This document shows, one piece after another, positions 1 to 64,000 of a DNA stretch of 64,000 nt. Where the stretch lies: contig OZ219866.1 in NCBI GenBank assembly GCA_964291675.2, positions 1,600,001 through 1,664,000 of the forward strand, in the 5' to 3' direction. Source of the DNA: Alphaproteobacteria bacterium. Lineage in GTDB: Bacteria; Pseudomonadota; Alphaproteobacteria; MPNO01. The notes below the pieces were generated by a model. The model did no database searches and was not told the origin of the DNA. It was given only the letters and a program-made list of their open reading frames with translations. Position 1 is the stretch's first letter; each line of letters opens with the position of its first letter. A program made the translations under genes and the position numbers.

Positions 1-143
1 GGTTGGCCGGGTTGGCTAAGTCGTTGAAGCAGCGGGGTATTGGGATCCGGTTTTCCGACGTCTGAAAATGGTGTAGTGGAACATTTTGTGGACTTGCTCA
101 GGTTTCTCTTGATTTTGGGCTTGTCCGGCGAGACAACGCTTCG

Positions 144-220
144 ATGTTCGTCCGCGAAAAGGTCGCCTGGGGGCACCGCTACCTTTGCCTCGTCGAGAGC
201 GTCCGCGAGGGTCAGCGGGT
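144..220 (+). pseudogene. IS1634-family transposase N-terminal relic
   Basis: MFVREKVAWGHRYLCLVESVREGQRV resembles the IS1634 N-terminus (YLxLVESxRxxGRV); cut off after about 26 codons. Confidence 0.6.
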
Positions 221-420
221 AGGCTTCGGCGGCATGATCGCGCAGCGTCTCGAAGGCGTCGCGCCGGTCGCCGAGATTGCGCGCCCGGTCCGTCAGGGTC
301 TCGAGCTCGTGCGCCTTCACCTCGCTGCCATTCTGCGCTTTCTCCAGGTCGCGCATCTCCGGGACGATGCGGTCGACGGTCCGGTCGAGGCGGCGCACCC
401 GGGCGTCGAGGCAGTTGACG
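218..420 (-). pseudogene. Internal fragment of a DUF2493 paralog
   Basis: Closely similar at DNA level to about 10284-10485 (ggtaggcttcggcggcatgatcgcgcagcg...gcagttgac), with scattered substitutions. Confidence 0.85.
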
Positions 421-672
421 ACATGCTCACGACCTACGCCACACTTACGCGATTGAAGGATCATTAGTACGTGAGGGATTGCGGATGCATGGTAAGCTAG
501 GGCCACAATCACCTACAGCAATCGCAAGGTACGCTCTTCTCGTCAAAGATCTCCCAAATTCGGTTGCCAGCCGAACCGTATCTCGGACTACCCAAGTTGT
601 AGGATGAGCCAGGCGGAACTGTCCGTACCGAGACCTGTCGGTATGAAAACCACCCGAAACGGGTAAGGACAC

Positions 673-1470
673 ATGAAGGACCTTTCATTCCAGCCGTATC
701 GGGAGACCGTATGCTGCTTATGTGGCTCGTCCGATCGCCTCACGGGCGAGCACAAAATCAAGGCATCAGCGCTGCGGCGGGAGTTTGCGGGTGAAGACAT
801 GGTACTTGGGAACTTCAGTTTCGACGAGACAGGCCACGGGAAATATGTCCAAAGTTATAGGTCCAAGGTCCTCCACTTTTCATCACGAATGTGCTCGGTC
901 TGTAACGGCTCACGAACGCAACCCGCGGACTTGGAGTTTGATCGTCTTCATTCGTTGGCAAGTCGACACATAATGAACGGTGAAGAGCCGGAGCTTGCGA
1001 TTATCAGTGATCGCTACGTCGAGGGCTCAGTCCCCTACCTTAATGTCTTTCGATTCTTTGCGAAGTTGCTCTGCTGTCAGCTAGCCGAAGTAAGGGCACC
1101 ACGTCCAGTTCATATGTCGAACTTTGCAATCGGAAAAAATGACCGGAACTGCATTTGGCTACGCATCGGTCATGATTGGACGTATCAGCAGTTCGAGCGT
1201 CACATCGGTCAGCACCCATATGCTGCACATGGTGGTTTGGCCGTATATGCGAACCGACGGAATAACAGTCCCAAGGCCTTTCATTCTACCTTAACGATTG
1301 GAACGTTGCAGTATGTGTTTTTCTTTCGCCTGACTTGGTACGAGAGGTTCGCACTTAGTACTAACCACAAAGAGTTCTATGTCTGGTGTCGAGACCGTGC
1401 GGCTGAAGGAACGACTGCTCCGACATCGAGTATTACGCAACTCAGGCTCGGCGTGGTAACCGATGACTGA
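673..1470 (+). CDS. Hypothetical protein with HNH-like zinc-binding nuclease motifs
   Basis: CCLC...LTGEH...CSVCN pattern; RBS-like aagga upstream; lower GC; stop overlaps next start (ATGACTGA). Confidence 0.65.
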   Translation: MKDLSFQPYRETVCCLCGSSDRLTGEHKIKASALRREFAGEDMVLGNFSFDETGHGKYVQSYRSKVLHFSSRMCSVCNGSRTQPADLEFDRLHSLASRHIMNGEEPELAIISDRYVEGSVPYLNVFRFFAKLLCCQLAEVRAPRPVHMSNFAIGKNDRNCIWLRIGHDWTYQQFERHIGQHPYAAHGGLAVYANRRNNSPKAFHSTLTIGTLQYVFFFRLTWYERFALSTNHKEFYVWCRDRAAEGTTAPTSSITQLRLGVVTDD

Positions 1471-3883
1471 TTTTTTTGGGCGAATGAAGACTCCGGAAGT
1501 GCGCATCCCGGTCAATCGGTTGGCCCTTCTTCACTTCGTTGCCGTTGTGACGTTGCTCGGGACAATCGGAACATTCGGGACGCAGCAAGCGTGGGCTCAA
1601 CTGCCGACAATGCAAGAGGCACTGTCTGCGTACCAGTTGCATATCCGCGGCAAAGCGGTCCAGGTGATTCGAATGCACGCGGAGCAGGGCAACGCCGTCG
1701 CGCAGTTCACTCTCGGGCAGATGTACGTCGACGATACTGGACGCGTAAGCGTCCACTTGGGCCTCGGCGTCTCCGAAGACGACGCCGAGGCCGCGCGGTG
1801 GTTGCGCCGCGCGGCCGATCAGGGCCACGCGGGCGCGCGGATGAGGCTTGGGGTCATGTACGCCCGTGGCGAGGGTGTGCCGAAGGACGACGGCCAGGCA
1901 ATTCAGTGGCTCCGCCTCGCGGCCGATCAGGGTAACGATATTGCGGAACGCTACCTCAAGAACATATCAGAGACCGGTAGCCTTTCAGGAGAGTACCAGC
2001 CCAAGTTCTTCTCCTTTGGCCCCCCGATCATCGATACGGAGACGATCCGCGAGGTATGGGAGGCACTTACTCGCGACGGCCTAGCCTCGGCACGCAAGGC
2101 ATTTCAAATGCACGGGGAGCAGGGCAACGCGGTCGCTCAATACCATCTCGGGTTCATGCATGCGCATGGCGTGGGTGGTCCCGAGGACGATGCCGAGGCG
2201 GTCCGGTGGTATCGGCTCTCCGCCGAGCAAGGCAACTCCGACGCGCAGTCTAATCTCGCGCTCATGTATGCCCGGGGCGAGGGTGTCCCGGAAAACGACG
2301 CGCAGGCGATGCGATTGGCCCGCCTTGGCGTCGAGCAGGGGAACGCCGTGGCGCAGTTCGCTCTCGGATACCTGTATGCCCATGGCAAAGGTGTTCCCCA
2401 AGACGATGCCGAGGCGGCCCGATGGTTCCGCCTCGGTGCCGAGCAGGGCTACGCCGAAGCGCAGTTCAATCTGGGGCTCATGTACGACAAGGGCGAAGGC
2501 GTGCCGGAGGACGACACGGAAGCATCTCGGTGGTATCGGCTTGCCGGCGACCGGTACCACCCCGACACACAGCTCAAGCTTGGGCTCATGTACCTCAGGG
2601 GTGAGGGCGTGCCTCAGGATGATGATAAAGCGAGATTCTGGATCGGCGAAGCGGTCCAGCAGGGCCACGCCGAGGCGCAGTTCACTGTTGGGCTCATGTA
2701 CGACATTGGCGACGCTCTGCCCGAGAACGACGCCGAAGCGGTGCGCGCATATCGCCTCGCCGCCGAACAGGGCCACGTCCACGCACAGTTCAACTTGGGG
2801 GTCATGTACGATGACGGAGAGGGTGCCCCCGAGGACGACGTCGAGGCGGCCCGTTGGTATCGCCTGGCTGCTGAACAGGGCCATGTCAGCGCGCAATACA
2901 GCATCGGCTTTATGTATGACAACGGTATAGGGGTTCGACAGAACCGAGCGGAAGCAGCCATGTGGTATCAGCAAGCTGCTGAGCAGGAGCATGTCACTGC
3001 CCAAACCAGACTTGGCGACATGTTTTATTTCGGCACTGGCGTCAGGAAGGACTACGCAAGAGCGAAACAATGGTACGGGCGGGGCGCCGAACAGAAACAC
3101 GGCCACGCCCTATTCGGTCTAGGTAGATTATACGAATTTGGCAAGGGTGTTCCGCAAGACCACGCCGAAGCCGTAAAGTGGTACCGGCGAGCCGCCAAAC
3201 AAGGCCACGTGACCTCGCAAAACGCTCTCGGCCTGATGTACAAAATTGGTAAAGGTGTTCCACAGGATTTTGAAGTGGCAGTGAAGTGGTATCGAAAAGC
3301 AGCCCAAAAGGGGGATGCTAGCGCTCAATCCAGACTAGGAGCGATGTACTACTTTGGCGAAGGAGTTCCACAGAACTACAAAAACGCGCTGAAGTGGAGC
3401 CGACTTGGTGCTGCACAGAACGACCCATCGGGGATGATTACATTAGGCTGGATGCATGAATACGGAGAGGGGATTTCGCAAGATCTTGTACAAGCGCACA
3501 TGTGGTACAATCTTGCATCCGCACACCAAGTGTATCATGACCTTGCTGCGGAATCCAGGAACCGTGTCGCGATGCGGATGACATCGGCAGAGGTTGTGCG
3601 AGCACAGCGATTGGCGCGGAATTGGAAACCTCGATCGGATCAGAACGCAGATTCCTCGGAAACTAGCTCGGCTGGAGCAGGCACCGTGCTTGCAGTGCAA
3701 CGGGCTCTCAAGAAACTCCATTATGATCCTGGTCCTGCCGATGGAATACTGGGCATCAAGACTCGTGCTGCCATTCGTGCTTTCCAGTCGGCATCGGGCC
3801 TCCCGTCGGACGGAAGGATGTCGCCTGAACTGTATCTGAAGATCCTGTCCGCGCTTACGGCCGCCGGACAAAGGTTGAGATAG
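1463..3883 (+). CDS. Exported Sel1-repeat protein with C-terminal peptidoglycan-binding domain
   Basis: Hydrophobic signal ending AWA; about 15 Sel1 repeats (AQFNLGxMYxxGEGVPxDxxEAxRWYRLAAEQG); C-terminal VQRALKKLHYDPGPADGILGIKTRAAIRAFQ. Confidence 0.93.
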   Translation: MTDFFGRMKTPEVRIPVNRLALLHFVAVVTLLGTIGTFGTQQAWAQLPTMQEALSAYQLHIRGKAVQVIRMHAEQGNAVAQFTLGQMYVDDTGRVSVHLGLGVSEDDAEAARWLRRAADQGHAGARMRLGVMYARGEGVPKDDGQAIQWLRLAADQGNDIAERYLKNISETGSLSGEYQPKFFSFGPPIIDTETIREVWEALTRDGLASARKAFQMHGEQGNAVAQYHLGFMHAHGVGGPEDDAEAVRWYRLSAEQGNSDAQSNLALMYARGEGVPENDAQAMRLARLGVEQGNAVAQFALGYLYAHGKGVPQDDAEAARWFRLGAEQGYAEAQFNLGLMYDKGEGVPEDDTEASRWYRLAGDRYHPDTQLKLGLMYLRGEGVPQDDDKARFWIGEAVQQGHAEAQFTVGLMYDIGDALPENDAEAVRAYRLAAEQGHVHAQFNLGVMYDDGEGAPEDDVEAARWYRLAAEQGHVSAQYSIGFMYDNGIGVRQNRAEAAMWYQQAAEQEHVTAQTRLGDMFYFGTGVRKDYARAKQWYGRGAEQKHGHALFGLGRLYEFGKGVPQDHAEAVKWYRRAAKQGHVTSQNALGLMYKIGKGVPQDFEVAVKWYRKAAQKGDASAQSRLGAMYYFGEGVPQNYKNALKWSRLGAAQNDPSGMITLGWMHEYGEGISQDLVQAHMWYNLASAHQVYHDLAAESRNRVAMRMTSAEVVRAQRLARNWKPRSDQNADSSETSSAGAGTVLAVQRALKKLHYDPGPADGILGIKTRAAIRAFQSASGLPSDGRMSPELYLKILSALTAAGQRLR

Positions 3884-3887
3884 AGCC

Positions 3888-4169
3888 ATGACAACCAGGT
3901 ATTGGAGGATTTGTGGATACCACAGTGGAAGCAAGATATTCGAGACCCATGTTCCCGTAGGATGCTTTTGCGAGCGACAAGTGAAGGAACTGTTGAAAGT
4001 ACTTGCTGCGAAAGCTGACTTGACATTGGATGAGATCGTCGGCGCATACGCGAGAATGAATACTACGTACTCTAATGACTTGCTTCTGGTGCAGAAAGAT
4101 AAACCTCATCCAGTGTATATGTGCGGAGACAATCCATATTTTATCGCTGGAGTTATCGAGAGCGAATAG
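3888..4169 (+). CDS. Hypothetical protein (93 aa)
   Basis: Starts 4 bp after the Sel1 stop; globular composition; lower GC. Confidence 0.65.
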   Translation: MTTRYWRICGYHSGSKIFETHVPVGCFCERQVKELLKVLAAKADLTLDEIVGAYARMNTTYSNDLLLVQKDKPHPVYMCGDNPYFIAGVIESE

Positions 4170-4177
4170 GCGACGGG

Positions 4178-4480
4178 GTAGGGAAGGGTCGTCGAGGATC
4201 ACCTGTTCTCGCGAACCAGACGCTCGTTGCACTCCAGCCGACCCGGCTACGAACGCAGATCCCGGGGATGCCAGTCGAGAGCGCGGGCGAGCCGGTCGAG
4301 ATTCCGCACGTGCCTGTCGGCGGCCTTGAGCCAGTTCCGCACGCGGTCGCGCGCCAGGACGTGCGCCCGGTAACGGTCGACGACGGCCTGGAGACACTGG
4401 CGCGGTTCGGTCGGGACTCGCTCGTTCTCAGCGAACGCCGCGATGCGCCGGACGAGATCGGCCGCCCCGTCGAGATCGTA
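4178..4480 (-). pseudogene. Degenerate paralog of the relaxase C-terminal domain
   Basis: YDLDGAADLVRRIAAF...YRAHVLARDRVRNWLKAADRH aligns with relaxase FELDGAGALVERFAAF...YRAHAAARDRVRGFLRDADRH; Trp codon replaced by TAG at 4247-4249. Confidence 0.8.
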
Positions 4481-4679
4481 GGGGGAGACCCGCCAGCGCC
4501 CCATGCATCTCTGAAGCGGCCGCGCGGCTTCGAAGCCGGCGGGCGCGGGCATCGGACAGCGGGGTCCCGCAGTTGATCCGCACGGCGTCCCCGTGCGCCT
4601 CCGCACCGCCTAGGGCCGCACCGAGCGCGGGCCGGTGGCTCATGTTCAGGACGCCCGGGCTGGCTCTCTTCGGGGCCGC

Positions 4680-7600
4680 TCAAAGCCTCTGTGAGCGCCC
4701 CCTGTCGCGGGACCGGGACTGCGTGCGGTACGCCGAGGAGAATCGCTCCATCCTGGAGACCTCTGTCCCCAGGCGCTCGCGCCCGTCTTCGATGCGGTCG
4801 ATATGCGCGCCGTAGGTCGCGGGGTCGTCGAGGATCGCGCGGCCCTCCCGCAGCAGGCGTTCGTTGCGCTCCAGCCAGATCGGCCAGGAGCGCTGCTCCT
4901 GCCGCGGGATGTCGAGGTTGCGGGCGCGCAGGGAGATGGCGCGGTAGCGCAGCCAGTGGCGGTCCGCGTCGCGCAGGAAGCCGCGCACCCGGTCGCGCGC
5001 CGCGGCGTGCGCCCTGTACTGCCCGACGATCTCCCCGAGACGCGCGCGCGTCTCGGCGGCAAGCGCCTCGCTGCCGGTGAAGGCGGCGAAGCGCTCGACC
5101 AGCGCGCCGGCGCCGTCGAGCTCGAAGCGATGCTCGTCCTGCCTCCCGGCCCGGAGGAGGTGTGCGCGCCAGTCGCGCCGGAGCTGGCGATAGGCCGCGT
5201 ACGAAAGGTCCGGCCCGGGCGCCTCGCTCCGTGGGGGCTCCGGGGCCGCGGGCCGGACCGGGGCGGTCTTGTTGCCGGTATCCCGTCTCGTCTGCGCGGC
5301 GGGCGGGTCGGGAGGGACGGTCTCCGCGGCGGATGCGGTCTGCCGTGCGGGCTCGGGAGCCGGTTCAGCGTCCCGCCGCGCCTGCTCGCTCGCTCCCTCC
5401 GTGTTCTGCCGTGCGTGCGCGGCCCTGGCGGCGGCGGAGCGCAGGTAGCTGCCGGCGCGGGCATGCACCTCGCGCAGCTCCCGCAGCTCGCCGTCGCCGA
5501 TCCCGGCGCGCTCCGAGAGAAGCCGCTCAAAGGTCCGGGGCCGGGCCGTGAAGGACGCGGCCTGCTTCATCAGCGCGCCGTGGCGGTCGAGGGTCTCGCG
5601 GAAGGCGGGGCTGAGCGCCACCGCCTCGCCTTCGTCCCGGACGCGCGCGCGCAGCGCGTCCCAGGCCGCCATGACCTCGCCGCGCTCGGCCGCGAAGGCG
5701 TCCACAGCGGCGCCATGGCGCCAGCCGTTCACCGCATGGCGGATGTCCTGGGAGATGCGCGCCAGCGCGTTGTCGTTCGCAGCGGCGTGGGCCTCGGCCG
5801 CTTCCCGCCGGCCCATGCCGGGTCCGTCATGCGGTCTTCCGTTGGACCGGCTGCCGCCGTTTCCAATGCCGGCCCGCGCAGCTTCGCCCGCATCCCGCCA
5901 GGCGCCGTCGGTAACGTAGTCGAGCGCCGCCTCCTTCGGCTGCGAGCGCGACCAGCGCTCGGCCAGGTACGCCCGCACGTCCGAGTCCGTCACTGGCATG
6001 TCCGCCTGGTCCTCGGTTCGATGTTCGGCGATATCGAAGGCGAGCGGAGACCGGTTGACGTAGACGTCGAGCGCCTCGCGGTGACGTGTCGCCGCCGGAT
6101 AGATCGTCTCGCGCGCCGGCCGGTCGTCCGCCAGCAGGAAGGCGCGGTCGACCGTCAGCCCCTGTGCCGAGGCGACGGTCATGGCGTAGCCGTAGTCGAG
6201 GCGGATGTTGTCGTGCCAGTCGCGGATCTCGTCGTGCCGGAAGGCGACGCGCCGCCCGTCGTCGGTGCGCGCGGTGATGAGTACCGACAGCTCGGACTCG
6301 GCGCCGCCCATGTCGGCCTCCGGCGCCCGCCCGGGGCGCCCGCCGGCCAGCCGGTTCCGGGCCTTGCGCGACACCGCCGCGCCTTCCCCGCGCCTGACTT
6401 CGAGGTCCTCCACCGTGACCACGGTGCCGTTGAAGAGCTGCTTCTCCCACTGCGTGGCGCCGATGCGGATGCGGTCGCCGACCGCGATCTCCAGCGGCTC
6501 CGTCAATCGCCCGTCCAGGTCCCGGCTGACCTCGATGACCGCGCGCTTCGCCTCGGGCGTCCGCGCCAGCACGCGCTCGCGCATCAGCCACGACAGCGCC
6601 CGACCCTCGGCCTTCGTGCGCGCGAGCACCACGGTCGAGGAGCCGGGGTCGTCCTTCACATGCCACTCCCAGTCGTCCACCAGCCTGGTCAGCGTCTTCT
6701 CCTCGTCGTGGCAGAGATGGAGCCGTCCCCTGATCCGCCACGCCTCGATGGCCTTCTCCGCCTCGCCGTCCCTCAGCGCCTCGGAGACATCCACCTGCCA
6801 CGGCGTGAACACCGGCTTCCTCTCCATCGCCTCGTAGTCGGCCATGATGGCGTTGCGTTCCCGCGGCGGCGTGAGCGCCGCCTGGAACTGCGCCTGCTCC
6901 GGCGTCTCCCCGTGAACATGGACCAGCACGTCCTCGAGGTCCGCCTTCTGGCGCCGGATGCGGTCGACGCGGATGCTGCCCGCCACGTCCCGGATCAGCC
7001 GCAGCCCCGGACCGGCTTCGACCGGCTGCTGCTGACGCGTGTCGCCGGCGAACACCACCTTGGCGCCGTGGCGCTCGGAGAGCTGGAGGATGTGATGCGC
7101 CTGGCGGGTCGACAGCATCCCCGCCTCGTCCACCACGATCAGCGTGTTGCGGCCGATCTCCACCTGTCCCTTCGCGGCGAGCTTCAGCAGCTTGTCGACG
7201 CAGAAGGCGCGCGCGTCGCAGTCGTCGCCCAGAGCCACCGCCGTCCGCCAGGCCACGGCCGTCGGCACGATCTCGTAGCCGTGCTCCCTGTGAAGATCGG
7301 TGATGGGCCTGAGCGTGGTGGTCTTGCCCGAGCCCGCCGCGCCCTCGATCACGGCGACCCGACCGGCCCGCACGGTGGCATGGCGGATCGCCAGCGACTG
7401 CTCCTGGCTCAGCGGATAGCCCTCCTCCAGCAAGGTTTCCACCTTCTCCTTGACCGCCTCTTCCGGCAGGCCGTGGTCGGTGTCCGCGGCCATGGCCGCC
7501 GTCATGTCCTTGACCGCCTGCTCTAGCCCGAGATTGTGGCGGGTGGAATAGACCTCGGTGTGGGCCATCCCCGCGCGGGACTCCGCCGTCGGCTTCTTTG

Positions 7601-8744
7601 GCTCCAGCCGCCCGATCTCCGGGTTGCGGCGAAGCCGCTCGATGGCGGTCCTCAACGCTTCGGCGCCGATTAGTCCCGCCGACGCGTTCGCCGCCGCCTC
7701 CACCATGTCCGGGCGCCGGAAGACGGCCTCCTGCCGGGCCAGGTGGGCGGGCAGATCGTCAAGGCGGGCGGTCAGGTCGCGGATCGCCTCCTGGGTGATC
7801 TTCGCGTCATGGCCGGTCACCGACGCGATCAGCGCCTCGCGCTCGGCAAACCTCTCGGCCTCGTCCTTCCAGCGCTGGTGGCGAATGTCGGGGTCGTTAT
7901 CGTGCGACTTCCCGGCGCGCGTGATCTTGTTGACGCCGGCCATGCGCGAGGCGTTGCCCAATGACGGGATGCCCAGCTCTCCGGCCTTGGCCACGATCGC
8001 CTTGCGCCGCTTCGACCAGAAGGCCTGCAAATCCTCCGGCATGCCCTCGATACGGGTGAGCCCGCCATCGGGACCGTATTGCTCCATGCGGATACCCAGT
8101 CGCTCGCGGAGGTTCCAGGCGAGCGCGTTGCGGTAGACCGCGCCCGCGGCCTTGGCCCAGCTGTAGACCGGGTACTGGTGCATGGCCCGCCACTTGCCGT
8201 CCTCGCGGGTCCTCGCGGCATTGAAGATCACGCAGTGGGTATGGAGCTGCGGGTCGTTCTCCCGGCTGGTGCCGTGCTGGAACATCGCCACCGCGATATC
8301 GGCCGGCAGGACCCGGATCCGCCCCTCCCGGTCCCGGATCCGGGTCCAGGCGCAGTAGCGGAACACCGTCTCTTGCAGGGCCGCCCGCGCGGCGTCGTTG
8401 TGCGCCTGCTCGATCCGGGACCGCAGCTCGGGATCGGCGACGGCCCAGAACGCGGACACGCTCTTGTCGGCCGAGAAGGTCATGTCCACGCCCGGCGAGC
8501 GGTTCTCGCTGCCCGCGTTCCTGGTGAGCCTGGCCGACCCGTCCGGCGCGAAGCCGTGGTAGAGCCGGTGGAAGTCGCCGGAATCCACCCTGCCGCCGTT
8601 CTCGAGGCCGAGCAGGCCCCTGGGGTTGAACCACACCCCGTCCGGCTCCTCGCCAGCCGTGTAGTACTCGTTGGGATGGCGGAACGAGCGCTGGCTCTCC
8701 AGGTAGTAGGCGGCAGACGCCGCCTGGGCGAGGGTGGCTACCAT
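4680..8744 (-). CDS. mobF: MOBF (TrwC/TraI-type) relaxase-helicase
   Basis: N-terminal YY...YY, DMTFSADKSVS, HGTSRENDPQLHTH; helicase motifs GAAGSGKTT, VDEAGM, GDxxQ, QGLTVD. Confidence 0.95.
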   Translation of the reverse strand: MVATLAQAASAAYYLESQRSFRHPNEYYTAGEEPDGVWFNPRGLLGLENGGRVDSGDFHRLYHGFAPDGSARLTRNAGSENRSPGVDMTFSADKSVSAFWAVADPELRSRIEQAHNDAARAALQETVFRYCAWTRIRDREGRIRVLPADIAVAMFQHGTSRENDPQLHTHCVIFNAARTREDGKWRAMHQYPVYSWAKAAGAVYRNALAWNLRERLGIRMEQYGPDGGLTRIEGMPEDLQAFWSKRRKAIVAKAGELGIPSLGNASRMAGVNKITRAGKSHDNDPDIRHQRWKDEAERFAEREALIASVTGHDAKITQEAIRDLTARLDDLPAHLARQEAVFRRPDMVEAAANASAGLIGAEALRTAIERLRRNPEIGRLEPKKPTAESRAGMAHTEVYSTRHNLGLEQAVKDMTAAMAADTDHGLPEEAVKEKVETLLEEGYPLSQEQSLAIRHATVRAGRVAVIEGAAGSGKTTTLRPITDLHREHGYEIVPTAVAWRTAVALGDDCDARAFCVDKLLKLAAKGQVEIGRNTLIVVDEAGMLSTRQAHHILQLSERHGAKVVFAGDTRQQQPVEAGPGLRLIRDVAGSIRVDRIRRQKADLEDVLVHVHGETPEQAQFQAALTPPRERNAIMADYEAMERKPVFTPWQVDVSEALRDGEAEKAIEAWRIRGRLHLCHDEEKTLTRLVDDWEWHVKDDPGSSTVVLARTKAEGRALSWLMRERVLARTPEAKRAVIEVSRDLDGRLTEPLEIAVGDRIRIGATQWEKQLFNGTVVTVEDLEVRRGEGAAVSRKARNRLAGGRPGRAPEADMGGAESELSVLITARTDDGRRVAFRHDEIRDWHDNIRLDYGYAMTVASAQGLTVDRAFLLADDRPARETIYPAATRHREALDVYVNRSPLAFDIAEHRTEDQADMPVTDSDVRAYLAERWSRSQPKEAALDYVTDGAWRDAGEAARAGIGNGGSRSNGRPHDGPGMGRREAAEAHAAANDNALARISQDIRHAVNGWRHGAAVDAFAAERGEVMAAWDALRARVRDEGEAVALSPAFRETLDRHGALMKQAASFTARPRTFERLLSERAGIGDGELRELREVHARAGSYLRSAAARAAHARQNTEGASEQARRDAEPAPEPARQTASAAETVPPDPPAAQTRRDTGNKTAPVRPAAPEPPRSEAPGPDLSYAAYRQLRRDWRAHLLRAGRQDEHRFELDGAGALVERFAAFTGSEALAAETRARLGEIVGQYRAHAAARDRVRGFLRDADRHWLRYRAISLRARNLDIPRQEQRSWPIWLERNERLLREGRAILDDPATYGAHIDRIEDGRERLGTEVSRMERFSSAYRTQSRSRDRGRSQRL

Positions 8745-8909
8745 CGTGCGGTGTCCGCACTTGGAAGATACGCGGCGATCGTAATCGTGCCTGGCGTCCG
8801 GACCGCGAGAATGAATGAGGGAATCCTCATGGGTATCAGCACGTTACACAATAGATCAAAGGCTCGGTCAGTTGTCGACTCTAGCACCGGCCATGCCTCT
8901 CGACCCTCG

Positions 8910-8935
8910 GCACTTTAGTGCATAGATGTGAAAGC
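8910..8935 (+). promoter_or_regulatory. Candidate oriT nic site
   Basis: Hairpin GCACT-TT-AGTGC followed by ATAGATGT|GAAAG, between the divergent relaxase and accessory genes; resembles MOBF nic layout (hairpin then TGCGT..GTGT|). Confidence 0.5.
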
Positions 8936-9127
8936 GTCGCTTCTTCATTCTCCTTCATCGGGGGCGATGATATCATGTCTGACGGGGATTCCAAGGCGAT
9001 ATCGCGGTGAGCGATCCACGCATCGGGCGCCAGACGAGGACGGTACGGGCTCGTCGCTGACGGTGTGGGGTCGCGGGGCGAGGCTGTGGAACCTCTTGAT
9101 ATCGCAACGGGATTGGGAAGGAGGATC

Positions 9128-9433
9128 ATGATGGCACGGCGCTACAACGAGTGGGACATCGATTTCGACGCCATAGATGCCGATCTGGCGAAGCTGGCGC
9201 CTCCGACACTCAGCCTTAAAAACGTGCTCGATCGGCTGCGCGGCCGGCTGCTGGAGCAACAGGCCAAGGGGGTGACGGTGGCGCAGATGCACGAAGTGCT
9301 AACGGCACGGGGCATCCAGATGGGCGAGCGGAGCCTCAAGGTGTTTTTGGAGAAGGGGGAGCTGCCAGGGCGCAGGGCGAAGTCGGTTGCGGCGCAGGCG
9401 GCGGGGACGGAACCAGGGAAGGATCCGTTCTAG
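9128..9433 (+). CDS. Small mobilization accessory protein (MobC-like, putative)
   Basis: GGAGG RBS; divergent from relaxase across the oriT; small helical protein. Confidence 0.6.
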   Translation: MMARRYNEWDIDFDAIDADLAKLAPPTLSLKNVLDRLRGRLLEQQAKGVTVAQMHEVLTARGIQMGERSLKVFLEKGELPGRRAKSVAAQAAGTEPGKDPF

Positions 9434-9733
9434 CACTTCAGCGATAGAGAAAGTGCCGGGCGGCAATGGCGGAAGCGCCGGACGCATGGCTTGGCACGAC
9501 AGGGAAGTCGTGCGAAGGACCGGGAGCAAGCGACGGGCGCGATGCGGATCGGGTTCGAGGTGGCGGATGATGCCATTCGCAGAATGGCGAGCCGTGACTC
9601 GATGCCGGATACGGCTGCGGTGGGCGGGATGAAGCGAGCGTCCGGGGGTGTGCTGGCTGGAGCGGAAGGCGGAAGCGAAAGCGCCGATGGCGCGTGAGCG
9701 CCGAGCCGCGAAGCGCTGCTCTGGCACCTCAGC

Positions 9734-9769
9734 AAAAAAAACCGGTTCCTCGCCGAAGCGAGGAACCGG
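9734..9769 (-). terminator. Rho-independent terminator after DUF2493 gene
   Basis: 12-bp stem CCGGTTCCTCGC, TTCG loop and T8 tail on the minus strand. Confidence 0.9.
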
Positions 9770-9795
9770 CCCGGGCGGACGGGGAAGCGCCGCCG

Positions 9796-10713
9796 TTACG
9801 CCGGGATGTTCATAACGGGTATGCCGAGCTGGCGAGCTTTATCGACGAGGTTCCCGGTGATGCCGCTACCGGGGAACGCGATGACGCCCTTGGGCAGCAG
9901 GTTGAGAAGCTCGTCGTTCCTGCGGAAGGGAGCGGCCTTGCCGTGAGCCTGCCAATCCGGGCGGCAGATCACCTGGTTGATGCCGCGCGCCTCGGCCCAG
10001 CTCGCGGCGATCTTCTCGACGCCCGGTCCGCCGCCGTGCAGCAGAACCATGTCGCCGTGCTTCGCCTTGGCCAGGTCGAGGGTGCTCCAGACCGCGTCCG
10101 CGTCGGCGACGTTCTTCCCGCCGGCGATCGCCACCAGTGTGCCGTCCGGCAGGTGCGCGCGGGTCTCGCGGTCCTTGCGGGCGCGGCGGAAGTCGCGGGC
10201 GTCGATGGCGGCCGAGGTGAGCTGGCCGGACCGGCTCGTGTGCGAACCGTGGCGTGGGCGCCACACGTCTCCGGTGTGGACGCGGTAGGCTTCGGCGGCA
10301 TGATCGCGCAGCGCCTCGAAGGCGTCGCGCCGGTCGCCCAGGTTGCGCGCCCGGTCCGTCAAGGTCTCGAGCTCGTGCGCCTTCACCTCGGTGCCGTCCT
10401 GGGCGCGCTCCAGGTCGCGCATCTCCGGGACGATGCGGTCGACGGTCCGGTCGAGGCGGGCGATCTGGGAATGGAAGCAGTTGACCAAGCCCCACAGCAG
10501 GGCCTCGCGCTCGTCGGCGAGCTGGGTCCCCTCGACGGTGATGCCGTCGACGATGACGCGGATCGCCTCGGACAAGGCGTCGATGGCGTCGTCGCGGTCC
10601 CAGACGTCGCGGCTGTCGAGCTCGCCGCGCTCCGGCGCCGCGCCGTAGAGGGCCATGCTCTCGCAGACGGCGGCGGTCGGGGAAGCGGTGGGGGTTGCGT
10701 TGGCGGCGGTCAT
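9796..10713 (-). CDS. DUF2493 / YspA-related SLOG family protein
   Basis: LVAIAGG...LLHGGGPGVEKIAASWAEARG...APFRRNDELL...IAFPGSGITGNL; typical of alphaproteobacterial plasmid/ICE backbones; GGAG RBS. Confidence 0.85.
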   Translation of the reverse strand: MTAANATPTASPTAAVCESMALYGAAPERGELDSRDVWDRDDAIDALSEAIRVIVDGITVEGTQLADEREALLWGLVNCFHSQIARLDRTVDRIVPEMRDLERAQDGTEVKAHELETLTDRARNLGDRRDAFEALRDHAAEAYRVHTGDVWRPRHGSHTSRSGQLTSAAIDARDFRRARKDRETRAHLPDGTLVAIAGGKNVADADAVWSTLDLAKAKHGDMVLLHGGGPGVEKIAASWAEARGINQVICRPDWQAHGKAAPFRRNDELLNLLPKGVIAFPGSGITGNLVDKARQLGIPVMNIPA

Positions 10714-10817
10714 GACGATCTCCCTGGTTGCGCGGGGCGTGATGCCCCGTCGTGGTGTTTTTCCGCGCGGGCGGCGGCAATGAAGGGCGCGATGCGGGCG
10801 GCGGGAACGGTGCCGGC

Positions 10818-11054
10818 TCACAGGAGGGGATGGGTCTCGACCCAGCGCTCGACGGCCTGGCGCAGCTCGCTACGCTCGGTCACGCGCTTCCAGCCGCGCC
10901 AGTCCTCGACGAGCCAGATCAGGTAGTGGTGCCGGCCCAGCTCAAGGATGTCCTCGTCCTTGAAGATGTCGCCGACGTGCTGGCCGGCCCGGTAGATTCT
11001 CACCTCGTCGGGGGCGGCGAGCTTGAAGGCGAGGTCGGTCGTGTAGCGTCCCAT
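10818..11054 (-). CDS. Hypothetical protein (78 aa)
   Basis: AAGGGGAG RBS; high-GC codon usage; co-oriented with backbone genes. Confidence 0.75.
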   Translation of the reverse strand: MGRYTTDLAFKLAAPDEVRIYRAGQHVGDIFKDEDILELGRHHYLIWLVEDWRGWKRVTERSELRQAVERWVETHPLL

Positions 11055-11121
11055 CGGCGTGCTCCCCTTCGTTGGTGGCGGGCGGGTTCTCTCTCTTCCT
11101 CCCGCTCATCGCTCACACCGA

Positions 11122-12108
11122 CTATTGCTGTCCTCTCTCTCTCGCGAAGCGGTGGACCGGAGCGAGGCGGGCGGCGATCGCGGCGGCGCCGAGCGTGACC
11201 AGCTCGTCGTTGAAGTCGTTGCCCAAGGGGACGATGACCGTGGCGGCGACGCCCGCTCGCGCGCAGCGTCGGGCGAGGCGTTCCGCCGCGCGCTCGCCTT
11301 TCGGGTCGTTGTCGCGGGCGACGACGAGCTGCGTCACGCCGGGGGGCGGCGCGAACGCGCCGAGGCTGCCGGCCGACAGCGCCGCGGCGGCAACGGTGTC
11401 CGGCATCGCGGTCACGATGGAGAGAACCGTCTCGATCCCCTCGCCCACCAGCAGCGTGGCGGGCGCCGGGTCGCCGAAGCGGACGGCCAGGCCATGGACG
11501 CGGCCCAGCGCCTTGCGCGGGCGCGGCAAGTTCGCCTTGGCCGGTTTCCGAGGATCCAGCCACGTCCGATGCACGCCCGCGATGGTGCCGTCGGCGCCCG
11601 TCACGGCGGCGACCAGCGCGGGGAGGCGGCGCACGCCGCCTTCGTCGCGATGCAAGAGTGCGGGATGGAAGCGGAGCGCGGGGAAGCGACAACGGTGGAT
11701 CGCCCTGGCGCGCAGATAGGTTTCGGCATGGGTGCCGTCGATGGCGCGGCAGCGTTGCCACAGGCGGCGCGCCGCCTCCGTGCGGTCGTAGCCGTCGGGG
11801 TGGGAGAGGGAAGGGCTGGGGGGCGTGGAGAGAAACGCGCGCGCCTCGGCCAGGGCGGCGCGCAGCGAGCCCGCGCCGGAGGCGACGCGGACGAGATCGA
11901 GCAGATCGCCGTGCTCTCCGGTGCTCGCGTCGGTCCACTTCCCCGGCGTGCCGGGCGGGGCCAGGCGGACGAACAGGGAGCGCCCGCGGGCGCCGCGGAT
12001 GTCGCCGGCGACCCAGTAACGACCGCTCCGGCGGCCGCGGGGGAGGTATCTCCGGCAGACCTCCTCGGCGCGCTTGCCCAGCGCGGCGGCGACGCGGGCG
12101 GCGTTCAC
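11122..12108 (-). CDS. Toprim-domain DNA primase (plasmid/ICE type)
   Basis: GKWTDASTGEHGDLLDL, AETYLRAR, GVHRTWL, VGEGIET, ARDND, DFNDEL; GTG start. Confidence 0.88.
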   Translation of the reverse strand: MNAARVAAALGKRAEEVCRRYLPRGRRSGRYWVAGDIRGARGRSLFVRLAPPGTPGKWTDASTGEHGDLLDLVRVASGAGSLRAALAEARAFLSTPPSPSLSHPDGYDRTEAARRLWQRCRAIDGTHAETYLRARAIHRCRFPALRFHPALLHRDEGGVRRLPALVAAVTGADGTIAGVHRTWLDPRKPAKANLPRPRKALGRVHGLAVRFGDPAPATLLVGEGIETVLSIVTAMPDTVAAAALSAGSLGAFAPPPGVTQLVVARDNDPKGERAAERLARRCARAGVAATVIVPLGNDFNDELVTLGAAAIAARLAPVHRFARERGQQ

Positions 12109-12173
12109 GGCGCGCACCGCGCGAGCGAGAGCGGGCCGGCGGAGCCAGGACCGAGGGCGGGGATGGGACGCAT
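12105..12173 (-). CDS. 22-aa micro-ORF coupled to primase (leader peptide or deletion scar)
   Basis: GGAGAGAGG RBS; MRPIPALGPGSAGPLSLARCAP*; TGA overlaps the primase GTG (GTGA). Confidence 0.4.
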   Translation of the reverse strand: MRPIPALGPGSAGPLSLARCAP

Positions 12174-12316
12174 GGCCAGACCTCTCTCCGGATGTTGCGA
12201 GGGACGCGCCCCGGTCCCGGCCGACGCCCGGCCTCCCGCCGGCGCAGCGACGGCGGGCGATGTGCGAAGCGCGAGCCCCGCCGCCCGGCCGGGGAGGACT
12301 CCGGGCCGGCTGCATG

Positions 12317-12362
12317 AAGAAAGGGGCCGGAGCCGCGCAGGGAGAAACGCGGCTCCGGCCCC
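12317..12362 (-). terminator. Rho-independent terminator after ssb
   Basis: 15-bp stem GGGGCCGGAGCCGCG/CGCGGCTCCGGCCCC followed by TTTCTT on the minus strand. Confidence 0.75.
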
Positions 12363-12388
12363 ACTGGGCGCGGGAGGGAGAAGGCCCG

Positions 12389-12832
12389 CTAGAAGGGTAT
12401 CTCGGCACCCGTCTGGGACGGCTCGGCGGCGGGCGCGGCGGCCTCACCGGTCGACGCCGGGGCGCCGTTGCCGTTGGCCGGCTTGTCGAGGAATTGCACC
12501 CTGCCGCCGGGAACCAGCAGGATCTCGGTCGAGAAGCGGTCCGAGTCCTCGCCGTCCTTGCGCCAGCGCCGGGTCTGCAGCTTGCCCGCGACGTAGACGA
12601 GGCGGCCCTTCTTCGCGTGCTTCTCCAGCATGTCGATGAGACCGTTCTGGAAGGTCACGACGCGGTGCCACTCGGTCCGGTCGATGCGATCGCCCCCAGC
12701 GTTCTTGTCCAGATAGCTCTCGTCGGTCGCCACCGACATGTTGGCCACGCGCCCGCCGGACGCCAGATGGTTCACGGTCACATCGTCGCCCAGGCGGCCG
12801 ATGATCTGCGCGGAGTTGAGTCCAAACGCCAT
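12389..12832 (-). CDS. ssb: Single-stranded DNA-binding protein
   Basis: LNSAQIIGRLG, RTEWHRVV, KGRLVYVAGKLQTRRW, C-terminal EIPF. Confidence 0.96.
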   Translation of the reverse strand: MAFGLNSAQIIGRLGDDVTVNHLASGGRVANMSVATDESYLDKNAGGDRIDRTEWHRVVTFQNGLIDMLEKHAKKGRLVYVAGKLQTRRWRKDGEDSDRFSTEILLVPGGRVQFLDKPANGNGAPASTGEAAAPAAEPSQTGAEIPF

Positions 12833-13198
12833 TGTGCGTCTCCTTGAGTTTCCGGTTGATGACGAAGGTTGCCGAACGGGCCGGTTCGCTCTCGATCCCC
12901 TTCCCGTTCACCCCTCTGAAAGCTCCTCCCGACCTCTCGCCTGCCGTCCGCCCCGGCGCCGGCCGATTAGCCGCCGGCCTCGCAGACCGCACCGGACGGC
13001 GGAAGCGGCGCGGGGCACGGCCCTGGCGCCGATGGCGGGAGCGCGGCGGCGCTGACGGAGACGACGGGTGCTGGCGGGACGGCGCCGGCGCGGCGCGAGG
13101 CGCCCGGCGTGGAAGCCGGGTCGGCGCCGGCTCTCGCACGGTGGGCGGAGTGGGGCCCCAAGAGTCTTGAGAGGCACGGCCTTGGGGTTGCGGAAGGG

Positions 13199-14014
13199 CT
13201 ACGGCACGCCGGTGAGCGATGGGGCCAGCAGCGGCACGTTGGAGAGGATTTCCACCTGGTCGATGCGGAGACCGAGGAAGGCGAGGCAGGCCGCCGTCTC
13301 GGCTTCCGTGTCATAGGTGCCGTGGTCGATCCCCGTCTCCAGCTCGATCACGCTGTAGAACGGGGGGCCCGGCTGCGCGGCCTGCCAGGCGGGGGCGCGG
13401 GTGTTGGAACGCTCCGCGCAGGCGGGGCAGCGGGCGGAACCAGCCGTGCCGGCCCCGCAATCCACGCATTGCCGCCTCGCCCTTCGCCGGGCGTATCGTT
13501 TGCGATCGGCGGCTCTCTTGCGCTCGGGCGAGACCCGTTCCGCCTCCAGCGCGGCGTGCCGGGCGCAGCGCGACGAGCCGCCGGTCGCGGGCTCTCCGCA
13601 ACGCACGCAGACGCGGGCGGCGCGGCGTGCCGCATAGCGCCGGCGATCGAGCGCGCGCCGCGCCTCGGCGCAGGCCTCGCAGACCGAACGGCCGTCCTCG
13701 GGCGGGTTGCGGCCGCAATTCGTGCAGAGCCCCGCTTCGCGCCGCGCGCGGCGGCGTCGCCTGTCGCCGGCGCGGTCGGCGCGGCGACACTTGACCGAAT
13801 CGCGGCCGGCGTATGGCTTGCCCAGGGCTCGCGTCCGGGCGCGGCGGGCCTTGTCCGCGGCGCGGCGCTTCTCGCCGCAGCTCGCGCAGACCTTCAGGCC
13901 GGGCTCGGGTGCGGCTTTGGCGCACCGCGTGCATATCAGATTCTTGAGACGCTCGGCGTGCCGTCGGCGCAGGCGGGTATTGGCGCTTTCCCGCGCGGAG
14001 CCGCTGCCAGGCAT
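13199..14014 (-). CDS. Cys/Arg-rich multi-zinc-ribbon protein
   Basis: CTRC/CASC, CTNC/CEAC, CVRC/CARH, CVDC/CPAC pairs separated by Arg-rich helices; start uncertain. Confidence 0.7.
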   Translation of the reverse strand: MPGSGSARESANTRLRRRHAERLKNLICTRCAKAAPEPGLKVCASCGEKRRAADKARRARTRALGKPYAGRDSVKCRRADRAGDRRRRRARREAGLCTNCGRNPPEDGRSVCEACAEARRALDRRRYAARRAARVCVRCGEPATGGSSRCARHAALEAERVSPERKRAADRKRYARRRARRQCVDCGAGTAGSARCPACAERSNTRAPAWQAAQPGPPFYSVIELETGIDHGTYDTEAETAACLAFLGLRIDQVEILSNVPLLAPSLTGVP

Positions 14015-14029
14015 GACCGGAACCCCCGA

Positions 14030-14356
14030 TCAGCGCGCGAAACGCATGGCATCGAGGCCGCTCGCGCGCAAACCCCAGATTTGTACCCCAGAGGCCTTGA
14101 GATCGAGGGCGGTGCAGACGACGATTTCGTCGCGCTCGGGGCGGATCTTCCTGACATCGCCCGCGCTGACGATGGTGCGTTTCGGCTTGCGTCCGCCCCT
14201 TTTCGCCTTCGGCTGCTCGGGTTCGACCGGGTCGATTTGCCCGTCGGGCCGGGAGCGGAAACGCTCGACCACGTAGCGCTCCCCGTCGAGCCCCCGCCCG
14301 AATACGTGGATCAAGAACGTGTGCGCGTTGCGACGCGATGGTCGGCGGATCCGCAC
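14030..14356 (-). CDS. Hypothetical protein
   Basis: GGAGG RBS before GTG at 14356; co-oriented and just upstream of the zinc-ribbon gene. Confidence 0.55.
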   Translation of the reverse strand: MRIRRPSRRNAHTFLIHVFGRGLDGERYVVERFRSRPDGQIDPVEPEQPKAKRGGRKPKRTIVSAGDVRKIRPERDEIVVCTALDLKASGVQIWGLRASGLDAMRFAR

Positions 14357-14716
14357 GGCTTGCCTCCCCTTCCTGTGCGATGGCGAAGGCCGGGACCTCT
14401 CTCCTCGGCGCCGCCCGGCCGCCCCGCTCCCGGCCGACCGCCCGCTCCCGCCGGCGCCGGGACGGAACCGCGGCGCAGAGAACGGGTTGGGGCGGATCAC
14501 GGACCGGCGGGCGCCGGTGGGACGCCCCGGGCCGATGGGCAGGGGAAAGCGAAGGGATCGCGGGCGCCGCACTGGCGACGGACTGCGCGGCCGGCTGGCA
14601 TGGAACCATTGCCGAGCCTTCGCCGTTCGGCGGGAGCGGACATTGCAGTAGCCTTGCGATGCCTATCGCGGCACAGTCGGTAAGCGGGTGACCGGTTCAG
14701 TGGGGGGAGAAGGCTC

Positions 14717-14985
14717 ATGAGAGCGCTCTTGGCGGCCCTGGTATTGGGCCTCGTCGCGGCGACGCATGCGCTCGCGGCCGAGAAGCTGCGTATCGCCACG
14801 ACCGGAGACTATCCGCCGTTCAACCATGTCTACGCTGCCGGCGAGATCGCGGGCTTCGACATCGCGCTCGCGCTCTGCGCACAGATCGGTGCCGAGTGCG
14901 AGATCGTGCTGGAGAAATGGGAGCGGCTGATCCCGGAGTTGCGCACCGGCAGCTTCGACGCCATCGCCGCCAGCATGCCGATCCC
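14717..14985 (+). pseudogene. Truncated amino-acid ABC substrate-binding protein (family 3)
   Basis: Signal peptide plus LRIATTGDYPPF...GFDIALALC...WERLIPELRTGSFDAIAASM; ends at about one third of normal length. Confidence 0.85.
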
Positions 14986-14989
14986 GTCC

Positions 14990-15068
14990 GAAGCCCGTAT
15001 GCGATGAACAGCATCAGGATCGCCGGATCGCGCTTGTCGATGCCCCCGTCGCCCGTAACAGACGCCAC
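14990..15068 (-). pseudogene. Tyrosine recombinase box I relic
   Basis: KRDPAILMLFIAYGLR matches the RDxAILxLxxxYGLR motif. Confidence 0.6.
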
Positions 15069-15656
15069 CAGCCCACGACATCCTCGCGCGGCAGCCCCTT
15101 GCTGTGTGATGCGGGAGGCCGGGGGCGCGCTCCGCGCCGCTGCCCGGCTGCCCCCTCCCGGCCACGCCCCGGCTCACCGTTGCGCGCGGGCGGAGGGCCG
15201 GATGACCGGTCGCGCCTCCTGGCCGGAGATCCGCGGGGGACATGTCGCCCCACCTCGCACGCGGGCACGCTACAGGCTCACGCACGGTTGACCAAGAATT
15301 AAACCCAATTCCGCCGTGGAATCGTTGCCTTTGGTCCAACCGGCGGGAGCACCGGATCGACGATGACACCGTATAGGAAGAGTTCGATTGCCTGGCGGAA
15401 GTCGTCGTCCGGTTCCTTGATCTCAAGGTTCTTCTTCCTGGAGCAGTCCGGCCCCGGAATCATGACGCTATGCTCTGGCCGGGGGAGGATCGGGCTCCAT
15501 CGAGTGTTGGATGAGTACGGGCGACGTGGCAGATTTCTATTCGGACGGGTAGCTATATACCCGAGCCCATTCCGCTTCGTTGCCTGATCGCCCACGGTCT
15601 GCCGCCAAAACGTCCCGGACATGCGTATTCACGCAGGAAGGCATGCGCTTAATGAA

Positions 15657-18600
15657 ATGTTCGAGATAACCAAGGACCAACTCTGTCAGTTGAGCGATGT
15701 CCATTTGCGGGAACTTGTCGCCCGCTTGTGCGAAGCCGAGCTGCGCGCGGCAGGTGCTCCGGTCAGCGCCGTCAAATGGGCCGGCGCGCACACGGCGCCG
15801 GATGGCGGCCTGGATGTGGAGTGCCGTGTCGATGAGCAGGATTTTCGCGGTGATTTCGTACCCCGTCCTAGAACGGGTTATCAGGTCAAGAAGTCGAAAA
15901 TGCCTCCGGCGAAGATTGCGAGGGAGATGTCTCCCAAGGGGCGACTCCGGCCCATGTTCGCGGATCTTGCCGCCAGCAACGGCTGTTACGTCATCGTCAG
16001 CCTCGGAGACGACCCTGCTGGCGATGCAGCAACCCGGCGACAGAAGGCAATCCGGGAGCAGATCGCCAAGGTCCCCAATCCGGGCAATCTGCAAACCGGC
16101 TTCTATGGCCGCGCCGAGCTCGCAAACTGGCTTCGCCAACATCCGGGCGTGCAGTTGTGGGTACGTGACATACTCGGTATGCCGCTCGACGGCTGGAAGC
16201 CGTTCGGCAGGTGGACCAATGTACCGCCAAGCGACAATGACGAACTGATCTGTAGAGCGGGCGTTTCCATCGTCCTGCCTGGAGAGCACACCGAAAAGCT
16301 CGATATTCTCCAGGGAATAGGGAAAATCCGGGACCTGGTAGGAACCTCGGAAAAGGCGTTGCGCATTGTGGGCCTTTCCGGGGTCGGAAAATCGCGAATC
16401 GTGCAGGCGTTGTTCGAGGACTCGGTTGGAGACCGTCCTCTTCATCGAAGCCTCGCCATCTACGCCGATCTTGGCACGGCGCCGGTACCTTCTCCGCGCC
16501 AGATGCTGGCCCGTCTAAAGGCGGAAAGCCGGTCCGCCATCCTGGTTCTCGACAACTGCCCCGTCGACACGCACAATCTTCTCGCAAGCGAGGCTTCCGC
16601 CGCACCGGATGTCCGCCTCATCACCATCGAATACGACATCCGGGACGACAAGCCGGAGATCACCACTGTCATACGGATCGACGCCGAAGGCACCGAAATC
16701 GTGGAAGCGCTGTTGCCGAGGCGTTACCCGAGACTTGGCCAAGTCAATTCAAGGAGGATCGCCGAGTTTTCCGGCGGAAACGTCCGTCTCTCGCTGGCAC
16801 TCGCGGATGCCGTCGGCCTTGAAGAAAATCTTTCCAGTTTCTCCAATACCCAGTTGTTCGACAGGCTCTTCCACCAACGGGATGCTCCCGACACGAATCT
16901 TCTAACCGCGGCCCAAACTTTGGCCCTGGTGTATTCGTACTCGATCGGAACCGACGAAGGCGGCGTCGACGAGCTTGCAACGCTCGCTCGATTGGTCGGA
17001 CAGACCAGACTGGAATTGCACCGAGCAACACAAAGCCTCCTCGAACGGCAACTCGCACAGAAAAGGGGCGACTGGCGGGCCATCCTCCCACCGGCGCTGT
17101 CCAACCACCTTGCCGCCAAGGCTCTCGACAATATCCCGACTGACGATATTCGGGTTACGTTCGAGAACCTTCCGAATTGGCGCCTTCTGAAATCCTTCGC
17201 CAAGCGACTCGGTTATCTCCACGATCATGACGTTGCGCTGCGGATCGTTCGATCCTGGTTGTCGCCGGGCGGCCTGCTTCATGCTGTAGAGTCCCTTGAC
17301 GATGACCGGATGCAGCTGTTCTCCAGTATTTCTCCGGTGGCCCCGAGCTTGACGCTCGAAACCATTGAAGCCCGGGCGAGACTGCCCGAGTACGAACGGC
17401 TCGTCGTCGAAACCGGCCATCGCGCCCGGACGATCGCACTTCTCCTTTGCGCAATCGCGTATGACGCAGCGCTCTTCGAACGGTGCGTCAACCTGCTGGT
17501 TCCCTTAGCGGTCGCCACGAGCGATGACAGCCATCCGCAGAGCGATGTACCTGGTCGGCTCTATGATCTGTTTGCACTATATCTCTCGGGTACCGAGGCC
17601 GAGCTCGACACCCGCGAGCGGACAGTGCGCCGCTTTCTGTTTGGTTCCCACGGAACCCAACGAAGGGCCGGGTTGGGGATGCTTGAGGCTGCACTCAAGA
17701 GCGGATACTGGGCATCCTTGGCCGCCACCTTCGAATTCGGAGCCCGCCCGCGCTCCTTAGGATACTTTCCGCAAACACAAGTAGAACGCGAACGATGGTA
17801 CTTGCAGTTCATCGGTATCGCCCGTGAGGCCGCTACCCATGCGGACACCGAGCTTTCCGATAGTGCACGCGAGCTGCTGGCGGGCGAGTTCCGGGAGCTA
17901 TGGCAAATTGCGGCGGTACGGCTCGCGCTCAAGGATGCTGCGGCGGCCATAAACGACCACAGATCCTGGCCAGCGGGATGGCGGGCCATCCGGTCTATCA
18001 AGTTCTTCGACTACCGTGATGTCGACGGTCAAAGCGTGCCGGATGGTATCGAACTTCTGGACGAACTGGATGTTCTCCTTCGACCGACCAGGCTTTCCGA
18101 CGAAGTCAGGACATACGTATGCGGCGAGGGCCATCGTCACTTCTCATTGCTCGACGAATTCGACCTCGAGGATGACACGAGTAGCAAGGAATCGCACCGC
18201 CGTGCGGCCTCACGTGCTCAGGATCTCGGCCTAGCCGTCTGCAACGAGCCTGAAGTCCTCGACGAGATTTCGGGACACCTGTTCACAAGCGAGACAGTCT
18301 TCGTGATGGACTTTGGCGAGGGTTTGGCAACCGCTTGCGGCGATCCGAGGACGCTTTGGGACCAGCTTGTAGGATACTTGGAGCTGGCAGGAGACCAAAC
18401 GACGCATTGCCTTGTGCTGCACGGCTTTCTCCTTGGTGTTTTCAAACGCGACGAGGCCTTGGCGAGAACGATACTCGACGACACGGCATCGAACCGGGTG
18501 CTTCGAAGGTTCATTGTGGGTCTGCACCTCTCGGTCCCGATCTCTCCGGATACGATCGGCATCTTCCTTCGGGCCCTTGAATTCGACGATACGCCACTTG

Positions 18601-19502
18601 AGCAGTTCAACGGACTCGCGTGGCAACAACCCCCTGGCGCGTTGACCGATGTGCATCTTCACGACCTGTTCCTTGAGTTACTGCAGAAACCAGGCGGAGC
18701 GCCGGTGATCATCACCGGACTGGGCATGCGCATTAATGCTTTGAAGGACGATGAATTCAGCTTCGGCCCAAGGCTAAAGCGCATTGGTTTGCTAGCCTCG
18801 GCTGCTGTATTTCGGAATGCGCCACACCGTTACGGCCGTTCTGACGACCACCATCTCTCGCGCGTCCTCGACTATTGTCTCAATGAAGCGCAGTTTCCGC
18901 GGGAGACCATGCAGGTCGTCGACGCCTTTATCGCCCGGGCGAAAATCACCTATGGCAACATGGGCGGTCTTCACAGAGCTACTTCTGTTATCGCGGAAAG
19001 GGCTCCGCTTCGTTTTCTGGATGGCGTCTTCCTGGACCCGGAGCTCGAGCCCTATCAGAGCCGTGAGCTGTTCACCGAACGACACCATCGGCCTACTGCC
19101 CTAGCCGGTGTCAGCACTGCGGCGCTAATGGAGTGGTGCGGACAAGGCGAGTTCCAGGCTCGGCTAACCATGCTCTCGTGGGCGATTCATCCGTTTGAGA
19201 GAGAGGAGCAGGGCGATAGCGTTACGTTCTCCGAACAGGCGTATGCCATTATCGATTCGACTCAAGACCCAGCCGCCGTTCTCGGAAACTTTGCGGACTC
19301 CGTTCGGCCGAGCGGTTGGTCGGGAAGCCTTGCCGACATCATCGCAAGACGCCGCCGCCCCTTCGACCTGCTGTTGGGACACGAACGAACGGATATCCGA
19401 TGCCAAGCCGAAAAGCTCGTAACTCGGATCAAGGACGAAGAGCGTCGGGAGCGGGAACGCGAGAAGGCACAAGATCAAGCGCGCGACCAACGATTTGAGT
19501 AA
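15657..19502 (+). CDS. Restriction-endonuclease-like domain + STAND P-loop NTPase + long helical C-terminus (Avs/NLR-like)
   Basis: N-terminal PDGGLD...YQVK (Mrr-like PD..QxK), Walker A GLSGVGKS, Walker B ILVLDNC, FSGGNVRL; about 1280 aa. Confidence 0.8.
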   Translation: MFEITKDQLCQLSDVHLRELVARLCEAELRAAGAPVSAVKWAGAHTAPDGGLDVECRVDEQDFRGDFVPRPRTGYQVKKSKMPPAKIAREMSPKGRLRPMFADLAASNGCYVIVSLGDDPAGDAATRRQKAIREQIAKVPNPGNLQTGFYGRAELANWLRQHPGVQLWVRDILGMPLDGWKPFGRWTNVPPSDNDELICRAGVSIVLPGEHTEKLDILQGIGKIRDLVGTSEKALRIVGLSGVGKSRIVQALFEDSVGDRPLHRSLAIYADLGTAPVPSPRQMLARLKAESRSAILVLDNCPVDTHNLLASEASAAPDVRLITIEYDIRDDKPEITTVIRIDAEGTEIVEALLPRRYPRLGQVNSRRIAEFSGGNVRLSLALADAVGLEENLSSFSNTQLFDRLFHQRDAPDTNLLTAAQTLALVYSYSIGTDEGGVDELATLARLVGQTRLELHRATQSLLERQLAQKRGDWRAILPPALSNHLAAKALDNIPTDDIRVTFENLPNWRLLKSFAKRLGYLHDHDVALRIVRSWLSPGGLLHAVESLDDDRMQLFSSISPVAPSLTLETIEARARLPEYERLVVETGHRARTIALLLCAIAYDAALFERCVNLLVPLAVATSDDSHPQSDVPGRLYDLFALYLSGTEAELDTRERTVRRFLFGSHGTQRRAGLGMLEAALKSGYWASLAATFEFGARPRSLGYFPQTQVERERWYLQFIGIAREAATHADTELSDSARELLAGEFRELWQIAAVRLALKDAAAAINDHRSWPAGWRAIRSIKFFDYRDVDGQSVPDGIELLDELDVLLRPTRLSDEVRTYVCGEGHRHFSLLDEFDLEDDTSSKESHRRAASRAQDLGLAVCNEPEVLDEISGHLFTSETVFVMDFGEGLATACGDPRTLWDQLVGYLELAGDQTTHCLVLHGFLLGVFKRDEALARTILDDTASNRVLRRFIVGLHLSVPISPDTIGIFLRALEFDDTPLEQFNGLAWQQPPGALTDVHLHDLFLELLQKPGGAPVIITGLGMRINALKDDEFSFGPRLKRIGLLASAAVFRNAPHRYGRSDDHHLSRVLDYCLNEAQFPRETMQVVDAFIARAKITYGNMGGLHRATSVIAERAPLRFLDGVFLDPELEPYQSRELFTERHHRPTALAGVSTAALMEWCGQGEFQARLTMLSWAIHPFEREEQGDSVTFSEQAYAIIDSTQDPAAVLGNFADSVRPSGWSGSLADIIARRRRPFDLLLGHERTDIRCQAEKLVTRIKDEERREREREKAQDQARDQRFE

Positions 19503-19756
19503 CGCTCACAATTGCGCACTCAACCTCCTCTCCACCTGGACCAGGCACGAACCTTGCCTTCGGCACGGGCGAAGTTAAGAACCTAGTCCATCGTCTTGTA
19601 CCACGCCTGTGCTACCGCGGCGACATGCACCGATGGCTTGACAGAATCGCCGTCGCCATCCGGTCGCGCGCTTTCAAACGCAATGGTCACGCTTCCCGTG
19701 ATCGTTATCCGCGTTCTGACCTACGCGGCGCCGATGAGGCTCGATAAAGGCAGAAT

Positions 19757-21085
19757 GTGACACACATGCCGATGCTGAGAGATGCAAGGATCGAAAAGGT
19801 GCAGCGGCTTCTGACCGCGTACAAAAAGACCCGGGAACTGCTCGAGGGCGAGCCGGTCACACGGGAGCTTCATCCCGGCACCGACATCGCACGCAACTGG
19901 GCGGTGATCACCGCCGCCTACAGCGGCGCCGAGCAAACTCTGAAGTACCTCCTGGCCGAGGAGAACGGCCTTACCATCCCTGAACTGATCGATTTTGCCG
20001 TTCCGGATGACTTCGATGCGAATGAACACGATGCCAGGACGTACCCTTACCGTACACATAACCTGGGCGCGTTGTTCTCGAAGCTCGAAAGGTCGACGCA
20101 GGACATCGTACGAGACTTCTACCGGCGATATCGCTCCCTCCATTCATACATCGTCATCGGCAGTGCGGACGACTTCCTGAATCGTGTCTCCGGACGCCAG
20201 GGCACCGGGTATGCACGTTGGCGATACACCCTGATCGAAGACAGGCCGCCTCCGAAGAACAGCCCGGAAGCTCTCGTCGCCATCTGGGGGGTGTGCGTCC
20301 GGATCGCGGAGGAAAGACTTTGGGAGAGGCGGCGCGTGCGAATGCCAGACAAGGAGTTGGCGCAGACCTTGTGCCACCGCCTAGAGGCGCTGCTGTTACG
20401 CGTGTCCGTCGATCGACAGAACGACGGTGAACCGTTTCAGGATATTTCCGGCGAGATGAGGGACTGGTTGTGGAGAGGAGGCCACCCCCTCAATGCATTC
20501 GCCGAGGTCCTGTGGCACTTCGCCCGGTACGGCTTCCATGGCGAGGAAGACGTTTCCGAATGGCTCTCCGACGGGCTGTCCCGATGGGTGAACGACGTTG
20601 TCGCGATGCCGAGCGCTTCGGCACAGACCTCGCTCCGGGCTTTCCTCACACGTGCCCAGGGCCTCACGCCCGATGGGCGAAGCATTCGGTGGAACCCGTC
20701 CCGCGACCGCTTCGAAGCCGTCCGGTGGTCCCTCGAACAACGCTTCAGCGACACCCTGCCTCCACGGGCAACCGTTATCGGCGACCCTGCCGGCCACCAG
20801 ACACCACTCGCCACGCTGTGGGCGGCTGCCAGGGACAGCGGTTACCGAGTCCTTGAGAATCGAGCCTTCAAGGGTCCCGCCGGGGAGGACATCTGGTTCC
20901 GCACGCTCGAGGTACAGGCAGAGGACGCCGGGACGGCCCTGCCGGTCCTCTCGATTTGGCAACAGCGCGACTCCGGCAGTGACCTCTTCCACATGGTCGC
21001 GGAACGCGCTCCGGAGGAGGTGAACCAGCCCTTGCGCCGCTGGATGGAGTTGGCCCGCAGGGTCGGGGAGATGAGATCGGGATGA
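19757..21085 (+). CDS. Hypothetical protein with N-terminal HEPN-like domain
   Basis: EQTLKYLL...RTHNLGALF...YARWRY pattern typical of HEPN; C-terminal half not recognised. Confidence 0.6.
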   Translation: MTHMPMLRDARIEKVQRLLTAYKKTRELLEGEPVTRELHPGTDIARNWAVITAAYSGAEQTLKYLLAEENGLTIPELIDFAVPDDFDANEHDARTYPYRTHNLGALFSKLERSTQDIVRDFYRRYRSLHSYIVIGSADDFLNRVSGRQGTGYARWRYTLIEDRPPPKNSPEALVAIWGVCVRIAEERLWERRRVRMPDKELAQTLCHRLEALLLRVSVDRQNDGEPFQDISGEMRDWLWRGGHPLNAFAEVLWHFARYGFHGEEDVSEWLSDGLSRWVNDVVAMPSASAQTSLRAFLTRAQGLTPDGRSIRWNPSRDRFEAVRWSLEQRFSDTLPPRATVIGDPAGHQTPLATLWAAARDSGYRVLENRAFKGPAGEDIWFRTLEVQAEDAGTALPVLSIWQQRDSGSDLFHMVAERAPEEVNQPLRRWMELARRVGEMRSG

Positions 21086-21403
21086 CTCTCGCTTCTCGGG
21101 ACCAGACCTGTTCGGATATCGGCCATCGACGAGGCGGGGCGCGGATTCTTGCTTCGTCACTTCATCTCCACTCTGCCCGCGAAACGGCGGTGTCTTGTGA
21201 GGGCCCATCCGCAAGTCGTCAGGTCTAATGCGAGAGCCGCCGCGAACCAGCAATGTCAGGCAACTTGGCCTGTCTTCCCGCTCCACGCAGGTTCTCGCGG
21301 TTCAATCGACATCATGGGGAGGCGCCGAACGGGTAGGTGGCCGGCCGCGGAGAAATTGCCGACAAGGAAAATCGAACTCCGAACCCTGACGTCGGCTTCT
21401 GAA

Positions 21404-21997
21404 CTACTCGCATTCAGCAGGGGCGCGCCATCGGGCGGCCTTCAGTTCAGACTGCGCTGGACGCGCCAAGTCGACCGCGATCCGCAGGTCGGCCACGCCG
21501 CGCGGCGCGACGATTTCTTTCAGCCGCCCCAGTCCGATGCTCTTCTGGCCTTCAGGAAGGTCGCGCTCCGCCACCGCGAAGAAGAGCCACTGCCCGAGAT
21601 CTGTGTGGTCGGCACGGTCATCGTCACGCCCATGCCAGGCGAAGACGTAGATGTCCGCTTGCCGGGCTGGGGAACCGATCCACACGCCCTCTCGTGTCCA
21701 GAACCCGCTGCGGGGCGCGATGTCGAAGGCCGGGGTGCGTCGCCGCGGTGTCGGCCCCCTGTCCCATGTTTGCCGCGCCGCGGCCTGCTTGATCTCCAGC
21801 CGAGCACCGGAAGGCGTGTGCTCACAATCCCAGGCCGCCCAATCCCAACCGTCCATCCAGGTCAGGCGCCAATCGTCCCCGAGCGCCGACGCGATCATGC
21901 ATTCGACATAGTCGCCGCGATAGACGTTGTTCATGATCGGCCCGTCGTAGCGATGCCTGAGCATCGTCAGGATGTCTTCGTGCCGGGGTTCCTTCAC
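21404..21997 (-). CDS. PD-(D/E)xK restriction-endonuclease-like protein
   Basis: RGDYVE...WD...RLEIKQAA, ADIYVF motifs. Confidence 0.7.
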   Translation of the reverse strand: MKEPRHEDILTMLRHRYDGPIMNNVYRGDYVECMIASALGDDWRLTWMDGWDWAAWDCEHTPSGARLEIKQAAARQTWDRGPTPRRRTPAFDIAPRSGFWTREGVWIGSPARQADIYVFAWHGRDDDRADHTDLGQWLFFAVAERDLPEGQKSIGLGRLKEIVAPRGVADLRIAVDLARPAQSELKAARWRAPAECE

Positions 21998-22041
21998 GGC
22001 GTCGCTCCAATGCTGGAAGTCACATGGACGAAGCTACTCGC

Positions 22042-23433
22042 TCAGCTGTTTGCCAACACGTCGTCGACGATCGGAATTGCCCGCCCCGCCGCCTCGACGA
22101 ATTGACGGCTGAAATATTCAGTCAGGTCGCCCGGGTCTTGCGCTTCCTTGTGCAAGCGGGCGAGCAGGGGCCTCCAGTCCCCGTGCTCTTCCAGATAACG
22201 GTACCAAGGCCAGCTTCGGGAATCCGTTCTACCCCGCAAAGCCGTATCAGCGCCCAGGCGTTCGCGCAGCCGTTCCCTCAAATTTTCCTCGGCGTCGACG
22301 TCGCCTGTTCCGGAATCGAGGCCGACGCCGACAGACCAATCATTGGCATCGCGTTCGTGCCTGAGACTGATGACGGGAACCGCACCGCCAGCTTCGGACC
22401 ACGCTTTCCTGAAGGCCCAAACGCCGTTCTTCGGCCCGCCGTGATTGCTGAAGCCGCAACCGGTCCGCAGGTCCTCGATCGAACCGAGGTCGCTGGCGAT
22501 CCGATCGCGCAGCACTTCGAGAAAGCGCTTCACGACTTCATTCCTCGTTTCCGGCCAGGCCTCGACAACGGCGATAGCCGTCAGCACGTTGTCGTCGTTG
22601 GCGAGGATGAAATCCCTCACTTCCTTCCGTTCGATCGTTGTCGTCACGATTCCTCCGAATGTCTTGTGGCAGAACGTCTCGACCTCACCCAGGAACCAGC
22701 GCAGGCGTTCCGCTTCGCATATCTGCCGGCACTCCCGCAGCCAGTCGCTCAATGAGAAGGACAGCCGAAACGGGAAACTTCCTTCATACTCGCCGGTCTC
22801 GTCGCGTGGACAGAACGACATGATCGCCAGCCCATCCTTGCAGGCGGCTCTGGGAAGACCCCGTTCCGAGGGCGCGCCTCCATGTCCGCTCAGATATATC
22901 AGCAGAAAACGGTCGCCATAGTGTCGTTTCAGGAACGCGAGGTAGTCCGCGATCTGACCCTCGCCGTCCGCCGCATATGGCTTATTCTCGAAGGCTATAC
23001 AGGCTGGCTCCCGGCCCCGTGAGCGAAGCTCGACGGAGATGTCCAGGCGCCCACCGCCGTCGGTGCTTCGTTCCCGCAGAACGTGAACATCGAAATCGTC
23101 GAACCGAACGGTTTGACCCGCTGGCCAAAGATCCGGTCCGACCAAGTCTCCGAACCTCGCGAGGAAACGCGTTCCCTGACCGTGGGTGCCGTTAGGATCG
23201 AGCAGGTACCCGATAATTCGCGATAGCCCGAGTTCGTCCGTGCGCAGATAGTCAAGCGCGTTGAAACCGCGGGCCAGCAGTCGGTCCAACTCGCGTTCCA
23301 CCGCCCGCGCGCCTTCCATCCGCGCGCCCAGCGCCGTGAAAAACCGCCCGCAACGGTCTCGATCCGACTGTCTGATCGAGGCCAGGCGCTCCGAAAGCGG
23401 CGCGATGCGCGACAGATGGCGAAGTGTCGTCAA
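22042..23433 (-). CDS. PD-(D/E)XK nuclease family protein (PDDEXK_4-like)
   Basis: ELGLSRIIGYLLDPNGTHGQG, RE...GRLDI...IAFENK...DGEGQIADY; start uncertain. Confidence 0.85.
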   Translation of the reverse strand: MTTLRHLSRIAPLSERLASIRQSDRDRCGRFFTALGARMEGARAVERELDRLLARGFNALDYLRTDELGLSRIIGYLLDPNGTHGQGTRFLARFGDLVGPDLWPAGQTVRFDDFDVHVLRERSTDGGGRLDISVELRSRGREPACIAFENKPYAADGEGQIADYLAFLKRHYGDRFLLIYLSGHGGAPSERGLPRAACKDGLAIMSFCPRDETGEYEGSFPFRLSFSLSDWLRECRQICEAERLRWFLGEVETFCHKTFGGIVTTTIERKEVRDFILANDDNVLTAIAVVEAWPETRNEVVKRFLEVLRDRIASDLGSIEDLRTGCGFSNHGGPKNGVWAFRKAWSEAGGAVPVISLRHERDANDWSVGVGLDSGTGDVDAEENLRERLRERLGADTALRGRTDSRSWPWYRYLEEHGDWRPLLARLHKEAQDPGDLTEYFSRQFVEAAGRAIPIVDDVLANS

Positions 23434-23439
23434 CGGTCT

Positions 23440-23886
23440 TCACTCGGCCTGCCGCGTTCTCGAACGATGGCTTCCGCTGTCCCTCTTGAAGTCTTCCCGC
23501 GACCCTAGTGGCTCGTCGACGTGCCGTGCCCACGGTTTGGACGCGCGCGGGTCGACCAAATGGATATTCTTCCGATCGATCGACGAGCGCACGGGCTTTG
23601 CACTCGCGTACGATGCCGGTTTCGCTTTCCGGGAAAGCCGATGCGTCTCCTTCTTGCCCGGCTGCTCCGCTCTGGATTCCTGTTTCCCCGACGCGCCTTT
23701 CTGCCGCGACCGTTTGAACTCCATATATGCGATTTCATGGGGAGTTACGGCCTGCCTCCGACCTCGGCAAACCTCGACAAATTGCCTTTGCAATTCGGTC
23801 GTCGGCGTCCGCTCGCCCTGATCGAGCTGGCGGTAAAACTCATAATGCCGTCCGATCAGCGCAACTTGATGGGAGGTCAACGCCAT
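23440..23886 (-). CDS. DUF413 (MaoP/YifE-like) domain protein with basic tail
   Basis: LIGRHYEFYRQLDQGERTPTTELQRQFVEVCRGRRQAVTPHEIAYMEF resembles the DUF413 core. Confidence 0.75.
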   Translation of the reverse strand: MALTSHQVALIGRHYEFYRQLDQGERTPTTELQRQFVEVCRGRRQAVTPHEIAYMEFKRSRQKGASGKQESRAEQPGKKETHRLSRKAKPASYASAKPVRSSIDRKNIHLVDPRASKPWARHVDEPLGSREDFKRDSGSHRSRTRQAE

Positions 23887-24244
23887 CCATGCCGATCCTT
23901 GTCCGTACTCCAGGCGTGATGCGAGTGGCTTGCGCAGCCAGCGGTCGGAGTTGCTCGGGACTTGGATCGTCGCCCATCGGAGCAATGGATTCAATGGCCA
24001 GTTGTGCGTGGGCGCCGCGGTCAGGTGTCGGTGTCGGCGGTGTTCTTCGGGGCCGTGGCGCGGTTCGATGACGGCGGGCGGCGTGGGAGTGCGTGATGGC
24101 CCGCGCGCAACCGATTGTCGCCACCAACTGTCCGTCATGCCGGCCCGCGGTCTCGCCCCGTTGATGGTCGGAGCCCGAACCGGATATGTTCGTAGCGGCT
24201 TCGCGGGGCACGCCGCCCCGAGGATCAGGGGTCCGAGGTGTGGT

Positions 24245-24490
24245 GAGCCGGCCCGCCAGCATTCGGTACAGGGTGGCGTCAGGACAGGCCGAGGCGAAAT
24301 GGATGCGGGCGGCCTTCTCCACGACGCGGGCGCCGATGTTGAGCAGGCTCTTCCGAAGAGTGGTGAACTCCGACCAGCCGAGTGGCATGCGGCGCGGCAC
24401 CGCGACGCGGAACGCGAGCATCAGCCAGTAGGCGGCGGTGTGGAGCACCAGGCGGAACTGGTTGGCGTGCGGGCTCTGGCACTGGACCGC
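24245..24490 (-). pseudogene. IS1380-family transposase C-terminal relic
   Basis: CQSPHANQFRLVLHTAAYWLM...EFTTLRKSLLNIGARVVE...RIHFASACPD. Confidence 0.85.
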
Positions 24491-24594
24491 GGACAATCCG
24501 GTCAACGGGCTCCACCCGCGCGGCATTTGCTTGGCGAACGGCCCGTCGAGCGCGGCGCCGATTTTCGGTCGCTTCGAGGCGGCAGAGACGACAC

Positions 24595-25995
24595 TCAGCG
24601 CAGGATAAGGTTGAATTCAACCCGGCGGTTGCGCCTGAACGCGGCAATCGTGCTGCGAAGATCGATCGGTTGGTATTCGGCGAAGCCGGTGGCAGCTAGA
24701 CGGTTGGCTGGAACCCCCCGGTCAATCAAGTACTTGACTACCGCGACCGCTTTGCCGGTCGACAGCTCCCAGTTTGACGGATAAGCAGGGGTTGAGATCG
24801 GTACTCGGTCGGTGTGGCCGTCGACCCGGATCAGCCAGTCGATGTCGGCCGGAATTCTCACGGAAATCTCTTTGATCGTCTTCACCATCTTGTCGATCTG
24901 GGCGCGTCCCCCTGGCTGGAGCGTTGCCCGGCCCGAGGGGAAGAGCACCTCCGACTGGAAGACGAAGCGGTCGCCGACGATGCGTACATCGCTGCGGTTG
25001 CCGAGCGACTGCCTGAGCCGGACGAGAAGTTTGGCACGATAATTCGCAAGTTCCTCGACGTGTCTGGCAGGCGTCGCGAGGAACTGCTGCAAAGGGTTGA
25101 CGAACTGGATACCTTTTTCCTTCGCCTCGCGCTCCACAGCGTCGAGCGCTACTTCGAGGCGCGCGAGCTTCTTGCGGAGAACGGCAATTTGGTTATCGCG
25201 GAGACGCACTCGCTCTCGAGACCCATTGTATAGCGCGCGCAATTCCGCAAATCGCGATTGTGGTGTTTCGACCGAACCGCTCAATTTGGTCACCCACTCT
25301 ACGGGTATCGCGAAGGAAAACCCTCCGGCGCCTGCGCCCGAGATTTTCAACGTCGTGATCCCGATCAACATTCCCTGCTGATCGAAGAGTCCACCACCGG
25401 AGGATCCTGGCGATACCGTAACGTCCGACTGGATGAGCGGGGCGGCTTCCGTTCCGCCGACTCCGCGCAACTGCGAAACGATGCCGCGAGACAAGGACAG
25501 TTCCAGCCCATAAGGGGCTCCTATGGCATAGACCTCATCGCCAATCGACGTATCGCGGGCATTCCCTAGAGGCACTGGTACCGCCGCGGGCGCATCTGAT
25601 AGCCCCGCCACGAACAAAATGCAAAGATCGCGATCTGCTTCTTGCGCGGTCAGCTTGGCTTTCATTCGGTAGGATTCCCGCGCACGCGCATTCGGCGCCT
25701 GTCGTACCGCAATCAGTTGCGCACCCGAAACGACATGGCAGTTCGTCGCCACTGTATTCTCGCTGACGACAACACCGCTACCTTGGGCCAATTCCTTGCC
25801 ATGCGTATCCATGGCAATTACGACCACAATACCTCTGGACACTTTATCGAAGACTTGCTTCGCCGATTTGCCGTGAGTGGTTGACGGCATACCCGCTCCG
25901 GCCGCGACGAATATGGAGATGAGCAGAAATACTGTGTGCCGGTACCTTTCCATCGCGCGCGAATAGATCGGCCTTAAAGAACGGAAATCAATCAT
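24595..25995 (-). CDS. Trypsin-like serine protease fused to OmpA/MotB-like peptidoglycan-binding domain
   Basis: Signal/TM segment; GSG, TNCHVV, DLCIL, PGSSGG triad motifs; C-terminal VDGHTD, NWELS, NRRVEF; start overlaps upstream stop (ATGATTGA). Confidence 0.88.
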   Translation of the reverse strand: MIDFRSLRPIYSRAMERYRHTVFLLISIFVAAGAGMPSTTHGKSAKQVFDKVSRGIVVVIAMDTHGKELAQGSGVVVSENTVATNCHVVSGAQLIAVRQAPNARARESYRMKAKLTAQEADRDLCILFVAGLSDAPAAVPVPLGNARDTSIGDEVYAIGAPYGLELSLSRGIVSQLRGVGGTEAAPLIQSDVTVSPGSSGGGLFDQQGMLIGITTLKISGAGAGGFSFAIPVEWVTKLSGSVETPQSRFAELRALYNGSRERVRLRDNQIAVLRKKLARLEVALDAVEREAKEKGIQFVNPLQQFLATPARHVEELANYRAKLLVRLRQSLGNRSDVRIVGDRFVFQSEVLFPSGRATLQPGGRAQIDKMVKTIKEISVRIPADIDWLIRVDGHTDRVPISTPAYPSNWELSTGKAVAVVKYLIDRGVPANRLAATGFAEYQPIDLRSTIAAFRRNRRVEFNLILR

Positions 25996-26242
25996 GAAGA
26001 CCTCTGGAGGCTTCAAGGAGGCGATCAAGAAGGTCATTTTCCGCCACTCGAGTAAGCGTGGCGTATTCGTCTCCGTCCTCAACCGGCCGGGCAGTGATCG
26101 ATCTGAAGGCACTAATCATCAAATCGATGGTGCCGGGCTGCGATCTTTCGACTGACATAATGGTGCCTACAACAAGCCCACTAAGTGCGGTGATCCTGGT
26201 GTCCAGTTGTAAATATAGCTCCTTAAGTTCGTCATCGGTCAT
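25988..26242 (-). CDS. Hypothetical protein (84 aa)
   Basis: Acidic helical ORF coupled to the protease gene. Confidence 0.55.
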   Translation of the reverse strand: MTDDELKELYLQLDTRITALSGLVVGTIMSVERSQPGTIDLMISAFRSITARPVEDGDEYATLTRVAENDLLDRLLEASRGLHD

Positions 26243-26554
26243 CGAGGCAGACCCCTTGTCGATTCCAATAGAGTCTTGCATCTGGCCCGGCGGGCGTCAA
26301 GCTGAACGAAGTTTGCGAAGGCAAATGCATGCAGAGGCATGAACCACTTTGTATGATTGCGTCTGAAGATCAAATGAGCGAGTACGCTTTCCCAGTATGA
26401 TACGCTGCGGGACCGTCAATCAGGGTTTACTTGGAGCGGCAACCCGGATTTCACACCAGTTCAATTTGCCCGGTTATTTGGTCTGGCTGCCGGTCATGGC
26501 GGTGTCGTCTGGATGCGCGCGAGGGGTAGCGCTGGCGCCTGAGGCGCGGTGTGG

Positions 26555-26606
26555 TGACCGCATGTGGCGGGACGGCACCCAGTTCCGCGTCACCCTGTTG
26601 GGGTGA
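26555..26606 (+). pseudogene. IS110-family transposase extreme C-terminal relic
   Basis: RMWRDGTQF resembles the HRMWxDGTxF end of alphaproteobacterial IS110 transposases; very short. Confidence 0.45.
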
Positions 26607-26825
26607 TTTCGGTCTGACGAATCCTGTGTGCCGCCTCTGTGAGGCGCGCTTCGGATCGCGCGGCAAGCTTGAACACATACAGACCCTGTGCCTCTTGGAG
26701 GACTTCCCAGAGCGCCACATGGTCACGTCCTGCCGAGCCCATCGAGTTTGCGGGATCGTGATTCCGTGGTGACAATCGACGCGGTTTATCCGCTTTAACG
26801 CCGCCGGGAATTGTCTACCAGATCG

Positions 26826-26918
26826 ATGTCGGATCATCTGTCACCCAAGGAGCGCAGCGCGCACATGCGCCGTATTCGCAAGACCGGCACAAAGCCGGAG
26901 ATGCGAGTTCGGCGCGCC
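26826..26918 (+). pseudogene. vsr: Very-short-patch repair endonuclease N-terminal relic
   Basis: Hand translation MSDHLSPKERSAHMRRIRKTGTKPEMRVRRA matches the Vsr N-terminus (RSxxMxxIRxxxTKPE). Confidence 0.8.
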
Positions 26919-27166
26919 ACGCCGACGCCGACGCGATCCTGCGCGACCACCGCACCTTCGCCAGCGATCCGCTCCCGGGCACGCTAACCCGCCGCCAGCA
27001 GGCCATGCTGCCGCCGCCGGACGAGGTCACCATGCTGCTTCTCGAGCCGCCCGACCACACGCGGCTGCGGGCCCAGTGAACAAGGCGTTCACGTCCCGGG
27101 GGGTGGGCGCCCTGGAGGCCCGCATCCGCGCGATCGCGGCCGAAATCCTGGACGCCGTCGATGATC
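26918..27166 (+). pseudogene. Cytochrome P450 internal fragment (frameshifted)
   Basis: HADADAILRDHRTF...MLLLEPPDHTRLRA / VNKAFT...LEARIRAIAAEILD, with a frameshift near 27075. Confidence 0.8.
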
Positions 27167-27350
27167 GCCAAGACGAAGAGGCCGCTCGGGCGGTCGGTGG
27201 AGAAGCCGCTGCCCGAACCTGTCGACAACTCCCCCGAGAACGTGATGCGGGCGATCCTCGCGACGCCGCCGAAGCGCGACGACGAGTGGCGGTACATGCG
27301 GAAAGCCGACGCCTAGCGGCCCGCTTGGTCACTTCTGTATGTAGGCCCCA
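27167..27350 (+). pseudogene. Short ORF remnant, possibly the end of an IS1595-like element
   Basis: KRPLGRSVEKPLPEPVDNSPENVMRAILATPPKRDDEWRY* followed by an abrupt GC drop at about 27350; IS assignment is from recall only. Confidence 0.35.
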
Positions 27351-27395
27351 TTCCATGCTATACTCTATTCATATGGAGAACACTAAATAGCAAGC

Positions 27396-27725
27396 ATGAA
27401 GCGCAATACCGCCATCGTTGTCGCAGTCTTTATGTCGGTGATTCTTATAATTTTAACTGCGGTATTTTCGCCCGTGTTCCGTGAACACTTGTCGAACATT
27501 GGGAACGATAATTGGAAACGGTCTGTCGCTAGTCTAATGTTAGATCCAGATTCTACCAAATTTAGGAACACTAGGAAAAGCACACTTGGTTATTGTGGTG
27601 AAATAAACAGCAAGAACAAATTTGGAGGATACGTGGGATTCAAGCGATTTCATGCTTTCAAGGACAAGTTGGGTAAGTGGTCTATAACGCTAGACACATC
27701 GATTGTGGATATCTTCTGCCGATAG
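27396..27725 (+). CDS. Small membrane-anchored hypothetical protein (DPDS...CGEINSKNxFGGYVG family)
   Basis: N-terminal TM helix; motif common in phage/island cargo; very low GC. Confidence 0.75.
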   Translation: MKRNTAIVVAVFMSVILIILTAVFSPVFREHLSNIGNDNWKRSVASLMLDPDSTKFRNTRKSTLGYCGEINSKNKFGGYVGFKRFHAFKDKLGKWSITLDTSIVDIFCR

Positions 27726-27904
27726 GGCATTACTATGCGACTGTGAGAGTCGAAGGCACATATTCATGTTAAGACATTAAGGTGCAAGCACAGAATGGGC
27801 ATGAGGCCAAGAAAATCATTGAAATGCACCTCGGTGGAAAAGTGAAGAGTTGGCTGCGTTCCCCGACGCCGGGATCAAAGCCACCCAGATGGTTTCGTGG
27901 TTGA
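27722..27904 (+). pseudogene. Small interrupted ORF
   Basis: HYYATVRVEGTYSC*DIKVQAQNGHEAKKIIEMHLGGKVKSW...; internal TAA and ATA at the presumed start. Confidence 0.35.
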
Positions 27905-28009
27905 TTATACTCGCAGCGAGCCGTGCGAACGCCGACGCCTAACGGCTTCCCAATGCCTCAATAGTTTCTTGCACCCTTCTGTGACCAATCTACGCGGAGC
28001 CAGAACACG

Positions 28010-28795
28010 ATGAGCAACATCATCATCCACCACCCCACGTACTGGCCGCTTGAACAAATCCAATTCGATCCGTCCAATCCGGAACGATTGCCCGAAAAAA
28101 CTTATCAATACACATCATATGAACCTAAGCCGGGAGACAAGGAACGCAAGCGAGTGAGATATGTTGTCCGCTCCAAATGGCACAAAGCCAAACAAGAGCT
28201 GACTATAGAATACCGGGCCGAAGACCAGCAATACCTGCCGGAAGGCTGGCCTCCAGCAGAGGATGTCGAGTTTTGGGGTTGGGGAGTCCATATTCTCACC
28301 ATTGAACCCGGCACGAAGTCCGGCCCTTCCAGTTGGAAGCATGAATTGTATCCCGAACCAGAACCTGGACATGGATGGACTTTAGAACGACTCTCCGGTG
28401 GCAAAAAGAGAGACTGCAAGTCGGCGAAACAGATAAGGAGAGAGCAACAGGGACCATTTAGAGATCAACTTCTGGAAATGGATGGGTGCTGCGCTTTGAC
28501 GAAAGAGACTTGCGGGACTGCCTTGGAAGCCGCTCACATAATTCCTGCTTACCAAGGAGGGCCAGAGTATCCAGAAAACGGAATGCTGCTTCGCGCGGAC
28601 ATTCACCGGCTCTTCGATGCTGGAAAATTTCAGATTTGCCCAGAGACCGGCAAGGTGCTGTTAGACGCAGGCTTCGATTACCCATTCACTCGGCAGGAAG
28701 AAGCATTCACTCTGCAAGAAGCGCAAGTACCGCGAGATGTACTGGAGCGGATACGGACCGCGCTTCAGCATCGGGGCAGGTTACCTGCACAATGA
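28010..28795 (+). CDS. HNH endonuclease (HNH_2-type) with unknown N-terminal domain
   Basis: QGPFRDQLL...CALT...LEAAHIIP...NGMLLRADIHRLFD. Confidence 0.88.
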   Translation: MSNIIIHHPTYWPLEQIQFDPSNPERLPEKTYQYTSYEPKPGDKERKRVRYVVRSKWHKAKQELTIEYRAEDQQYLPEGWPPAEDVEFWGWGVHILTIEPGTKSGPSSWKHELYPEPEPGHGWTLERLSGGKKRDCKSAKQIRREQQGPFRDQLLEMDGCCALTKETCGTALEAAHIIPAYQGGPEYPENGMLLRADIHRLFDAGKFQICPETGKVLLDAGFDYPFTRQEEAFTLQEAQVPRDVLERIRTALQHRGRLPAQ

Positions 28796-28920
28796 GCTAC
28801 CGCAGCACGTCATCGGTGCTCTCGTTGGCGGTGTAGCGGACAGCCTGCCCTTAGCCGAAAGCGGATGAAGGACAGCCGCCTGGGCAGCACCCCGCCCGTC
28901 CGCGCCGGCGCGAGGCTTGA

Positions 28921-29250
28921 TCATGCGTGCAGCGCGCCCGCGCGCCGTTCGGCGGCGGTCCTCTCCCGGCGCGCCTGCGCAAGCTCGTAAGCAGCCTGCA
29001 TCCGCATCCAGTGCTCGGCGGTTCCCCAGCCGACATCCTCAAGCGCCAGCGCCATGTTCGCCGACACGCCCGCCTTGCCGTTCAGCAGCCGAGACAGCGT
29101 CCCGCGCTCGCAGCCGAGCCGCGCCGCCGTCCCGGTCACGTTCCAGCCCACATCGTTCATGCTTTCGCGGATGAGTTCGCCCAGGTGCGGCGGGTTGCGC
29201 ATCGGGCCGACGCGATCGCTCGCAATGTCGTTCATGGTCAGTGCTCCCAT
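28921..29250 (-). CDS. higA: HigA family antitoxin
   Basis: MRNPPHLGELIRE, HTH, GVSANMALAL, WMRMQAAYEL. Confidence 0.93.
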   Translation of the reverse strand: MGALTMNDIASDRVGPMRNPPHLGELIRESMNDVGWNVTGTAARLGCERGTLSRLLNGKAGVSANMALALEDVGWGTAEHWMRMQAAYELAQARRERTAAERRAGALHA

Positions 29251-29254
29251 TCGG

Positions 29255-29527
29255 TCAGTGGTAGTCGATCAGGTCCACGTCCACGGCCTCGCCGTCCTCG
29301 AAGCGGAACACCACGCGCCAGTTGCCCGAGACGCGAACGCTCCACTGTCCCCCGCGGTCGCCCTTCAGGGGATGCAGCCGGAAGCCGGGCGCGTCGGCGC
29401 TGCCCAGATGCGTCGCCTCTTGCAGACGGAACAGGATAAGCCGAAGCCGTGGCGCGAGGCCGGCGGGCAGCCGCGCCGCGTCGACGCGCTCGTGCAGCGC
29501 CCGCAGTGACTTATGCCTGATCTCCAT
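29255..29527 (-). CDS. higB: HigB (RelE/ParE) toxin
   Basis: IRHKSLR...PGFRLHPLKGDRGGQWSVRVSGNWRVVFRF...DYH; toxin precedes antitoxin. Confidence 0.93.
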   Translation of the reverse strand: MEIRHKSLRALHERVDAARLPAGLAPRLRLILFRLQEATHLGSADAPGFRLHPLKGDRGGQWSVRVSGNWRVVFRFEDGEAVDVDLIDYH

Positions 29528-29532
29528 GATTC

Positions 29533-29561
29533 ACTGTAGCGCGCCACGTTACACGCCGCAA
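29533..29561 (-). promoter_or_regulatory. higBA promoter with overlapping operator (probably leaderless)
   Basis: TTGCGG-17 bp-TACAGT, 5 bp before ATG; imperfect inverted repeat TGTAACG-N5-CGCTACA. Confidence 0.65.
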
Positions 29562-30008
29562 TCGCCCGCAGAGCCGTCGCGACCGGCGACGGCTCTGCGG
29601 AGCGGTAACGTGTGCACGGCCTGACCCTACGCTGCGGGAACATGTGCGGCGACCGCTGCCGTGCGGCGGTAACGCGCGAGCCCGCACCGCCGCCGACAGT
29701 GCGGCCCGAGAAATTGATCCTGCCGGTGCGCACGCCTTCACGCATTGATCTGTTAGCTCGTGCTTCCTATAGCGCCGCCCGGAAGCCCCGCTGCGGTTCG
29801 GGGACTGTCTCCGCAAGTGCGCGGCGGGGCTGCCGCTCAAGCGCCGCTCGGGCTAAATGCCGATGGCACAACGGCTTTCATCGCCCGACGGATTGAGCGG
29901 TCAGGAAGCGCGAGACGGACGCCCTTCGGCGGTTTGTTCACACACCCGACGCACTGCCGCCGCTGGAAAGGCCGGAATACGCGCGGGGCCGTTAATCCCG
30001 GGCGGCGA

Positions 30009-30614
30009 TCATTCGTATTCCTCGCCGCCCACACCCGGCCGCGCCGGCGTCGGCATGCGCCCGTCGGTCTGACGCGGCGGCCGCGCGATCTCCGGCGCGA
30101 GGTCGGCGAGCTCGATGAACGCGTCGGCCTGGCGGCGCAGCTCGTCCGCCGCCATCGGCGGCGAGGAGCGCAGCGTCGAGACCACGCTCACCCGTACTCC
30201 CTCGCGCTGAACCGCCTCGACCAGGCGCCGGAAGTCGCCGTCGCCCGAGAACAGCACCATATGGTCCAGCTTCGGCGCCATCTCCATCGCGTCGATCGCG
30301 AGCTCGACATCCATGTCGCCCTTGACCGTGCGGTTCCCGTAGGCGTCGGTGAACTCCTTGGCCCGCTTGGTAATGAGCGTGTAGCCGTTGTAGTCGAGCC
30401 AGTCGACCAGCGGACGGAGCGGCGAGTATTCCACGTCGTCGAACAGCGCGGTGTAGTAACAGGCGCGCACCAGCCGGCCCTCGGCCGCGAAACGGTCCAG
30501 CAGGCGCTTGAAGTCGATGCTGAAGCCGAGCGCGCGCGATGCTGAAAAGAGATTGGCGCCGTCGATGAACAGCGTGGTCCGTTCGTCGGGACGCTCGGTC
30601 ATGGGACGGAACAC
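30009..30614 (-). CDS. NYN domain (LabA/DUF88) protein
   Basis: FIDGAN, KGDMDVELAID, SGDGDF, LRRQADAF. Confidence 0.93.
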   Translation of the reverse strand: MFRPMTERPDERTTLFIDGANLFSASRALGFSIDFKRLLDRFAAEGRLVRACYYTALFDDVEYSPLRPLVDWLDYNGYTLITKRAKEFTDAYGNRTVKGDMDVELAIDAMEMAPKLDHMVLFSGDGDFRRLVEAVQREGVRVSVVSTLRSSPPMAADELRRQADAFIELADLAPEIARPPRQTDGRMPTPARPGVGGEEYE

Positions 30615-30659
30615 GGTCTCCGGTCGTTCGCCCCACCGTGACGGCGGGCGCCGGCGAAC

Positions 30660-31970
30660 CTAGCCGGTGCGCCCGCCCGACGCCAGCGGCGCCCTCGATA
30701 CTCCAGGCTGCTGCGAATCCGGTCCCGGGGCCGCCGCGCCGCCGTCGATCGTCTCATCGATGCGATCTGCGATGCGCTGGGCTGCGTCGCGGAGCTGGTG
30801 CGCGGTCCAGTCCGACGCGTAGCCCTCGGTCACGTCCCTGGGCCTCGCATGGTTGACCAGTCGCTTGGTGAGACTCGTCGGCAGCATCAGCTCCCGGTCC
30901 GCCACCGTGATGAAGCAGTTGCGAAGCGCATGGAACCAGAACTTCGCGCCGCCCGCCTCGCCGATCCGCGCATTGTGCTGCTGCAGGCTCGAGAGCCGGC
31001 CCGACGTGGCGGTCTCCGACGGGAACACCCAGACCCGGCTGTTCTCCGGGAAGGTCCCGCGCTCGGCCATGCGGCGTTCGAGGATCGCCGCCACCTGCCG
31101 CACGATGGGGATCTCCAGCGGCTCGCCGGTCTTGGTCTCCTCGACCGTCAGCGTCATCGCATCGAAATCCACCTTGTCCCAGCGCAGTTCCAGAACCTCG
31201 GAATGGCGCATGCCGGTGTAGAGCCCGAGCCGCAGCGCATCGCGCGCCACCGGGCTGCGAACCCCCTTCTCGATGCCCCGGTGCCAGCGCGGCAGGACCT
31301 CGGCCGGGGGCTGGATGCGGCGACGGCGCTGGCGGTGCAGCCGCCCGCCCGCCGCGCGCCACTGCGCCACCGGGTTGTGCAGACCCTGGACGTCGACGCA
31401 TTGCCGCCGGTACAGCGCACCCAGCATGATCAGCGCCGAGTTGGCCCCCACCCAGCCGATCTCCGACGTCAGCCGGTTGAAGCACTGCTCGACGTCCTTG
31501 CGGGAGATCGTGTTGAGCGACCGGTCGAGCCAGGGCGCGAGATCCATGTACACCGTCCTGCGGTAGACCTCCACCGTCCGCGGCTTCCGCTCCGGCCCGG
31601 CGGCGAGGAAGTCCTCGAAGGCCTCGCGCAGCGTGGGCGTCGACCGCGACCGGGTGCGTCCCTCGGCCGGGTCTTCCCCGGCGGCGACCTTGCCCAGCGT
31701 CTCCCGGGCGATGAGTCTTGCCTCCTCCGCCGACACCCGCCCGTGCCGGCCGATGACCAGCCGCCGGTTGGCGGCCCGCCTGCCGCCGCCCGAGGCACGG
31801 TAGTTCACCAGGTAGGACCGCACCCCCGAGGGCTGGACCCTGACCCCGAACCCGGTCAGCCTGTCGTCCCAGGCGATGAAGGGCTTGTCGGCCGGCTTCA
31901 GGGCGTCGACGCTCCGTTTGTTCAATGTGAGCTTTATCTGGGCGACACGCTTTCCGCTCTGTGTTGACAT
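30660..31970 (-). CDS. Tyrosine integrase with N-terminal arm-DNA-binding domain
   Basis: WDDRLTGFGVRV...IGRHG arm domain; catalytic GMR, TKT, HALR, NH and Y motifs intact. Confidence 0.95.
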   Translation of the reverse strand: MSTQSGKRVAQIKLTLNKRSVDALKPADKPFIAWDDRLTGFGVRVQPSGVRSYLVNYRASGGGRRAANRRLVIGRHGRVSAEEARLIARETLGKVAAGEDPAEGRTRSRSTPTLREAFEDFLAAGPERKPRTVEVYRRTVYMDLAPWLDRSLNTISRKDVEQCFNRLTSEIGWVGANSALIMLGALYRRQCVDVQGLHNPVAQWRAAGGRLHRQRRRRIQPPAEVLPRWHRGIEKGVRSPVARDALRLGLYTGMRHSEVLELRWDKVDFDAMTLTVEETKTGEPLEIPIVRQVAAILERRMAERGTFPENSRVWVFPSETATSGRLSSLQQHNARIGEAGGAKFWFHALRNCFITVADRELMLPTSLTKRLVNHARPRDVTEGYASDWTAHQLRDAAQRIADRIDETIDGGAAAPGPDSQQPGVSRAPLASGGRTG

Positions 31971-31990
31971 GCCGGCACCCTCTTCGAAAT

Positions 31991-32160
31991 CCCTCAATAT
32001 ATCATCTATACCCTCAACACATGAAAGTCAACTCCAGGCCAGCCGGGTCTCGTTCAGTCCACGGGAGGGCAATCCGTTATCGTATCAAGTCAATGGAATA
32101 ACGAAAGAAATGTTCTCTCAAGACCGCTCCGGTCCGTTCTAGACCGCTCCTGACCACAAC
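31991..32160. repeat. Candidate att arm region
   Basis: CCCTCAA twice (31991, 32011); IHF-like TATCAAGTCAATG near 32083; 10-bp-period repeats AGACCGCTCC/GGTCCGTTCT/AGACCGCTCC/TGACCACAAC (32121-32160). Confidence 0.55.
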
Positions 32161-32182
32161 CGCCGAATCCGGAATCATTTAA

Positions 32183-32198
32183 TGTTTCACGTGAAACA
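32183..32198. promoter_or_regulatory. parS: parS centromere site
   Basis: Perfect 16-bp palindrome TGTTTCACGTGAAACA, the canonical chromosomal parS consensus. Confidence 0.9.
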
Positions 32199-32307
32199 AT
32201 GGTCAACCTTGTTGACCTATGTAACGCGTGAAGAAATTGCCGGAAACGGTACGGACCGCGCGAGAAACCGCGCTTCCGCCCGGATTCGCCTGTGCGTCCC
32301 CGGGGGA

Positions 32308-32664
32308 CTACCCGCCGTCGATGTCGACGATGCGGTGCGGCGAGGCGTGGATGCCGAGGGTCTTGAGCGGGACGTCGCCGGTCACGCGGAAGCCGTGGCG
32401 CTGGCCGGGCGGCAGGATCAGGGTGACGCCCGGGCGCAGCGCGACGGTCTCCTCGCCCTCGGCCCAGGCCTCGCCGGTGCCTTCGAGCACGGTGATCGCC
32501 TCGACATAGGGGTGCGAATGCGCCGGCGTCTCGTAGCCCGGCGGCGAGGTCTGGATGCCCGAGCGCAGCGGGGTCGAGCCCGCATCGTCGCCGACCAGCG
32601 TGCAATAGGTCGCCCCGCCCGGGAACCGCTCGCTCTCGAGCTTGTCGTGTTCGACCACCTTCAT
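32308..32664 (-). CDS. Cupin domain protein
   Basis: HSHPYVE...PPGQRHGF; ATGA overlap with marR stop. Confidence 0.9.
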   Translation of the reverse strand: MKVVEHDKLESERFPGGATYCTLVGDDAGSTPLRSGIQTSPPGYETPAHSHPYVEAITVLEGTGEAWAEGEETVALRPGVTLILPPGQRHGFRVTGDVPLKTLGIHASPHRIVDIDGG

Positions 32665-33137
32665 CGTCCAACCTCCTTCGGCTCCCCGCCGAGCCCGGCG
32701 AGGCGTTCGAGCACCTGCATCGCGGCCGCGCGCTCCGCCGCCGGGATCGGTTCGAGGATGCGCCGCTGCGCGCGCTCGACGGCGTCGACGGCGGATTCCA
32801 TCGCCGCCCGCCCCGCCGCCGTCAAGTGCAGCGCGTTGGTGCGCCGGTCTTCCTTCTGGCGCTCGCGCCGGATCAGCCCGCGCCGGCCGAGGCGGCGCAG
32901 GATCTCGGTCAGGGTGGAGCGGTCGATGCCGGTCATCCTCACCAGATCGGTCTGGTTGATCCCCGGGTTCTGGTGGACGCTCAGCAGCACCGCGAACTGG
33001 CGCGGCGTCGGCCCGTCCTCGCCCACCTCGTCGACGAACAGGTCGACCGCGCGCTGCTGCGAGCGGCGCAGGAGATGCCCCACCGCCGCGTGCAGGTCGT
33101 AGCTGCCGGTATCGATCCTGGCGGCGCCGTCGCGCAT
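32661..33137 (-). CDS. MarR family transcriptional regulator
   Basis: TPRQFAVL, GIDRSTL, DRRTNALHLTAAG. Confidence 0.95.
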   Translation of the reverse strand: MRDGAARIDTGSYDLHAAVGHLLRRSQQRAVDLFVDEVGEDGPTPRQFAVLLSVHQNPGINQTDLVRMTGIDRSTLTEILRRLGRRGLIRRERQKEDRRTNALHLTAAGRAAMESAVDAVERAQRRILEPIPAAERAAAMQVLERLAGLGGEPKEVGR

Positions 33138-33150
33138 CGTCCACCCATGA

Positions 33151-33193
33151 TAATCTGTACACGGATTAAATTCTTCGCTACACTGCCTGTCAA
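33151..33193 (-). promoter_or_regulatory. Sigma70 promoter of marR with overlapping palindromic operator
   Basis: TTGACA-17 bp-TTTAAT on the minus strand; near-palindrome TAATCTGT-AC-ACGGATTA at 33151-33168. Confidence 0.7.
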
Positions 33194-33226
33194 TAGCGCA
33201 GTCCAGCAGGGTGGAGAGAGACGGTC

Positions 33227-34300
33227 ATGGAATTCGGCATGCAATTCTTCCCGTGCGTCGGGCCCGAGCAGCGCCCGGCGGACGCGTATTTCGAGGACTG
33301 CCTCAAGCTGTGCGAGCTGTGCGACGAGTACGGCTACACCCATATCCGCACGGTCGAGCACTACTTCCACGCCTATGGCGGCTACAGCCCCAACCCGATC
33401 GTGTTCCTCACCGCCGCCTCGCAGCGCTCGCGCAGCGCGCGCCTGGTCACCGGCGCGGTGCTGCCGGTGTTCAACAACCCGCTCAAGCTGGCCGGCGAGA
33501 TCGGCATGCTGGACGCGATCTCCAACGGGCGGCTGGAGGTCGGCTTCGCGCGCGCCTTCCTGCCGCACGAATACCAGCGCTTCGGCGTCTCGCTGGACGA
33601 ATCCGTGCTGCGCTTCGACGAGGGGATGGCCCAGGTGCGCCGCCTGCTGGAAGAGGAGAACGTGACCGAGACCGGGCAGTTCCACAGCTTCGCCAACGTC
33701 ACCTCGCTGCCGCGCCCGACCCAGAAGCCGCGCCCCAGGTTCTGGACCGCGGCCTTCACCACCCCGCAATCCTTCGAGAAGGCGGGCCGCCAGGGCAACT
33801 GGATCATGGCGATCCCGATCGGCGGCGCGGCGATGCGCGAGCTCTGCGACATCTACCGCGAGGCATGGGACAAGGCGGGCCATGACGGCCCGGGGCGGGT
33901 GATGCTCGCCTTCCACATGTACTGCCACGAGGACGAGCGCGAGGCCGCCCGCATCGCGCGCGATCCGCTCAACCGCTATCTCGCCTCGCTGGTCGACGCC
34001 GCCTCGGACTGGATCAGCGGCACCTCGTCCACGGACTACAAGGGCTACGACAAGATGATCGAGGCGCTGAAGCGCGAGACCTTCGAGTCCCAGGTCGAGA
34101 AGGGCGCCGCCTGGGTCGGCACGCCGCGCCAGCTGGTCGACCGGATCGGCGCCTATGCCGAGGCGGTCGGCGGCATCGACGACGCCTCGCTGCAGGTCAA
34201 TTTCCACGACATGGGCCTCGCCGACGCCGAGCGCTCGGCGCGCCTGTTCGGCGAGCAGGTGATGCCGAGCTTCGGCGCCGCCAGGGCGGCGGCGGAGTAG
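33227..34300 (+). CDS. LLM-class flavin-dependent oxidoreductase
   Basis: VEHYF...SPNP, LDAISNGRLEVGFAR, WVGTP. Confidence 0.93.
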   Translation: MEFGMQFFPCVGPEQRPADAYFEDCLKLCELCDEYGYTHIRTVEHYFHAYGGYSPNPIVFLTAASQRSRSARLVTGAVLPVFNNPLKLAGEIGMLDAISNGRLEVGFARAFLPHEYQRFGVSLDESVLRFDEGMAQVRRLLEEENVTETGQFHSFANVTSLPRPTQKPRPRFWTAAFTTPQSFEKAGRQGNWIMAIPIGGAAMRELCDIYREAWDKAGHDGPGRVMLAFHMYCHEDEREAARIARDPLNRYLASLVDAASDWISGTSSTDYKGYDKMIEALKRETFESQVEKGAAWVGTPRQLVDRIGAYAEAVGGIDDASLQVNFHDMGLADAERSARLFGEQVMPSFGAARAAAE

Positions 34301-34359
34301 CCGCAAGCCGCATCGCCCGCCCGCGCCGCGCTCTCGTTTCCGGCAGGGAAGACCGACGC

Positions 34360-35310
34360 ATGGACCCGCACCGGATCGACGTGCACCACCACATCCTGCC
34401 GCCCGACTACGTCGCCGCCGTCGGCGACGAGCGGATCGGCCCGCTGATCCTCGCCGGCCGCACGCCGGAATGGACGCCCCGGATGTCGGTCGAGGCGATG
34501 GACCGCAACGGCATCGCCACCGCCGTGACCTCGATCTCCGCCCCCGGGCTGTGGTTCGGCGACGACGCGGAATCGGTGCGCCTCGCGCGGATGTGCAACG
34601 AATATGCGGCCTCCATAAGGCGCGACCATCCGGGCCGGTTCGGCGTGTTCGCGAGCCTGCCGCTGCCGGACGTCGATGCGAGCCTCGCCGAGATCGAATA
34701 CGCGCTCGATACGCTCGGCGCCGACGGGATCGGCCTCTTGACCAGCTACGGCGACCGCTACCCCGGCGATGCCGCCTTCGCGCCGGTATTCGACGAGCTC
34801 GACCGGCGCGGCGCGGTGGTCTATTTCCACCCGACCGACGCGCCGTGCAGCCAGTGCCTGAAGGACATCCCGGCGGCGACGCTCGACTTCCCCTTCGACA
34901 CCACGCGGGCGGTGGTCAGCCTGCTGTTCTCCGGCACCTTCGCGCGCTGCCGCGGCATAAGCTTCATCTTCTCCCATGCCGGCGGGACGGTGCCGTTCCT
35001 CGCCGAGCGCATCGCCCGGCTCGGCGCGCGGCCGGGCTTCAGGGACGCGGTGCCCGACGGGGCGGTGGCGGAGCTGGAACGGCTCCACTACGACACCGCG
35101 CTGTCGGCCAACCGGCTCGCCTTCGCCAGCCTGCTCGCCCTGGTCACGCCCGACAAGGTGCTGTTCGGCAGCGACTACCCCTTCGCCCCCGAGGCGACGA
35201 TGACCGCCACCGTCGAGGGGCTGGTCGGGCTCGGGCTGGAGGACGCCGTGCTGCGCGGCATCGAGCGCGACAACGCGCTCGCCCTGCTGCCCCGGATCGC
35301 GGCGGGGTAG
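34360..35310 (+). CDS. Amidohydrolase-2 family (ACMSD-like decarboxylase/hydrolase)
   Basis: IDVHHH, YFHP, SHAGG, FGSDYPF. Confidence 0.92.
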   Translation: MDPHRIDVHHHILPPDYVAAVGDERIGPLILAGRTPEWTPRMSVEAMDRNGIATAVTSISAPGLWFGDDAESVRLARMCNEYAASIRRDHPGRFGVFASLPLPDVDASLAEIEYALDTLGADGIGLLTSYGDRYPGDAAFAPVFDELDRRGAVVYFHPTDAPCSQCLKDIPAATLDFPFDTTRAVVSLLFSGTFARCRGISFIFSHAGGTVPFLAERIARLGARPGFRDAVPDGAVAELERLHYDTALSANRLAFASLLALVTPDKVLFGSDYPFAPEATMTATVEGLVGLGLEDAVLRGIERDNALALLPRIAAG

Positions 35311-35443
35311 GGGCGCCGACCGGCCGGGAACGGCTCGCGTCGACCCCGTCGCAGTCGGCCCATCCTCCGCCGTTGACAGTACGACGGGAATGCGGTTTCT
35401 CGGGCTGCCATATGCAACGCATGGTAGTATGCCGGAGGCCCCG

Positions 35444-35644
35444 TTGAGCGCCGAGATTCTCGCCATATTCGGGGTCGGCCTCGCGCTAGCCGCCTTCATT
35501 TGGCGTATCCTGACCAACATGGAGGCCCGTCTGGTCAAGAGGATCGAGCGCAGCGAGGGACAACTGTCCGACGTCAGGGAGCGCGTCGCACGCCTCGAAG
35601 GCGTGTTCGGGCGTGTCTTTCGGAAGGAAACGATAGAGGAATGA
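35444..35644 (+). CDS. Small TM + coiled-coil protein
   Basis: GGAGG then TTG; one TM helix followed by ...VRERVARLEG. Confidence 0.65.
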   Translation: MSAEILAIFGVGLALAAFIWRILTNMEARLVKRIERSEGQLSDVRERVARLEGVFGRVFRKETIEE

Positions 35645-35648
35645 GCCG

Positions 35649-35879
35649 ATGGCACGCCGGGACCCGGACGTAGAGACGATCGCCACGGACAGGAAATGGG
35701 CGCTCTGCATCGGCACGATCTATGGCGACCTCAGAATCCGGACCTATGACACGGTCACCATGCAGGCGGACTTGATCGCCTGGCTGAGCCGGAACAACCT
35801 GCTCGCCGAATTGCAGGACAAGGGGCGGGCGGAGGACGAGATCGAACGCGGTCAGCGTACGTCCGCCGCTGGAGAATGA
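35649..35879 (+). CDS. Hypothetical protein (76 aa)
   Basis: Starts 4 bp after the previous stop; GAGGA RBS. Confidence 0.55.
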   Translation: MARRDPDVETIATDRKWALCIGTIYGDLRIRTYDTVTMQADLIAWLSRNNLLAELQDKGRAEDEIERGQRTSAAGE

Positions 35880-35895
35880 CGCGGCCGGGGCGGTT

Positions 35896-35997
35896 CCTTC
35901 GAGACGCGGTTTCGCCGCTACTCAGGATGAGGGCGGGGTGGGGGCAAACCGCTTCCCTTCATCCCGAGTAGCCCCCCAGAGGGGCGCGTATCGAAGG
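35896..35997. repeat. REP-like palindromic element, family A
   Basis: CCTTCGA(G/T)ACG-hairpin-CTACTCAGGATGAGG ... TCATCCCGAGTAG-hairpin-CGTATCGAAGG inverted pair. Confidence 0.85.
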
Positions 35998-36089
35998 GGG
36001 CTTATCCAGATTACTTGACGGAGCGGGGGCCGGGCGTCACGGGGGGCGGCGCGCCCGAACGTCGGAACGCTCGCCATGCCTCCCCATCT

Positions 36090-36475
36090 CGTCATGCACC
36101 CCCGTCATGCACCCCCCTCGTCATGCCCCGGCCCCCGGATCGAGTCCGGGGGTGATCCGGGCACCCACTGCCGCCACCGCGCCTCCCGCCCGGGCACCCA
36201 TGCGGCCTCTCGGCGCGCACGGCGGGCCGTGCGGAGGCCTGGCGGCGCCGGTGGGTGGCCGGATCAAGTCCGGCCATGGGTGCCCGGATCAAGTCCGGGC
36301 ATGACGGGGGGTAAGTGGAGTCGGTGGAGCAACGGGGAGAAGGAGCGGGGGCCGGCCATGACGGGGTGGTGGCGGTGGAGGAGCAGGGAGAGCCGGGTGC
36401 GGCGCGCGTCGAAAGTCGAGACCGGACAGCAGAGGAACACGCCCGGACTTGATCCGGGGGCCGGGTATGACGGAC
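36090..36475. repeat. Nested palindromic repeat cluster, family B
   Basis: Several CCGGATCAAGTCCGG / CCGGACTTGATCCGG units with GTCATG...CATGAC ends. Confidence 0.75.
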
Positions 36476-36534
36476 GAAACGTCGCGGCCCCCCGCCCGTC
36501 AAGTATTCGGTATAAGCCCCTATCGAAGGACGGG

Positions 36535-37512
36535 CTAGGGCAGCACGACAATCTTTCCGAAGAAGCCGCGCTCTTCCATCAGGCGTTCGGCGGCGCCGGT
36601 CTCGGCGAGCGGGAAGGTGTGGCTGACGACGGGCGCGAGCCGGCCCGCCGCGACATGGGCGACCGAGCGCTCGACGTCGTCCTGCGAGTAGCTGTTGGAG
36701 CCCAGCACGTCGAGCTCTCGCACCCAGATGTAGCGGAGGTCGGTGGCGGGGTCGTGGCCGGCGGTGGCGCCGCAGGTGAGCACCCGCCCGCCGCGCTTCG
36801 CGGTCCTGAGGCAGCGCGCCCAGGTGTCGCCGCCGGTAAAATTGACCACCACGTCGCAGCCCCGCTTGTCCGAGGCGAGCCACGCGGCGCGCGAGAAATC
36901 CTCCTCCGAGTAGTCGATGACATGGTCGGCGCCGAGCGCGGCCAGGCGCTCGCATTTCTCCGCCGAGCCGGCGGCGGCGATCACCCGCGCGCCGGTCATC
37001 TTGCCATACTGGAGGCAGGCGATTCCGACGCCGCCGCTGGCGCCGAGCACCAGCATGGTCTCGCCGGCAACCAGCCTGCCGCGCGTATACAGCATGCGGT
37101 GCGCGGTGCCGTAGTTGATCGGGATCGCCGCGGCGGTCTCGAAGGACAGGGTCTCGGGCAGGCGGATCAGGTTCTTCGCCGGCACGACGACCAGCTCGGC
37201 GAGCCCGCCCAGAATCTCCTCGCCCAGCATGCCGTCGTCGGTCTGCGGGTTCAGGGTCACCCGCTCGCCCGCCGACCAGCCCTCGACGCCCGGCCCCAGC
37301 GCATCGATCGTGCCCGCCACGTCGCCGCCCGAGATGAACGGCATCGGCACCGGAAAGCCCGGCATGCCGCGGCGCACGAAAATGTCGAGATGGTTGAGCC
37401 CGCAGGCCCTCACCGCCATCCGCACCTCGCCCGGCCCGGGCTCGGGGTCCGGCCAGTCGCGGCAGACGATGTTCTCGACCCCGCCCTGTCGTTCGATGAC
37501 CGCTGCTTTCAA
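36535..37512 (-). CDS. Medium-chain dehydrogenase / quinone oxidoreductase family
   Basis: GLNHLD, GASGGVG, FGKIVV; TTG start after GAGGGAGG. Confidence 0.92.
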   Translation of the reverse strand: MKAAVIERQGGVENIVCRDWPDPEPGPGEVRMAVRACGLNHLDIFVRRGMPGFPVPMPFISGGDVAGTIDALGPGVEGWSAGERVTLNPQTDDGMLGEEILGGLAELVVVPAKNLIRLPETLSFETAAAIPINYGTAHRMLYTRGRLVAGETMLVLGASGGVGIACLQYGKMTGARVIAAAGSAEKCERLAALGADHVIDYSEEDFSRAAWLASDKRGCDVVVNFTGGDTWARCLRTAKRGGRVLTCGATAGHDPATDLRYIWVRELDVLGSNSYSQDDVERSVAHVAAGRLAPVVSHTFPLAETGAAERLMEERGFFGKIVVLP

Positions 37513-37532
37513 ACCTGTCCTCCCTCGTTCCG

Positions 37533-37636
37533 TCCCTCGATACGGCGCTTCGCGCCGACCCGGGATGAGGGGCAGGATTTGGGCCGCCCACACCCCACCC
37601 TCATCCCGAGTAGCGGCGAAGCCGCGTATCGAAGGG
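37533..37636. repeat. REP-like palindromic element, family A
   Basis: Same inverted pair as 35896-35997. Confidence 0.85.
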
Positions 37637-37637
37637 C

Positions 37638-39152
37638 CTACCGCCCGCCGTCGTCGACGAAGCGGCTGATCCCGACATCCTCCCGCCAGCTCCGCCGCCA
37701 CGCCTCCAGCAGATGCGGGCGGAGCTTCGCGTTGCGCGCGGCGACCGCCCCGATGTCGGCGCGCAGCCCCGGCATCGCCGCCTCGACCTCGGACCGCAGC
37801 GCGTCCTCGTCGATGAAGGCGAGGCGGCGGTTCTCCATCGCCACCCTGCCGTCGACGATCACCGTATCCACGCTCTCGCCGCTCTCGGCGAACACGGTCT
37901 GGCGCGCCGCGCTGTTGAGCGGCACGTATTGCGGCGCGGCGAGATCGATCACCGCGATATCGGCCTTCATGCCCGGGCGGATCGCGCCGATTTCGCCGGC
38001 CAGCCCGAGCGCCCGCGCCCCGCCCAGCGTGGCGCAGGCGATGGTGTCGGCGGCGCTCGGCGGGCCGGGCTCGGGGTTGGTCACCGCGGCGAGCCCGGCG
38101 AACGCCTTCATCGCGTGGAACATGTTCTGCGAATCGCCGCAGGAGCAGTTGTCGCAGCCGATCGCGGTCGGCACCCCGGAATCGAGATAGCCGCGGATCG
38201 GCGGCACGCCGGACCGGGTCTTCAGGTTGCCGACCGGGTTGAGGATCACGTTGGTGCCGGTCCCGGCCAGGATCTCGATCTCGTCGGGGCGCATCCAGAC
38301 GCTGTGGGCGAGCCCGACATTGGGCCCGAGCAGCCCGACCGAGCGCAAATACTTGACCTGCGAGCCGTCATGCTCGGGCATGAACAGCCGGCCCGCGACC
38401 GCCATCGAGCGCGACTCGTAGATATGGGTGATCACCGGGAGGTCGTGCTCGGCCGACAGCGCCGCCAGCCCCTCCAGCAGGCGCGGGGTGCAGAACTCCG
38501 GGCTGGTCGGCCCGAGCGCCCAGCGGAACCGGGGCGAGGCGCCGCGCCAGGCGACAAAATGCTCGCGCACGTGCTCCAGCGGATCGAACCCGCCGGGCTC
38601 GACCGAGGCGCCGAGATGGCGGCGGTATTCCTCGGGCACGACCTCCTTCCAGAACGGCACCCGCTCGATCCCCGGGATGTCGCCGACTTGCAGCGAGAAG
38701 GTGCAGCGGATGCCGATCTCCTCATAGGCCGAGACCACGGTCTCCAGGTGTTCGGGGTCGAAGGGGAAGAGGGTGAGCATGTCCTGCACGGTGGTCATGC
38801 CCGAGCGCAGGCACTCGGCGGCGCCCAGCAGGGTGCGCGCGCGCACCTCCGCCGCCGACCGCTTGGGATAGGCCGGCGGCAAAGCGTGCATCAGCCAGAG
38901 TTCGAGCGGCAATGTCTCGAAGCAGCCCTTGAGCAGCACGTCGTGCGAGTGGTAATGCGCGTTGACGAAGCCCGGCATGACCAGCCTGCCCGCCGCGTCG
39001 ACGGTCTTGCCCGCGGGTCCGAGGTCCTCGCCGATTCCGGCGATGCGGTCGCCCTCGATCAGCACGTCGGCGACCGGCGGCAGGTCGGTGTCCCCGTCAT
39101 GATCGTAGACCCGGCCGCCCCGGATCAGGATGCTGGTCGCAGCTTCGGCCAT
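37638..39152 (-). CDS. Metal-dependent amidohydrolase (AtzA/MTA-SAH deaminase-like)
   Basis: PGFVNAHYH, THIYES, AHSVW, GCD, GMKADI. Confidence 0.92.
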   Translation of the reverse strand: MAEAATSILIRGGRVYDHDGDTDLPPVADVLIEGDRIAGIGEDLGPAGKTVDAAGRLVMPGFVNAHYHSHDVLLKGCFETLPLELWLMHALPPAYPKRSAAEVRARTLLGAAECLRSGMTTVQDMLTLFPFDPEHLETVVSAYEEIGIRCTFSLQVGDIPGIERVPFWKEVVPEEYRRHLGASVEPGGFDPLEHVREHFVAWRGASPRFRWALGPTSPEFCTPRLLEGLAALSAEHDLPVITHIYESRSMAVAGRLFMPEHDGSQVKYLRSVGLLGPNVGLAHSVWMRPDEIEILAGTGTNVILNPVGNLKTRSGVPPIRGYLDSGVPTAIGCDNCSCGDSQNMFHAMKAFAGLAAVTNPEPGPPSAADTIACATLGGARALGLAGEIGAIRPGMKADIAVIDLAAPQYVPLNSAARQTVFAESGESVDTVIVDGRVAMENRRLAFIDEDALRSEVEAAMPGLRADIGAVAARNAKLRPHLLEAWRRSWREDVGISRFVDDGGR

Positions 39153-39319
39153 GGTGGTCCTCCGTCCCGCCCACTATAGCGGGCCGCGCCCGAGTCGCAC
39201 CCGCCGGCCGGGCCGTTCGATACGCCGACCGGAATCCGCACCGACCCGCCAGCGCGACTTGCCGCGAGGCGGGCGAGATGCGAGGCTCGGCGCCGCGACG
39301 CAATGCGATGGAGCTTCGA

Positions 39320-40042
39320 ATGTACGGTTGGCGCGCCCGCATCGGCATGCTGCTGCCCTCGGTCAACTCGGCCGCGGAGCCGCTGGTCCAGGCGATGACG
39401 CCGGACGGGGTCTCGGTCCACACCACCAGGCTCCGGCTCGCCGGCTCCACCGAGGACGACATTTTGGGCATGGTCTCGGGCGTCGAGGAGGGGGCGAGCC
39501 TGCTCGCCGACGCCGAGGTCGACCTGATCGTCTTTCACTGCACCGCGGCGTCGATGTTCAGGCCCGGCTTCGACGACGACATCATCGCGCGCATCGAGGA
39601 CAGGACCGAGACGCCGGCGACCTCGACCTCGAAGGCGGTGATGGACGCCTTCGACACGCTCGACGTCAGGCGCATCGCGCTCACCACCCCCTACACCCAG
39701 GAGACCAACGACCGCGAAGTCGCCTATCTCGAAAGCCACCAGATCTCGGTGCTCAGCGAGACCGGGATGGGGATCGCCGGCAGCGGCACCGAGATGATCG
39801 CGGTCGAGCCCGGCGAATGGTACCGCCGGGTGAAACGCCAGCGGGACGAGGCGGCGGACGCCTATTTCATCTCCTGCACGGCGATCCGCGCCGCCGAGGC
39901 GATCGAGCCGCTGGAGCGCGATCTCGACAGGCCCGTCGTGACCAGCAACCAGGCCATGGTCTGGCACAGCCTGAAGCGGCTCGACATCCACGACCCGGTG
40001 CCGGGCTACGGAAGGCTGATGGACACGCTGGGCCGCGCCTGA
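39320..40042 (+). CDS. Maleate cis-trans isomerase / Asp-Glu racemase family
   Basis: IGMLLPSVN, FHCT, TPY, ISCT, TSNQA; both catalytic Cys present. Confidence 0.9.
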   Translation: MYGWRARIGMLLPSVNSAAEPLVQAMTPDGVSVHTTRLRLAGSTEDDILGMVSGVEEGASLLADAEVDLIVFHCTAASMFRPGFDDDIIARIEDRTETPATSTSKAVMDAFDTLDVRRIALTTPYTQETNDREVAYLESHQISVLSETGMGIAGSGTEMIAVEPGEWYRRVKRQRDEAADAYFISCTAIRAAEAIEPLERDLDRPVVTSNQAMVWHSLKRLDIHDPVPGYGRLMDTLGRA

Positions 40043-40062
40043 TCCCGCCCGATCCCGGGCGC

Positions 40063-41757
40063 ATGAACAAGTACCGCGAGCTCTGCCCGGCGGACGCGCG
40101 CCCCGACCTTCGCTTCGACCTCGCCGGGATGGACTACCCGGCGCGCATGAACGTGGCCGAGATTCTGCTCGAAGGGGCGATGGAGGCCGGCTGGGGCGGG
40201 CGCATCGCCTATTACTACCGCGACGAGGCGATCGACTATCGCGCGCTCCGTGCCCGGGTCCACCGCCATGCGGCGGCGCTCCGCGTGCTCGGCGTGAGGC
40301 CCGGGGACCGGGTCGTGCTGCGCATCGCCGACAGCCCGGCGCTGGTCTACGTGCTGCTGGCGGCGCATGCCATCGGCGCGGTGCCGATCCCGACCTATGT
40401 GCAGCTCCGCGCCGACGACCTCGCCTATCGCCTCGCCGACTCGGGCGCCCGCTTCGCGGTGGCGAGCGCGGCGCTCAAGGACGAGATGGACGCGGCGGTC
40501 GCGGCGACCCCGGGCGTGACCCTGGCGATAGCCGACGGCGATACCGGCGGGACCCTGCCGTCGCTGCCGGCGCTGTTGCCGGAGAGCGGGCCCGCGCCCG
40601 ACTATTTCGACAGCGACGCGGAAGACCTCACCCTGATCGTCTACACCTCGGGCTCGACCGGGCGGCCCAAGGGGGCCTGCCACTGCCACCGCGACCTGAT
40701 CGCCTCGGCCGATTCCTACTGGAAGCATTGCATCGGCCCGACCGCGGACGACGTGATCGGCGGCCCGCCCTCGATTCCGTTCTCGCTGGGCTACGGGCTG
40801 TTCGTGATCTTCCCCGCCCGCTTCGGCTCCGCCGCCGTGCTGGAGCCCGACAAGTCGGTCGAGGCATCGCTCGCCGCGATCGAGCGCCGCGGCGTCACCG
40901 TGTTCGCCGCCGTCGTCTCCTACTACCGGATGATGGCGGCGGGGCTCGACCGCGCCCGGATCGCGAGCCTCCGCCGCGCCATGACCGGCGGCGAGCCGCT
41001 CTCGCCCGAGACCGAGTCGCTGTGGCGCGAGGCCAGCGGGAAGGTGCTGGAGCAGTTCATCGGCACCACCGAGCTGTTCCACTGCTTCGTCACCTCGAGC
41101 GAGCCCGGCCGGCCGGCGCGGTCCGGCACCATGGGCCGCGCCTCGCCGGGCTACGAGGTGGCGGTGCTGGATGCGGACACCCTCGCCCCGGTCGCCGACG
41201 GCGAGCGCGGGCTGCTGGCGGTGCGGGGCTGCACCGGCACCGTCTACTGGCGGAACGAGGAGCGCCAGCGCGCGCTGGTGCGGGATGGCTGGAACGTCTT
41301 TCCCGACGTGGTGACGCGGGATTCGGAGGGCTGGTTCCGCTATGTCGCGCGGCACGACGACATGATCGTCTCGGCCGGCCACAACATCTCCCCGATCGAG
41401 GTCGAGACGGCGCTGCTCGGCCACGCGGCGGTGCTCGACTGCGCCTGCGTGCCGGCGCCGGACCCCGCCGGCCTGCGCGACGCCATCGTCAAGGCCTATG
41501 TCGTCGCCGCGCCCGGCTTCGCGGCGGGCGGCGAGCTGGCCCGGGCGCTGCAGGCGCATGTCAAGGCGACCGCCCCGCCCTACATGTACCCGCGCGCCAT
41601 CGCCTTCCTCGACGCGCTCCCCAAGACCCCCAACGGCAAGGTGCTGCGCTCGGAGCTGCGCGCCCGCGCGGCGTCCTTCGATACGCCCCCTTCGGGGGCT
41701 ACTCAGGATGAGGGTGGGGTTGTGGGGACCGCAAAGCCTTCTCCTCATCCCGGGTAG
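40063..41757 (+). CDS. Aromatic acid-CoA ligase (benzoate/2-aminobenzoate-CoA ligase-like)
   Basis: YTSGSTGRPKG, IGTTE, RHDDMI, LPKTPNGKVLR; C-terminus runs into a REP element. Confidence 0.92.
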   Translation: MNKYRELCPADARPDLRFDLAGMDYPARMNVAEILLEGAMEAGWGGRIAYYYRDEAIDYRALRARVHRHAAALRVLGVRPGDRVVLRIADSPALVYVLLAAHAIGAVPIPTYVQLRADDLAYRLADSGARFAVASAALKDEMDAAVAATPGVTLAIADGDTGGTLPSLPALLPESGPAPDYFDSDAEDLTLIVYTSGSTGRPKGACHCHRDLIASADSYWKHCIGPTADDVIGGPPSIPFSLGYGLFVIFPARFGSAAVLEPDKSVEASLAAIERRGVTVFAAVVSYYRMMAAGLDRARIASLRRAMTGGEPLSPETESLWREASGKVLEQFIGTTELFHCFVTSSEPGRPARSGTMGRASPGYEVAVLDADTLAPVADGERGLLAVRGCTGTVYWRNEERQRALVRDGWNVFPDVVTRDSEGWFRYVARHDDMIVSAGHNISPIEVETALLGHAAVLDCACVPAPDPAGLRDAIVKAYVVAAPGFAAGGELARALQAHVKATAPPYMYPRAIAFLDALPKTPNGKVLRSELRARAASFDTPPSGATQDEGGVVGTAKPSPHPG

Positions 41758-41871
41758 GCGCGTCCTTCGATACGCCCGCCTGCGGCGGGCTACTCAGGAC
41801 GAGGGGTTCTCTTGAGGCTGACCAACCTCCCCTCATCCTGAGTAGCCGCGAAGCGGCGTATCGAAGGACGC
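41671..41871. repeat. Tandem REP-like elements, family A, overlapping two convergent gene ends
   Basis: Two adjacent units; both flanking stop codons lie inside the repeat. Confidence 0.85.
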
Positions 41872-43020
41872 GGCGCAATCGGGCGTCCAGCCGAGCGGCA
41901 CGTGGGTCGCCGTGCGCAGGCGCTGCCGTTCGATCCAGCGGTTCTTGTGGGCGAAGTCGTAGAACCGGGCGCGCAGCCAGGGCGGCCAGCGTCCCGGCCA
42001 GCCATAGATCGTCGAGATGCGCTGGGTGTGCTCGGTGAGCGGGCGTTCGCTGCGCTCCCATTCGGCGAGCCCGGCGGCGATGTCGCGATGCCGGTCGAGA
42101 TGCACCGCGAGCGCGAGTCCGTTCATCATCCCGCAGCCGCCGCCCTGGCCAAGATTGGGGGCCATGGCGTGCGCGGCATCGCCGATCATCGCGACCCGCC
42201 CGCTCGACCAGCGCCTGAGCCGGACGACGACGAACGGGTCCCACCGCCCGCGCCCGCCGATGCGCGGGAACAGAGGGGCGAGATGCGGGAAGGTCCGGGT
42301 CCAGAGGTCGACATCGACGGGGATGCGCTGGGCCTCGCTGTCGGTCACCGGGCAGAGCAATGCGAGATAGACCGCCTCGTCGGAGACCGGGGTGTAGAGC
42401 AGCCGGCGCCTTCCCGACCAGTACTCGATGTAGCTCTGCGTCTCGGGGTCGCGGCGCTCGTCGGCGGTGCGCGGCACCAGGAGGCGGATCGCGCCGTCCG
42501 GCAGCCGCCGGAACGAGCGCATCAGGCCGAGCGAGTGGCGCACCGGCGAGCCCACCCCGTCGGCGCCGATCACCAGATCCGCCGCGAGCCGCCGCCCGTC
42601 GGCGAGCGCCAGCACCCCGTCCGGATCGGCGCCGGCGACCTCGGATCCGGTGACGATCTCGGCGCCGGCCGCGCGAGCCGCCGCCGCCAGCGCGTCGATG
42701 CAGGTCTGGCGGACGATCGAGAACATGCGCATCGGGCCTTCCGCCGGCCATTCGATGCGCGCGATGGTGTTGTTGGCATCGTCGCGCATCTCGCGCGCGC
42801 GGCCAGGGAAGGCGCCACGCGTGGCGGCCTCGTAGGCGCCCACCGCCTCGAACGTCTTGAGCCCGTTCTCGTAGATGTAGATGCCGGCGCCGGCGGTGCG
42901 CAGCCGGTCCGCCGCCTCGTGGACGCGGACGCTCCAGCCGCGCCGGGCGAAGGCCGCCGCGGCGGTCAGCCCGGCGAACCCGGCGCCCGCGATCTCCACA
43001 TGCCGCCGCGCCGCCGCCAT
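41833..43020 (-). CDS. FAD-dependent monooxygenase, MHPCO-like (hydroxypyridine ring-cleaving oxygenase family)
   Basis: EIAGAGFAGLTAA, GAGIY, GADGVGSPVR, DGAIRLLVPR, GDAAHAMAPNLGQG; resembles MHPCO along its length. Confidence 0.85.
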   Translation of the reverse strand: MAAARRHVEIAGAGFAGLTAAAAFARRGWSVRVHEAADRLRTAGAGIYIYENGLKTFEAVGAYEAATRGAFPGRAREMRDDANNTIARIEWPAEGPMRMFSIVRQTCIDALAAAARAAGAEIVTGSEVAGADPDGVLALADGRRLAADLVIGADGVGSPVRHSLGLMRSFRRLPDGAIRLLVPRTADERRDPETQSYIEYWSGRRRLLYTPVSDEAVYLALLCPVTDSEAQRIPVDVDLWTRTFPHLAPLFPRIGGRGRWDPFVVVRLRRWSSGRVAMIGDAAHAMAPNLGQGGGCGMMNGLALAVHLDRHRDIAAGLAEWERSERPLTEHTQRISTIYGWPGRWPPWLRARFYDFAHKNRWIERQRLRTATHVPLGWTPDCAASFDTPLRGYSG

Positions 43021-43032
43021 GGCCGCGCCCGG

Positions 43033-43740
43033 TCAGGCGGCAGGCGCCAGGGTCCGCCGGAAGAAGTCGAGCAGCTTGGCCTGCGCGTCGCGCGACTGCT
43101 CTTCCCGGTAGTTGGGGCCGAGGAAGTTCTGGAACGCGTGCCCGGCGCCGTCATAGGCGTGGAAGACGTGGTCGATTCCGTGCTCGGTCATCGCCGCGCC
43201 GATCTTCGCCACGTCGTCCGGCGAGGGGTTCTCGTCCTCGTTGCCGAAGAAGCCGATGACCGGGCAGCCGATCGCGCCGACGCGCTCGATCGGCGCCGGG
43301 TTGCCCTCGCCCCAGGGTTTGAAGATGTTGCCGCCATAGAAGATGCCGCAGGCGGTGAACGCGCGGTTGGTCGAGGCGCCGATGAACGCCGAGCGCCCGC
43401 CCATGCAGTGCCCGACGATGCCGAGCGCGCCGTCGCGCCGGTCGGCGCGGCCCGAGACATAGTCCGCCGTCGCGTCGATGTCGGCGACGATCTCCCTGTC
43501 GTTCAGCGCGCCCATCGACTGCGTCGTGTCCTCGCCCGCCGGGCGCCGGTGGTAGAACGCGGGCGCCGCGGCGATATAGCCCTCGGCTGCGAGCCCCTCG
43601 ACGAACTTCCGGGTGAAGTCGTCGAGCGCGCCCCGATGATGGGTGACCACCACGCCGGGATGCGGGCCCGGCGTCGCCGGTGCGTCGACATAGACCTCCA
43701 TCGAGCTGCCGCCGACGGTGAGAAATTCGGTATGCGCCAT
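43033..43740 (-). CDS. Dienelactone hydrolase family
   Basis: GHCMGG nucleophile motif, YDGAGHAF. Confidence 0.92.
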   Translation of the reverse strand: MAHTEFLTVGGSSMEVYVDAPATPGPHPGVVVTHHRGALDDFTRKFVEGLAAEGYIAAAPAFYHRRPAGEDTTQSMGALNDREIVADIDATADYVSGRADRRDGALGIVGHCMGGRSAFIGASTNRAFTACGIFYGGNIFKPWGEGNPAPIERVGAIGCPVIGFFGNEDENPSPDDVAKIGAAMTEHGIDHVFHAYDGAGHAFQNFLGPNYREEQSRDAQAKLLDFFRRTLAPAA

Positions 43741-43750
43741 GCTTCGCCTC

Positions 43751-44764
43751 CTAGGAGATGGCCGCGGCCTGGGTATCGGGTATGTCGGTCTCGTCGTAGC
43801 GGATGTCGCGGAACGCGCCCGAGGCGACCGGGCGGTAGAGCGGCGGCCTGGCCGCGTCGGTGCAGCTCGGCAGGCAGGCGATCTCCGCGTCGTAGTTGGG
43901 CTGGTGGAAGAAGCCGATCGAGATGCGCCGCGCGCTCGGCCCGATCGCGGCCGGCGGGTTGACCACGCGGTGAAAGTTCGAGGTCCAGACGTCGTTGGTC
44001 CAGCGCCGGAACAGATCGCCGACATTGACCACGAACACGTCGGGCCGGGTCTCCACGTCGTACCAGCGCCCGTCGCGGTCCTGCACCTGGAGACCGCCCG
44101 GCTCGTCCTCGCCCATCAATATGGTGAAGGTGCCGAAATCGGTATGCGCGCCGGCGCGGATCTGGCCCTCCGGCGGGGCGACCGGCTGCGGCGGGTAGTG
44201 GTTGATCCGCATGGCGGTAACGTGACGGTCGATCTTGTCCTCGAACCAGCCCTCTTCGAGGTCGAGCGCGAGCGCGGCAAGCCGCATCAGATGGCCGACC
44301 AGCGCCTCCATCGCCGCGTAGTAGGCGCAAGCGGCATGGCGGAAGGCGGCCGGGCGGTCGGGCCAGATATTGGCGATGAAATAGCGCTGCCCCTCCTCGC
44401 CGGTGTAGTAGGGGTCATCCGGCCAGGACTCCCTGCCGAAGTGGTAGAACTCCTTGAGGTCGGGCGGCGCCGCCCGGCCGGCGGCGCGGCCGAGCGCCTC
44501 GCCCTCATAGACCCGGAGCCCCCTCGGCGTGCCGGCCACGGGGTGGACGCATTCGCGCTTCTCCGCATCCGGCAGGGCGAAGTATTCGTGCGAGGTGCGG
44601 CGCAGATCCTGGACGATCCCGGCGTCCACGCCGTGGCCGGAGATCGAGAAGAAGCCGATATCGGCGCAGGCCGCGCCGATCGCCTTGCCGACCCGGCGGC
44701 GCTCCGCTTCGCCGCCGCCGAAATAGGGTTCGATGTCGATCAGCGGCACGCGTGCGCTGCTCAT
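43751..44764 (-). CDS. Isopenicillin-N-synthase-like 2OG-Fe(II) oxygenase
   Basis: GFFSISGHGV, NHYP, HTDFG, HRV, RISI. Confidence 0.93.
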   Translation of the reverse strand: MSSARVPLIDIEPYFGGGEAERRRVGKAIGAACADIGFFSISGHGVDAGIVQDLRRTSHEYFALPDAEKRECVHPVAGTPRGLRVYEGEALGRAAGRAAPPDLKEFYHFGRESWPDDPYYTGEEGQRYFIANIWPDRPAAFRHAACAYYAAMEALVGHLMRLAALALDLEEGWFEDKIDRHVTAMRINHYPPQPVAPPEGQIRAGAHTDFGTFTILMGEDEPGGLQVQDRDGRWYDVETRPDVFVVNVGDLFRRWTNDVWTSNFHRVVNPPAAIGPSARRISIGFFHQPNYDAEIACLPSCTDAARPPLYRPVASGAFRDIRYDETDIPDTQAAAIS

Positions 44765-44913
44765 CGGTCGCTCCTGCTCGCCTCGATTGCCTGTCCGGGC
44801 GCAGGATGCCTCGCGGGCCGGCCCAGGGGAAGACCCCGCTTTACAGCCCCGCTTTACAGCGATGCGGCCGGTCGCGAGACTGCGGCGATCTTCGAACGAT
44901 CGGGAGGGTTGCG

Positions 44914-47235
44914 ATGAAGTTCGGCGTCGGACAGCCGGTTTCGCGCACGGAGGACCCGCGCTTTCTCAAGGGCGAGGGCCGCTATGTCGACGACATCGCC
45001 CTGCCCGGCGAGGTGCACGGATACGTGCTGCGCTCGCCGCACGCGGCTGCCCGCATCCGCTCGCTCGACGTGGAGGACGCGCGCCGCGCGCCCGGCGTCG
45101 TCCTGGTGCTGACCCGGGAAGATGTCGAGGCCGAGGGGGTCGACGGCATCCCGCACTTCATCCCGCCGATGGCGTTCGGCGCCCCGCCGCCCAGATTCAG
45201 CCCGCTGCACCCGGTGCTCGCCGGCGACCGGGTGCGCCATGTCGGCACGCCGGTCGCCTTCGTGGTGGCCGAGACGCTGGACCGGGCGATGGACGCGGCG
45301 GAGACCGTCGCGGTCGATTACGAGATCCTGCCCTCGGTGACCGCGCCGGGGCGGGCGACCGCCGAAGGCGCGCCGGCGGTGTGGGACGAGGCGCCGGACA
45401 ATATCTGGTTCACCGTCGAGCGCGGCGACCGGGCGGCGACCGATGCCGCCTTCGCGCGCGCCGCGCATGTGACGCGGCTCAGCCTCTCGAACAACCGGCT
45501 GAGCTGCAATGCGATGGAGCCGCGGGCGACGATCGTCGAGTACCGGCCCGCCACCGACCACGTGACCATGTACACCGAGAACCAGTCGCCGCACGCCCAG
45601 CGCAGCCATCTCTCGCACGTGTTCCACAAGCCGGAGGGGAATTTCCGGGTGATCAGCCCGGATGTCGGCGGCGGGTTCGGGATGAAGAACGCGGTCTATC
45701 CCGAGGACGCGCTCTGCGTGATCGCCGCAAGACGGCTCGGACGCCCGGTGCGCTGGACCGCCGACCGGACCGAGAGCCTACAGAGCGACGCCCATGCGCG
45801 GGACGCGGTGACCGAGGCCGCGCTGGCGCTCGACGCGGAGGGAAACTTCCTCGCGCTGCGCGCCGAGACCGACCACGCGGTCGGCGCCTATCTCGGCGAG
45901 GCGGGCTGCGTGCCGGTCGGGCTGGGCTCGACCATGTATGCCGGCAACTACGACCTGCCGGCCGCCTGGCTCTCGGTCAACGCGGTGTTCACCAACACCA
46001 ACACGGTGGCGCCCTATCGCGGCGCCGGCCGGCCGGAGGCCTGCTACATCGTCGAGCGGCTGGTCGACCAGGCGGCGGTCGAGCTCGGCATCGACCCGGT
46101 CGAGCTCCGGCGGCGCAACTACATCAAGCCCGCCGACATGCCCTACCAGAACGCGATCATGACGGTCTACGACACCGGCGAGTTCGAGAGGATCGCCGAC
46201 AGCGCGGTGGCGCTCGCCGACCGCGACGGCTTCGCCACCCGAAAGGCGGCATCCGCGGCGGCGGGAAGGCTGCGCGGTCTCGGCGTCACCTATTTCATCG
46301 AGATCGGCGCGCCGTTCAACGACCGCATGCAGCTCTATTTCGACCCGGCGGGCGGGGTCACGATCGCCGCCGGCACGCACAGCCACGGCCAGGGCCACCA
46401 GACGGTCTACGCGCAGATGGTATCGGACTGGCTCGGCGTCGAGTTCGACAGCATCCGCCTGGTGCAGGGCGACACCGACCAGGTGGCCTACGGGCGGGGC
46501 ACCTACGGCTCGCGCTCGGTCACCGTCGGCGGGGCGGCGCTCAAGGACGCGGCCGACCAGGTGATCGCCAAGGCGAAGCGCATGGCCGCCCATCTGATGG
46601 AGGCGGCGGAGGCCGATATCGAGTTCGCGGACGGAAGCTTCACCGTCGCCGGCACCGACAAGTCGATCGGCATCGTCGACATCGCCCGGGCGTCGTTCAT
46701 GCCGGTCGGCTGGCCCGAGGCGTTCGGCATCGGGCTGGAGGCGACCGGCAGCTTCACGCCGACCAACGGCAACTTCCCCAATGGCTGCCACATCTGCGAG
46801 GTCGAGGTGGATCCCGAGACCGGAAGGGTCGAGCTTGTGCGCTACTCGGCGGTCAACGATTCGGGGCTGATCGTCAACCCGCTACTGTTCGAGGGCCAGG
46901 TGCATGGCGGGCTCGCCCAGGGCATCGGCCAGGTGCTGCTCGAGCACGTCGTCTATGACGAGGAGTCGGGCCAGCTCCAGTCCGGCTCCTTCATGGATTA
47001 CTGCATGCCGCGCGCCGACGACCTGCCGTCCTTCGTGCTCGACGATGTCGAGGTCTACTGCGAGACCAACCCGCTCGGGGTCAAGGGCGCGGGCGAGACC
47101 GGAACCGTCGCCGCGCTGCCCGCGGTGATGCACGCCATCCTCGATGCGCTGCGCCCGCTCGGCGTCTCCGACCTCCAGATGCCGGCCACGCCGCAATCCG
47201 TCTGGCAGGCGATCCGCGACGCGCGGGCGGCGTAG
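44914..47235 (+). CDS. Xanthine dehydrogenase-family molybdopterin-binding subunit (CoxL form II-like)
   Basis: RTEDPRFLKGEGRYVDD, VGGGFG, YRGAGR, GQVHGG, KGAGE. Confidence 0.93.
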   Translation: MKFGVGQPVSRTEDPRFLKGEGRYVDDIALPGEVHGYVLRSPHAAARIRSLDVEDARRAPGVVLVLTREDVEAEGVDGIPHFIPPMAFGAPPPRFSPLHPVLAGDRVRHVGTPVAFVVAETLDRAMDAAETVAVDYEILPSVTAPGRATAEGAPAVWDEAPDNIWFTVERGDRAATDAAFARAAHVTRLSLSNNRLSCNAMEPRATIVEYRPATDHVTMYTENQSPHAQRSHLSHVFHKPEGNFRVISPDVGGGFGMKNAVYPEDALCVIAARRLGRPVRWTADRTESLQSDAHARDAVTEAALALDAEGNFLALRAETDHAVGAYLGEAGCVPVGLGSTMYAGNYDLPAAWLSVNAVFTNTNTVAPYRGAGRPEACYIVERLVDQAAVELGIDPVELRRRNYIKPADMPYQNAIMTVYDTGEFERIADSAVALADRDGFATRKAASAAAGRLRGLGVTYFIEIGAPFNDRMQLYFDPAGGVTIAAGTHSHGQGHQTVYAQMVSDWLGVEFDSIRLVQGDTDQVAYGRGTYGSRSVTVGGAALKDAADQVIAKAKRMAAHLMEAAEADIEFADGSFTVAGTDKSIGIVDIARASFMPVGWPEAFGIGLEATGSFTPTNGNFPNGCHICEVEVDPETGRVELVRYSAVNDSGLIVNPLLFEGQVHGGLAQGIGQVLLEHVVYDEESGQLQSGSFMDYCMPRADDLPSFVLDDVEVYCETNPLGVKGAGETGTVAALPAVMHAILDALRPLGVSDLQMPATPQSVWQAIRDARAA

Positions 47236-47244
47236 GGGTGGGCC

Positions 47245-47350
47245 GTCCTTCGATACGCGGCTTCGCCGCTACTCAGGATGAGGCGGGAGGCGCAGGCGCC
47301 GATAAACCACCCCTCATCCCGAGTAGGCGCGAAGCGCCGTATCGAGGGAC
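47245..47350. repeat. REP-like palindromic element, family A
   Basis: Same inverted pair as above. Confidence 0.85.
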
Positions 47351-47397
47351 GCGCCGCGACGGTTCCATCTGACGCGGATACGCTCTAGGAAATGCGC

Positions 47398-48678
47398 ATG
47401 CCAGTCGAACCCCTCCTCCCAGTCGCGCTCGGCAACGGCCGTGTGCATTACGCGCCGGGGATGCGCGCGGGCCCGTGGGTGTTCGCGAGCGGCCACATGG
47501 CGCAGGATTACGGGAACGGCATCGCCGCCTCGGTGCTGCGCGAAGCCGCGCCCAACGCCGCCGGCCCCAGATCCGCCCGCGAGGCGTCGCGCGTGTTCGA
47601 CAATGTCGAGGCGGTGCTCGCCGCCGGCGGGTCCGCGCTCGACCGCGTCGTGCGCACCGACCAGTACTACACCACCGTCGCCATGGTGCCGCCCTACCAG
47701 GCCGAGCGGCGGCGGCGCTTCGGCGCGCTGATCCCGCCCAGCACGTCGATCGTCCAGCACGGGCTGCTGCTGCCGGGCGCCGCGCTCGACCTCCAGGCGA
47801 TCGCAGTCGCCGCCGACGGCCCGCCGGTCGAGCATATCGACCACGATACCCTGAGCGGCCAGCCGAGCTCGGGCTACTCGGCGGCGCTCACGGCGGGGGA
47901 TTTGGTCTTCGTGCCGGGCAACACGGCAACGGCGGTCGCGGGCGAGGAGGCGCGCAACGGTGTCGCCGCCGATGCCCTGATCAGAGAGGGCCAGCTCTGG
48001 GGCGGTGAGCGGCTGAGGCTGGAGGCCGGGTTCATCGTCGAGCGCCGGCTGTTGCCCTCGCTCGACCTCGCGGGGCTCCGCCCCGAGGATGTCGTCAAGG
48101 CGCAGATCTACCTCACCGATCCGGCGGACTGCGCGGTCGTCCAGGACGTCTGGGCGGAGCATTTCGGCGCCGGCGCCGCGCTGTCGGTCGTCCCCTGCGC
48201 GCCGCGCGGGCTGGTGATCGAGGACGGCAAGATCGAGATCAACATCCTCGCCCACCGGGGCGGCGCGGCGGCCAAGACGGTCGTCGAAGCGGGTACGGCG
48301 CCGACCTTTGCCCGCCAGGCGGAGGCGGTCCGCTGCGGCGACCTTCTGTTCCTGTCGGCGCTGATGGCGGCGGATGGGGACGGGAGGCTGGTCGCGCCCG
48401 ATCCGCGCCAGCCCCATTTCTGCGAGCCCGCGGGCGAGGAGGCCGACGCGATATTGGAGACCGCCGCGCGGATCTGCGCAGCGGCCGGCGCGTCGCTGGA
48501 GAACGTCGTGAGGGTCCAGCAGTTCCACACCGACATCGCCGGCTTCTACCCCGTGCACCAGGCCTGGCAGCGCCGCCTTCCGGACCGGCCGATCCCGTTC
48601 TCGGCGATCGAGGTTCCGGGGCCTCTTCCCGTGCCCGGCTGTTCGGTGATGATGGATCTCTGGGTCTACGCACCCTGA
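47398..48678 (+). CDS. RidA/YjgF family protein with three tandem domains
   Basis: YAPGMRAGPWVFASG, YSAALTAGDLVFVPG and AEAVRCGDLLFLS repeats. Confidence 0.85.
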   Translation: MPVEPLLPVALGNGRVHYAPGMRAGPWVFASGHMAQDYGNGIAASVLREAAPNAAGPRSAREASRVFDNVEAVLAAGGSALDRVVRTDQYYTTVAMVPPYQAERRRRFGALIPPSTSIVQHGLLLPGAALDLQAIAVAADGPPVEHIDHDTLSGQPSSGYSAALTAGDLVFVPGNTATAVAGEEARNGVAADALIREGQLWGGERLRLEAGFIVERRLLPSLDLAGLRPEDVVKAQIYLTDPADCAVVQDVWAEHFGAGAALSVVPCAPRGLVIEDGKIEINILAHRGGAAAKTVVEAGTAPTFARQAEAVRCGDLLFLSALMAADGDGRLVAPDPRQPHFCEPAGEEADAILETAARICAAAGASLENVVRVQQFHTDIAGFYPVHQAWQRRLPDRPIPFSAIEVPGPLPVPGCSVMMDLWVYAP

Positions 48679-48696
48679 CAACGAGGGAGGGCGTCG

Positions 48697-49617
48697 ATGC
48701 GCCTCGCCGTACCGGATCTGATCTCGAACTCCTACTTCCCGTCGATCTCCGCGGTCGAGCTCGGCGACTTCGCCGAACAGGGGCTCGACGTGAGCCACGA
48801 GCTGATCTTCCCCGTCGACAAGTGCTACCGGGCGCTGCGCGACGGCGAGGTCGACCTGATCGGCGGCTCGGCGCATGCGGTGCTCTCCGCCTTCCCGCGC
48901 TGGGAGGGGGCGAAGATGCTCTGTTCGCTCTCCCGGGGGATGTACTGGTTCCTCGTCATGCGCGCCGACGAGGGCCATGCGCGCGGCGACCTCGGCGCCG
49001 TCAGGGGGAAGAAGATAGGCGCCGCGCCCTGGGTCGATATCGGCCTCAAGCGGATGCTGCGGGAGGGCGGGATCGACATCGAGCGCGACGGGGTCGACAT
49101 CGCGCCGGTGCCGGGGACGACCGGACCCCGCGTGAGCTTCGGGGTGACGGCGGCCAGGGCGCTGGAGGACGGGCTGCTTGACGGGTTCTGGGCCAACGGC
49201 ATGGGCGCCGAGATCGCGGTCACAAGGGGCGTCGGGACCGTGGTGGCCGACGTGCGCCGGGGCGACGGCCCGAAACCCGCCTTCAACTACACCCAGCCGG
49301 TGCTGGTCGCGACCGAACGACTGGTCGCCGAGCGCCCCGGCGACGCCGCCGCCGCGGTGCGCGCCATCGTCTCCACCCAGCGGAAGCTCAAGCAGGATGT
49401 CGGCCGCGCGACGGCGATCGGCGAGAAGCTGTTCGCGCCGGACGAGGCGAAGCTGATCGCCCGGGTGGTCGAACGCGACCTGCCGTTCTACGACCCGGCG
49501 ATCGCCGAAGGCTTCGTCGACGGCATGATCGCGTTCGCCCGCGACATGGGCATCCTCGACCGCGCCGTTCCCTACGAGAGCGTGGTCGCGACCGAGTTCA
49601 GCGAGCTCTGGGCTTGA
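48697..49617 (+). CDS. NMT1/THI5-like substrate-binding-fold protein without signal peptide
   Basis: YFP...ELGDFAEQGLDV, GKKIG; begins directly at the first beta strand. Confidence 0.85.
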   Translation: MRLAVPDLISNSYFPSISAVELGDFAEQGLDVSHELIFPVDKCYRALRDGEVDLIGGSAHAVLSAFPRWEGAKMLCSLSRGMYWFLVMRADEGHARGDLGAVRGKKIGAAPWVDIGLKRMLREGGIDIERDGVDIAPVPGTTGPRVSFGVTAARALEDGLLDGFWANGMGAEIAVTRGVGTVVADVRRGDGPKPAFNYTQPVLVATERLVAERPGDAAAAVRAIVSTQRKLKQDVGRATAIGEKLFAPDEAKLIARVVERDLPFYDPAIAEGFVDGMIAFARDMGILDRAVPYESVVATEFSELWA

Positions 49618-49618
49618 G

Positions 49619-50245
49619 CTACTTCACCGGCGAGTAGTCCGCGGCGAAGCAGATCTTGCATTCCTGGGTCAGGATCGGGTCCGGCCCGCCGCTTACGTTC
49701 TTGGGCGGCCAGATGCCTTTCTCCCTCGCCTCCTCGCGCACCTCGCGGCGGTGCTCCAGGCTCTCATAGCCCCAGATGTGGACGAACTTGTTGAGCGCGC
49801 CGCATTCGGTGACCATCGCCATGACCAGCGGCGACATCTCGACCCGTTTCTCGATGGCCGTCGACCAGTTCTCGACCAGCGCCGGCTGTCCGTCGGAGCG
49901 CATCGTGTATTCGCGCCACTCGAAGACCGGTCCGAGATCGCCGCTCGCCATCGTCGGGGTGAAGGGCAGCGGGGCGAAGATCTCCGACTGCATGGTCTCG
50001 ATCACGTGCGAGACCTTGGGCGGCCAGTTGGGGTCCTTGGCGGCTTCGACGCGGATCCGCTCGCGCTCGCCCATGTCGGCATAGGGCCAGATGTGGATGA
50101 CCTGGTTGAGCGGCCCGATCTCGGTATAGAGCATCGCGCTGATCTGCGAGTGTTCGCTGCGCGTCTCGTAGCCATCCGCGAAGAGCCGAAGGAATTCCGG
50201 CACCTTGCCGCGCGCGATTCGGTAGCTCCTGGCTTCGTAGATCAT
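49619..50245 (-). CDS. NIPSNAP family protein (two domains)
   Basis: IYEARSY, TEIGPLNQVIHIWPY, second domain NKFVHIWGY. Confidence 0.92.
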   Translation of the reverse strand: MIYEARSYRIARGKVPEFLRLFADGYETRSEHSQISAMLYTEIGPLNQVIHIWPYADMGERERIRVEAAKDPNWPPKVSHVIETMQSEIFAPLPFTPTMASGDLGPVFEWREYTMRSDGQPALVENWSTAIEKRVEMSPLVMAMVTECGALNKFVHIWGYESLEHRREVREEAREKGIWPPKNVSGGPDPILTQECKICFAADYSPVK

Positions 50246-50268
50246 CACCGGTCCCTTTCCGTTCGGTG

Positions 50269-51333
50269 TCAGATGAGGCTGTTGCCGGCGAACCGCTGAC
50301 GCCACAGCGGGATCGCATCGGGATTGACGACGTTCTCGGGGATTTCGCCGCGGATCGCGGCGAAGATCGCCTTCTCGACCCAGGGCACCGCCATCTGCAA
50401 GCCGGTGCCCACATTGTTGGAAACCATGTGCGGCGACAGCAGCACCTTGTCGCCGAGCCCGAGCAGCGGGGTCTGCGGGTCGGGCGGCTCTTCCGGCAGC
50501 ACGTCGAGCGCGGCGGCGGCGAGCCGGTCCGATTGCAGCGCGTCGAACAGCGCGTCGATGTCGACGATGGGGCCGCGCGCGGTGTTGATCAGCACCGCGC
50601 CCGGCTTCATCAGCGCGAGCTCGCGCGCCCCGATCAGCCCCTCGGTCTCCGCCGTCAGGTTGCAGTGGATGGTCACCACGTCGGCTTCCGACAGCAGCGC
50701 GTCCAGCGGCGTGCGGCGGACGTTGTGGGTGGCGAAGCGCGCCTCCTCGGCATAGGGGTCGTGGCCCGAGAGGCGCACCCGCCAGGGCGCCAGCAGGTCG
50801 GCGACGCGCGAGCCGATGCGCCCCAGCCCGACGATGCCCACCGCGATGCCCGGGTAGTCGTCGATGTGCCGCGCGCCGAGATAGGTGCCCATCAGCGACG
50901 GGTCGCGCCAGCGCCCCTCCTTCACGCTGCGGTCGCGCTCGCGCACCTTCTTGAGCAGCGCCAGGATGAAGGTGACCGCCCCTTCCGCGACCCCGCCCCA
51001 GTTGCTCTCCGTCGGGCTGTTGACGACGAGGATGCCGAGATCGGTCGCCGCCGCCTCGTCCACATTGTCGTAGCCGACCGAGTACTTGGCGATCAGCCGC
51101 AGATCCGGTGCGGATTCGAGGGTGCGGCGGGTCAGCGCGTTGAGCCGGTTGGCGACCCCGGCGGCGGCAACCGTCGACGGGGCGAAGACCAGCTCGGTCG
51201 TGGCGCCGGAGCGGTTCGCCGTCTGCGACCAGGGCTCGTCGGGGATCTGGACGTCGAGCCCCGCCGCGCGCAGTCGCTCGTAGGAGCCGCCGGTCGCGTC
51301 GACCGCGGCATAGATGTGGATCCTGGGCTGCAC
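50269..51333 (-). CDS. D-isomer-specific 2-hydroxyacid dehydrogenase
   Basis: VGYDNVD, GLGRIG, INTARG, LDVLPEEP, SPH. Confidence 0.92.
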   Translation of the reverse strand: MQPRIHIYAAVDATGGSYERLRAAGLDVQIPDEPWSQTANRSGATTELVFAPSTVAAAGVANRLNALTRRTLESAPDLRLIAKYSVGYDNVDEAAATDLGILVVNSPTESNWGGVAEGAVTFILALLKKVRERDRSVKEGRWRDPSLMGTYLGARHIDDYPGIAVGIVGLGRIGSRVADLLAPWRVRLSGHDPYAEEARFATHNVRRTPLDALLSEADVVTIHCNLTAETEGLIGARELALMKPGAVLINTARGPIVDIDALFDALQSDRLAAAALDVLPEEPPDPQTPLLGLGDKVLLSPHMVSNNVGTGLQMAVPWVEKAIFAAIRGEIPENVVNPDAIPLWRQRFAGNSLI

Positions 51334-51359
51334 CGCGCGGCTCGTCTCGACGGTTGACG

Positions 51360-51752
51360 CTACGACTCGTCCGGGATGTCGGAGACATGCGCGGACACGA
51401 TCCGCCAGCCCTCCTCCATGCGGACCCAGCACTGGCTCTGGCGGCCGACGATGCCGCCGGGCCGCGTCGACTCGGTATCCGCCATCGCGAAGTCCCGCCC
51501 GAAGGTCTTGATCACCGTGTTGCGCAGCGTCCGTTCGACGCCCGCGATGTTGCGGTTGCGGCGGAACCGGTCGATCGCGCGGTGGCCCAGCAGCGTGCCG
51601 TTAGGGCCGTAGCGCAGGGTGAGCGGGCTGTCCCAGAACAGCTCCGCCAGGGTGTCGACGTCGTTCGTCCCGAGCGCCTTCTCGTAGCGCTCGAACGCCG
51701 CCGTCACCTCCGCCACCACCTCGGGGATGTTGACCTCCTGCACCTTCCCCAC
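51360..51752 (-). CDS. AtzH/HpxZ-like (DUF3225) protein
   Basis: VNIPEVVAEV...YEKAL...LFW...RYG, GRQSQCW, AHVS. Confidence 0.88.
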   Translation of the reverse strand: MGKVQEVNIPEVVAEVTAAFERYEKALGTNDVDTLAELFWDSPLTLRYGPNGTLLGHRAIDRFRRNRNIAGVERTLRNTVIKTFGRDFAMADTESTRPGGIVGRQSQCWVRMEEGWRIVSAHVSDIPDES

Positions 51753-51889
51753 AACGCCCCTCCGCCTTTGCCTGCCCCGGCGCAAGGATGTCGCGATAGC
51801 CCCGCCGGTTCAACCGGGCGTCCGCTTGTCAGGGCGGCGGCGCGGCTGCATGCTCGGCGCCGCGACGGGGATCGGGGGTTGCAGGCGCC

Positions 51890-53275
51890 GTGGAAGAGCA
51901 GACACTGAGAGGCTTCATCGACAAGGTGGAGAAGGCGGCGCCGGACGAGATCCTGCGCATCGCCGAGCCGGTTCGCCGCGAGCTCGACATCACCTCGACC
52001 GTGTTCGAGCTCGAACGCGCCGGGCGCAGCCCGATCGTGGTCTTCGAGCGGGTCGAGGGGTTCGACATGCCCGTCGTCACCAACGTCGCCGGCAACCGGA
52101 GGCTGCTCGGGCTCGCCCTCGGCGTCGCGCCCGAGGACCTGCCCGGCGCCTATCGCGAACGCTGCCAGAACTACCTGCCGGTGGAGCGCGTGGCCGACGC
52201 GCCGTGGCAGGATGTGGTGCTCGAGGGCGACGATGTCGACCTCACCAGGCTGCCCATCCCGCTCCATTTCGGGGTGGACGCCGCGCCCTATATCACCGCC
52301 GGGCAGATCGCCGCGCGCGATCCCGAGACCGGGGTCGACACCACCGGGTTCCACCGCCTGATGCTGCGCGGGCGCGACCGGCTCGGGCTGTCGCTCCATT
52401 CGCGGCGGCGCATGTACGAATACCACCGCCGCGCGGAGGAGCGGGGCGAAGCGCTGCCGGCGGCCATCACGCTCGGCATCCACCCGGTGCATTACATGGG
52501 CTCCATGGCCTATCACTACCCGCCCGGCGTGCGGAAGGTGGAGATCATCGGCGCGCTGTTCGGCGAGCCCTACCGCGTCGCAAGCTGCGGGACGTCCGAG
52601 CTCGACGTTCCCTGGGGGGCGGAGATCGTCATCGAGGGCAGCATCCTCGCCGGCGTCCACGAGCCCGAGGGTCCGTTCGGCGAGTTCACCGGATACGCCT
52701 CCTACCGCTCGACCGAGAACGTGTTCGTCGCCGAGCGGATCCAGATGCGCGGCGACGCGATGTTCCATTCGGTTGCCTCGGGCACCGCTCCGGACCACAT
52801 CCTGATCTCCAGCATTTCGCGCGAGGCGGAGATCCTCAACGCGTTGCGCCGCAACCTTCCCAACGTGCGCGCGGTCCACGTGCCGACCGCCACCGTGGGC
52901 GCGCTGATGGCCATCGTCTCGATGAAGAAGACCGCCGAGGGCCAGCCGCGCCAGGCGATCATGAGCGCGCTCGGCACCGAGTTCTATGTCAAATGCGTCG
53001 TCGTGGTGGATGACGATGTCGACGTGTTCGATCTCTCCGACGTGATGTGGGCGGTGATCACGCGGACCCGGGCGGAGAGCGACGTGATCTACATCCCGGG
53101 CGCGATGGGTGCGATCCTCGATCCGACCTCCGACCCGGAGACCCACACCGTCACCAAGGTCGGCATCGATGCGACCAAGCCGGCGGGGCGCGACTTCGCG
53201 GAGCGGCTGACCATCGCCGACGGGCAGCGCGCCCGGGTGCGCGAGATTCTCGCGCGCGCCGGCATGCGTATCTGA
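51890..53275 (+). CDS. UbiD family (prFMN-dependent) decarboxylase
   Basis: EGPFGEFTGY, VDDDVD, KVGIDAT. Confidence 0.94.
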   Translation: MEEQTLRGFIDKVEKAAPDEILRIAEPVRRELDITSTVFELERAGRSPIVVFERVEGFDMPVVTNVAGNRRLLGLALGVAPEDLPGAYRERCQNYLPVERVADAPWQDVVLEGDDVDLTRLPIPLHFGVDAAPYITAGQIAARDPETGVDTTGFHRLMLRGRDRLGLSLHSRRRMYEYHRRAEERGEALPAAITLGIHPVHYMGSMAYHYPPGVRKVEIIGALFGEPYRVASCGTSELDVPWGAEIVIEGSILAGVHEPEGPFGEFTGYASYRSTENVFVAERIQMRGDAMFHSVASGTAPDHILISSISREAEILNALRRNLPNVRAVHVPTATVGALMAIVSMKKTAEGQPRQAIMSALGTEFYVKCVVVVDDDVDVFDLSDVMWAVITRTRAESDVIYIPGAMGAILDPTSDPETHTVTKVGIDATKPAGRDFAERLTIADGQRARVREILARAGMRI

Positions 53276-53358
53276 GCCCGCCCGAGTCCCCGCCGGCTTG
53301 CGCGCATGCGCGGCGCGAGCCATCCTCGCCCGTCCCGGATCCCGCAAAAGGATGAATC

Positions 53359-54762
53359 GTGCGCGCCAGGTTCAAGTCGCGGGCGGACGCCAGCACCGTC
53401 CCCATCGTCCCGATCGAGAAGGATGTCTTCGACGCCTGGCTCGCCGACCAGCCGGCCGGCACCCGCGCCTGGGTGGAGAGCACGGGCTTCAAGGCCGCGC
53501 CGCGCAGCCTGAGCCTGGTCGCGGGCGAGGACGGCGCGCTCGCCAGCGTCCTGTTCGGGGTCGAGGCGCATGACGATTTCTGGGCCTATGCCGATCTTCC
53601 GGGCCGGCTGCCCGCCGGCAGCTACCGGATCGACGCGCGGATGGAGCACGGAGCCGCCACCGGGGCGGCGCTCGGCTGGGCGCTCGGCTGCTACGCCTAT
53701 GACCGCTATGCCGCGAAACGGTCGGCGCCGGTGCCGGCGCTGGTCTGGCCGGCGGGCGCCGACCGCGCCCATGTGCGGAGCGCGGCGGAGGCGACGACCA
53801 CGATCCGCGACCTGATCAACACCCCGGCCAGCGATATGGGCCCGGCCGAGCTCGCCGCCTCGGTGCGCAGCGTGGGCGAGGCGAAGGGCGCGGAGGTCGC
53901 CGAGATCAAGGGAGCCGGGCTGCTCCGCCGGGGCTATCCGACGGTTCACGCCGTGGGGCGGGCGAGCGCCAACGCGCCCCGGCTCATCGACCTCCGCTGG
54001 GGTCGCGCCGACGCGCCCAAGGTGACGCTGATCGGCAAGGGGGTGTGCTTCGATTCCGGCGGGCTCGACATCAAGCCGGCAAGGGGCATGCTGCGTATGA
54101 AGAAGGACATGGGCGGCGCGGCGCATGTCCTGGGGCTCGCCCAGATGGTCATGGCGGCCGGCCTCGACGTCAGGCTGCGCGTGCTGGTTCCCGCCGTGGA
54201 GAACAGCATCTCCGGCAACGCGCTGCGCCCGCTCGACATCGTCAGGACGCGCAGCGGAATCGCCGTCGAGGTGGGCAACACCGACGCCGAGGGCCGGCTC
54301 ATCCTGTGCGATGCGATCACCGAAGCGGAGAGCGAGGGGCCGGACCTGCTGATCGATTGCGCCACGCTGACCGGCGCGGCGAGGGTCGCGCTCGGGCCGG
54401 AGCTGCCGGCCTTCTTCTGCAACGACGATGCGCTCGCCGAGGCGCTCGCGAGCGCGGGGGAGGCGGTGTCCGACCCGCTCTGGCGCCTGCCCCTGTGGCG
54501 GCCCTATCGGCGGATGCTCGACAGCAAGACCGCCGATATCAACAACGTGTCGGAAGGCGGCATGGCCGGCGCCATCACCGCGGCGCTCTATCTGCAGGAA
54601 TTCGTGAACGGAACGACCCCCTGGATCCATCTGGACGTCATGGCCTGGAACCTCACCGCCCGTCCCGGTCGCCCGGTCGGCGGCGAGGCGCAGGGCGTGC
54701 GCGCGCTCTACGCCCTGATCGAGTCCCGCTTCGGGGGCGAAGGGCGGCCGGCGAGCGGCTGA
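53359..54762 (+). CDS. Leucyl aminopeptidase (M17)
   Basis: GKGVCFDSGGLDIK, MKKDMGG, NTDAEGRL, ATLTGA. Confidence 0.96.
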   Translation: MRARFKSRADASTVPIVPIEKDVFDAWLADQPAGTRAWVESTGFKAAPRSLSLVAGEDGALASVLFGVEAHDDFWAYADLPGRLPAGSYRIDARMEHGAATGAALGWALGCYAYDRYAAKRSAPVPALVWPAGADRAHVRSAAEATTTIRDLINTPASDMGPAELAASVRSVGEAKGAEVAEIKGAGLLRRGYPTVHAVGRASANAPRLIDLRWGRADAPKVTLIGKGVCFDSGGLDIKPARGMLRMKKDMGGAAHVLGLAQMVMAAGLDVRLRVLVPAVENSISGNALRPLDIVRTRSGIAVEVGNTDAEGRLILCDAITEAESEGPDLLIDCATLTGAARVALGPELPAFFCNDDALAEALASAGEAVSDPLWRLPLWRPYRRMLDSKTADINNVSEGGMAGAITAALYLQEFVNGTTPWIHLDVMAWNLTARPGRPVGGEAQGVRALYALIESRFGGEGRPASG

Positions 54763-54778
54763 GGGGTTGGCCGGGGCC

Positions 54779-54888
54779 GTCCTTCGATACGCCTCCTTCG
54801 GGGACTGCTCAGGATTAGGGTGGGGTGTGGGCTGCCCCCAGCAACCCTCCCTCATCCCGAGTAGGCGCGCAGCGCCGTATCGCGGGAC
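54779..54888. repeat. REP-like palindromic element, family A
   Basis: Slightly degenerate copy between convergent genes. Confidence 0.8.
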
Positions 54889-54897
54889 GCTTTCGCC

Positions 54898-56526
54898 TTA
54901 CGTCGCCACCGCGTCGGTCTCGACCGCCTCGATGTCGAAGGCGGCGGCGATCAGCGCCCTGGTATAGGGCTCGGTCGGGGTCTCGAAGATGCGCTGCGTG
55001 CTGCCCTGCTCGACGACGCGGCCGTGGCGCATGACGATCACCTCGTCGGCCAGCGCGCGAACCACCTTGAGGTCGTGGCTGATGAACAGATAGGCGAGGC
55101 TGTGGCGCTCCTGGAGCGCGCGCAGGAGGTCCACGATCTGCGCCTGGATCGACATGTCGAGCGCCGATGTCGGCTCGTCCAGCACGATGAAACGCGGCTT
55201 GAGCGCGATGGCGCGGGCGATGGCGATCCTCTGGCGCTGCCCGCCGGAGAACTCGTGCGGATAGCGGTCCTGGGAATCGGGGTCGAGCCCGACCTCGACG
55301 AGCGCATCGGCGATCGCCGCCCGCCGTTCGTCGTAATCGCCCGCCATGCCGTGGACGACGAGGCCCTCCTCGATGATCTGGCCGACCGAGAACCGGGGCG
55401 AGAGCGAGCTGTACGGGTCCTGGAAGACGATCTGCATTTCGCGCCGCAAGGGACGGAGATCGGACCAGCTCATGCCGCTGATGTCGCGCCCGCGGAAGCG
55501 GATCGGCCCGAGGCTCTTCTCGAGCCGCAGCAGCCCCAGGGCGAGGGTGGTCTTGCCCGACCCGCTCTCGCCGACGACCCCCAGCGTGCGGCCCTCGCGC
55601 ACGGCGACCGAGACCCCGTCCACCGCCTTGATGTGGCCGACGACGCGGCGCAGGATGCCGCGCTTGACCGGGAACCACACCTTCAGATCCTCGGCCGTCA
55701 TCACCGCCCCGGCCTCGCCGTCGGCGGCGACCGGTCTTCCCTTCGGTTCGGCGGCCAGCAGGTGGCGGGTATAGAGGTGCTGCGGGCTTTCGAAGATTTG
55801 CGCCGTCGGGCCGGTCTCCACGATCTCGCCCTCGGTCATCACGGCGACGCGGTGCGCCACCTTGCGGACGATCCCGATATCGTGGGTGATCAGCAGGATC
55901 GCCATGCCGCGCTCGCGTTGCAGGTCGGCGAGCAGCTTGAGGATCTGCGCCTGGATGGTGACGTCGAGCGCGGTCGTCGGCTCGTCGGCGATCAGTAGCT
56001 CGGGATCGTTGGCGAGCGCCATGGCGATCATCACCCGCTGGCGCTGCCCGCCCGAGAGCTGATGGGGGTAGGCGTGGAGCCGGCTCTCCGCTTCTGGCAG
56101 GCCGACCTGGTTCAACAGGTCGACGATCCGCGAGCGCGCCTCCGCGGGGGGGAGGCCCTTGTGGACCTTGAGGATCTCGCCGATCTGCTTCTCGATCGTG
56201 TGCAGCGGGTTGAGCGAGGTCATCGGCTCCTGGAAGATCATCGCGATCCGGTTGCCGCGCACGCTCCGCAGCAGCGGCTCCGGACACCCCATCAGCTCCT
56301 CTCCGGCGAAGCGGATACTGCCGCTCGGGTGGTGGGCGAGCGGGTAGGGCAGGAGCTGGAGGATCGACAGCGCCGAGACCGACTTGCCCGAACCGCTCTC
56401 GCCCACCAGGGCGAAGGTCTCGCCGCGGCCGATGGCGAAGGAGATGTTGCGGACCGCGCGAACCTCGCGCTCGCCCGTGCCGAAGGATACCGAGAGGTCG
56501 TCCGCCGCGAGCAGGGTGCCGTCCAT
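54898..56526 (-). CDS. yejF: Peptide ABC transporter dual ATP-binding protein
   Basis: Two GESGSGK Walker A and SGGQRQR signatures; operon context. Confidence 0.92.
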
Positions 56527-56534
56527 CGCCCTTC

Positions 56535-57599
56535 CTACTCGTTCACCGTCTTGCGCGGATCGAACGCGTCGCGCACCCCCTCGCCGACGAAGATCAGCAG
56601 CGAAAGCGTGACGACGATCGTCAGGCTCGCGGTGACCGCGAGCCACGGCGCCTGCAGGTTGGCCTTGCCCTGCGCCAGCAGCTCGCCCAGCGAGGGCGAG
56701 CCGGGCGGCAGCCCGAAGCCGAGGAAATCGAGCGCGGTCAGGCTGGTGATCGAGCCGGTCAGGATGATCGGCAGGAAGGTCAGCGTGGCGACCATCGCGT
56801 TGGGCAGCACGTGCCGGCGCATGATGGTGAAGTTGCTCACCCCGAGCGCGCGCGCCGCCCGGACATAGTCGAAATTGCGCGCGCGCAGGAATTCCGCCCG
56901 CACCACGCCTTCGAGCGCGGTCCAGCCGAACAGCACCATGATGCCGAGCAGCCACCAGAAATTGGGGGTCACGATGCTGGCCAGGATGATCAGCAGGAAC
57001 AGGGTGGGCAGCCCCTGCCAGACCTCGATGAAGCGCTGGAAGGCGAGATCGGTCCAGCCGCCGAAATAGCCCTGCGCCGCGCCCACCGCCACGCCGATGA
57101 TCGACCCCAGCACGGTGAGCGAGATACCGAACAGGACGGAGATGCGAAACCCGTAGATCGCGCGCGCCAGCACGTCGCGCGCCTGGTCGTCGGTGCCCAG
57201 CCAGTTGTCGCCCGACGGCGGCGCCGGGGCGGGCTGCTCGAGGTCGTAATTCACCGTCCGGTAGCTGTAGGGGATCAGCGGCCAGACCATCCAGCCGCCC
57301 TTGTCCCGGATGAGCTGCTGGACGTCGGGTTCGCGGTACTCCGCCTCGGTCTCGAAATCGCCGCCGAAGGCGGTCTCCGGGTAGGTCGCGAAGACCGGGA
57401 AGTAGTACCCGCCCTCGTACTGGATCAAGAGCGGCTTGTCGTTGGCGAGGAACTCGGCCGGCAAAGTGAGAGCGAACAGCGCGAGAAACACCCAGAGCGA
57501 GACGAAAGCGCGGCGGTTGTTGCGGAAATTCCTCAGCCGCCGCCGTGTGAGCGGCGTCAGCCGTGCCCCGAAGGCCCGGTCTGCGCCGCCGTCAGCCAC
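56535..57599 (-). CDS. yejE: Peptide ABC transporter permease
   Basis: LGTDDQARDVLAR, VRAEFLRARNFDYVRAARALG. Confidence 0.92.
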   Translation of the reverse strand: MADGGADRAFGARLTPLTRRRLRNFRNNRRAFVSLWVFLALFALTLPAEFLANDKPLLIQYEGGYYFPVFATYPETAFGGDFETEAEYREPDVQQLIRDKGGWMVWPLIPYSYRTVNYDLEQPAPAPPSGDNWLGTDDQARDVLARAIYGFRISVLFGISLTVLGSIIGVAVGAAQGYFGGWTDLAFQRFIEVWQGLPTLFLLIILASIVTPNFWWLLGIMVLFGWTALEGVVRAEFLRARNFDYVRAARALGVSNFTIMRRHVLPNAMVATLTFLPIILTGSITSLTALDFLGFGLPPGSPSLGELLAQGKANLQAPWLAVTASLTIVVTLSLLIFVGEGVRDAFDPRKTVNE

Positions 57600-58710
57600 C
57601 GCGCACCTCGAAATCGATGCGCGGGTCGACGACCGTGTAGGTGAGGTCGCCCACCAGCCGCAGCACCAGCCCGAGCAGGGTGAAGAAATAGGTGGTCGCG
57701 AAGACGATCGGGTAGTCGCGCTTGATCAGCGCCTCGAAGCCGAGCAGGCCGAGCCCGTCGAGCGAGAAGATCACCTCGATCAGCAGCGAGCCGGTGAACA
57801 GGATGCCGACGAAGACCCCGGGAAAGCTGGCGATCACGATCAGCATCGCGTTGCGGAACACGTGGCCGTAGAGCACGCGGCGCTCGGTCAGCCCCTTGGC
57901 CCGGGCCGTGAGCACGTATTGCATGTTGATCTGGTCGAGATAGGAATTCTTGGTCAGCAAAGTGAGCGCGAGAAAGCCGCCCGCCACCAGCGAGACCAGC
58001 GGCAAAGCGAGGTGCCAGAAATAGTCGGCGATCTGGCCGAAGAAGCCGAGCTCGTCGAAGTTCTCCGAGGTCAGGCCGCGCAGCGGAAACCAGTCGAGAA
58101 AGCTGCCGCCCGCGAAGAACACGATCAGCAGCACCGCGAGCACGAAGGAGGGCGTGGCGAAGCCGATGGTCATGACGATCGTCGTCCACAGGTCGAAGCG
58201 CGTCCCGTCCCTGACCGCCTTGCGGATGCCGAGCGGGATGCAGACCAAATAGAGGATCAGCGTCGACCAGAGCCCGAGCGAGATGGAGACCGGCATTTTC
58301 TCCAGCACCAGGTTGACCACCGTCTCGTCGCGGAAATAGCTGGTGCCGAAGTCGAAGGTCACGAAGTTTCCCATCATCAGCGCGAAGCGCTCGTGCATCG
58401 GCTTGTCGAAGCCGAACTGCTCTTCGAGCTGGGCGATGAACTCGGGGTCGAGCCCGCGCGCGCCGCGATACTTGCTGGTCACCGCCGAGGATGCCGCGTC
58501 GGCCTGCGCGGCGGACGGCGAGGCGCCGGTCTCGGTGCCGCCGCCCCCGCCGAACCGGCTGGTCGGCGCGACGCTGGTGCCGGTCACCTGAGCGATGATC
58601 TGCTCGACCGGCCCGCCGGGCGCGACCTGGATGATCAGGAAGTTGATGACCATGATCCCGAGCAGCGTCGGGATCATCAGCAGCAGCCGCCGGACGATAT
58701 AGCTCAGCAT
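57592..58710 (-). CDS. yejB: Peptide ABC transporter permease
   Basis: YIVRRLLLMIPTL, APGGPVEQ, YRGARGLDPEFI. Confidence 0.93.
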   Translation of the reverse strand: MLSYIVRRLLLMIPTLLGIMVINFLIIQVAPGGPVEQIIAQVTGTSVAPTSRFGGGGGTETGASPSAAQADAASSAVTSKYRGARGLDPEFIAQLEEQFGFDKPMHERFALMMGNFVTFDFGTSYFRDETVVNLVLEKMPVSISLGLWSTLILYLVCIPLGIRKAVRDGTRFDLWTTIVMTIGFATPSFVLAVLLIVFFAGGSFLDWFPLRGLTSENFDELGFFGQIADYFWHLALPLVSLVAGGFLALTLLTKNSYLDQINMQYVLTARAKGLTERRVLYGHVFRNAMLIVIASFPGVFVGILFTGSLLIEVIFSLDGLGLLGFEALIKRDYPIVFATTYFFTLLGLVLRLVGDLTYTVVDPRIDFEVRGG

Positions 58711-58744
58711 CCCAAGGGAGGTCCGCCGGACCCTGCCGTTGCCG

Positions 58745-60583
58745 TCACGGTGCGGGCGGGGCCTTCCCCGCCGCGATCATCGCCGCCTTTTCCGGGTTGT
58801 ACCACCAGGTGTCGACAACGCCGCGGCCGAAGCGGGGCTTGATCGCCGGGCGGTCGAACTTGTTCCAGTAGGCGATGTGGTGCACGCCCTTGAACCACTG
58901 CGGCACGGTGTAGCTGTTCCACATCAGCACCCGGTCGAGCGCGTGCACGGCGGTGGTCAGCTCCGAGCGCGTGCGCGCGGCGATGACCTTCTCGATCAAC
59001 GCATCGACGGCCGGGTCCTCGATGCCGCCGACATTGAACGACCCGGGCAGGCCGGCGCTCGCCGAGCCGAAATAGTTGCGCTGTTCGAGCCCCGGCGTCA
59101 GCGGCTGGACGAAGCGCTGGATGACGACGTCGAAGTCGTGATGGTCGGTGCGGTACTTGAAGTTCGCCGCGTCGGCGATGCGGATCGTCGCCTCGATACC
59201 CAGGCGTTTGAGATTGGCGATGTAAGGCGAGACGATCCGCGAGAACGAAGCCTCCAGCAGCAGAAACTCGATCGTCACGGGCGCGCCCGAAGGGTCCCGC
59301 AGCACGCTGTCCCTGACCCGGTATCCCGCCTCGCGCAGCAGGCGCGCGGCCTGGCGCAGCTCGCGGCGGATCTTGCCGCTGCCGTCCGTCACGCTGGCCT
59401 TGTACGGCCGGGCGAAGACCTCTTCGGGGACTTGGCCGCGCAACGGCTCGAGAAGGGCGAGCTCCGCTTCGTTCGGCGGGGCGTGGGCCGCGAGCGGGGA
59501 ATTCTCGAACATCGAGTTGGTCCGCTCGTAGAGCCCGAAGAACAGGTTCTTGTTGGTCCACTCGAAATCGAAGGCGAGATCGAGCGCGCGGCGCACGCGG
59601 CGGTCCTGGAACTTGTCGCGCCTGAGGTTGAAGAAGAAGGCCTGCACGCCGGACGGGGTCTCGTCGGGCAGCGCCTCGCGGACGATCAGCCCCTTGCGCA
59701 CCGGCGGCTTGTCGTACTGGGTTACCCAGCTCCGGGAGGTGAACTCCTCGCGAAAGTCGTACTGGCCGGCGAAGATCGCCTCGAACGCGATGTCGCGGTC
59801 GCGGTAGTAATCGACCTTGATCCGGTCGAAATTGTAGCGCCCGCGGTTGACCGGAAGATCGCGCGCCCAGTAGTCGGTCACCCGCTCATAGGTCACCGAC
59901 CGTCCGGGCTCCGCCCTGGCGACGCGATAGGGTCCGCTGGAAAGCGGCGGGGTGAAGGTCGTCCGGTCGAACGCGACCGTGGCATAGTATTTTTCCGACA
60001 GCACCGGCAGCGCCGCGAGCTGGACAGGAAGGTCGCGGTGACGCCCGGGCTTGAAGTCGAACCGCACCTTGTGACGGTCGACCGCTTCGACACCGGCCAC
60101 GTCGCGGAACAGGATGCGGAACTGCGGATGCCCCTTGGCGACCAGGGTGCGATAGGTGAAGGCCACGTCGTCGGCCGTGATCGGCGTGCCGTCGTGGAAC
60201 CGGGCCTCGGGCCTCAGCCGGAACGCGACCCAGCCGCCCGCCTCGGGGACCTCGACCGCCCGGGCGACCAGCCCGTAGAGCGCATCCGGCTCGTCCAGGG
60301 CGCGCGCCATCAGCGTGTCGAAAATGAGCGCGTTCCACGCCTCCTTCCGGCCCTTGAGGATGAAGGGGTTGAGGGTCTCGAAGGTATCGAGCCCCCAGAG
60401 CCTGAGCGTCCCGCCCTTCGGCGCGTCCGGGTTGACGTAGTCGAAATGGGTGAAGTCCGCGCCGTATTTGAGGTCGCCGAAGACCGAGACGCCGTGGCCG
60501 ATTTTGACCGTCCCGGCGAGCGCCTGGGAGGCGAACGCCGCCAGCATGGCCGCGCCGGCATGGCGAAGAAGGGCCGTCCTCAC
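58745..60583 (-). CDS. yejA: Peptide ABC substrate-binding protein, YejA paralog 2
   Basis: HFDYVNPDAPKGG, ARFHDG, AFDFEWTN; GTGA overlap with upstream paralog. Confidence 0.9.
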   Translation of the reverse strand: MRTALLRHAGAAMLAAFASQALAGTVKIGHGVSVFGDLKYGADFTHFDYVNPDAPKGGTLRLWGLDTFETLNPFILKGRKEAWNALIFDTLMARALDEPDALYGLVARAVEVPEAGGWVAFRLRPEARFHDGTPITADDVAFTYRTLVAKGHPQFRILFRDVAGVEAVDRHKVRFDFKPGRHRDLPVQLAALPVLSEKYYATVAFDRTTFTPPLSSGPYRVARAEPGRSVTYERVTDYWARDLPVNRGRYNFDRIKVDYYRDRDIAFEAIFAGQYDFREEFTSRSWVTQYDKPPVRKGLIVREALPDETPSGVQAFFFNLRRDKFQDRRVRRALDLAFDFEWTNKNLFFGLYERTNSMFENSPLAAHAPPNEAELALLEPLRGQVPEEVFARPYKASVTDGSGKIRRELRQAARLLREAGYRVRDSVLRDPSGAPVTIEFLLLEASFSRIVSPYIANLKRLGIEATIRIADAANFKYRTDHHDFDVVIQRFVQPLTPGLEQRNYFGSASAGLPGSFNVGGIEDPAVDALIEKVIAARTRSELTTAVHALDRVLMWNSYTVPQWFKGVHHIAYWNKFDRPAIKPRFGRGVVDTWWYNPEKAAMIAAGKAPPAP

Positions 60584-62436
60584 TGCGCGCCGCCCAGCTT
60601 GCGCTTGCGCTCTTCGAGGCTCGCCGCCTTGCCCGCATCGACCCACCAGCTCATCAGGTCGTTGCCGTATTTGGGGCTCTCGGCGGGCTTGCCGAACTTG
60701 TCCCAATAGGCGATCCGGTCGAAGCGGATATGCCATTGCGGGATGACGTAGTGGTTCCACAGCAGCACGCGGTCGAGCGCGCGCGTCGCGGCGACCAGCC
60801 GGTGGCGGTCGGGTGCGGCGATCAGCTTCTCGATCAGGGCGTCGACGACCGGGTTCCGGATGCCGACCAGGTTGCGGCTGCCCTGGCGGAGGGCGGCGTC
60901 CGAGCTCCAGAAGTCGCGCTGCTCGTTGCCGGGCGAGTCCGACTGGCCCCAGCTCGCGATCGCCATATCGAAGTCGAAGCCGTTCAGCCGGTTGATGTAT
61001 TGCGACGAATCGACCACCCGGATGCGCCCCTCGATGCCGAGCCGCTTGAGGTTGCGGATGAACGGGGCGACCACCCGCTCGAAGAGGGGGCTGACCAGCA
61101 GGAACTCGATCTCCATCTTCTCGCCGCTCGCCGCATGGGTCAGCCGGCCGTCCCGGATCGTCCAGGACGCGGCCTTGAGCAGCCGGACGGCGCGGCGCAG
61201 GTTGCGCCGGACATTGCCCGACCCGTCGGTCTCGGGCGGCTTGAACTCTGTCGTGAACACCGCCTCGGGGATCTTCCCGCGAAACGGCTCCAGCAGCGCC
61301 TTCTCGGCCGGTCCGGGCGGCCCGCTGGCGGCGAGCTCGGAGTTGGAGAAGAAGCTCGTCGTCCGGCTGTACTGGCCATGGAACAGATTGCGGTTCGACC
61401 AGTTGAAGTCGAAGGCGAGCCCGATCGCCTCGCGCACCCGGATGTCCTGGAATTTCGCCCGCCGGAGGTTGAAGGCGAAGGACTGCATCCCGGTCGGCCG
61501 CGAATGGCGCACCTGTTCGGCATGCACCAGCCCCGCTCTCGCCGCGGGGAATTTGTAGCCCGTCGCCCAGTCCTTCGACGAGTTCTCCGAGCGGTAGTCG
61601 TACTCGTTCGCCTTGAAGGCTTCGAGCGCGACCGTCCGGTCGCGGTAATAGTCGATCCGGATGCGGTCGAAATTGTTCATGCCGAGATTGATCGGCAGCC
61701 GCTCGCCCCAGTAGTCCTTCACCCGCTCGAACTCGACGAACCGCCCGGGCTCGAAGCGGGCGATCCGGTAGGGCCCGCTGCCGAGCGGCGGCTCCAGCGT
61801 CGTCTGGTCGAAGGCGCGGCCCTCCCAGTAGTGCTTCGGCAGGACCGGCAACTGGCCGGTGATCTGCGGCAGCTCGCGGTTGGGCGGCCCGGTGAAATGG
61901 AACTTGACCCGATGCCGGCCGAGCCGTTCCGCCCTCGCGATGTTGCGGTAGTAGTAGCGGTAGAAGGGCTGGCCCTTCTCGCTGAGCGCGTTGAAGCTGA
62001 AGATGACGTCGTCCGCCGTCACCGGCTTGCCGTCGTGGAAGCGCGCCTCCGGCCGCAGGTTGTAGATCACGTAGGACAGGTCGTCGGGCACCTCGACCGT
62101 CGCGGCGACCAGACCGTACTCCGCCGACAGCTCGTCGCGCGGCGAGGTCATCAGGGTATCGACGACGAAGGCGAGGCTCGCGGAATCGCCCTTGACGATA
62201 TAGGGGTTGAAGCTGTCGAACGAGCCGATCGCGTGCAGCTTGATCGTCCCGCCTTTGGGCGCGTGGGGATCGACGTAGCTGCGATGCGCGAAGTCGGCAG
62301 GGTATCCGAGCTTGCCCACCAGGGTGAGGCCGTGGCTCTTGACGACTTCGGCGACGGCGGACCCGCCGCCGAGGACAAGCGCGGCAGCGGCGAGGATCCC
62401 GGCTGCCCGGGCTCCGACCCTCTGGATACTCTGCAT
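60580..62436 (-). CDS. yejA: Peptide ABC substrate-binding protein, YejA paralog 1
   Basis: YVDPHAPKGG, FDSFNPYI, SPGNEQRDFW, RALDRVL. Confidence 0.9.
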   Translation of the reverse strand: MQSIQRVGARAAGILAAAALVLGGGSAVAEVVKSHGLTLVGKLGYPADFAHRSYVDPHAPKGGTIKLHAIGSFDSFNPYIVKGDSASLAFVVDTLMTSPRDELSAEYGLVAATVEVPDDLSYVIYNLRPEARFHDGKPVTADDVIFSFNALSEKGQPFYRYYYRNIARAERLGRHRVKFHFTGPPNRELPQITGQLPVLPKHYWEGRAFDQTTLEPPLGSGPYRIARFEPGRFVEFERVKDYWGERLPINLGMNNFDRIRIDYYRDRTVALEAFKANEYDYRSENSSKDWATGYKFPAARAGLVHAEQVRHSRPTGMQSFAFNLRRAKFQDIRVREAIGLAFDFNWSNRNLFHGQYSRTTSFFSNSELAASGPPGPAEKALLEPFRGKIPEAVFTTEFKPPETDGSGNVRRNLRRAVRLLKAASWTIRDGRLTHAASGEKMEIEFLLVSPLFERVVAPFIRNLKRLGIEGRIRVVDSSQYINRLNGFDFDMAIASWGQSDSPGNEQRDFWSSDAALRQGSRNLVGIRNPVVDALIEKLIAAPDRHRLVAATRALDRVLLWNHYVIPQWHIRFDRIAYWDKFGKPAESPKYGNDLMSWWVDAGKAASLEERKRKLGGAQ

Positions 62437-62515
62437 GCCTCCCCTCCGGGCGGTATCCGCGCGGAATGCGATTCTGTGCGCAACGCCGGGCGCGTTCAAG
62501 CGCGCCCCTGACGCC

Positions 62516-63304
62516 CTAGTTGGTGCCGCCGGCGAGCAATTCCAAGGCCGTTTCGTGAATTCGGGGATCGCCGGCCGCGATCACCCGGCCCGCCGACCGG
62601 GGGCCGAGCGCGTCCCCTGTCCAGTCGGTGATGCGTCCGCCGGCGCCCTCGACCACCGGGACCAGCGCGCAGAAATCGTAAGTCTTGAGACCGGCCTCGA
62701 CGACGAGGTCGATATGGCCCGATGCGAGCAGCCCGTAGGCGTAGCAGTCCCCGCCATAGCCGGTGCTTCGCACGCTCCGGGCAAGCCGGACGAAGGCGTC
62801 CCGGTCGGCGCCCTCGAAGAGCTCCGGCGACGTCGTGTTGAGGATGGCGCGGCCGATACGGGCGCAGCCCCGCGTGCCGATGGCCTTGCCGCAAAAGCGC
62901 GACCCGGCCCCGGCGGCGCCGACCCAGCGCTCGCCGAGGACCGGCTGGTCGATGATGCCGAGGATCGGCTTGCCGTCCCGGAGCAGCGCGATCAGCGTGC
63001 CGAATATGGGCTTGCCCGCGACGAACGCCCTGGTGCCGTCGATCGGGTCCAGCACCCAGACTTCGGGGGAGTCCGGGCGCTCATTGCCGAACTCCTCGCC
63101 GACGATGCCGTGCCCGGGGTAGCGCTCGGCGATCATCGAGCGCATCGCCCGCTCGGCCTCGCGGTCGGCGACGGTGACTGGCGAGGCATCCGCCTTGTCC
63201 TCGACCGGGAACGGCGTCCTGAAATGGCGGCGGATTTTCGCGCCGCTGGCATCGGCGAGCTCGTGGGCGAAGTCGATATAGGCCTGCGGGCAGGCGGCGG
63301 GCAT
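62516..63304 (-). CDS. hisN: Histidinol-phosphatase (inositol monophosphatase family)
   Basis: PVTVADREAE, GEE, WVLDPIDGT, GGDCYAY. Confidence 0.88.
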   Translation of the reverse strand: MPAACPQAYIDFAHELADASGAKIRRHFRTPFPVEDKADASPVTVADREAERAMRSMIAERYPGHGIVGEEFGNERPDSPEVWVLDPIDGTRAFVAGKPIFGTLIALLRDGKPILGIIDQPVLGERWVGAAGAGSRFCGKAIGTRGCARIGRAILNTTSPELFEGADRDAFVRLARSVRSTGYGGDCYAYGLLASGHIDLVVEAGLKTYDFCALVPVVEGAGGRITDWTGDALGPRSAGRVIAAGDPRIHETALELLAGGTN

Positions 63305-63313
63305 CGGGCGCCG

Positions 63314-63853
63314 CTAGGGAAGCGGTGCGGGGGAGTCGCTCAACGTCCGCAGATAGGCGATCACGGCGGCCCGGTCCCTGGCCTTCTTGATGCCGGCGAA
63401 GGCCATCTTGGTGCCCGGGAGCCAGGCCTTGGGCTTGGCGAGGAAGCCGCCGAGATTGTCGTAGCTCCACGTCCCGCCCTTCGCCAGCATCGCCTTGGAA
63501 TAGGAGAAGCCGGCCCGCTTGCCCGCCTCCGAATTCACGACATCCCACAGATTGGGGCCGATCTTGTTCTTGCCGCCCTTCTCCACCGTGTGACAGGCCT
63601 TGCATTTCTTGAACACTTTTACGCCCCGGGCGGTGTCCGCATCGGCCAGCAGGGTGGCGATCGGCACCGGCGGGGCGGCTTCGGCGGGCGCCTTGGCCTC
63701 CGGCTCAGGCGTTGCCAGGGCGGCGACCGCAACCTCGCCCTTGCCGCTGTCGCGCGGGTGGACGAGCGCGTTGCCGATCGTGCTGATCGCGACCAGCGCC
63801 AGGGCGAGCAGCAGTACCGCGCCGGCGATCTTGTTGGCGAGCATTTGCGACAT
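63314..63853 (-). CDS. Membrane-anchored class I cytochrome c (CycM/c2-like)
   Basis: N-terminal [20 protein letters not shown]. Confidence 0.93.
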
Positions 63854-64000
63854 GGTTCGTCTTCCTTCGGACGGCCCGGCGCTCCTCCGTCTGCCGCGAC
63901 GCCGGCGCAGGATTAGCAGAACGGGTTTCCCCTTTGCAAGCCGCAGCCGGGCGGACCCGGGAGGCGGGCGGTTTGACAGGGGAACGGGCGAACTCGATAC

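Follow-up and report, generated by a model that had tools for sequence, protein, structure and literature searches.

Site-specific islands land in tRNA genes, in a few protein-coding genes and in dif. The centromere sequence parS is nearly universal, being conserved in most bacteria, and its chromosomal copies are usually clustered near the origin. A 64-kb stretch of alphaproteobacterial DNA (hereafter, the window) raises the question of whether parS can also serve as a landing site: here, a tyrosine integrase gene lies next to a perfect parS, and the first-pass annotation proposed either that the element integrates at parS or that it carries parS to recruit host ParB to its excised circle. 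The source genome, G000, is a metagenome-assembled genome (93.7% complete, 6.7% estimated contamination) of a sponge-associated bacterium; related genomes are likewise denoted by G numbers and contigs by C numbers. Very probably, the window contains the attR of an integrative and probably mobilizable island of 63.3 kb that its own arm-type tyrosine integrase inserted into a consensus parS. Three lines of evidence support parS-targeting integration: the left end of the island and the integrase homologs do so clearly, and the empty sites do so cleanly for a second island but only in part for this one.

The integrase and the adjacent parS module

The features at the right end of the island are as follows (window coordinates).

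30009-30614, minus strand: NYN-domain protein, adjoining the integrase
30660-31970, minus strand (ATG at 31970): tyrosine integrase, 436 aa, Arm-DNA-bind_3 and Phage_integrase domains
31971-32179: P arm, island DNA from the integrase start to the core, with repeated motifs that are candidate arm-type sites
32180-32190: core identity block TAATGTTTCAC, attR copy (second copy at attL, C2:1568855-1568865)
32180-32237: host parS repeat module (TAA, parS, AT, GGTCAAC-CTT-GTTGACC, TA, degenerate second parS)
32183-32198: perfect consensus parS TGTTTCACGTGAAACA, a 16-bp palindrome, exact match
32201-32217: palindrome GGTCAAC-CTT-GTTGACC, found by inverted-repeat search
32220-32235: degenerate second parS, the last part of the module
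32308-32664, minus strand: Cupin_2 protein (Pfam Cupin_2, 3.6e-17), first host gene to the right of the island

The integrase ORF is intact. Its N-terminal domain matches Pfam PF13356 (Arm-DNA-bind_3, formerly named DUF4102; 3.1e-15, residues 25-115) and its C-terminal catalytic domain matches PF00589 (Phage_integrase, 5.3e-15). Residues R255, H347, R350, H374 and Y384 are present, located by motif in the translation, and their catalytic roles are a reading of these motifs rather than of a structural alignment. By all sequence criteria checked, the protein is a tyrosine recombinase of the arm-type (P4-like) class. A Pfam search of 40 small ORFs in the in-window part of the island detected no excisionase-like protein of the AlpA or HTH_17 type.

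The perfect parS is located 212 bp upstream of the integrase start and is the sole match in the 64-kb window with up to three mismatches allowed (0.05 expected from shuffled sequences). BLAST aligned at least 20 other copies of the module in G000, with the similarity starting exactly at 32180. Among the 28 parS or near-parS sites of this genome, the module layout predominates, and a few sites stand alone. The P arm matches only the integrase-proximal region of the second island (69% identity) and none of the other parS modules. The repeated motifs in the P arm include CCCTCAA at 31991-31997 and 32011-32017, 20 bp apart; TCAACAC at 32014-32020, with another copy spanning the integrase start codon; and GACC/GTCC/GACC/GACC at 32122, 32132, 32142 and 32152. 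The latter, initially described as four repeats with a 10-bp period, are real and better read as a pair of 18-nt direct repeats, at 32118-32135 and 32138-32155, that are 83% alike. The positions of the motifs are conserved among homologous attR regions: TCAACAC and repeats of the GGAGC type recur in the P arms, always at a set distance from the core. An IHF-like site had also been noted here; it is only an approximate match, with one mismatch, at about 32082-32094, and the att region has no match to the exact IHF consensus, WATCAANNNNTTR.

Several further claims of the first-pass annotation were borne out, namely, the intact arm-type integrase, the two CCCTCAA copies, the perfect parS, the GGAATC-ATTTAAT sequence preceding it (read, with GTTTCAC, at 32171-32190), the second palindrome, and the host-like genes about 110 bp after parS. 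The Cupin_2 gene ends 110 bp beyond parS, and the right flank is 82-96% identical in related genomes; GC content is heterogeneous in the island part (0.53-0.76), compared with about 0.70 in the host DNA that follows on the right. As also stated in the annotation, no tRNA or tmRNA was found within the 64-kb window, and no Rfam family was detected at the att site, where the lone match (E 0.81) is noise.

The annotation described parS as usually origin-proximal. The target here is not: it is one of 24 perfect parS copies that are spread across both contigs of G000 (28 counting near-parS), and it lies (C2:1632183) 766 kb from the parAB locus (C2, about 866-870 kb). The same 16-mer, TGTTTCACGTGAAACA, occurs three times at the mnmG-rsmG-parA-parB locus, and G000 encodes a canonical ParB (TIGR00180, 195.8 bits). 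Across the 12 genomes of the genus, there are 23-52 perfect parS copies per genome; the sister genus of G018 has 16 parS copies. The 28 sites resemble REP/REPIN in that the palindromic units are short, dispersed and intergenic, often just past the 3' ends of genes, and modules are gained or lost between species at orthologous loci. By eye, many copies have a stop codon 0-20 nt before the module. A RAYT (Y1 transposase, PF01797) was considered as the mover of the module and dropped, as PF01797 has no match in G000.

Island ends and empty sites

Two islands with closely related integrases were delineated in G000.

C2:1568866-1632179: island 1, 63.3 kb; window positions 1-32179 are its right 32.2 kb
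C2:3217791-3264350: island 2, 46.6 kb; integrase 91% identical, same two junction types

Island 1 starts 31,134 bases to the left of the window start. Its left end, where a parS half-site had been anticipated, is at C2:1568855, 31 kb outside the window, and repeats TAATGTTTCAC, the 11-bp sequence consisting of TAA and the left half of parS. The attL sequence is GACCGCCTAATGTTTCACTTTAATGAAG and the attR sequence is GGAATCATTTAATGTTTCACGTGAAACAATGG, the common block being 11 bp. The presence of TAATGTTTCAC at both ends places the 63.3-kb island within a parS, with an intact parS rebuilt beside the integrase. Because the crossover would fall in the left half of parS or in the 3 bp preceding it, this left half is not assignable to host or island.

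In five relatives (G008, G001, G005, G004 and G003), the DNA corresponding to the left host flank maps to C2:1560657-1568852, and the right flank begins at the cupin gene, in G000 after window position 32300; in all five, the left-flank gene directly adjoins the cupin gene. Thus, the flanks of island 1 adjoin in the relatives as expected of an empty site, but parS is retained there only in part. Among seven relatives, G005 has a one-mismatch parS between the flanks, G009 has an intact module beside the cupin gene, G010 has a perfect parS several kb away only, and four have no parS within 8 kb. For island 2, the empty site is clean: in G009, the flanks of the island are contiguous around one intact parS and overlap by exactly 11 bp (query positions 2671-2681).

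The same arrangement recurs in other genomes. Half-sites of the attL type, breaking right after TAATGTTTCAC, were found in G010, G002 (two), G004 (two) and G006, and three of these have their partner, an integrase-proximal parS, on the same contig, delimiting islands of about 108, 44 and 57 kb. Conversely, at the sites of the islands in G004 (C5), G009 (C124) and G010, G000 is empty and its modules (C2:432231/432268 and C2:1893265) are intact. One double module has both of its parS copies occupied, by the G004:C5 and G009 islands in opposite orientations, and the palindromic target makes either orientation possible. In all, the same two junction types were found in seven islands from four genomes, each bracketed by the 11-bp repeat, and the empty sites have one intact parS. 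At the opposite end of the islands, the P' arms share a ATCAACACTAT..CAAC block in 7 of the 10 attL junctions compared; one of these seven, the orphan junction on C1, carries one change, TATCGACAC. A 1-kb stretch of G010 between a full parS and an attL half-site was considered as a tandem remnant and rejected, being host-like GC-rich coding DNA, absent in G000, that we read by eye as an alpha/beta-hydrolase.

Public sequencing runs were examined as short Logan contigs. An exact 298-nt contig bridges the P arm and parS (31910-32207), in a run that is possibly the source sample, and many contigs diverge after 32220, as expected of a repeat; neither an excised circle (attP) nor an empty site was found among these short contigs. 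When metagenomes were scanned with the native 17-mer from the P-arm/core border, two of the 80 matches listed continued as parS, both in low-GC organisms; the matches listed are chance matches in AT-rich DNA, and none continues as an island junction.

In the integration mechanism that we propose, attB would be a parS preceded by TAA, inside the REP-like parS-palindrome module that is multicopy in the genus. Strand exchange would take place inside the 11-bp TAATGTTTCAC, leaving a half-parS at attL and rebuilding a complete parS at attR next to the integrase gene, so that the host would lose no parS. The integrase would bind the candidate arm-type repeats in the P arm of about 210 bp, between its start codon and the core, and is predicted to also bind two conserved TCAACAC copies located about 105-135 bp into the island from its other end. 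Comparison of 7 attR and 8-10 attL junctions yields a model with a predicted 7-bp overlap, GTTTCAC, whose flanks would be T then TTAA on either side in the predicted attP, and CTAA and TGAA in attB. The junctions, the direct repeat, the empty sites, the link between the integrase clade and parS, and the conserved arms are observed; we infer that the integrase itself catalysed the insertion, as well as the exact cut positions and the bases that it reads. The annotation had placed the overlap at ATTTAAT (32177-32183), which is only partly within the identity block (32180-32190), so that the GAATC-N7-GTTTC core geometry proposed with it is unsupported.

Target recognition by the integrase

The enrichment of parS near the starts of homologous integrases, anticipated if parS is the target, was observed for close homologs. 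All seven full-length integrases that are at least 81% identical (4 genomes, 6 loci) have a parS with 0-1 mismatch 205-263 bp upstream, and in the same homolog set parS adjoins 2 of the 13 full-length integrases at 56-58% identity and none of the 6 at about 30%. A clade at 57% identity adjoins a one-mismatch parS. Among 80 loci retrieved from 185,579 species, an adjacent parS was found only in five full-length integrases of at least 81% identity, compared with 0 of 74 at 53-77%. By our own arithmetic, even a density of 52 copies per 5.5 Mb gives a random 300-bp stretch a chance of only about 0.003 of holding a parS. In the phylogenetic tree, the seven parS-adjacent integrases form one clade (SH-aLRT 100). 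Distant clades adjoin tRNA fragments, the start of an ssb-like gene or another palindromic repeat, and the sister clade (74-75% identity), in other genomes, abuts a dispersed palindromic repeat quite unlike the parS module, present there in 41 and 19 copies. This pattern suggests that the integrase lineage adapts to whichever repeat is abundant.

These observations bear on an alternative that we consider a real possibility, although short of even, namely, that the integrase recognizes the REP-like module (the TAA flank and GGTCAAC-N3-GTTGACC) rather than parS, the parS-identical crossover being incidental and ParB uninvolved. At all readable occupied sites, including all seven attR junctions compared, parS is directly followed by a palindrome of the GGTCAAC type or a diverged form of one, so that recognition of parS and recognition of the module are not separable at these sites. 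Solitary parS copies, for example at the mnmG-rsmG-parAB locus, were not seen to be occupied by an island. The parS-adjacent clade (at least 81% identity) was found only in the genus with the parS expansion, where the module is amplified; given that parS is nearly universal, this restriction fits a need for context beyond parS. The association of the sister clade with another dispersed palindromic repeat points in the same direction. However, the identity block and the exchange within it lie in parS and TAA, outside the palindrome, and the palindrome varies among occupied sites (GGTCAACC, GGTCAGCA, GGTCAATA, AGTCAGC) while the parS half is invariant. Furthermore, a second, unrelated integrase clade (L024, L034) also abuts a parS; the far end of its element was not found, the G000 flank having no match in G001 and the nearby parS sites of G010 being host DNA.

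Returning to insertion into parS itself, a broader scenario can be outlined, which as a whole we hold to be speculative and rather unlikely. Under this scenario, parS, an essentially universal centromere sequence, would be the true target, forming the core for this lineage of island integrases; the genus would have made the motif a mobile, REP-like landing pad in 23-52 copies; and ParB loaded at the rebuilt parS, which lies 212 bp from the integrase start, would control either expression of the integrase or whether the island integrates or excises.

The other proposal of the first-pass annotation, that parS is the element's own and recruits host ParB to partition the excised circle, is highly improbable. 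It would account for the proximity of parS to the integrase start in all seven close homologs (205-263 bp), and integrative elements that exploit par systems are known (SGI1/IncC, PMC10954446). The junctions contradict it: the right half of parS and the sequence beyond are host DNA, present in at least 20 module copies and in island-free relatives, and on the island side of the left junction the half-site runs on as TTTAATG, the second parS half being absent, so that the inferred attP, the joined circle, would have a half-parS only. In addition, neither island carries a ParB-like gene.

That the parS module is itself mobile and was inserted beside the integrases after the islands had arrived, or that the junction is an assembly error at a repeat, is hardly credible: modules do come and go at orthologous loci between species and the assembly is metagenomic with 6.7% estimated contamination, but two junction types with 11-bp repeats and one-parS empty sites recur in seven islands of four genomes, and the public contig spans P arm and parS exactly, even if its run may be the source sample.

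Island gene content and relation to known elements

The annotated genes of the in-window part of island 1, other than those at the right end, are listed below.

4680-8744, minus strand: MobF-family relaxase/helicase (Pfam TrwC, 5.7e-67, and AAA_30)
11122-12447, minus strand: Toprim/DUF7146 primase-like protein, backbone common to both islands
12389-12832, minus strand: SSB, backbone common to both islands
15621-28795: low-GC cargo block, from the GC profile and domain search
28921-29250, minus strand: HigA-like HTH protein, adjoining the integrase region
29255-29527, minus strand: HigB-like toxin, adjoining the integrase region

The relaxase is recognized by the NCBIfam MobF model (NF041492, 210.8 bits against a cut-off of 100), and the same primase and relaxase are also present in the second island. 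The cargo block encodes a 1293-aa ORF without a known domain, a PD-(D/E)XK nuclease, a trypsin-OmpA protein, an HNH endonuclease, a transposase fragment and a Vsr fragment. In island 1, the left 31 kb are full of IS elements and gene fragments and also contain a group II intron; this copy may have lost its mobility. Neither island was found to contain a type IV secretion system, which separates them from ICEs, and no member of the VirB4 family was detected anywhere in G000 (93.7% complete); coupling-protein matches lie outside both islands, at C1:239k and C2:85k. With their own MobF relaxase and without mating-pair-formation genes, as in IMEs, both islands have the appearance of mobilizable elements.

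IMEX, such as CTX phage, integrate at dif through host XerCD and have no integrase of their own. The islands resemble them in landing in a conserved, non-coding, cis-acting chromosome-maintenance site, where no gene is disrupted; unlike IMEX, the present element has its own integrase and arm sites, and the site is parS, not dif, available in tens of copies. The insertion sequences IS1397 and ISKpn1 target REP palindromes by means of DDE transposases that make target duplications. The islands are similar in using dispersed extragenic palindromes as multi-copy insertion sites, but differ in employing a tyrosine recombinase, with an 11-bp identity block, to insert islands of 44-108 kb.

Integrases of the P4-type family usually sit at tRNA genes. 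Among known systems, the closest are P4-type island integrases that carry an arm-binding domain at the N terminus, such as those specific for dusA (PMC4482086), and the similarity extends to the two-domain architecture and the catalytic residues, the position of the integrase at the island end by the att core, the arm repeats between the two, and the short direct repeats. The distant relatives in our tree, which are found at tRNA gene fragments, are typical of the family. The difference from these P4-type integrases is that the target here is a non-coding, palindromic, multi-copy sequence identical to parS rather than a tRNA or protein-coding gene, and that there are several islands per genome. 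Compared with integrative mobilizable elements (IMEs; reviewed in PMC5704250), the islands are alike in combining an integrase, a MobF relaxase and primase/SSB without their own T4SS or coupling protein, and differ in the integration site, here parS. Among the titles and abstract openings returned by full-text literature searches, no earlier description of parS or a centromere sequence as an island landing site was found.

The islands link mobile elements with chromosome segregation, as each insertion sets an integrase gene and tens of kb of foreign DNA directly beside a putative ParB loading site. The 23-52 dispersed consensus parS copies run contrary to the usual clustering near the origin, and one may ask how ParABS and SMC loading accommodate them. 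Because parS is conserved in most bacteria, the integrase is a candidate tool for insertion without a pre-placed landing pad, provided that the module context is dispensable: should parS alone be sufficient, the enzyme could introduce DNA at centromere sites across most bacteria.

The integrase gene and its attachment region

The right end of island 1, the 63.3-kb insertion whose right part lies in the window (C2:1600001-1664000 of the source genome), and the host DNA next to it contain these features:

30660-31970, minus strand: intact tyrosine integrase, 436 aa (Pfam Arm-DNA-bind_3, N-terminal and arm-binding, and Phage_integrase)
32118-32135 and 32138-32155: two 18-nt repeats upstream of the integrase
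32183-32198: perfect parS, directly preceded by TAA
32201-32217: palindrome GGTCAAC-CTT-GTTGACC, separated from parS by AT
32220-32235: degenerate second parS
32308-32664: cupin gene, the first conserved host gene, ending 110 bp beyond parS

The integrase motif residues R 255, H-x-x-R 347/350, H 374, and Y 384 read as catalytic. The 209 bp upstream of the gene start have a lower GC content and contain several repeats, including two copies of CCCTCAA 20 bp apart and an inverted pair of 8 bp, TGTGTTGA/TCAACACA, which overlaps the start codon with one arm; beyond this stretch follow, in order, TAA, parS, AT, the palindrome, and the degenerate parS. Even with 3 mismatches allowed, the window has no parS match besides the perfect one (0.05 expected). 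No tRNA or tmRNA was found in the window, and no Rfam family at the attachment site. The first-pass annotation, which proposed an integrase with parS as its attachment boundary, described the integrase, repeats, parS, palindrome, and lack of tRNA and tmRNA accurately; its IHF-like site exists as a one-mismatch approximation but is weak as an IHF site.

A genome-wide search of the source genome yielded 24 perfect and 4 one-mismatch copies of the parS 16-mer, from 218 kb to 3555 kb on contig C2 and also on C1, against fewer than 0.001 expected by chance from base composition. The mnmG-rsmG-parA-parB locus (C2:865.9-870.2 kb), which encodes a canonical ParB, contains three of the copies, and the 16-mer is therefore the real centromere motif of this organism. 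Most of the others belong to a repeat module consisting of (C)TAA, parS, AT, GGTCAAC-N3-GTTGACC, TA, and a second or degenerate parS, represented in the window at 32180-32237. The module is REP-like and dispersed genome-wide just 3' of genes, by eye usually starting 0-20 nt past a stop codon; no companion RAYT gene was found in the source genome. Because the palindrome is part of this module, what had been noted as a second palindrome next to the integrase is present but belongs to the host repeat, not to the element. In BLAST searches against the source genome, the similarity of 31951-32330 to other modules begins exactly at 32180, with TAA and parS, and the 229 bp to the left have a single other match, beside a second integrase at C2:3218 kb.

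Island junctions within parS

In five relatives (G008, G001, G005, G004, and G003), geneX, a small conserved ORF without a Pfam match, and the genes preceding it adjoin the cupin gene on its left side. This left flank maps to C2:1560657-1568852 of the source genome, and the right flank (cupin, MarR, luciferase-like monooxygenase, and others) is 82-96% identical across the genus. Given that the flanks are adjacent in the five relatives and apart in the source genome, the insertion spans C2:1568866-1632179, starting 31 kb left of the window. Its left junction is GACCGCCTAATGTTTCACTTTAATGAAG and its right junction GGAATCATTTAATGTTTCACGTGAAACAATGG; common to both is the 11-bp block TAATGTTTCAC, bounded by C versus T on the left and T versus G on the right, so that the half-parS repeat sought at the left end is indeed there. 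The host halves, when joined, give a normal module, and the island halves a half-parS only. The comparison with empty sites is partial for this locus: besides the adjacent flanks, a one-mismatch parS lies between them in G005, and in G009 (right flank 96% identical) the cupin gene adjoins an intact module. The left flank of G009, however, is unmatched in the source genome, and parS is absent from the locus in four other relatives.

Searching the whole source genome for TAATGTTTCAC without the second parS half after it returned four places: the left junction of island 1, C2:3264361, an orphan on C1, and a one-mismatch parS. The site at C2:3264361 runs on into TTTAATG, as at the island 1 left junction, and pairs with an integrase at C2:3217998-3219224 (91% identical) and its adjacent parS at C2:3217772; together, junction and parS define a second island of 46.6 kb, island 2. 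Here the empty site is clean: in G009, the flanks are contiguous round one intact parS, and their BLAST matches overlap by exactly 11 bases. The orphan (C1:849693-849704, minus strand) consists of TAATGTTTCAC followed by ATTGAATCG and includes the conserved block of the P' arm (island DNA at the far end); no related integrase or matching integrase-side junction (attR) was found on C1, and the orphan is probably the remnant of a third island.

Far junctions (attL) breaking right after TAATGTTTCAC were also detected in G010, G002 (two), G004 (two), and G006, and three of these pair on one contig with an integrase-proximal parS, delimiting islands of about 108, 44, and 57 kb. The source genome is empty at three such sites: the island on G004:C5 corresponds to the double module C2:432231/432268, that on G009:C124 to the other parS of the same double module, in the opposite orientation, and that of G010 to the module at C2:1893265. 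The total comes to seven insertions, spread over six loci and four genomes. At every occupied site the palindrome adjoins parS, so that recognition by the integrase may rest on either or both. The source genome is metagenome-assembled (93.7% complete, 6.7% contamination); an assembly artefact is nevertheless a very unlikely source of the junctions, since the same ones recur in four genomes.

Recombination model and integrase relatives

As read from the junction sequences, strand exchange must fall inside the 11-bp block. The base before it is T on the island side in 7/7 attR and C in most host copies, and after it the island side reads TTTAAT, TTTAGT, CTTAGA, or TTTGAC. These bases would fit a 7-bp overlap GTTTCAC, which in the joined circle site, attP, would be flanked by TTAA at equal distance on either side. 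ATTTAAT (32177-32183), proposed in the first-pass annotation, cannot be the overlap because three of its bases are not the same at both junctions. Through integration the number of full parS sites stays unchanged, and one of them comes to lie 212 bp from the integrase start; speculatively, ParB loading there could influence integrase expression.

The P arm, about 210 bp from integrase start to core, carries GGAGC-type repeats (roughly 33-63 bp from the core) and, at 144-166 bp, a TCAACAC motif; a further TCAACAC spans the integrase start codon, suggestive of autoregulation. The P' block, ATCAACACTAT..CAAC, lies 105-135 bp inside the far end in 7/10 attL junctions compared; this count includes the C1 orphan, whose block has a single change, TATCGACAC. 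Conserved parts of this kind are to be expected at an arm-type integrase site. Pfam recognised no excisionase among 40 small ORFs of the island part in the window. The public runs containing the stretch, mostly labelled sponge metagenomes, offer short contigs only, in which no excision product or population heterogeneity is visible.

Close relatives of the integrase are associated with parS. Among 30 integrase loci in the genus, parS with 0-1 mismatch lies 205-263 bp upstream of the start in 7/7 full-length copies at least 81% identical; it is not near a truncated copy (L043), and was detected at 2/13 full-length copies of 56-58% identity, both with one 1-mismatch variant, and 0/6 of about 30%. 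A wider scan of 185,579 species, one genome each, gave for the best 80 of 173 relatives parS at 5/5 full-length integrases of at least 81% identity, in the same places as in the genus set, and at 0/74 of 53-77% identity when up to two mismatches were tolerated over 600 bp. The seven parS-adjacent integrases group as one clade (support 100) in a tree of 80, built by quick IQ-TREE search with SH-aLRT as the only support measure, and the two of about 57% as a separate clade (support 99). These two (L024, G001:C1:4012311; L034, G010:C1:2521717) lie about 200 bp from the parS variant TGTTTCACGTGTAACA in a module; a search for the far ends of their islands found none.

Other clades are found next to 3' fragments of tRNAs, where an ssb-like gene starts, or at another long palindromic repeat. 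The ssb-adjacent clade (L025, L026, L033, L041) lies directly at the 5' end of the gene, which may be another unusual target. The sister clade (74-75% identity; L059-L064 and L073, from other Rhodospirillales MAGs) adjoins a long palindromic repeat starting TAGAGCCGATCATGG, which is dispersed as well (41 and 19 matches in G031 and G032), one such genome holding five integrase copies; this integrase lineage thus seems prone to take amplified palindromes as targets. Separately, one MAG carries seven copies on four replicons (L065-L071), all at 73% identity to the query and all with the same DNA upstream, read by eye as an IS5-like transposase; this integrase may travel on an IS or have been inserted into one.

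Island type and parS amplification

Both islands share the integrase, a Toprim/DUF7146 primase-like protein, and a MobF relaxase/helicase (NF041492, 210.8 bits versus a cut-off of 100), with an SSB as a further backbone gene in island 1. Because a relaxase is present, no VirB4 was found in the genome, and its two coupling-protein matches both lie outside the islands, these fit best among integrative mobilizable elements, or else among conjugative elements that have decayed. No ParB-like protein is encoded in either.

The two differ in cargo. That of island 1 includes HigBA, an NYN protein, and a low-GC block encoding an HNH nuclease, a PD-(D/E)XK nuclease, a trypsin-OmpA protein, and a 1293-aa protein that belongs to no known family. 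Transposases of the IS110, IS4-like, IS3, and Mutator types are found in its left 31 kb, together with a group II intron reverse transcriptase and gene fragments. Island 2 carries a NACHT NTPase, an MmeI-like methylase, and a Calx-beta protein. Individual island 1 genes in the window are:

1463-3883, plus strand: 806-aa protein with 14 Sel1 repeats and a peptidoglycan-binding domain
14717-15007, plus strand: 96-aa fragment of a family-3 solute-binding protein, between backbone and low-GC cargo
15621-19502, plus strand: the 1293-aa ORF, no Pfam/NCBIfam match
19757-21085, plus strand: large low-GC ORF of 442 aa, no Pfam/NCBIfam match

The two large ORFs, placed beside nuclease and protease genes, may be defence genes, and the 96-aa fragment looks like a scar left when DNA was inserted or accreted earlier. 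As for the Sel1-repeat protein, sponge symbionts have often been reported to carry repeat proteins of a eukaryote-like kind.

Enzyme and element are both ordinary, an arm-type island integrase and an island with a relaxase; what is new is the target, parS. Full-text searches of non-subscription literature, judged by titles and abstract openings, turned up no description of parS as an attachment site. The closest parallels are XerCD-dependent elements that integrate at dif and REP-targeting IS elements.

Several further observations concern the modules themselves. By eye, they often form inverted pairs, parS sides inward, around segments of 2-7 kb (C2:218232/222574, 945337/949400, 1113678/1120331, 1399015/1405359, and 1889120/1893265; C1:337062/339675). 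One 4.3-kb segment between modules lies, again by eye, near the cupin gene in G010 and 1.4 Mb from it in the source genome, which may point to rearrangement or to cassettes moving between modules. The double-module spacer AT-GGTCAAC..GTTGACC-TA has opposite orientations at C2:432231-432283 and at the G004:C5 attR (L019), as if flipped via recombination between palindromic parS copies. Another dispersed repeat (...CCACCGAAACTGTTTCACGGCAA...), with 12 copies in the source genome (for example, C2:1939764, 2213456, and 3000322; C1:543823), contains a parS half-site.

Perfect parS copies number 23-52 in all 12 genomes of the genus and 0-6 in 19 searched genomes of other genera, with one exception at 16. 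This amplification of parS in the genus is a second finding worth a study of its own; ParABS and SMC loading would have to cope with it.
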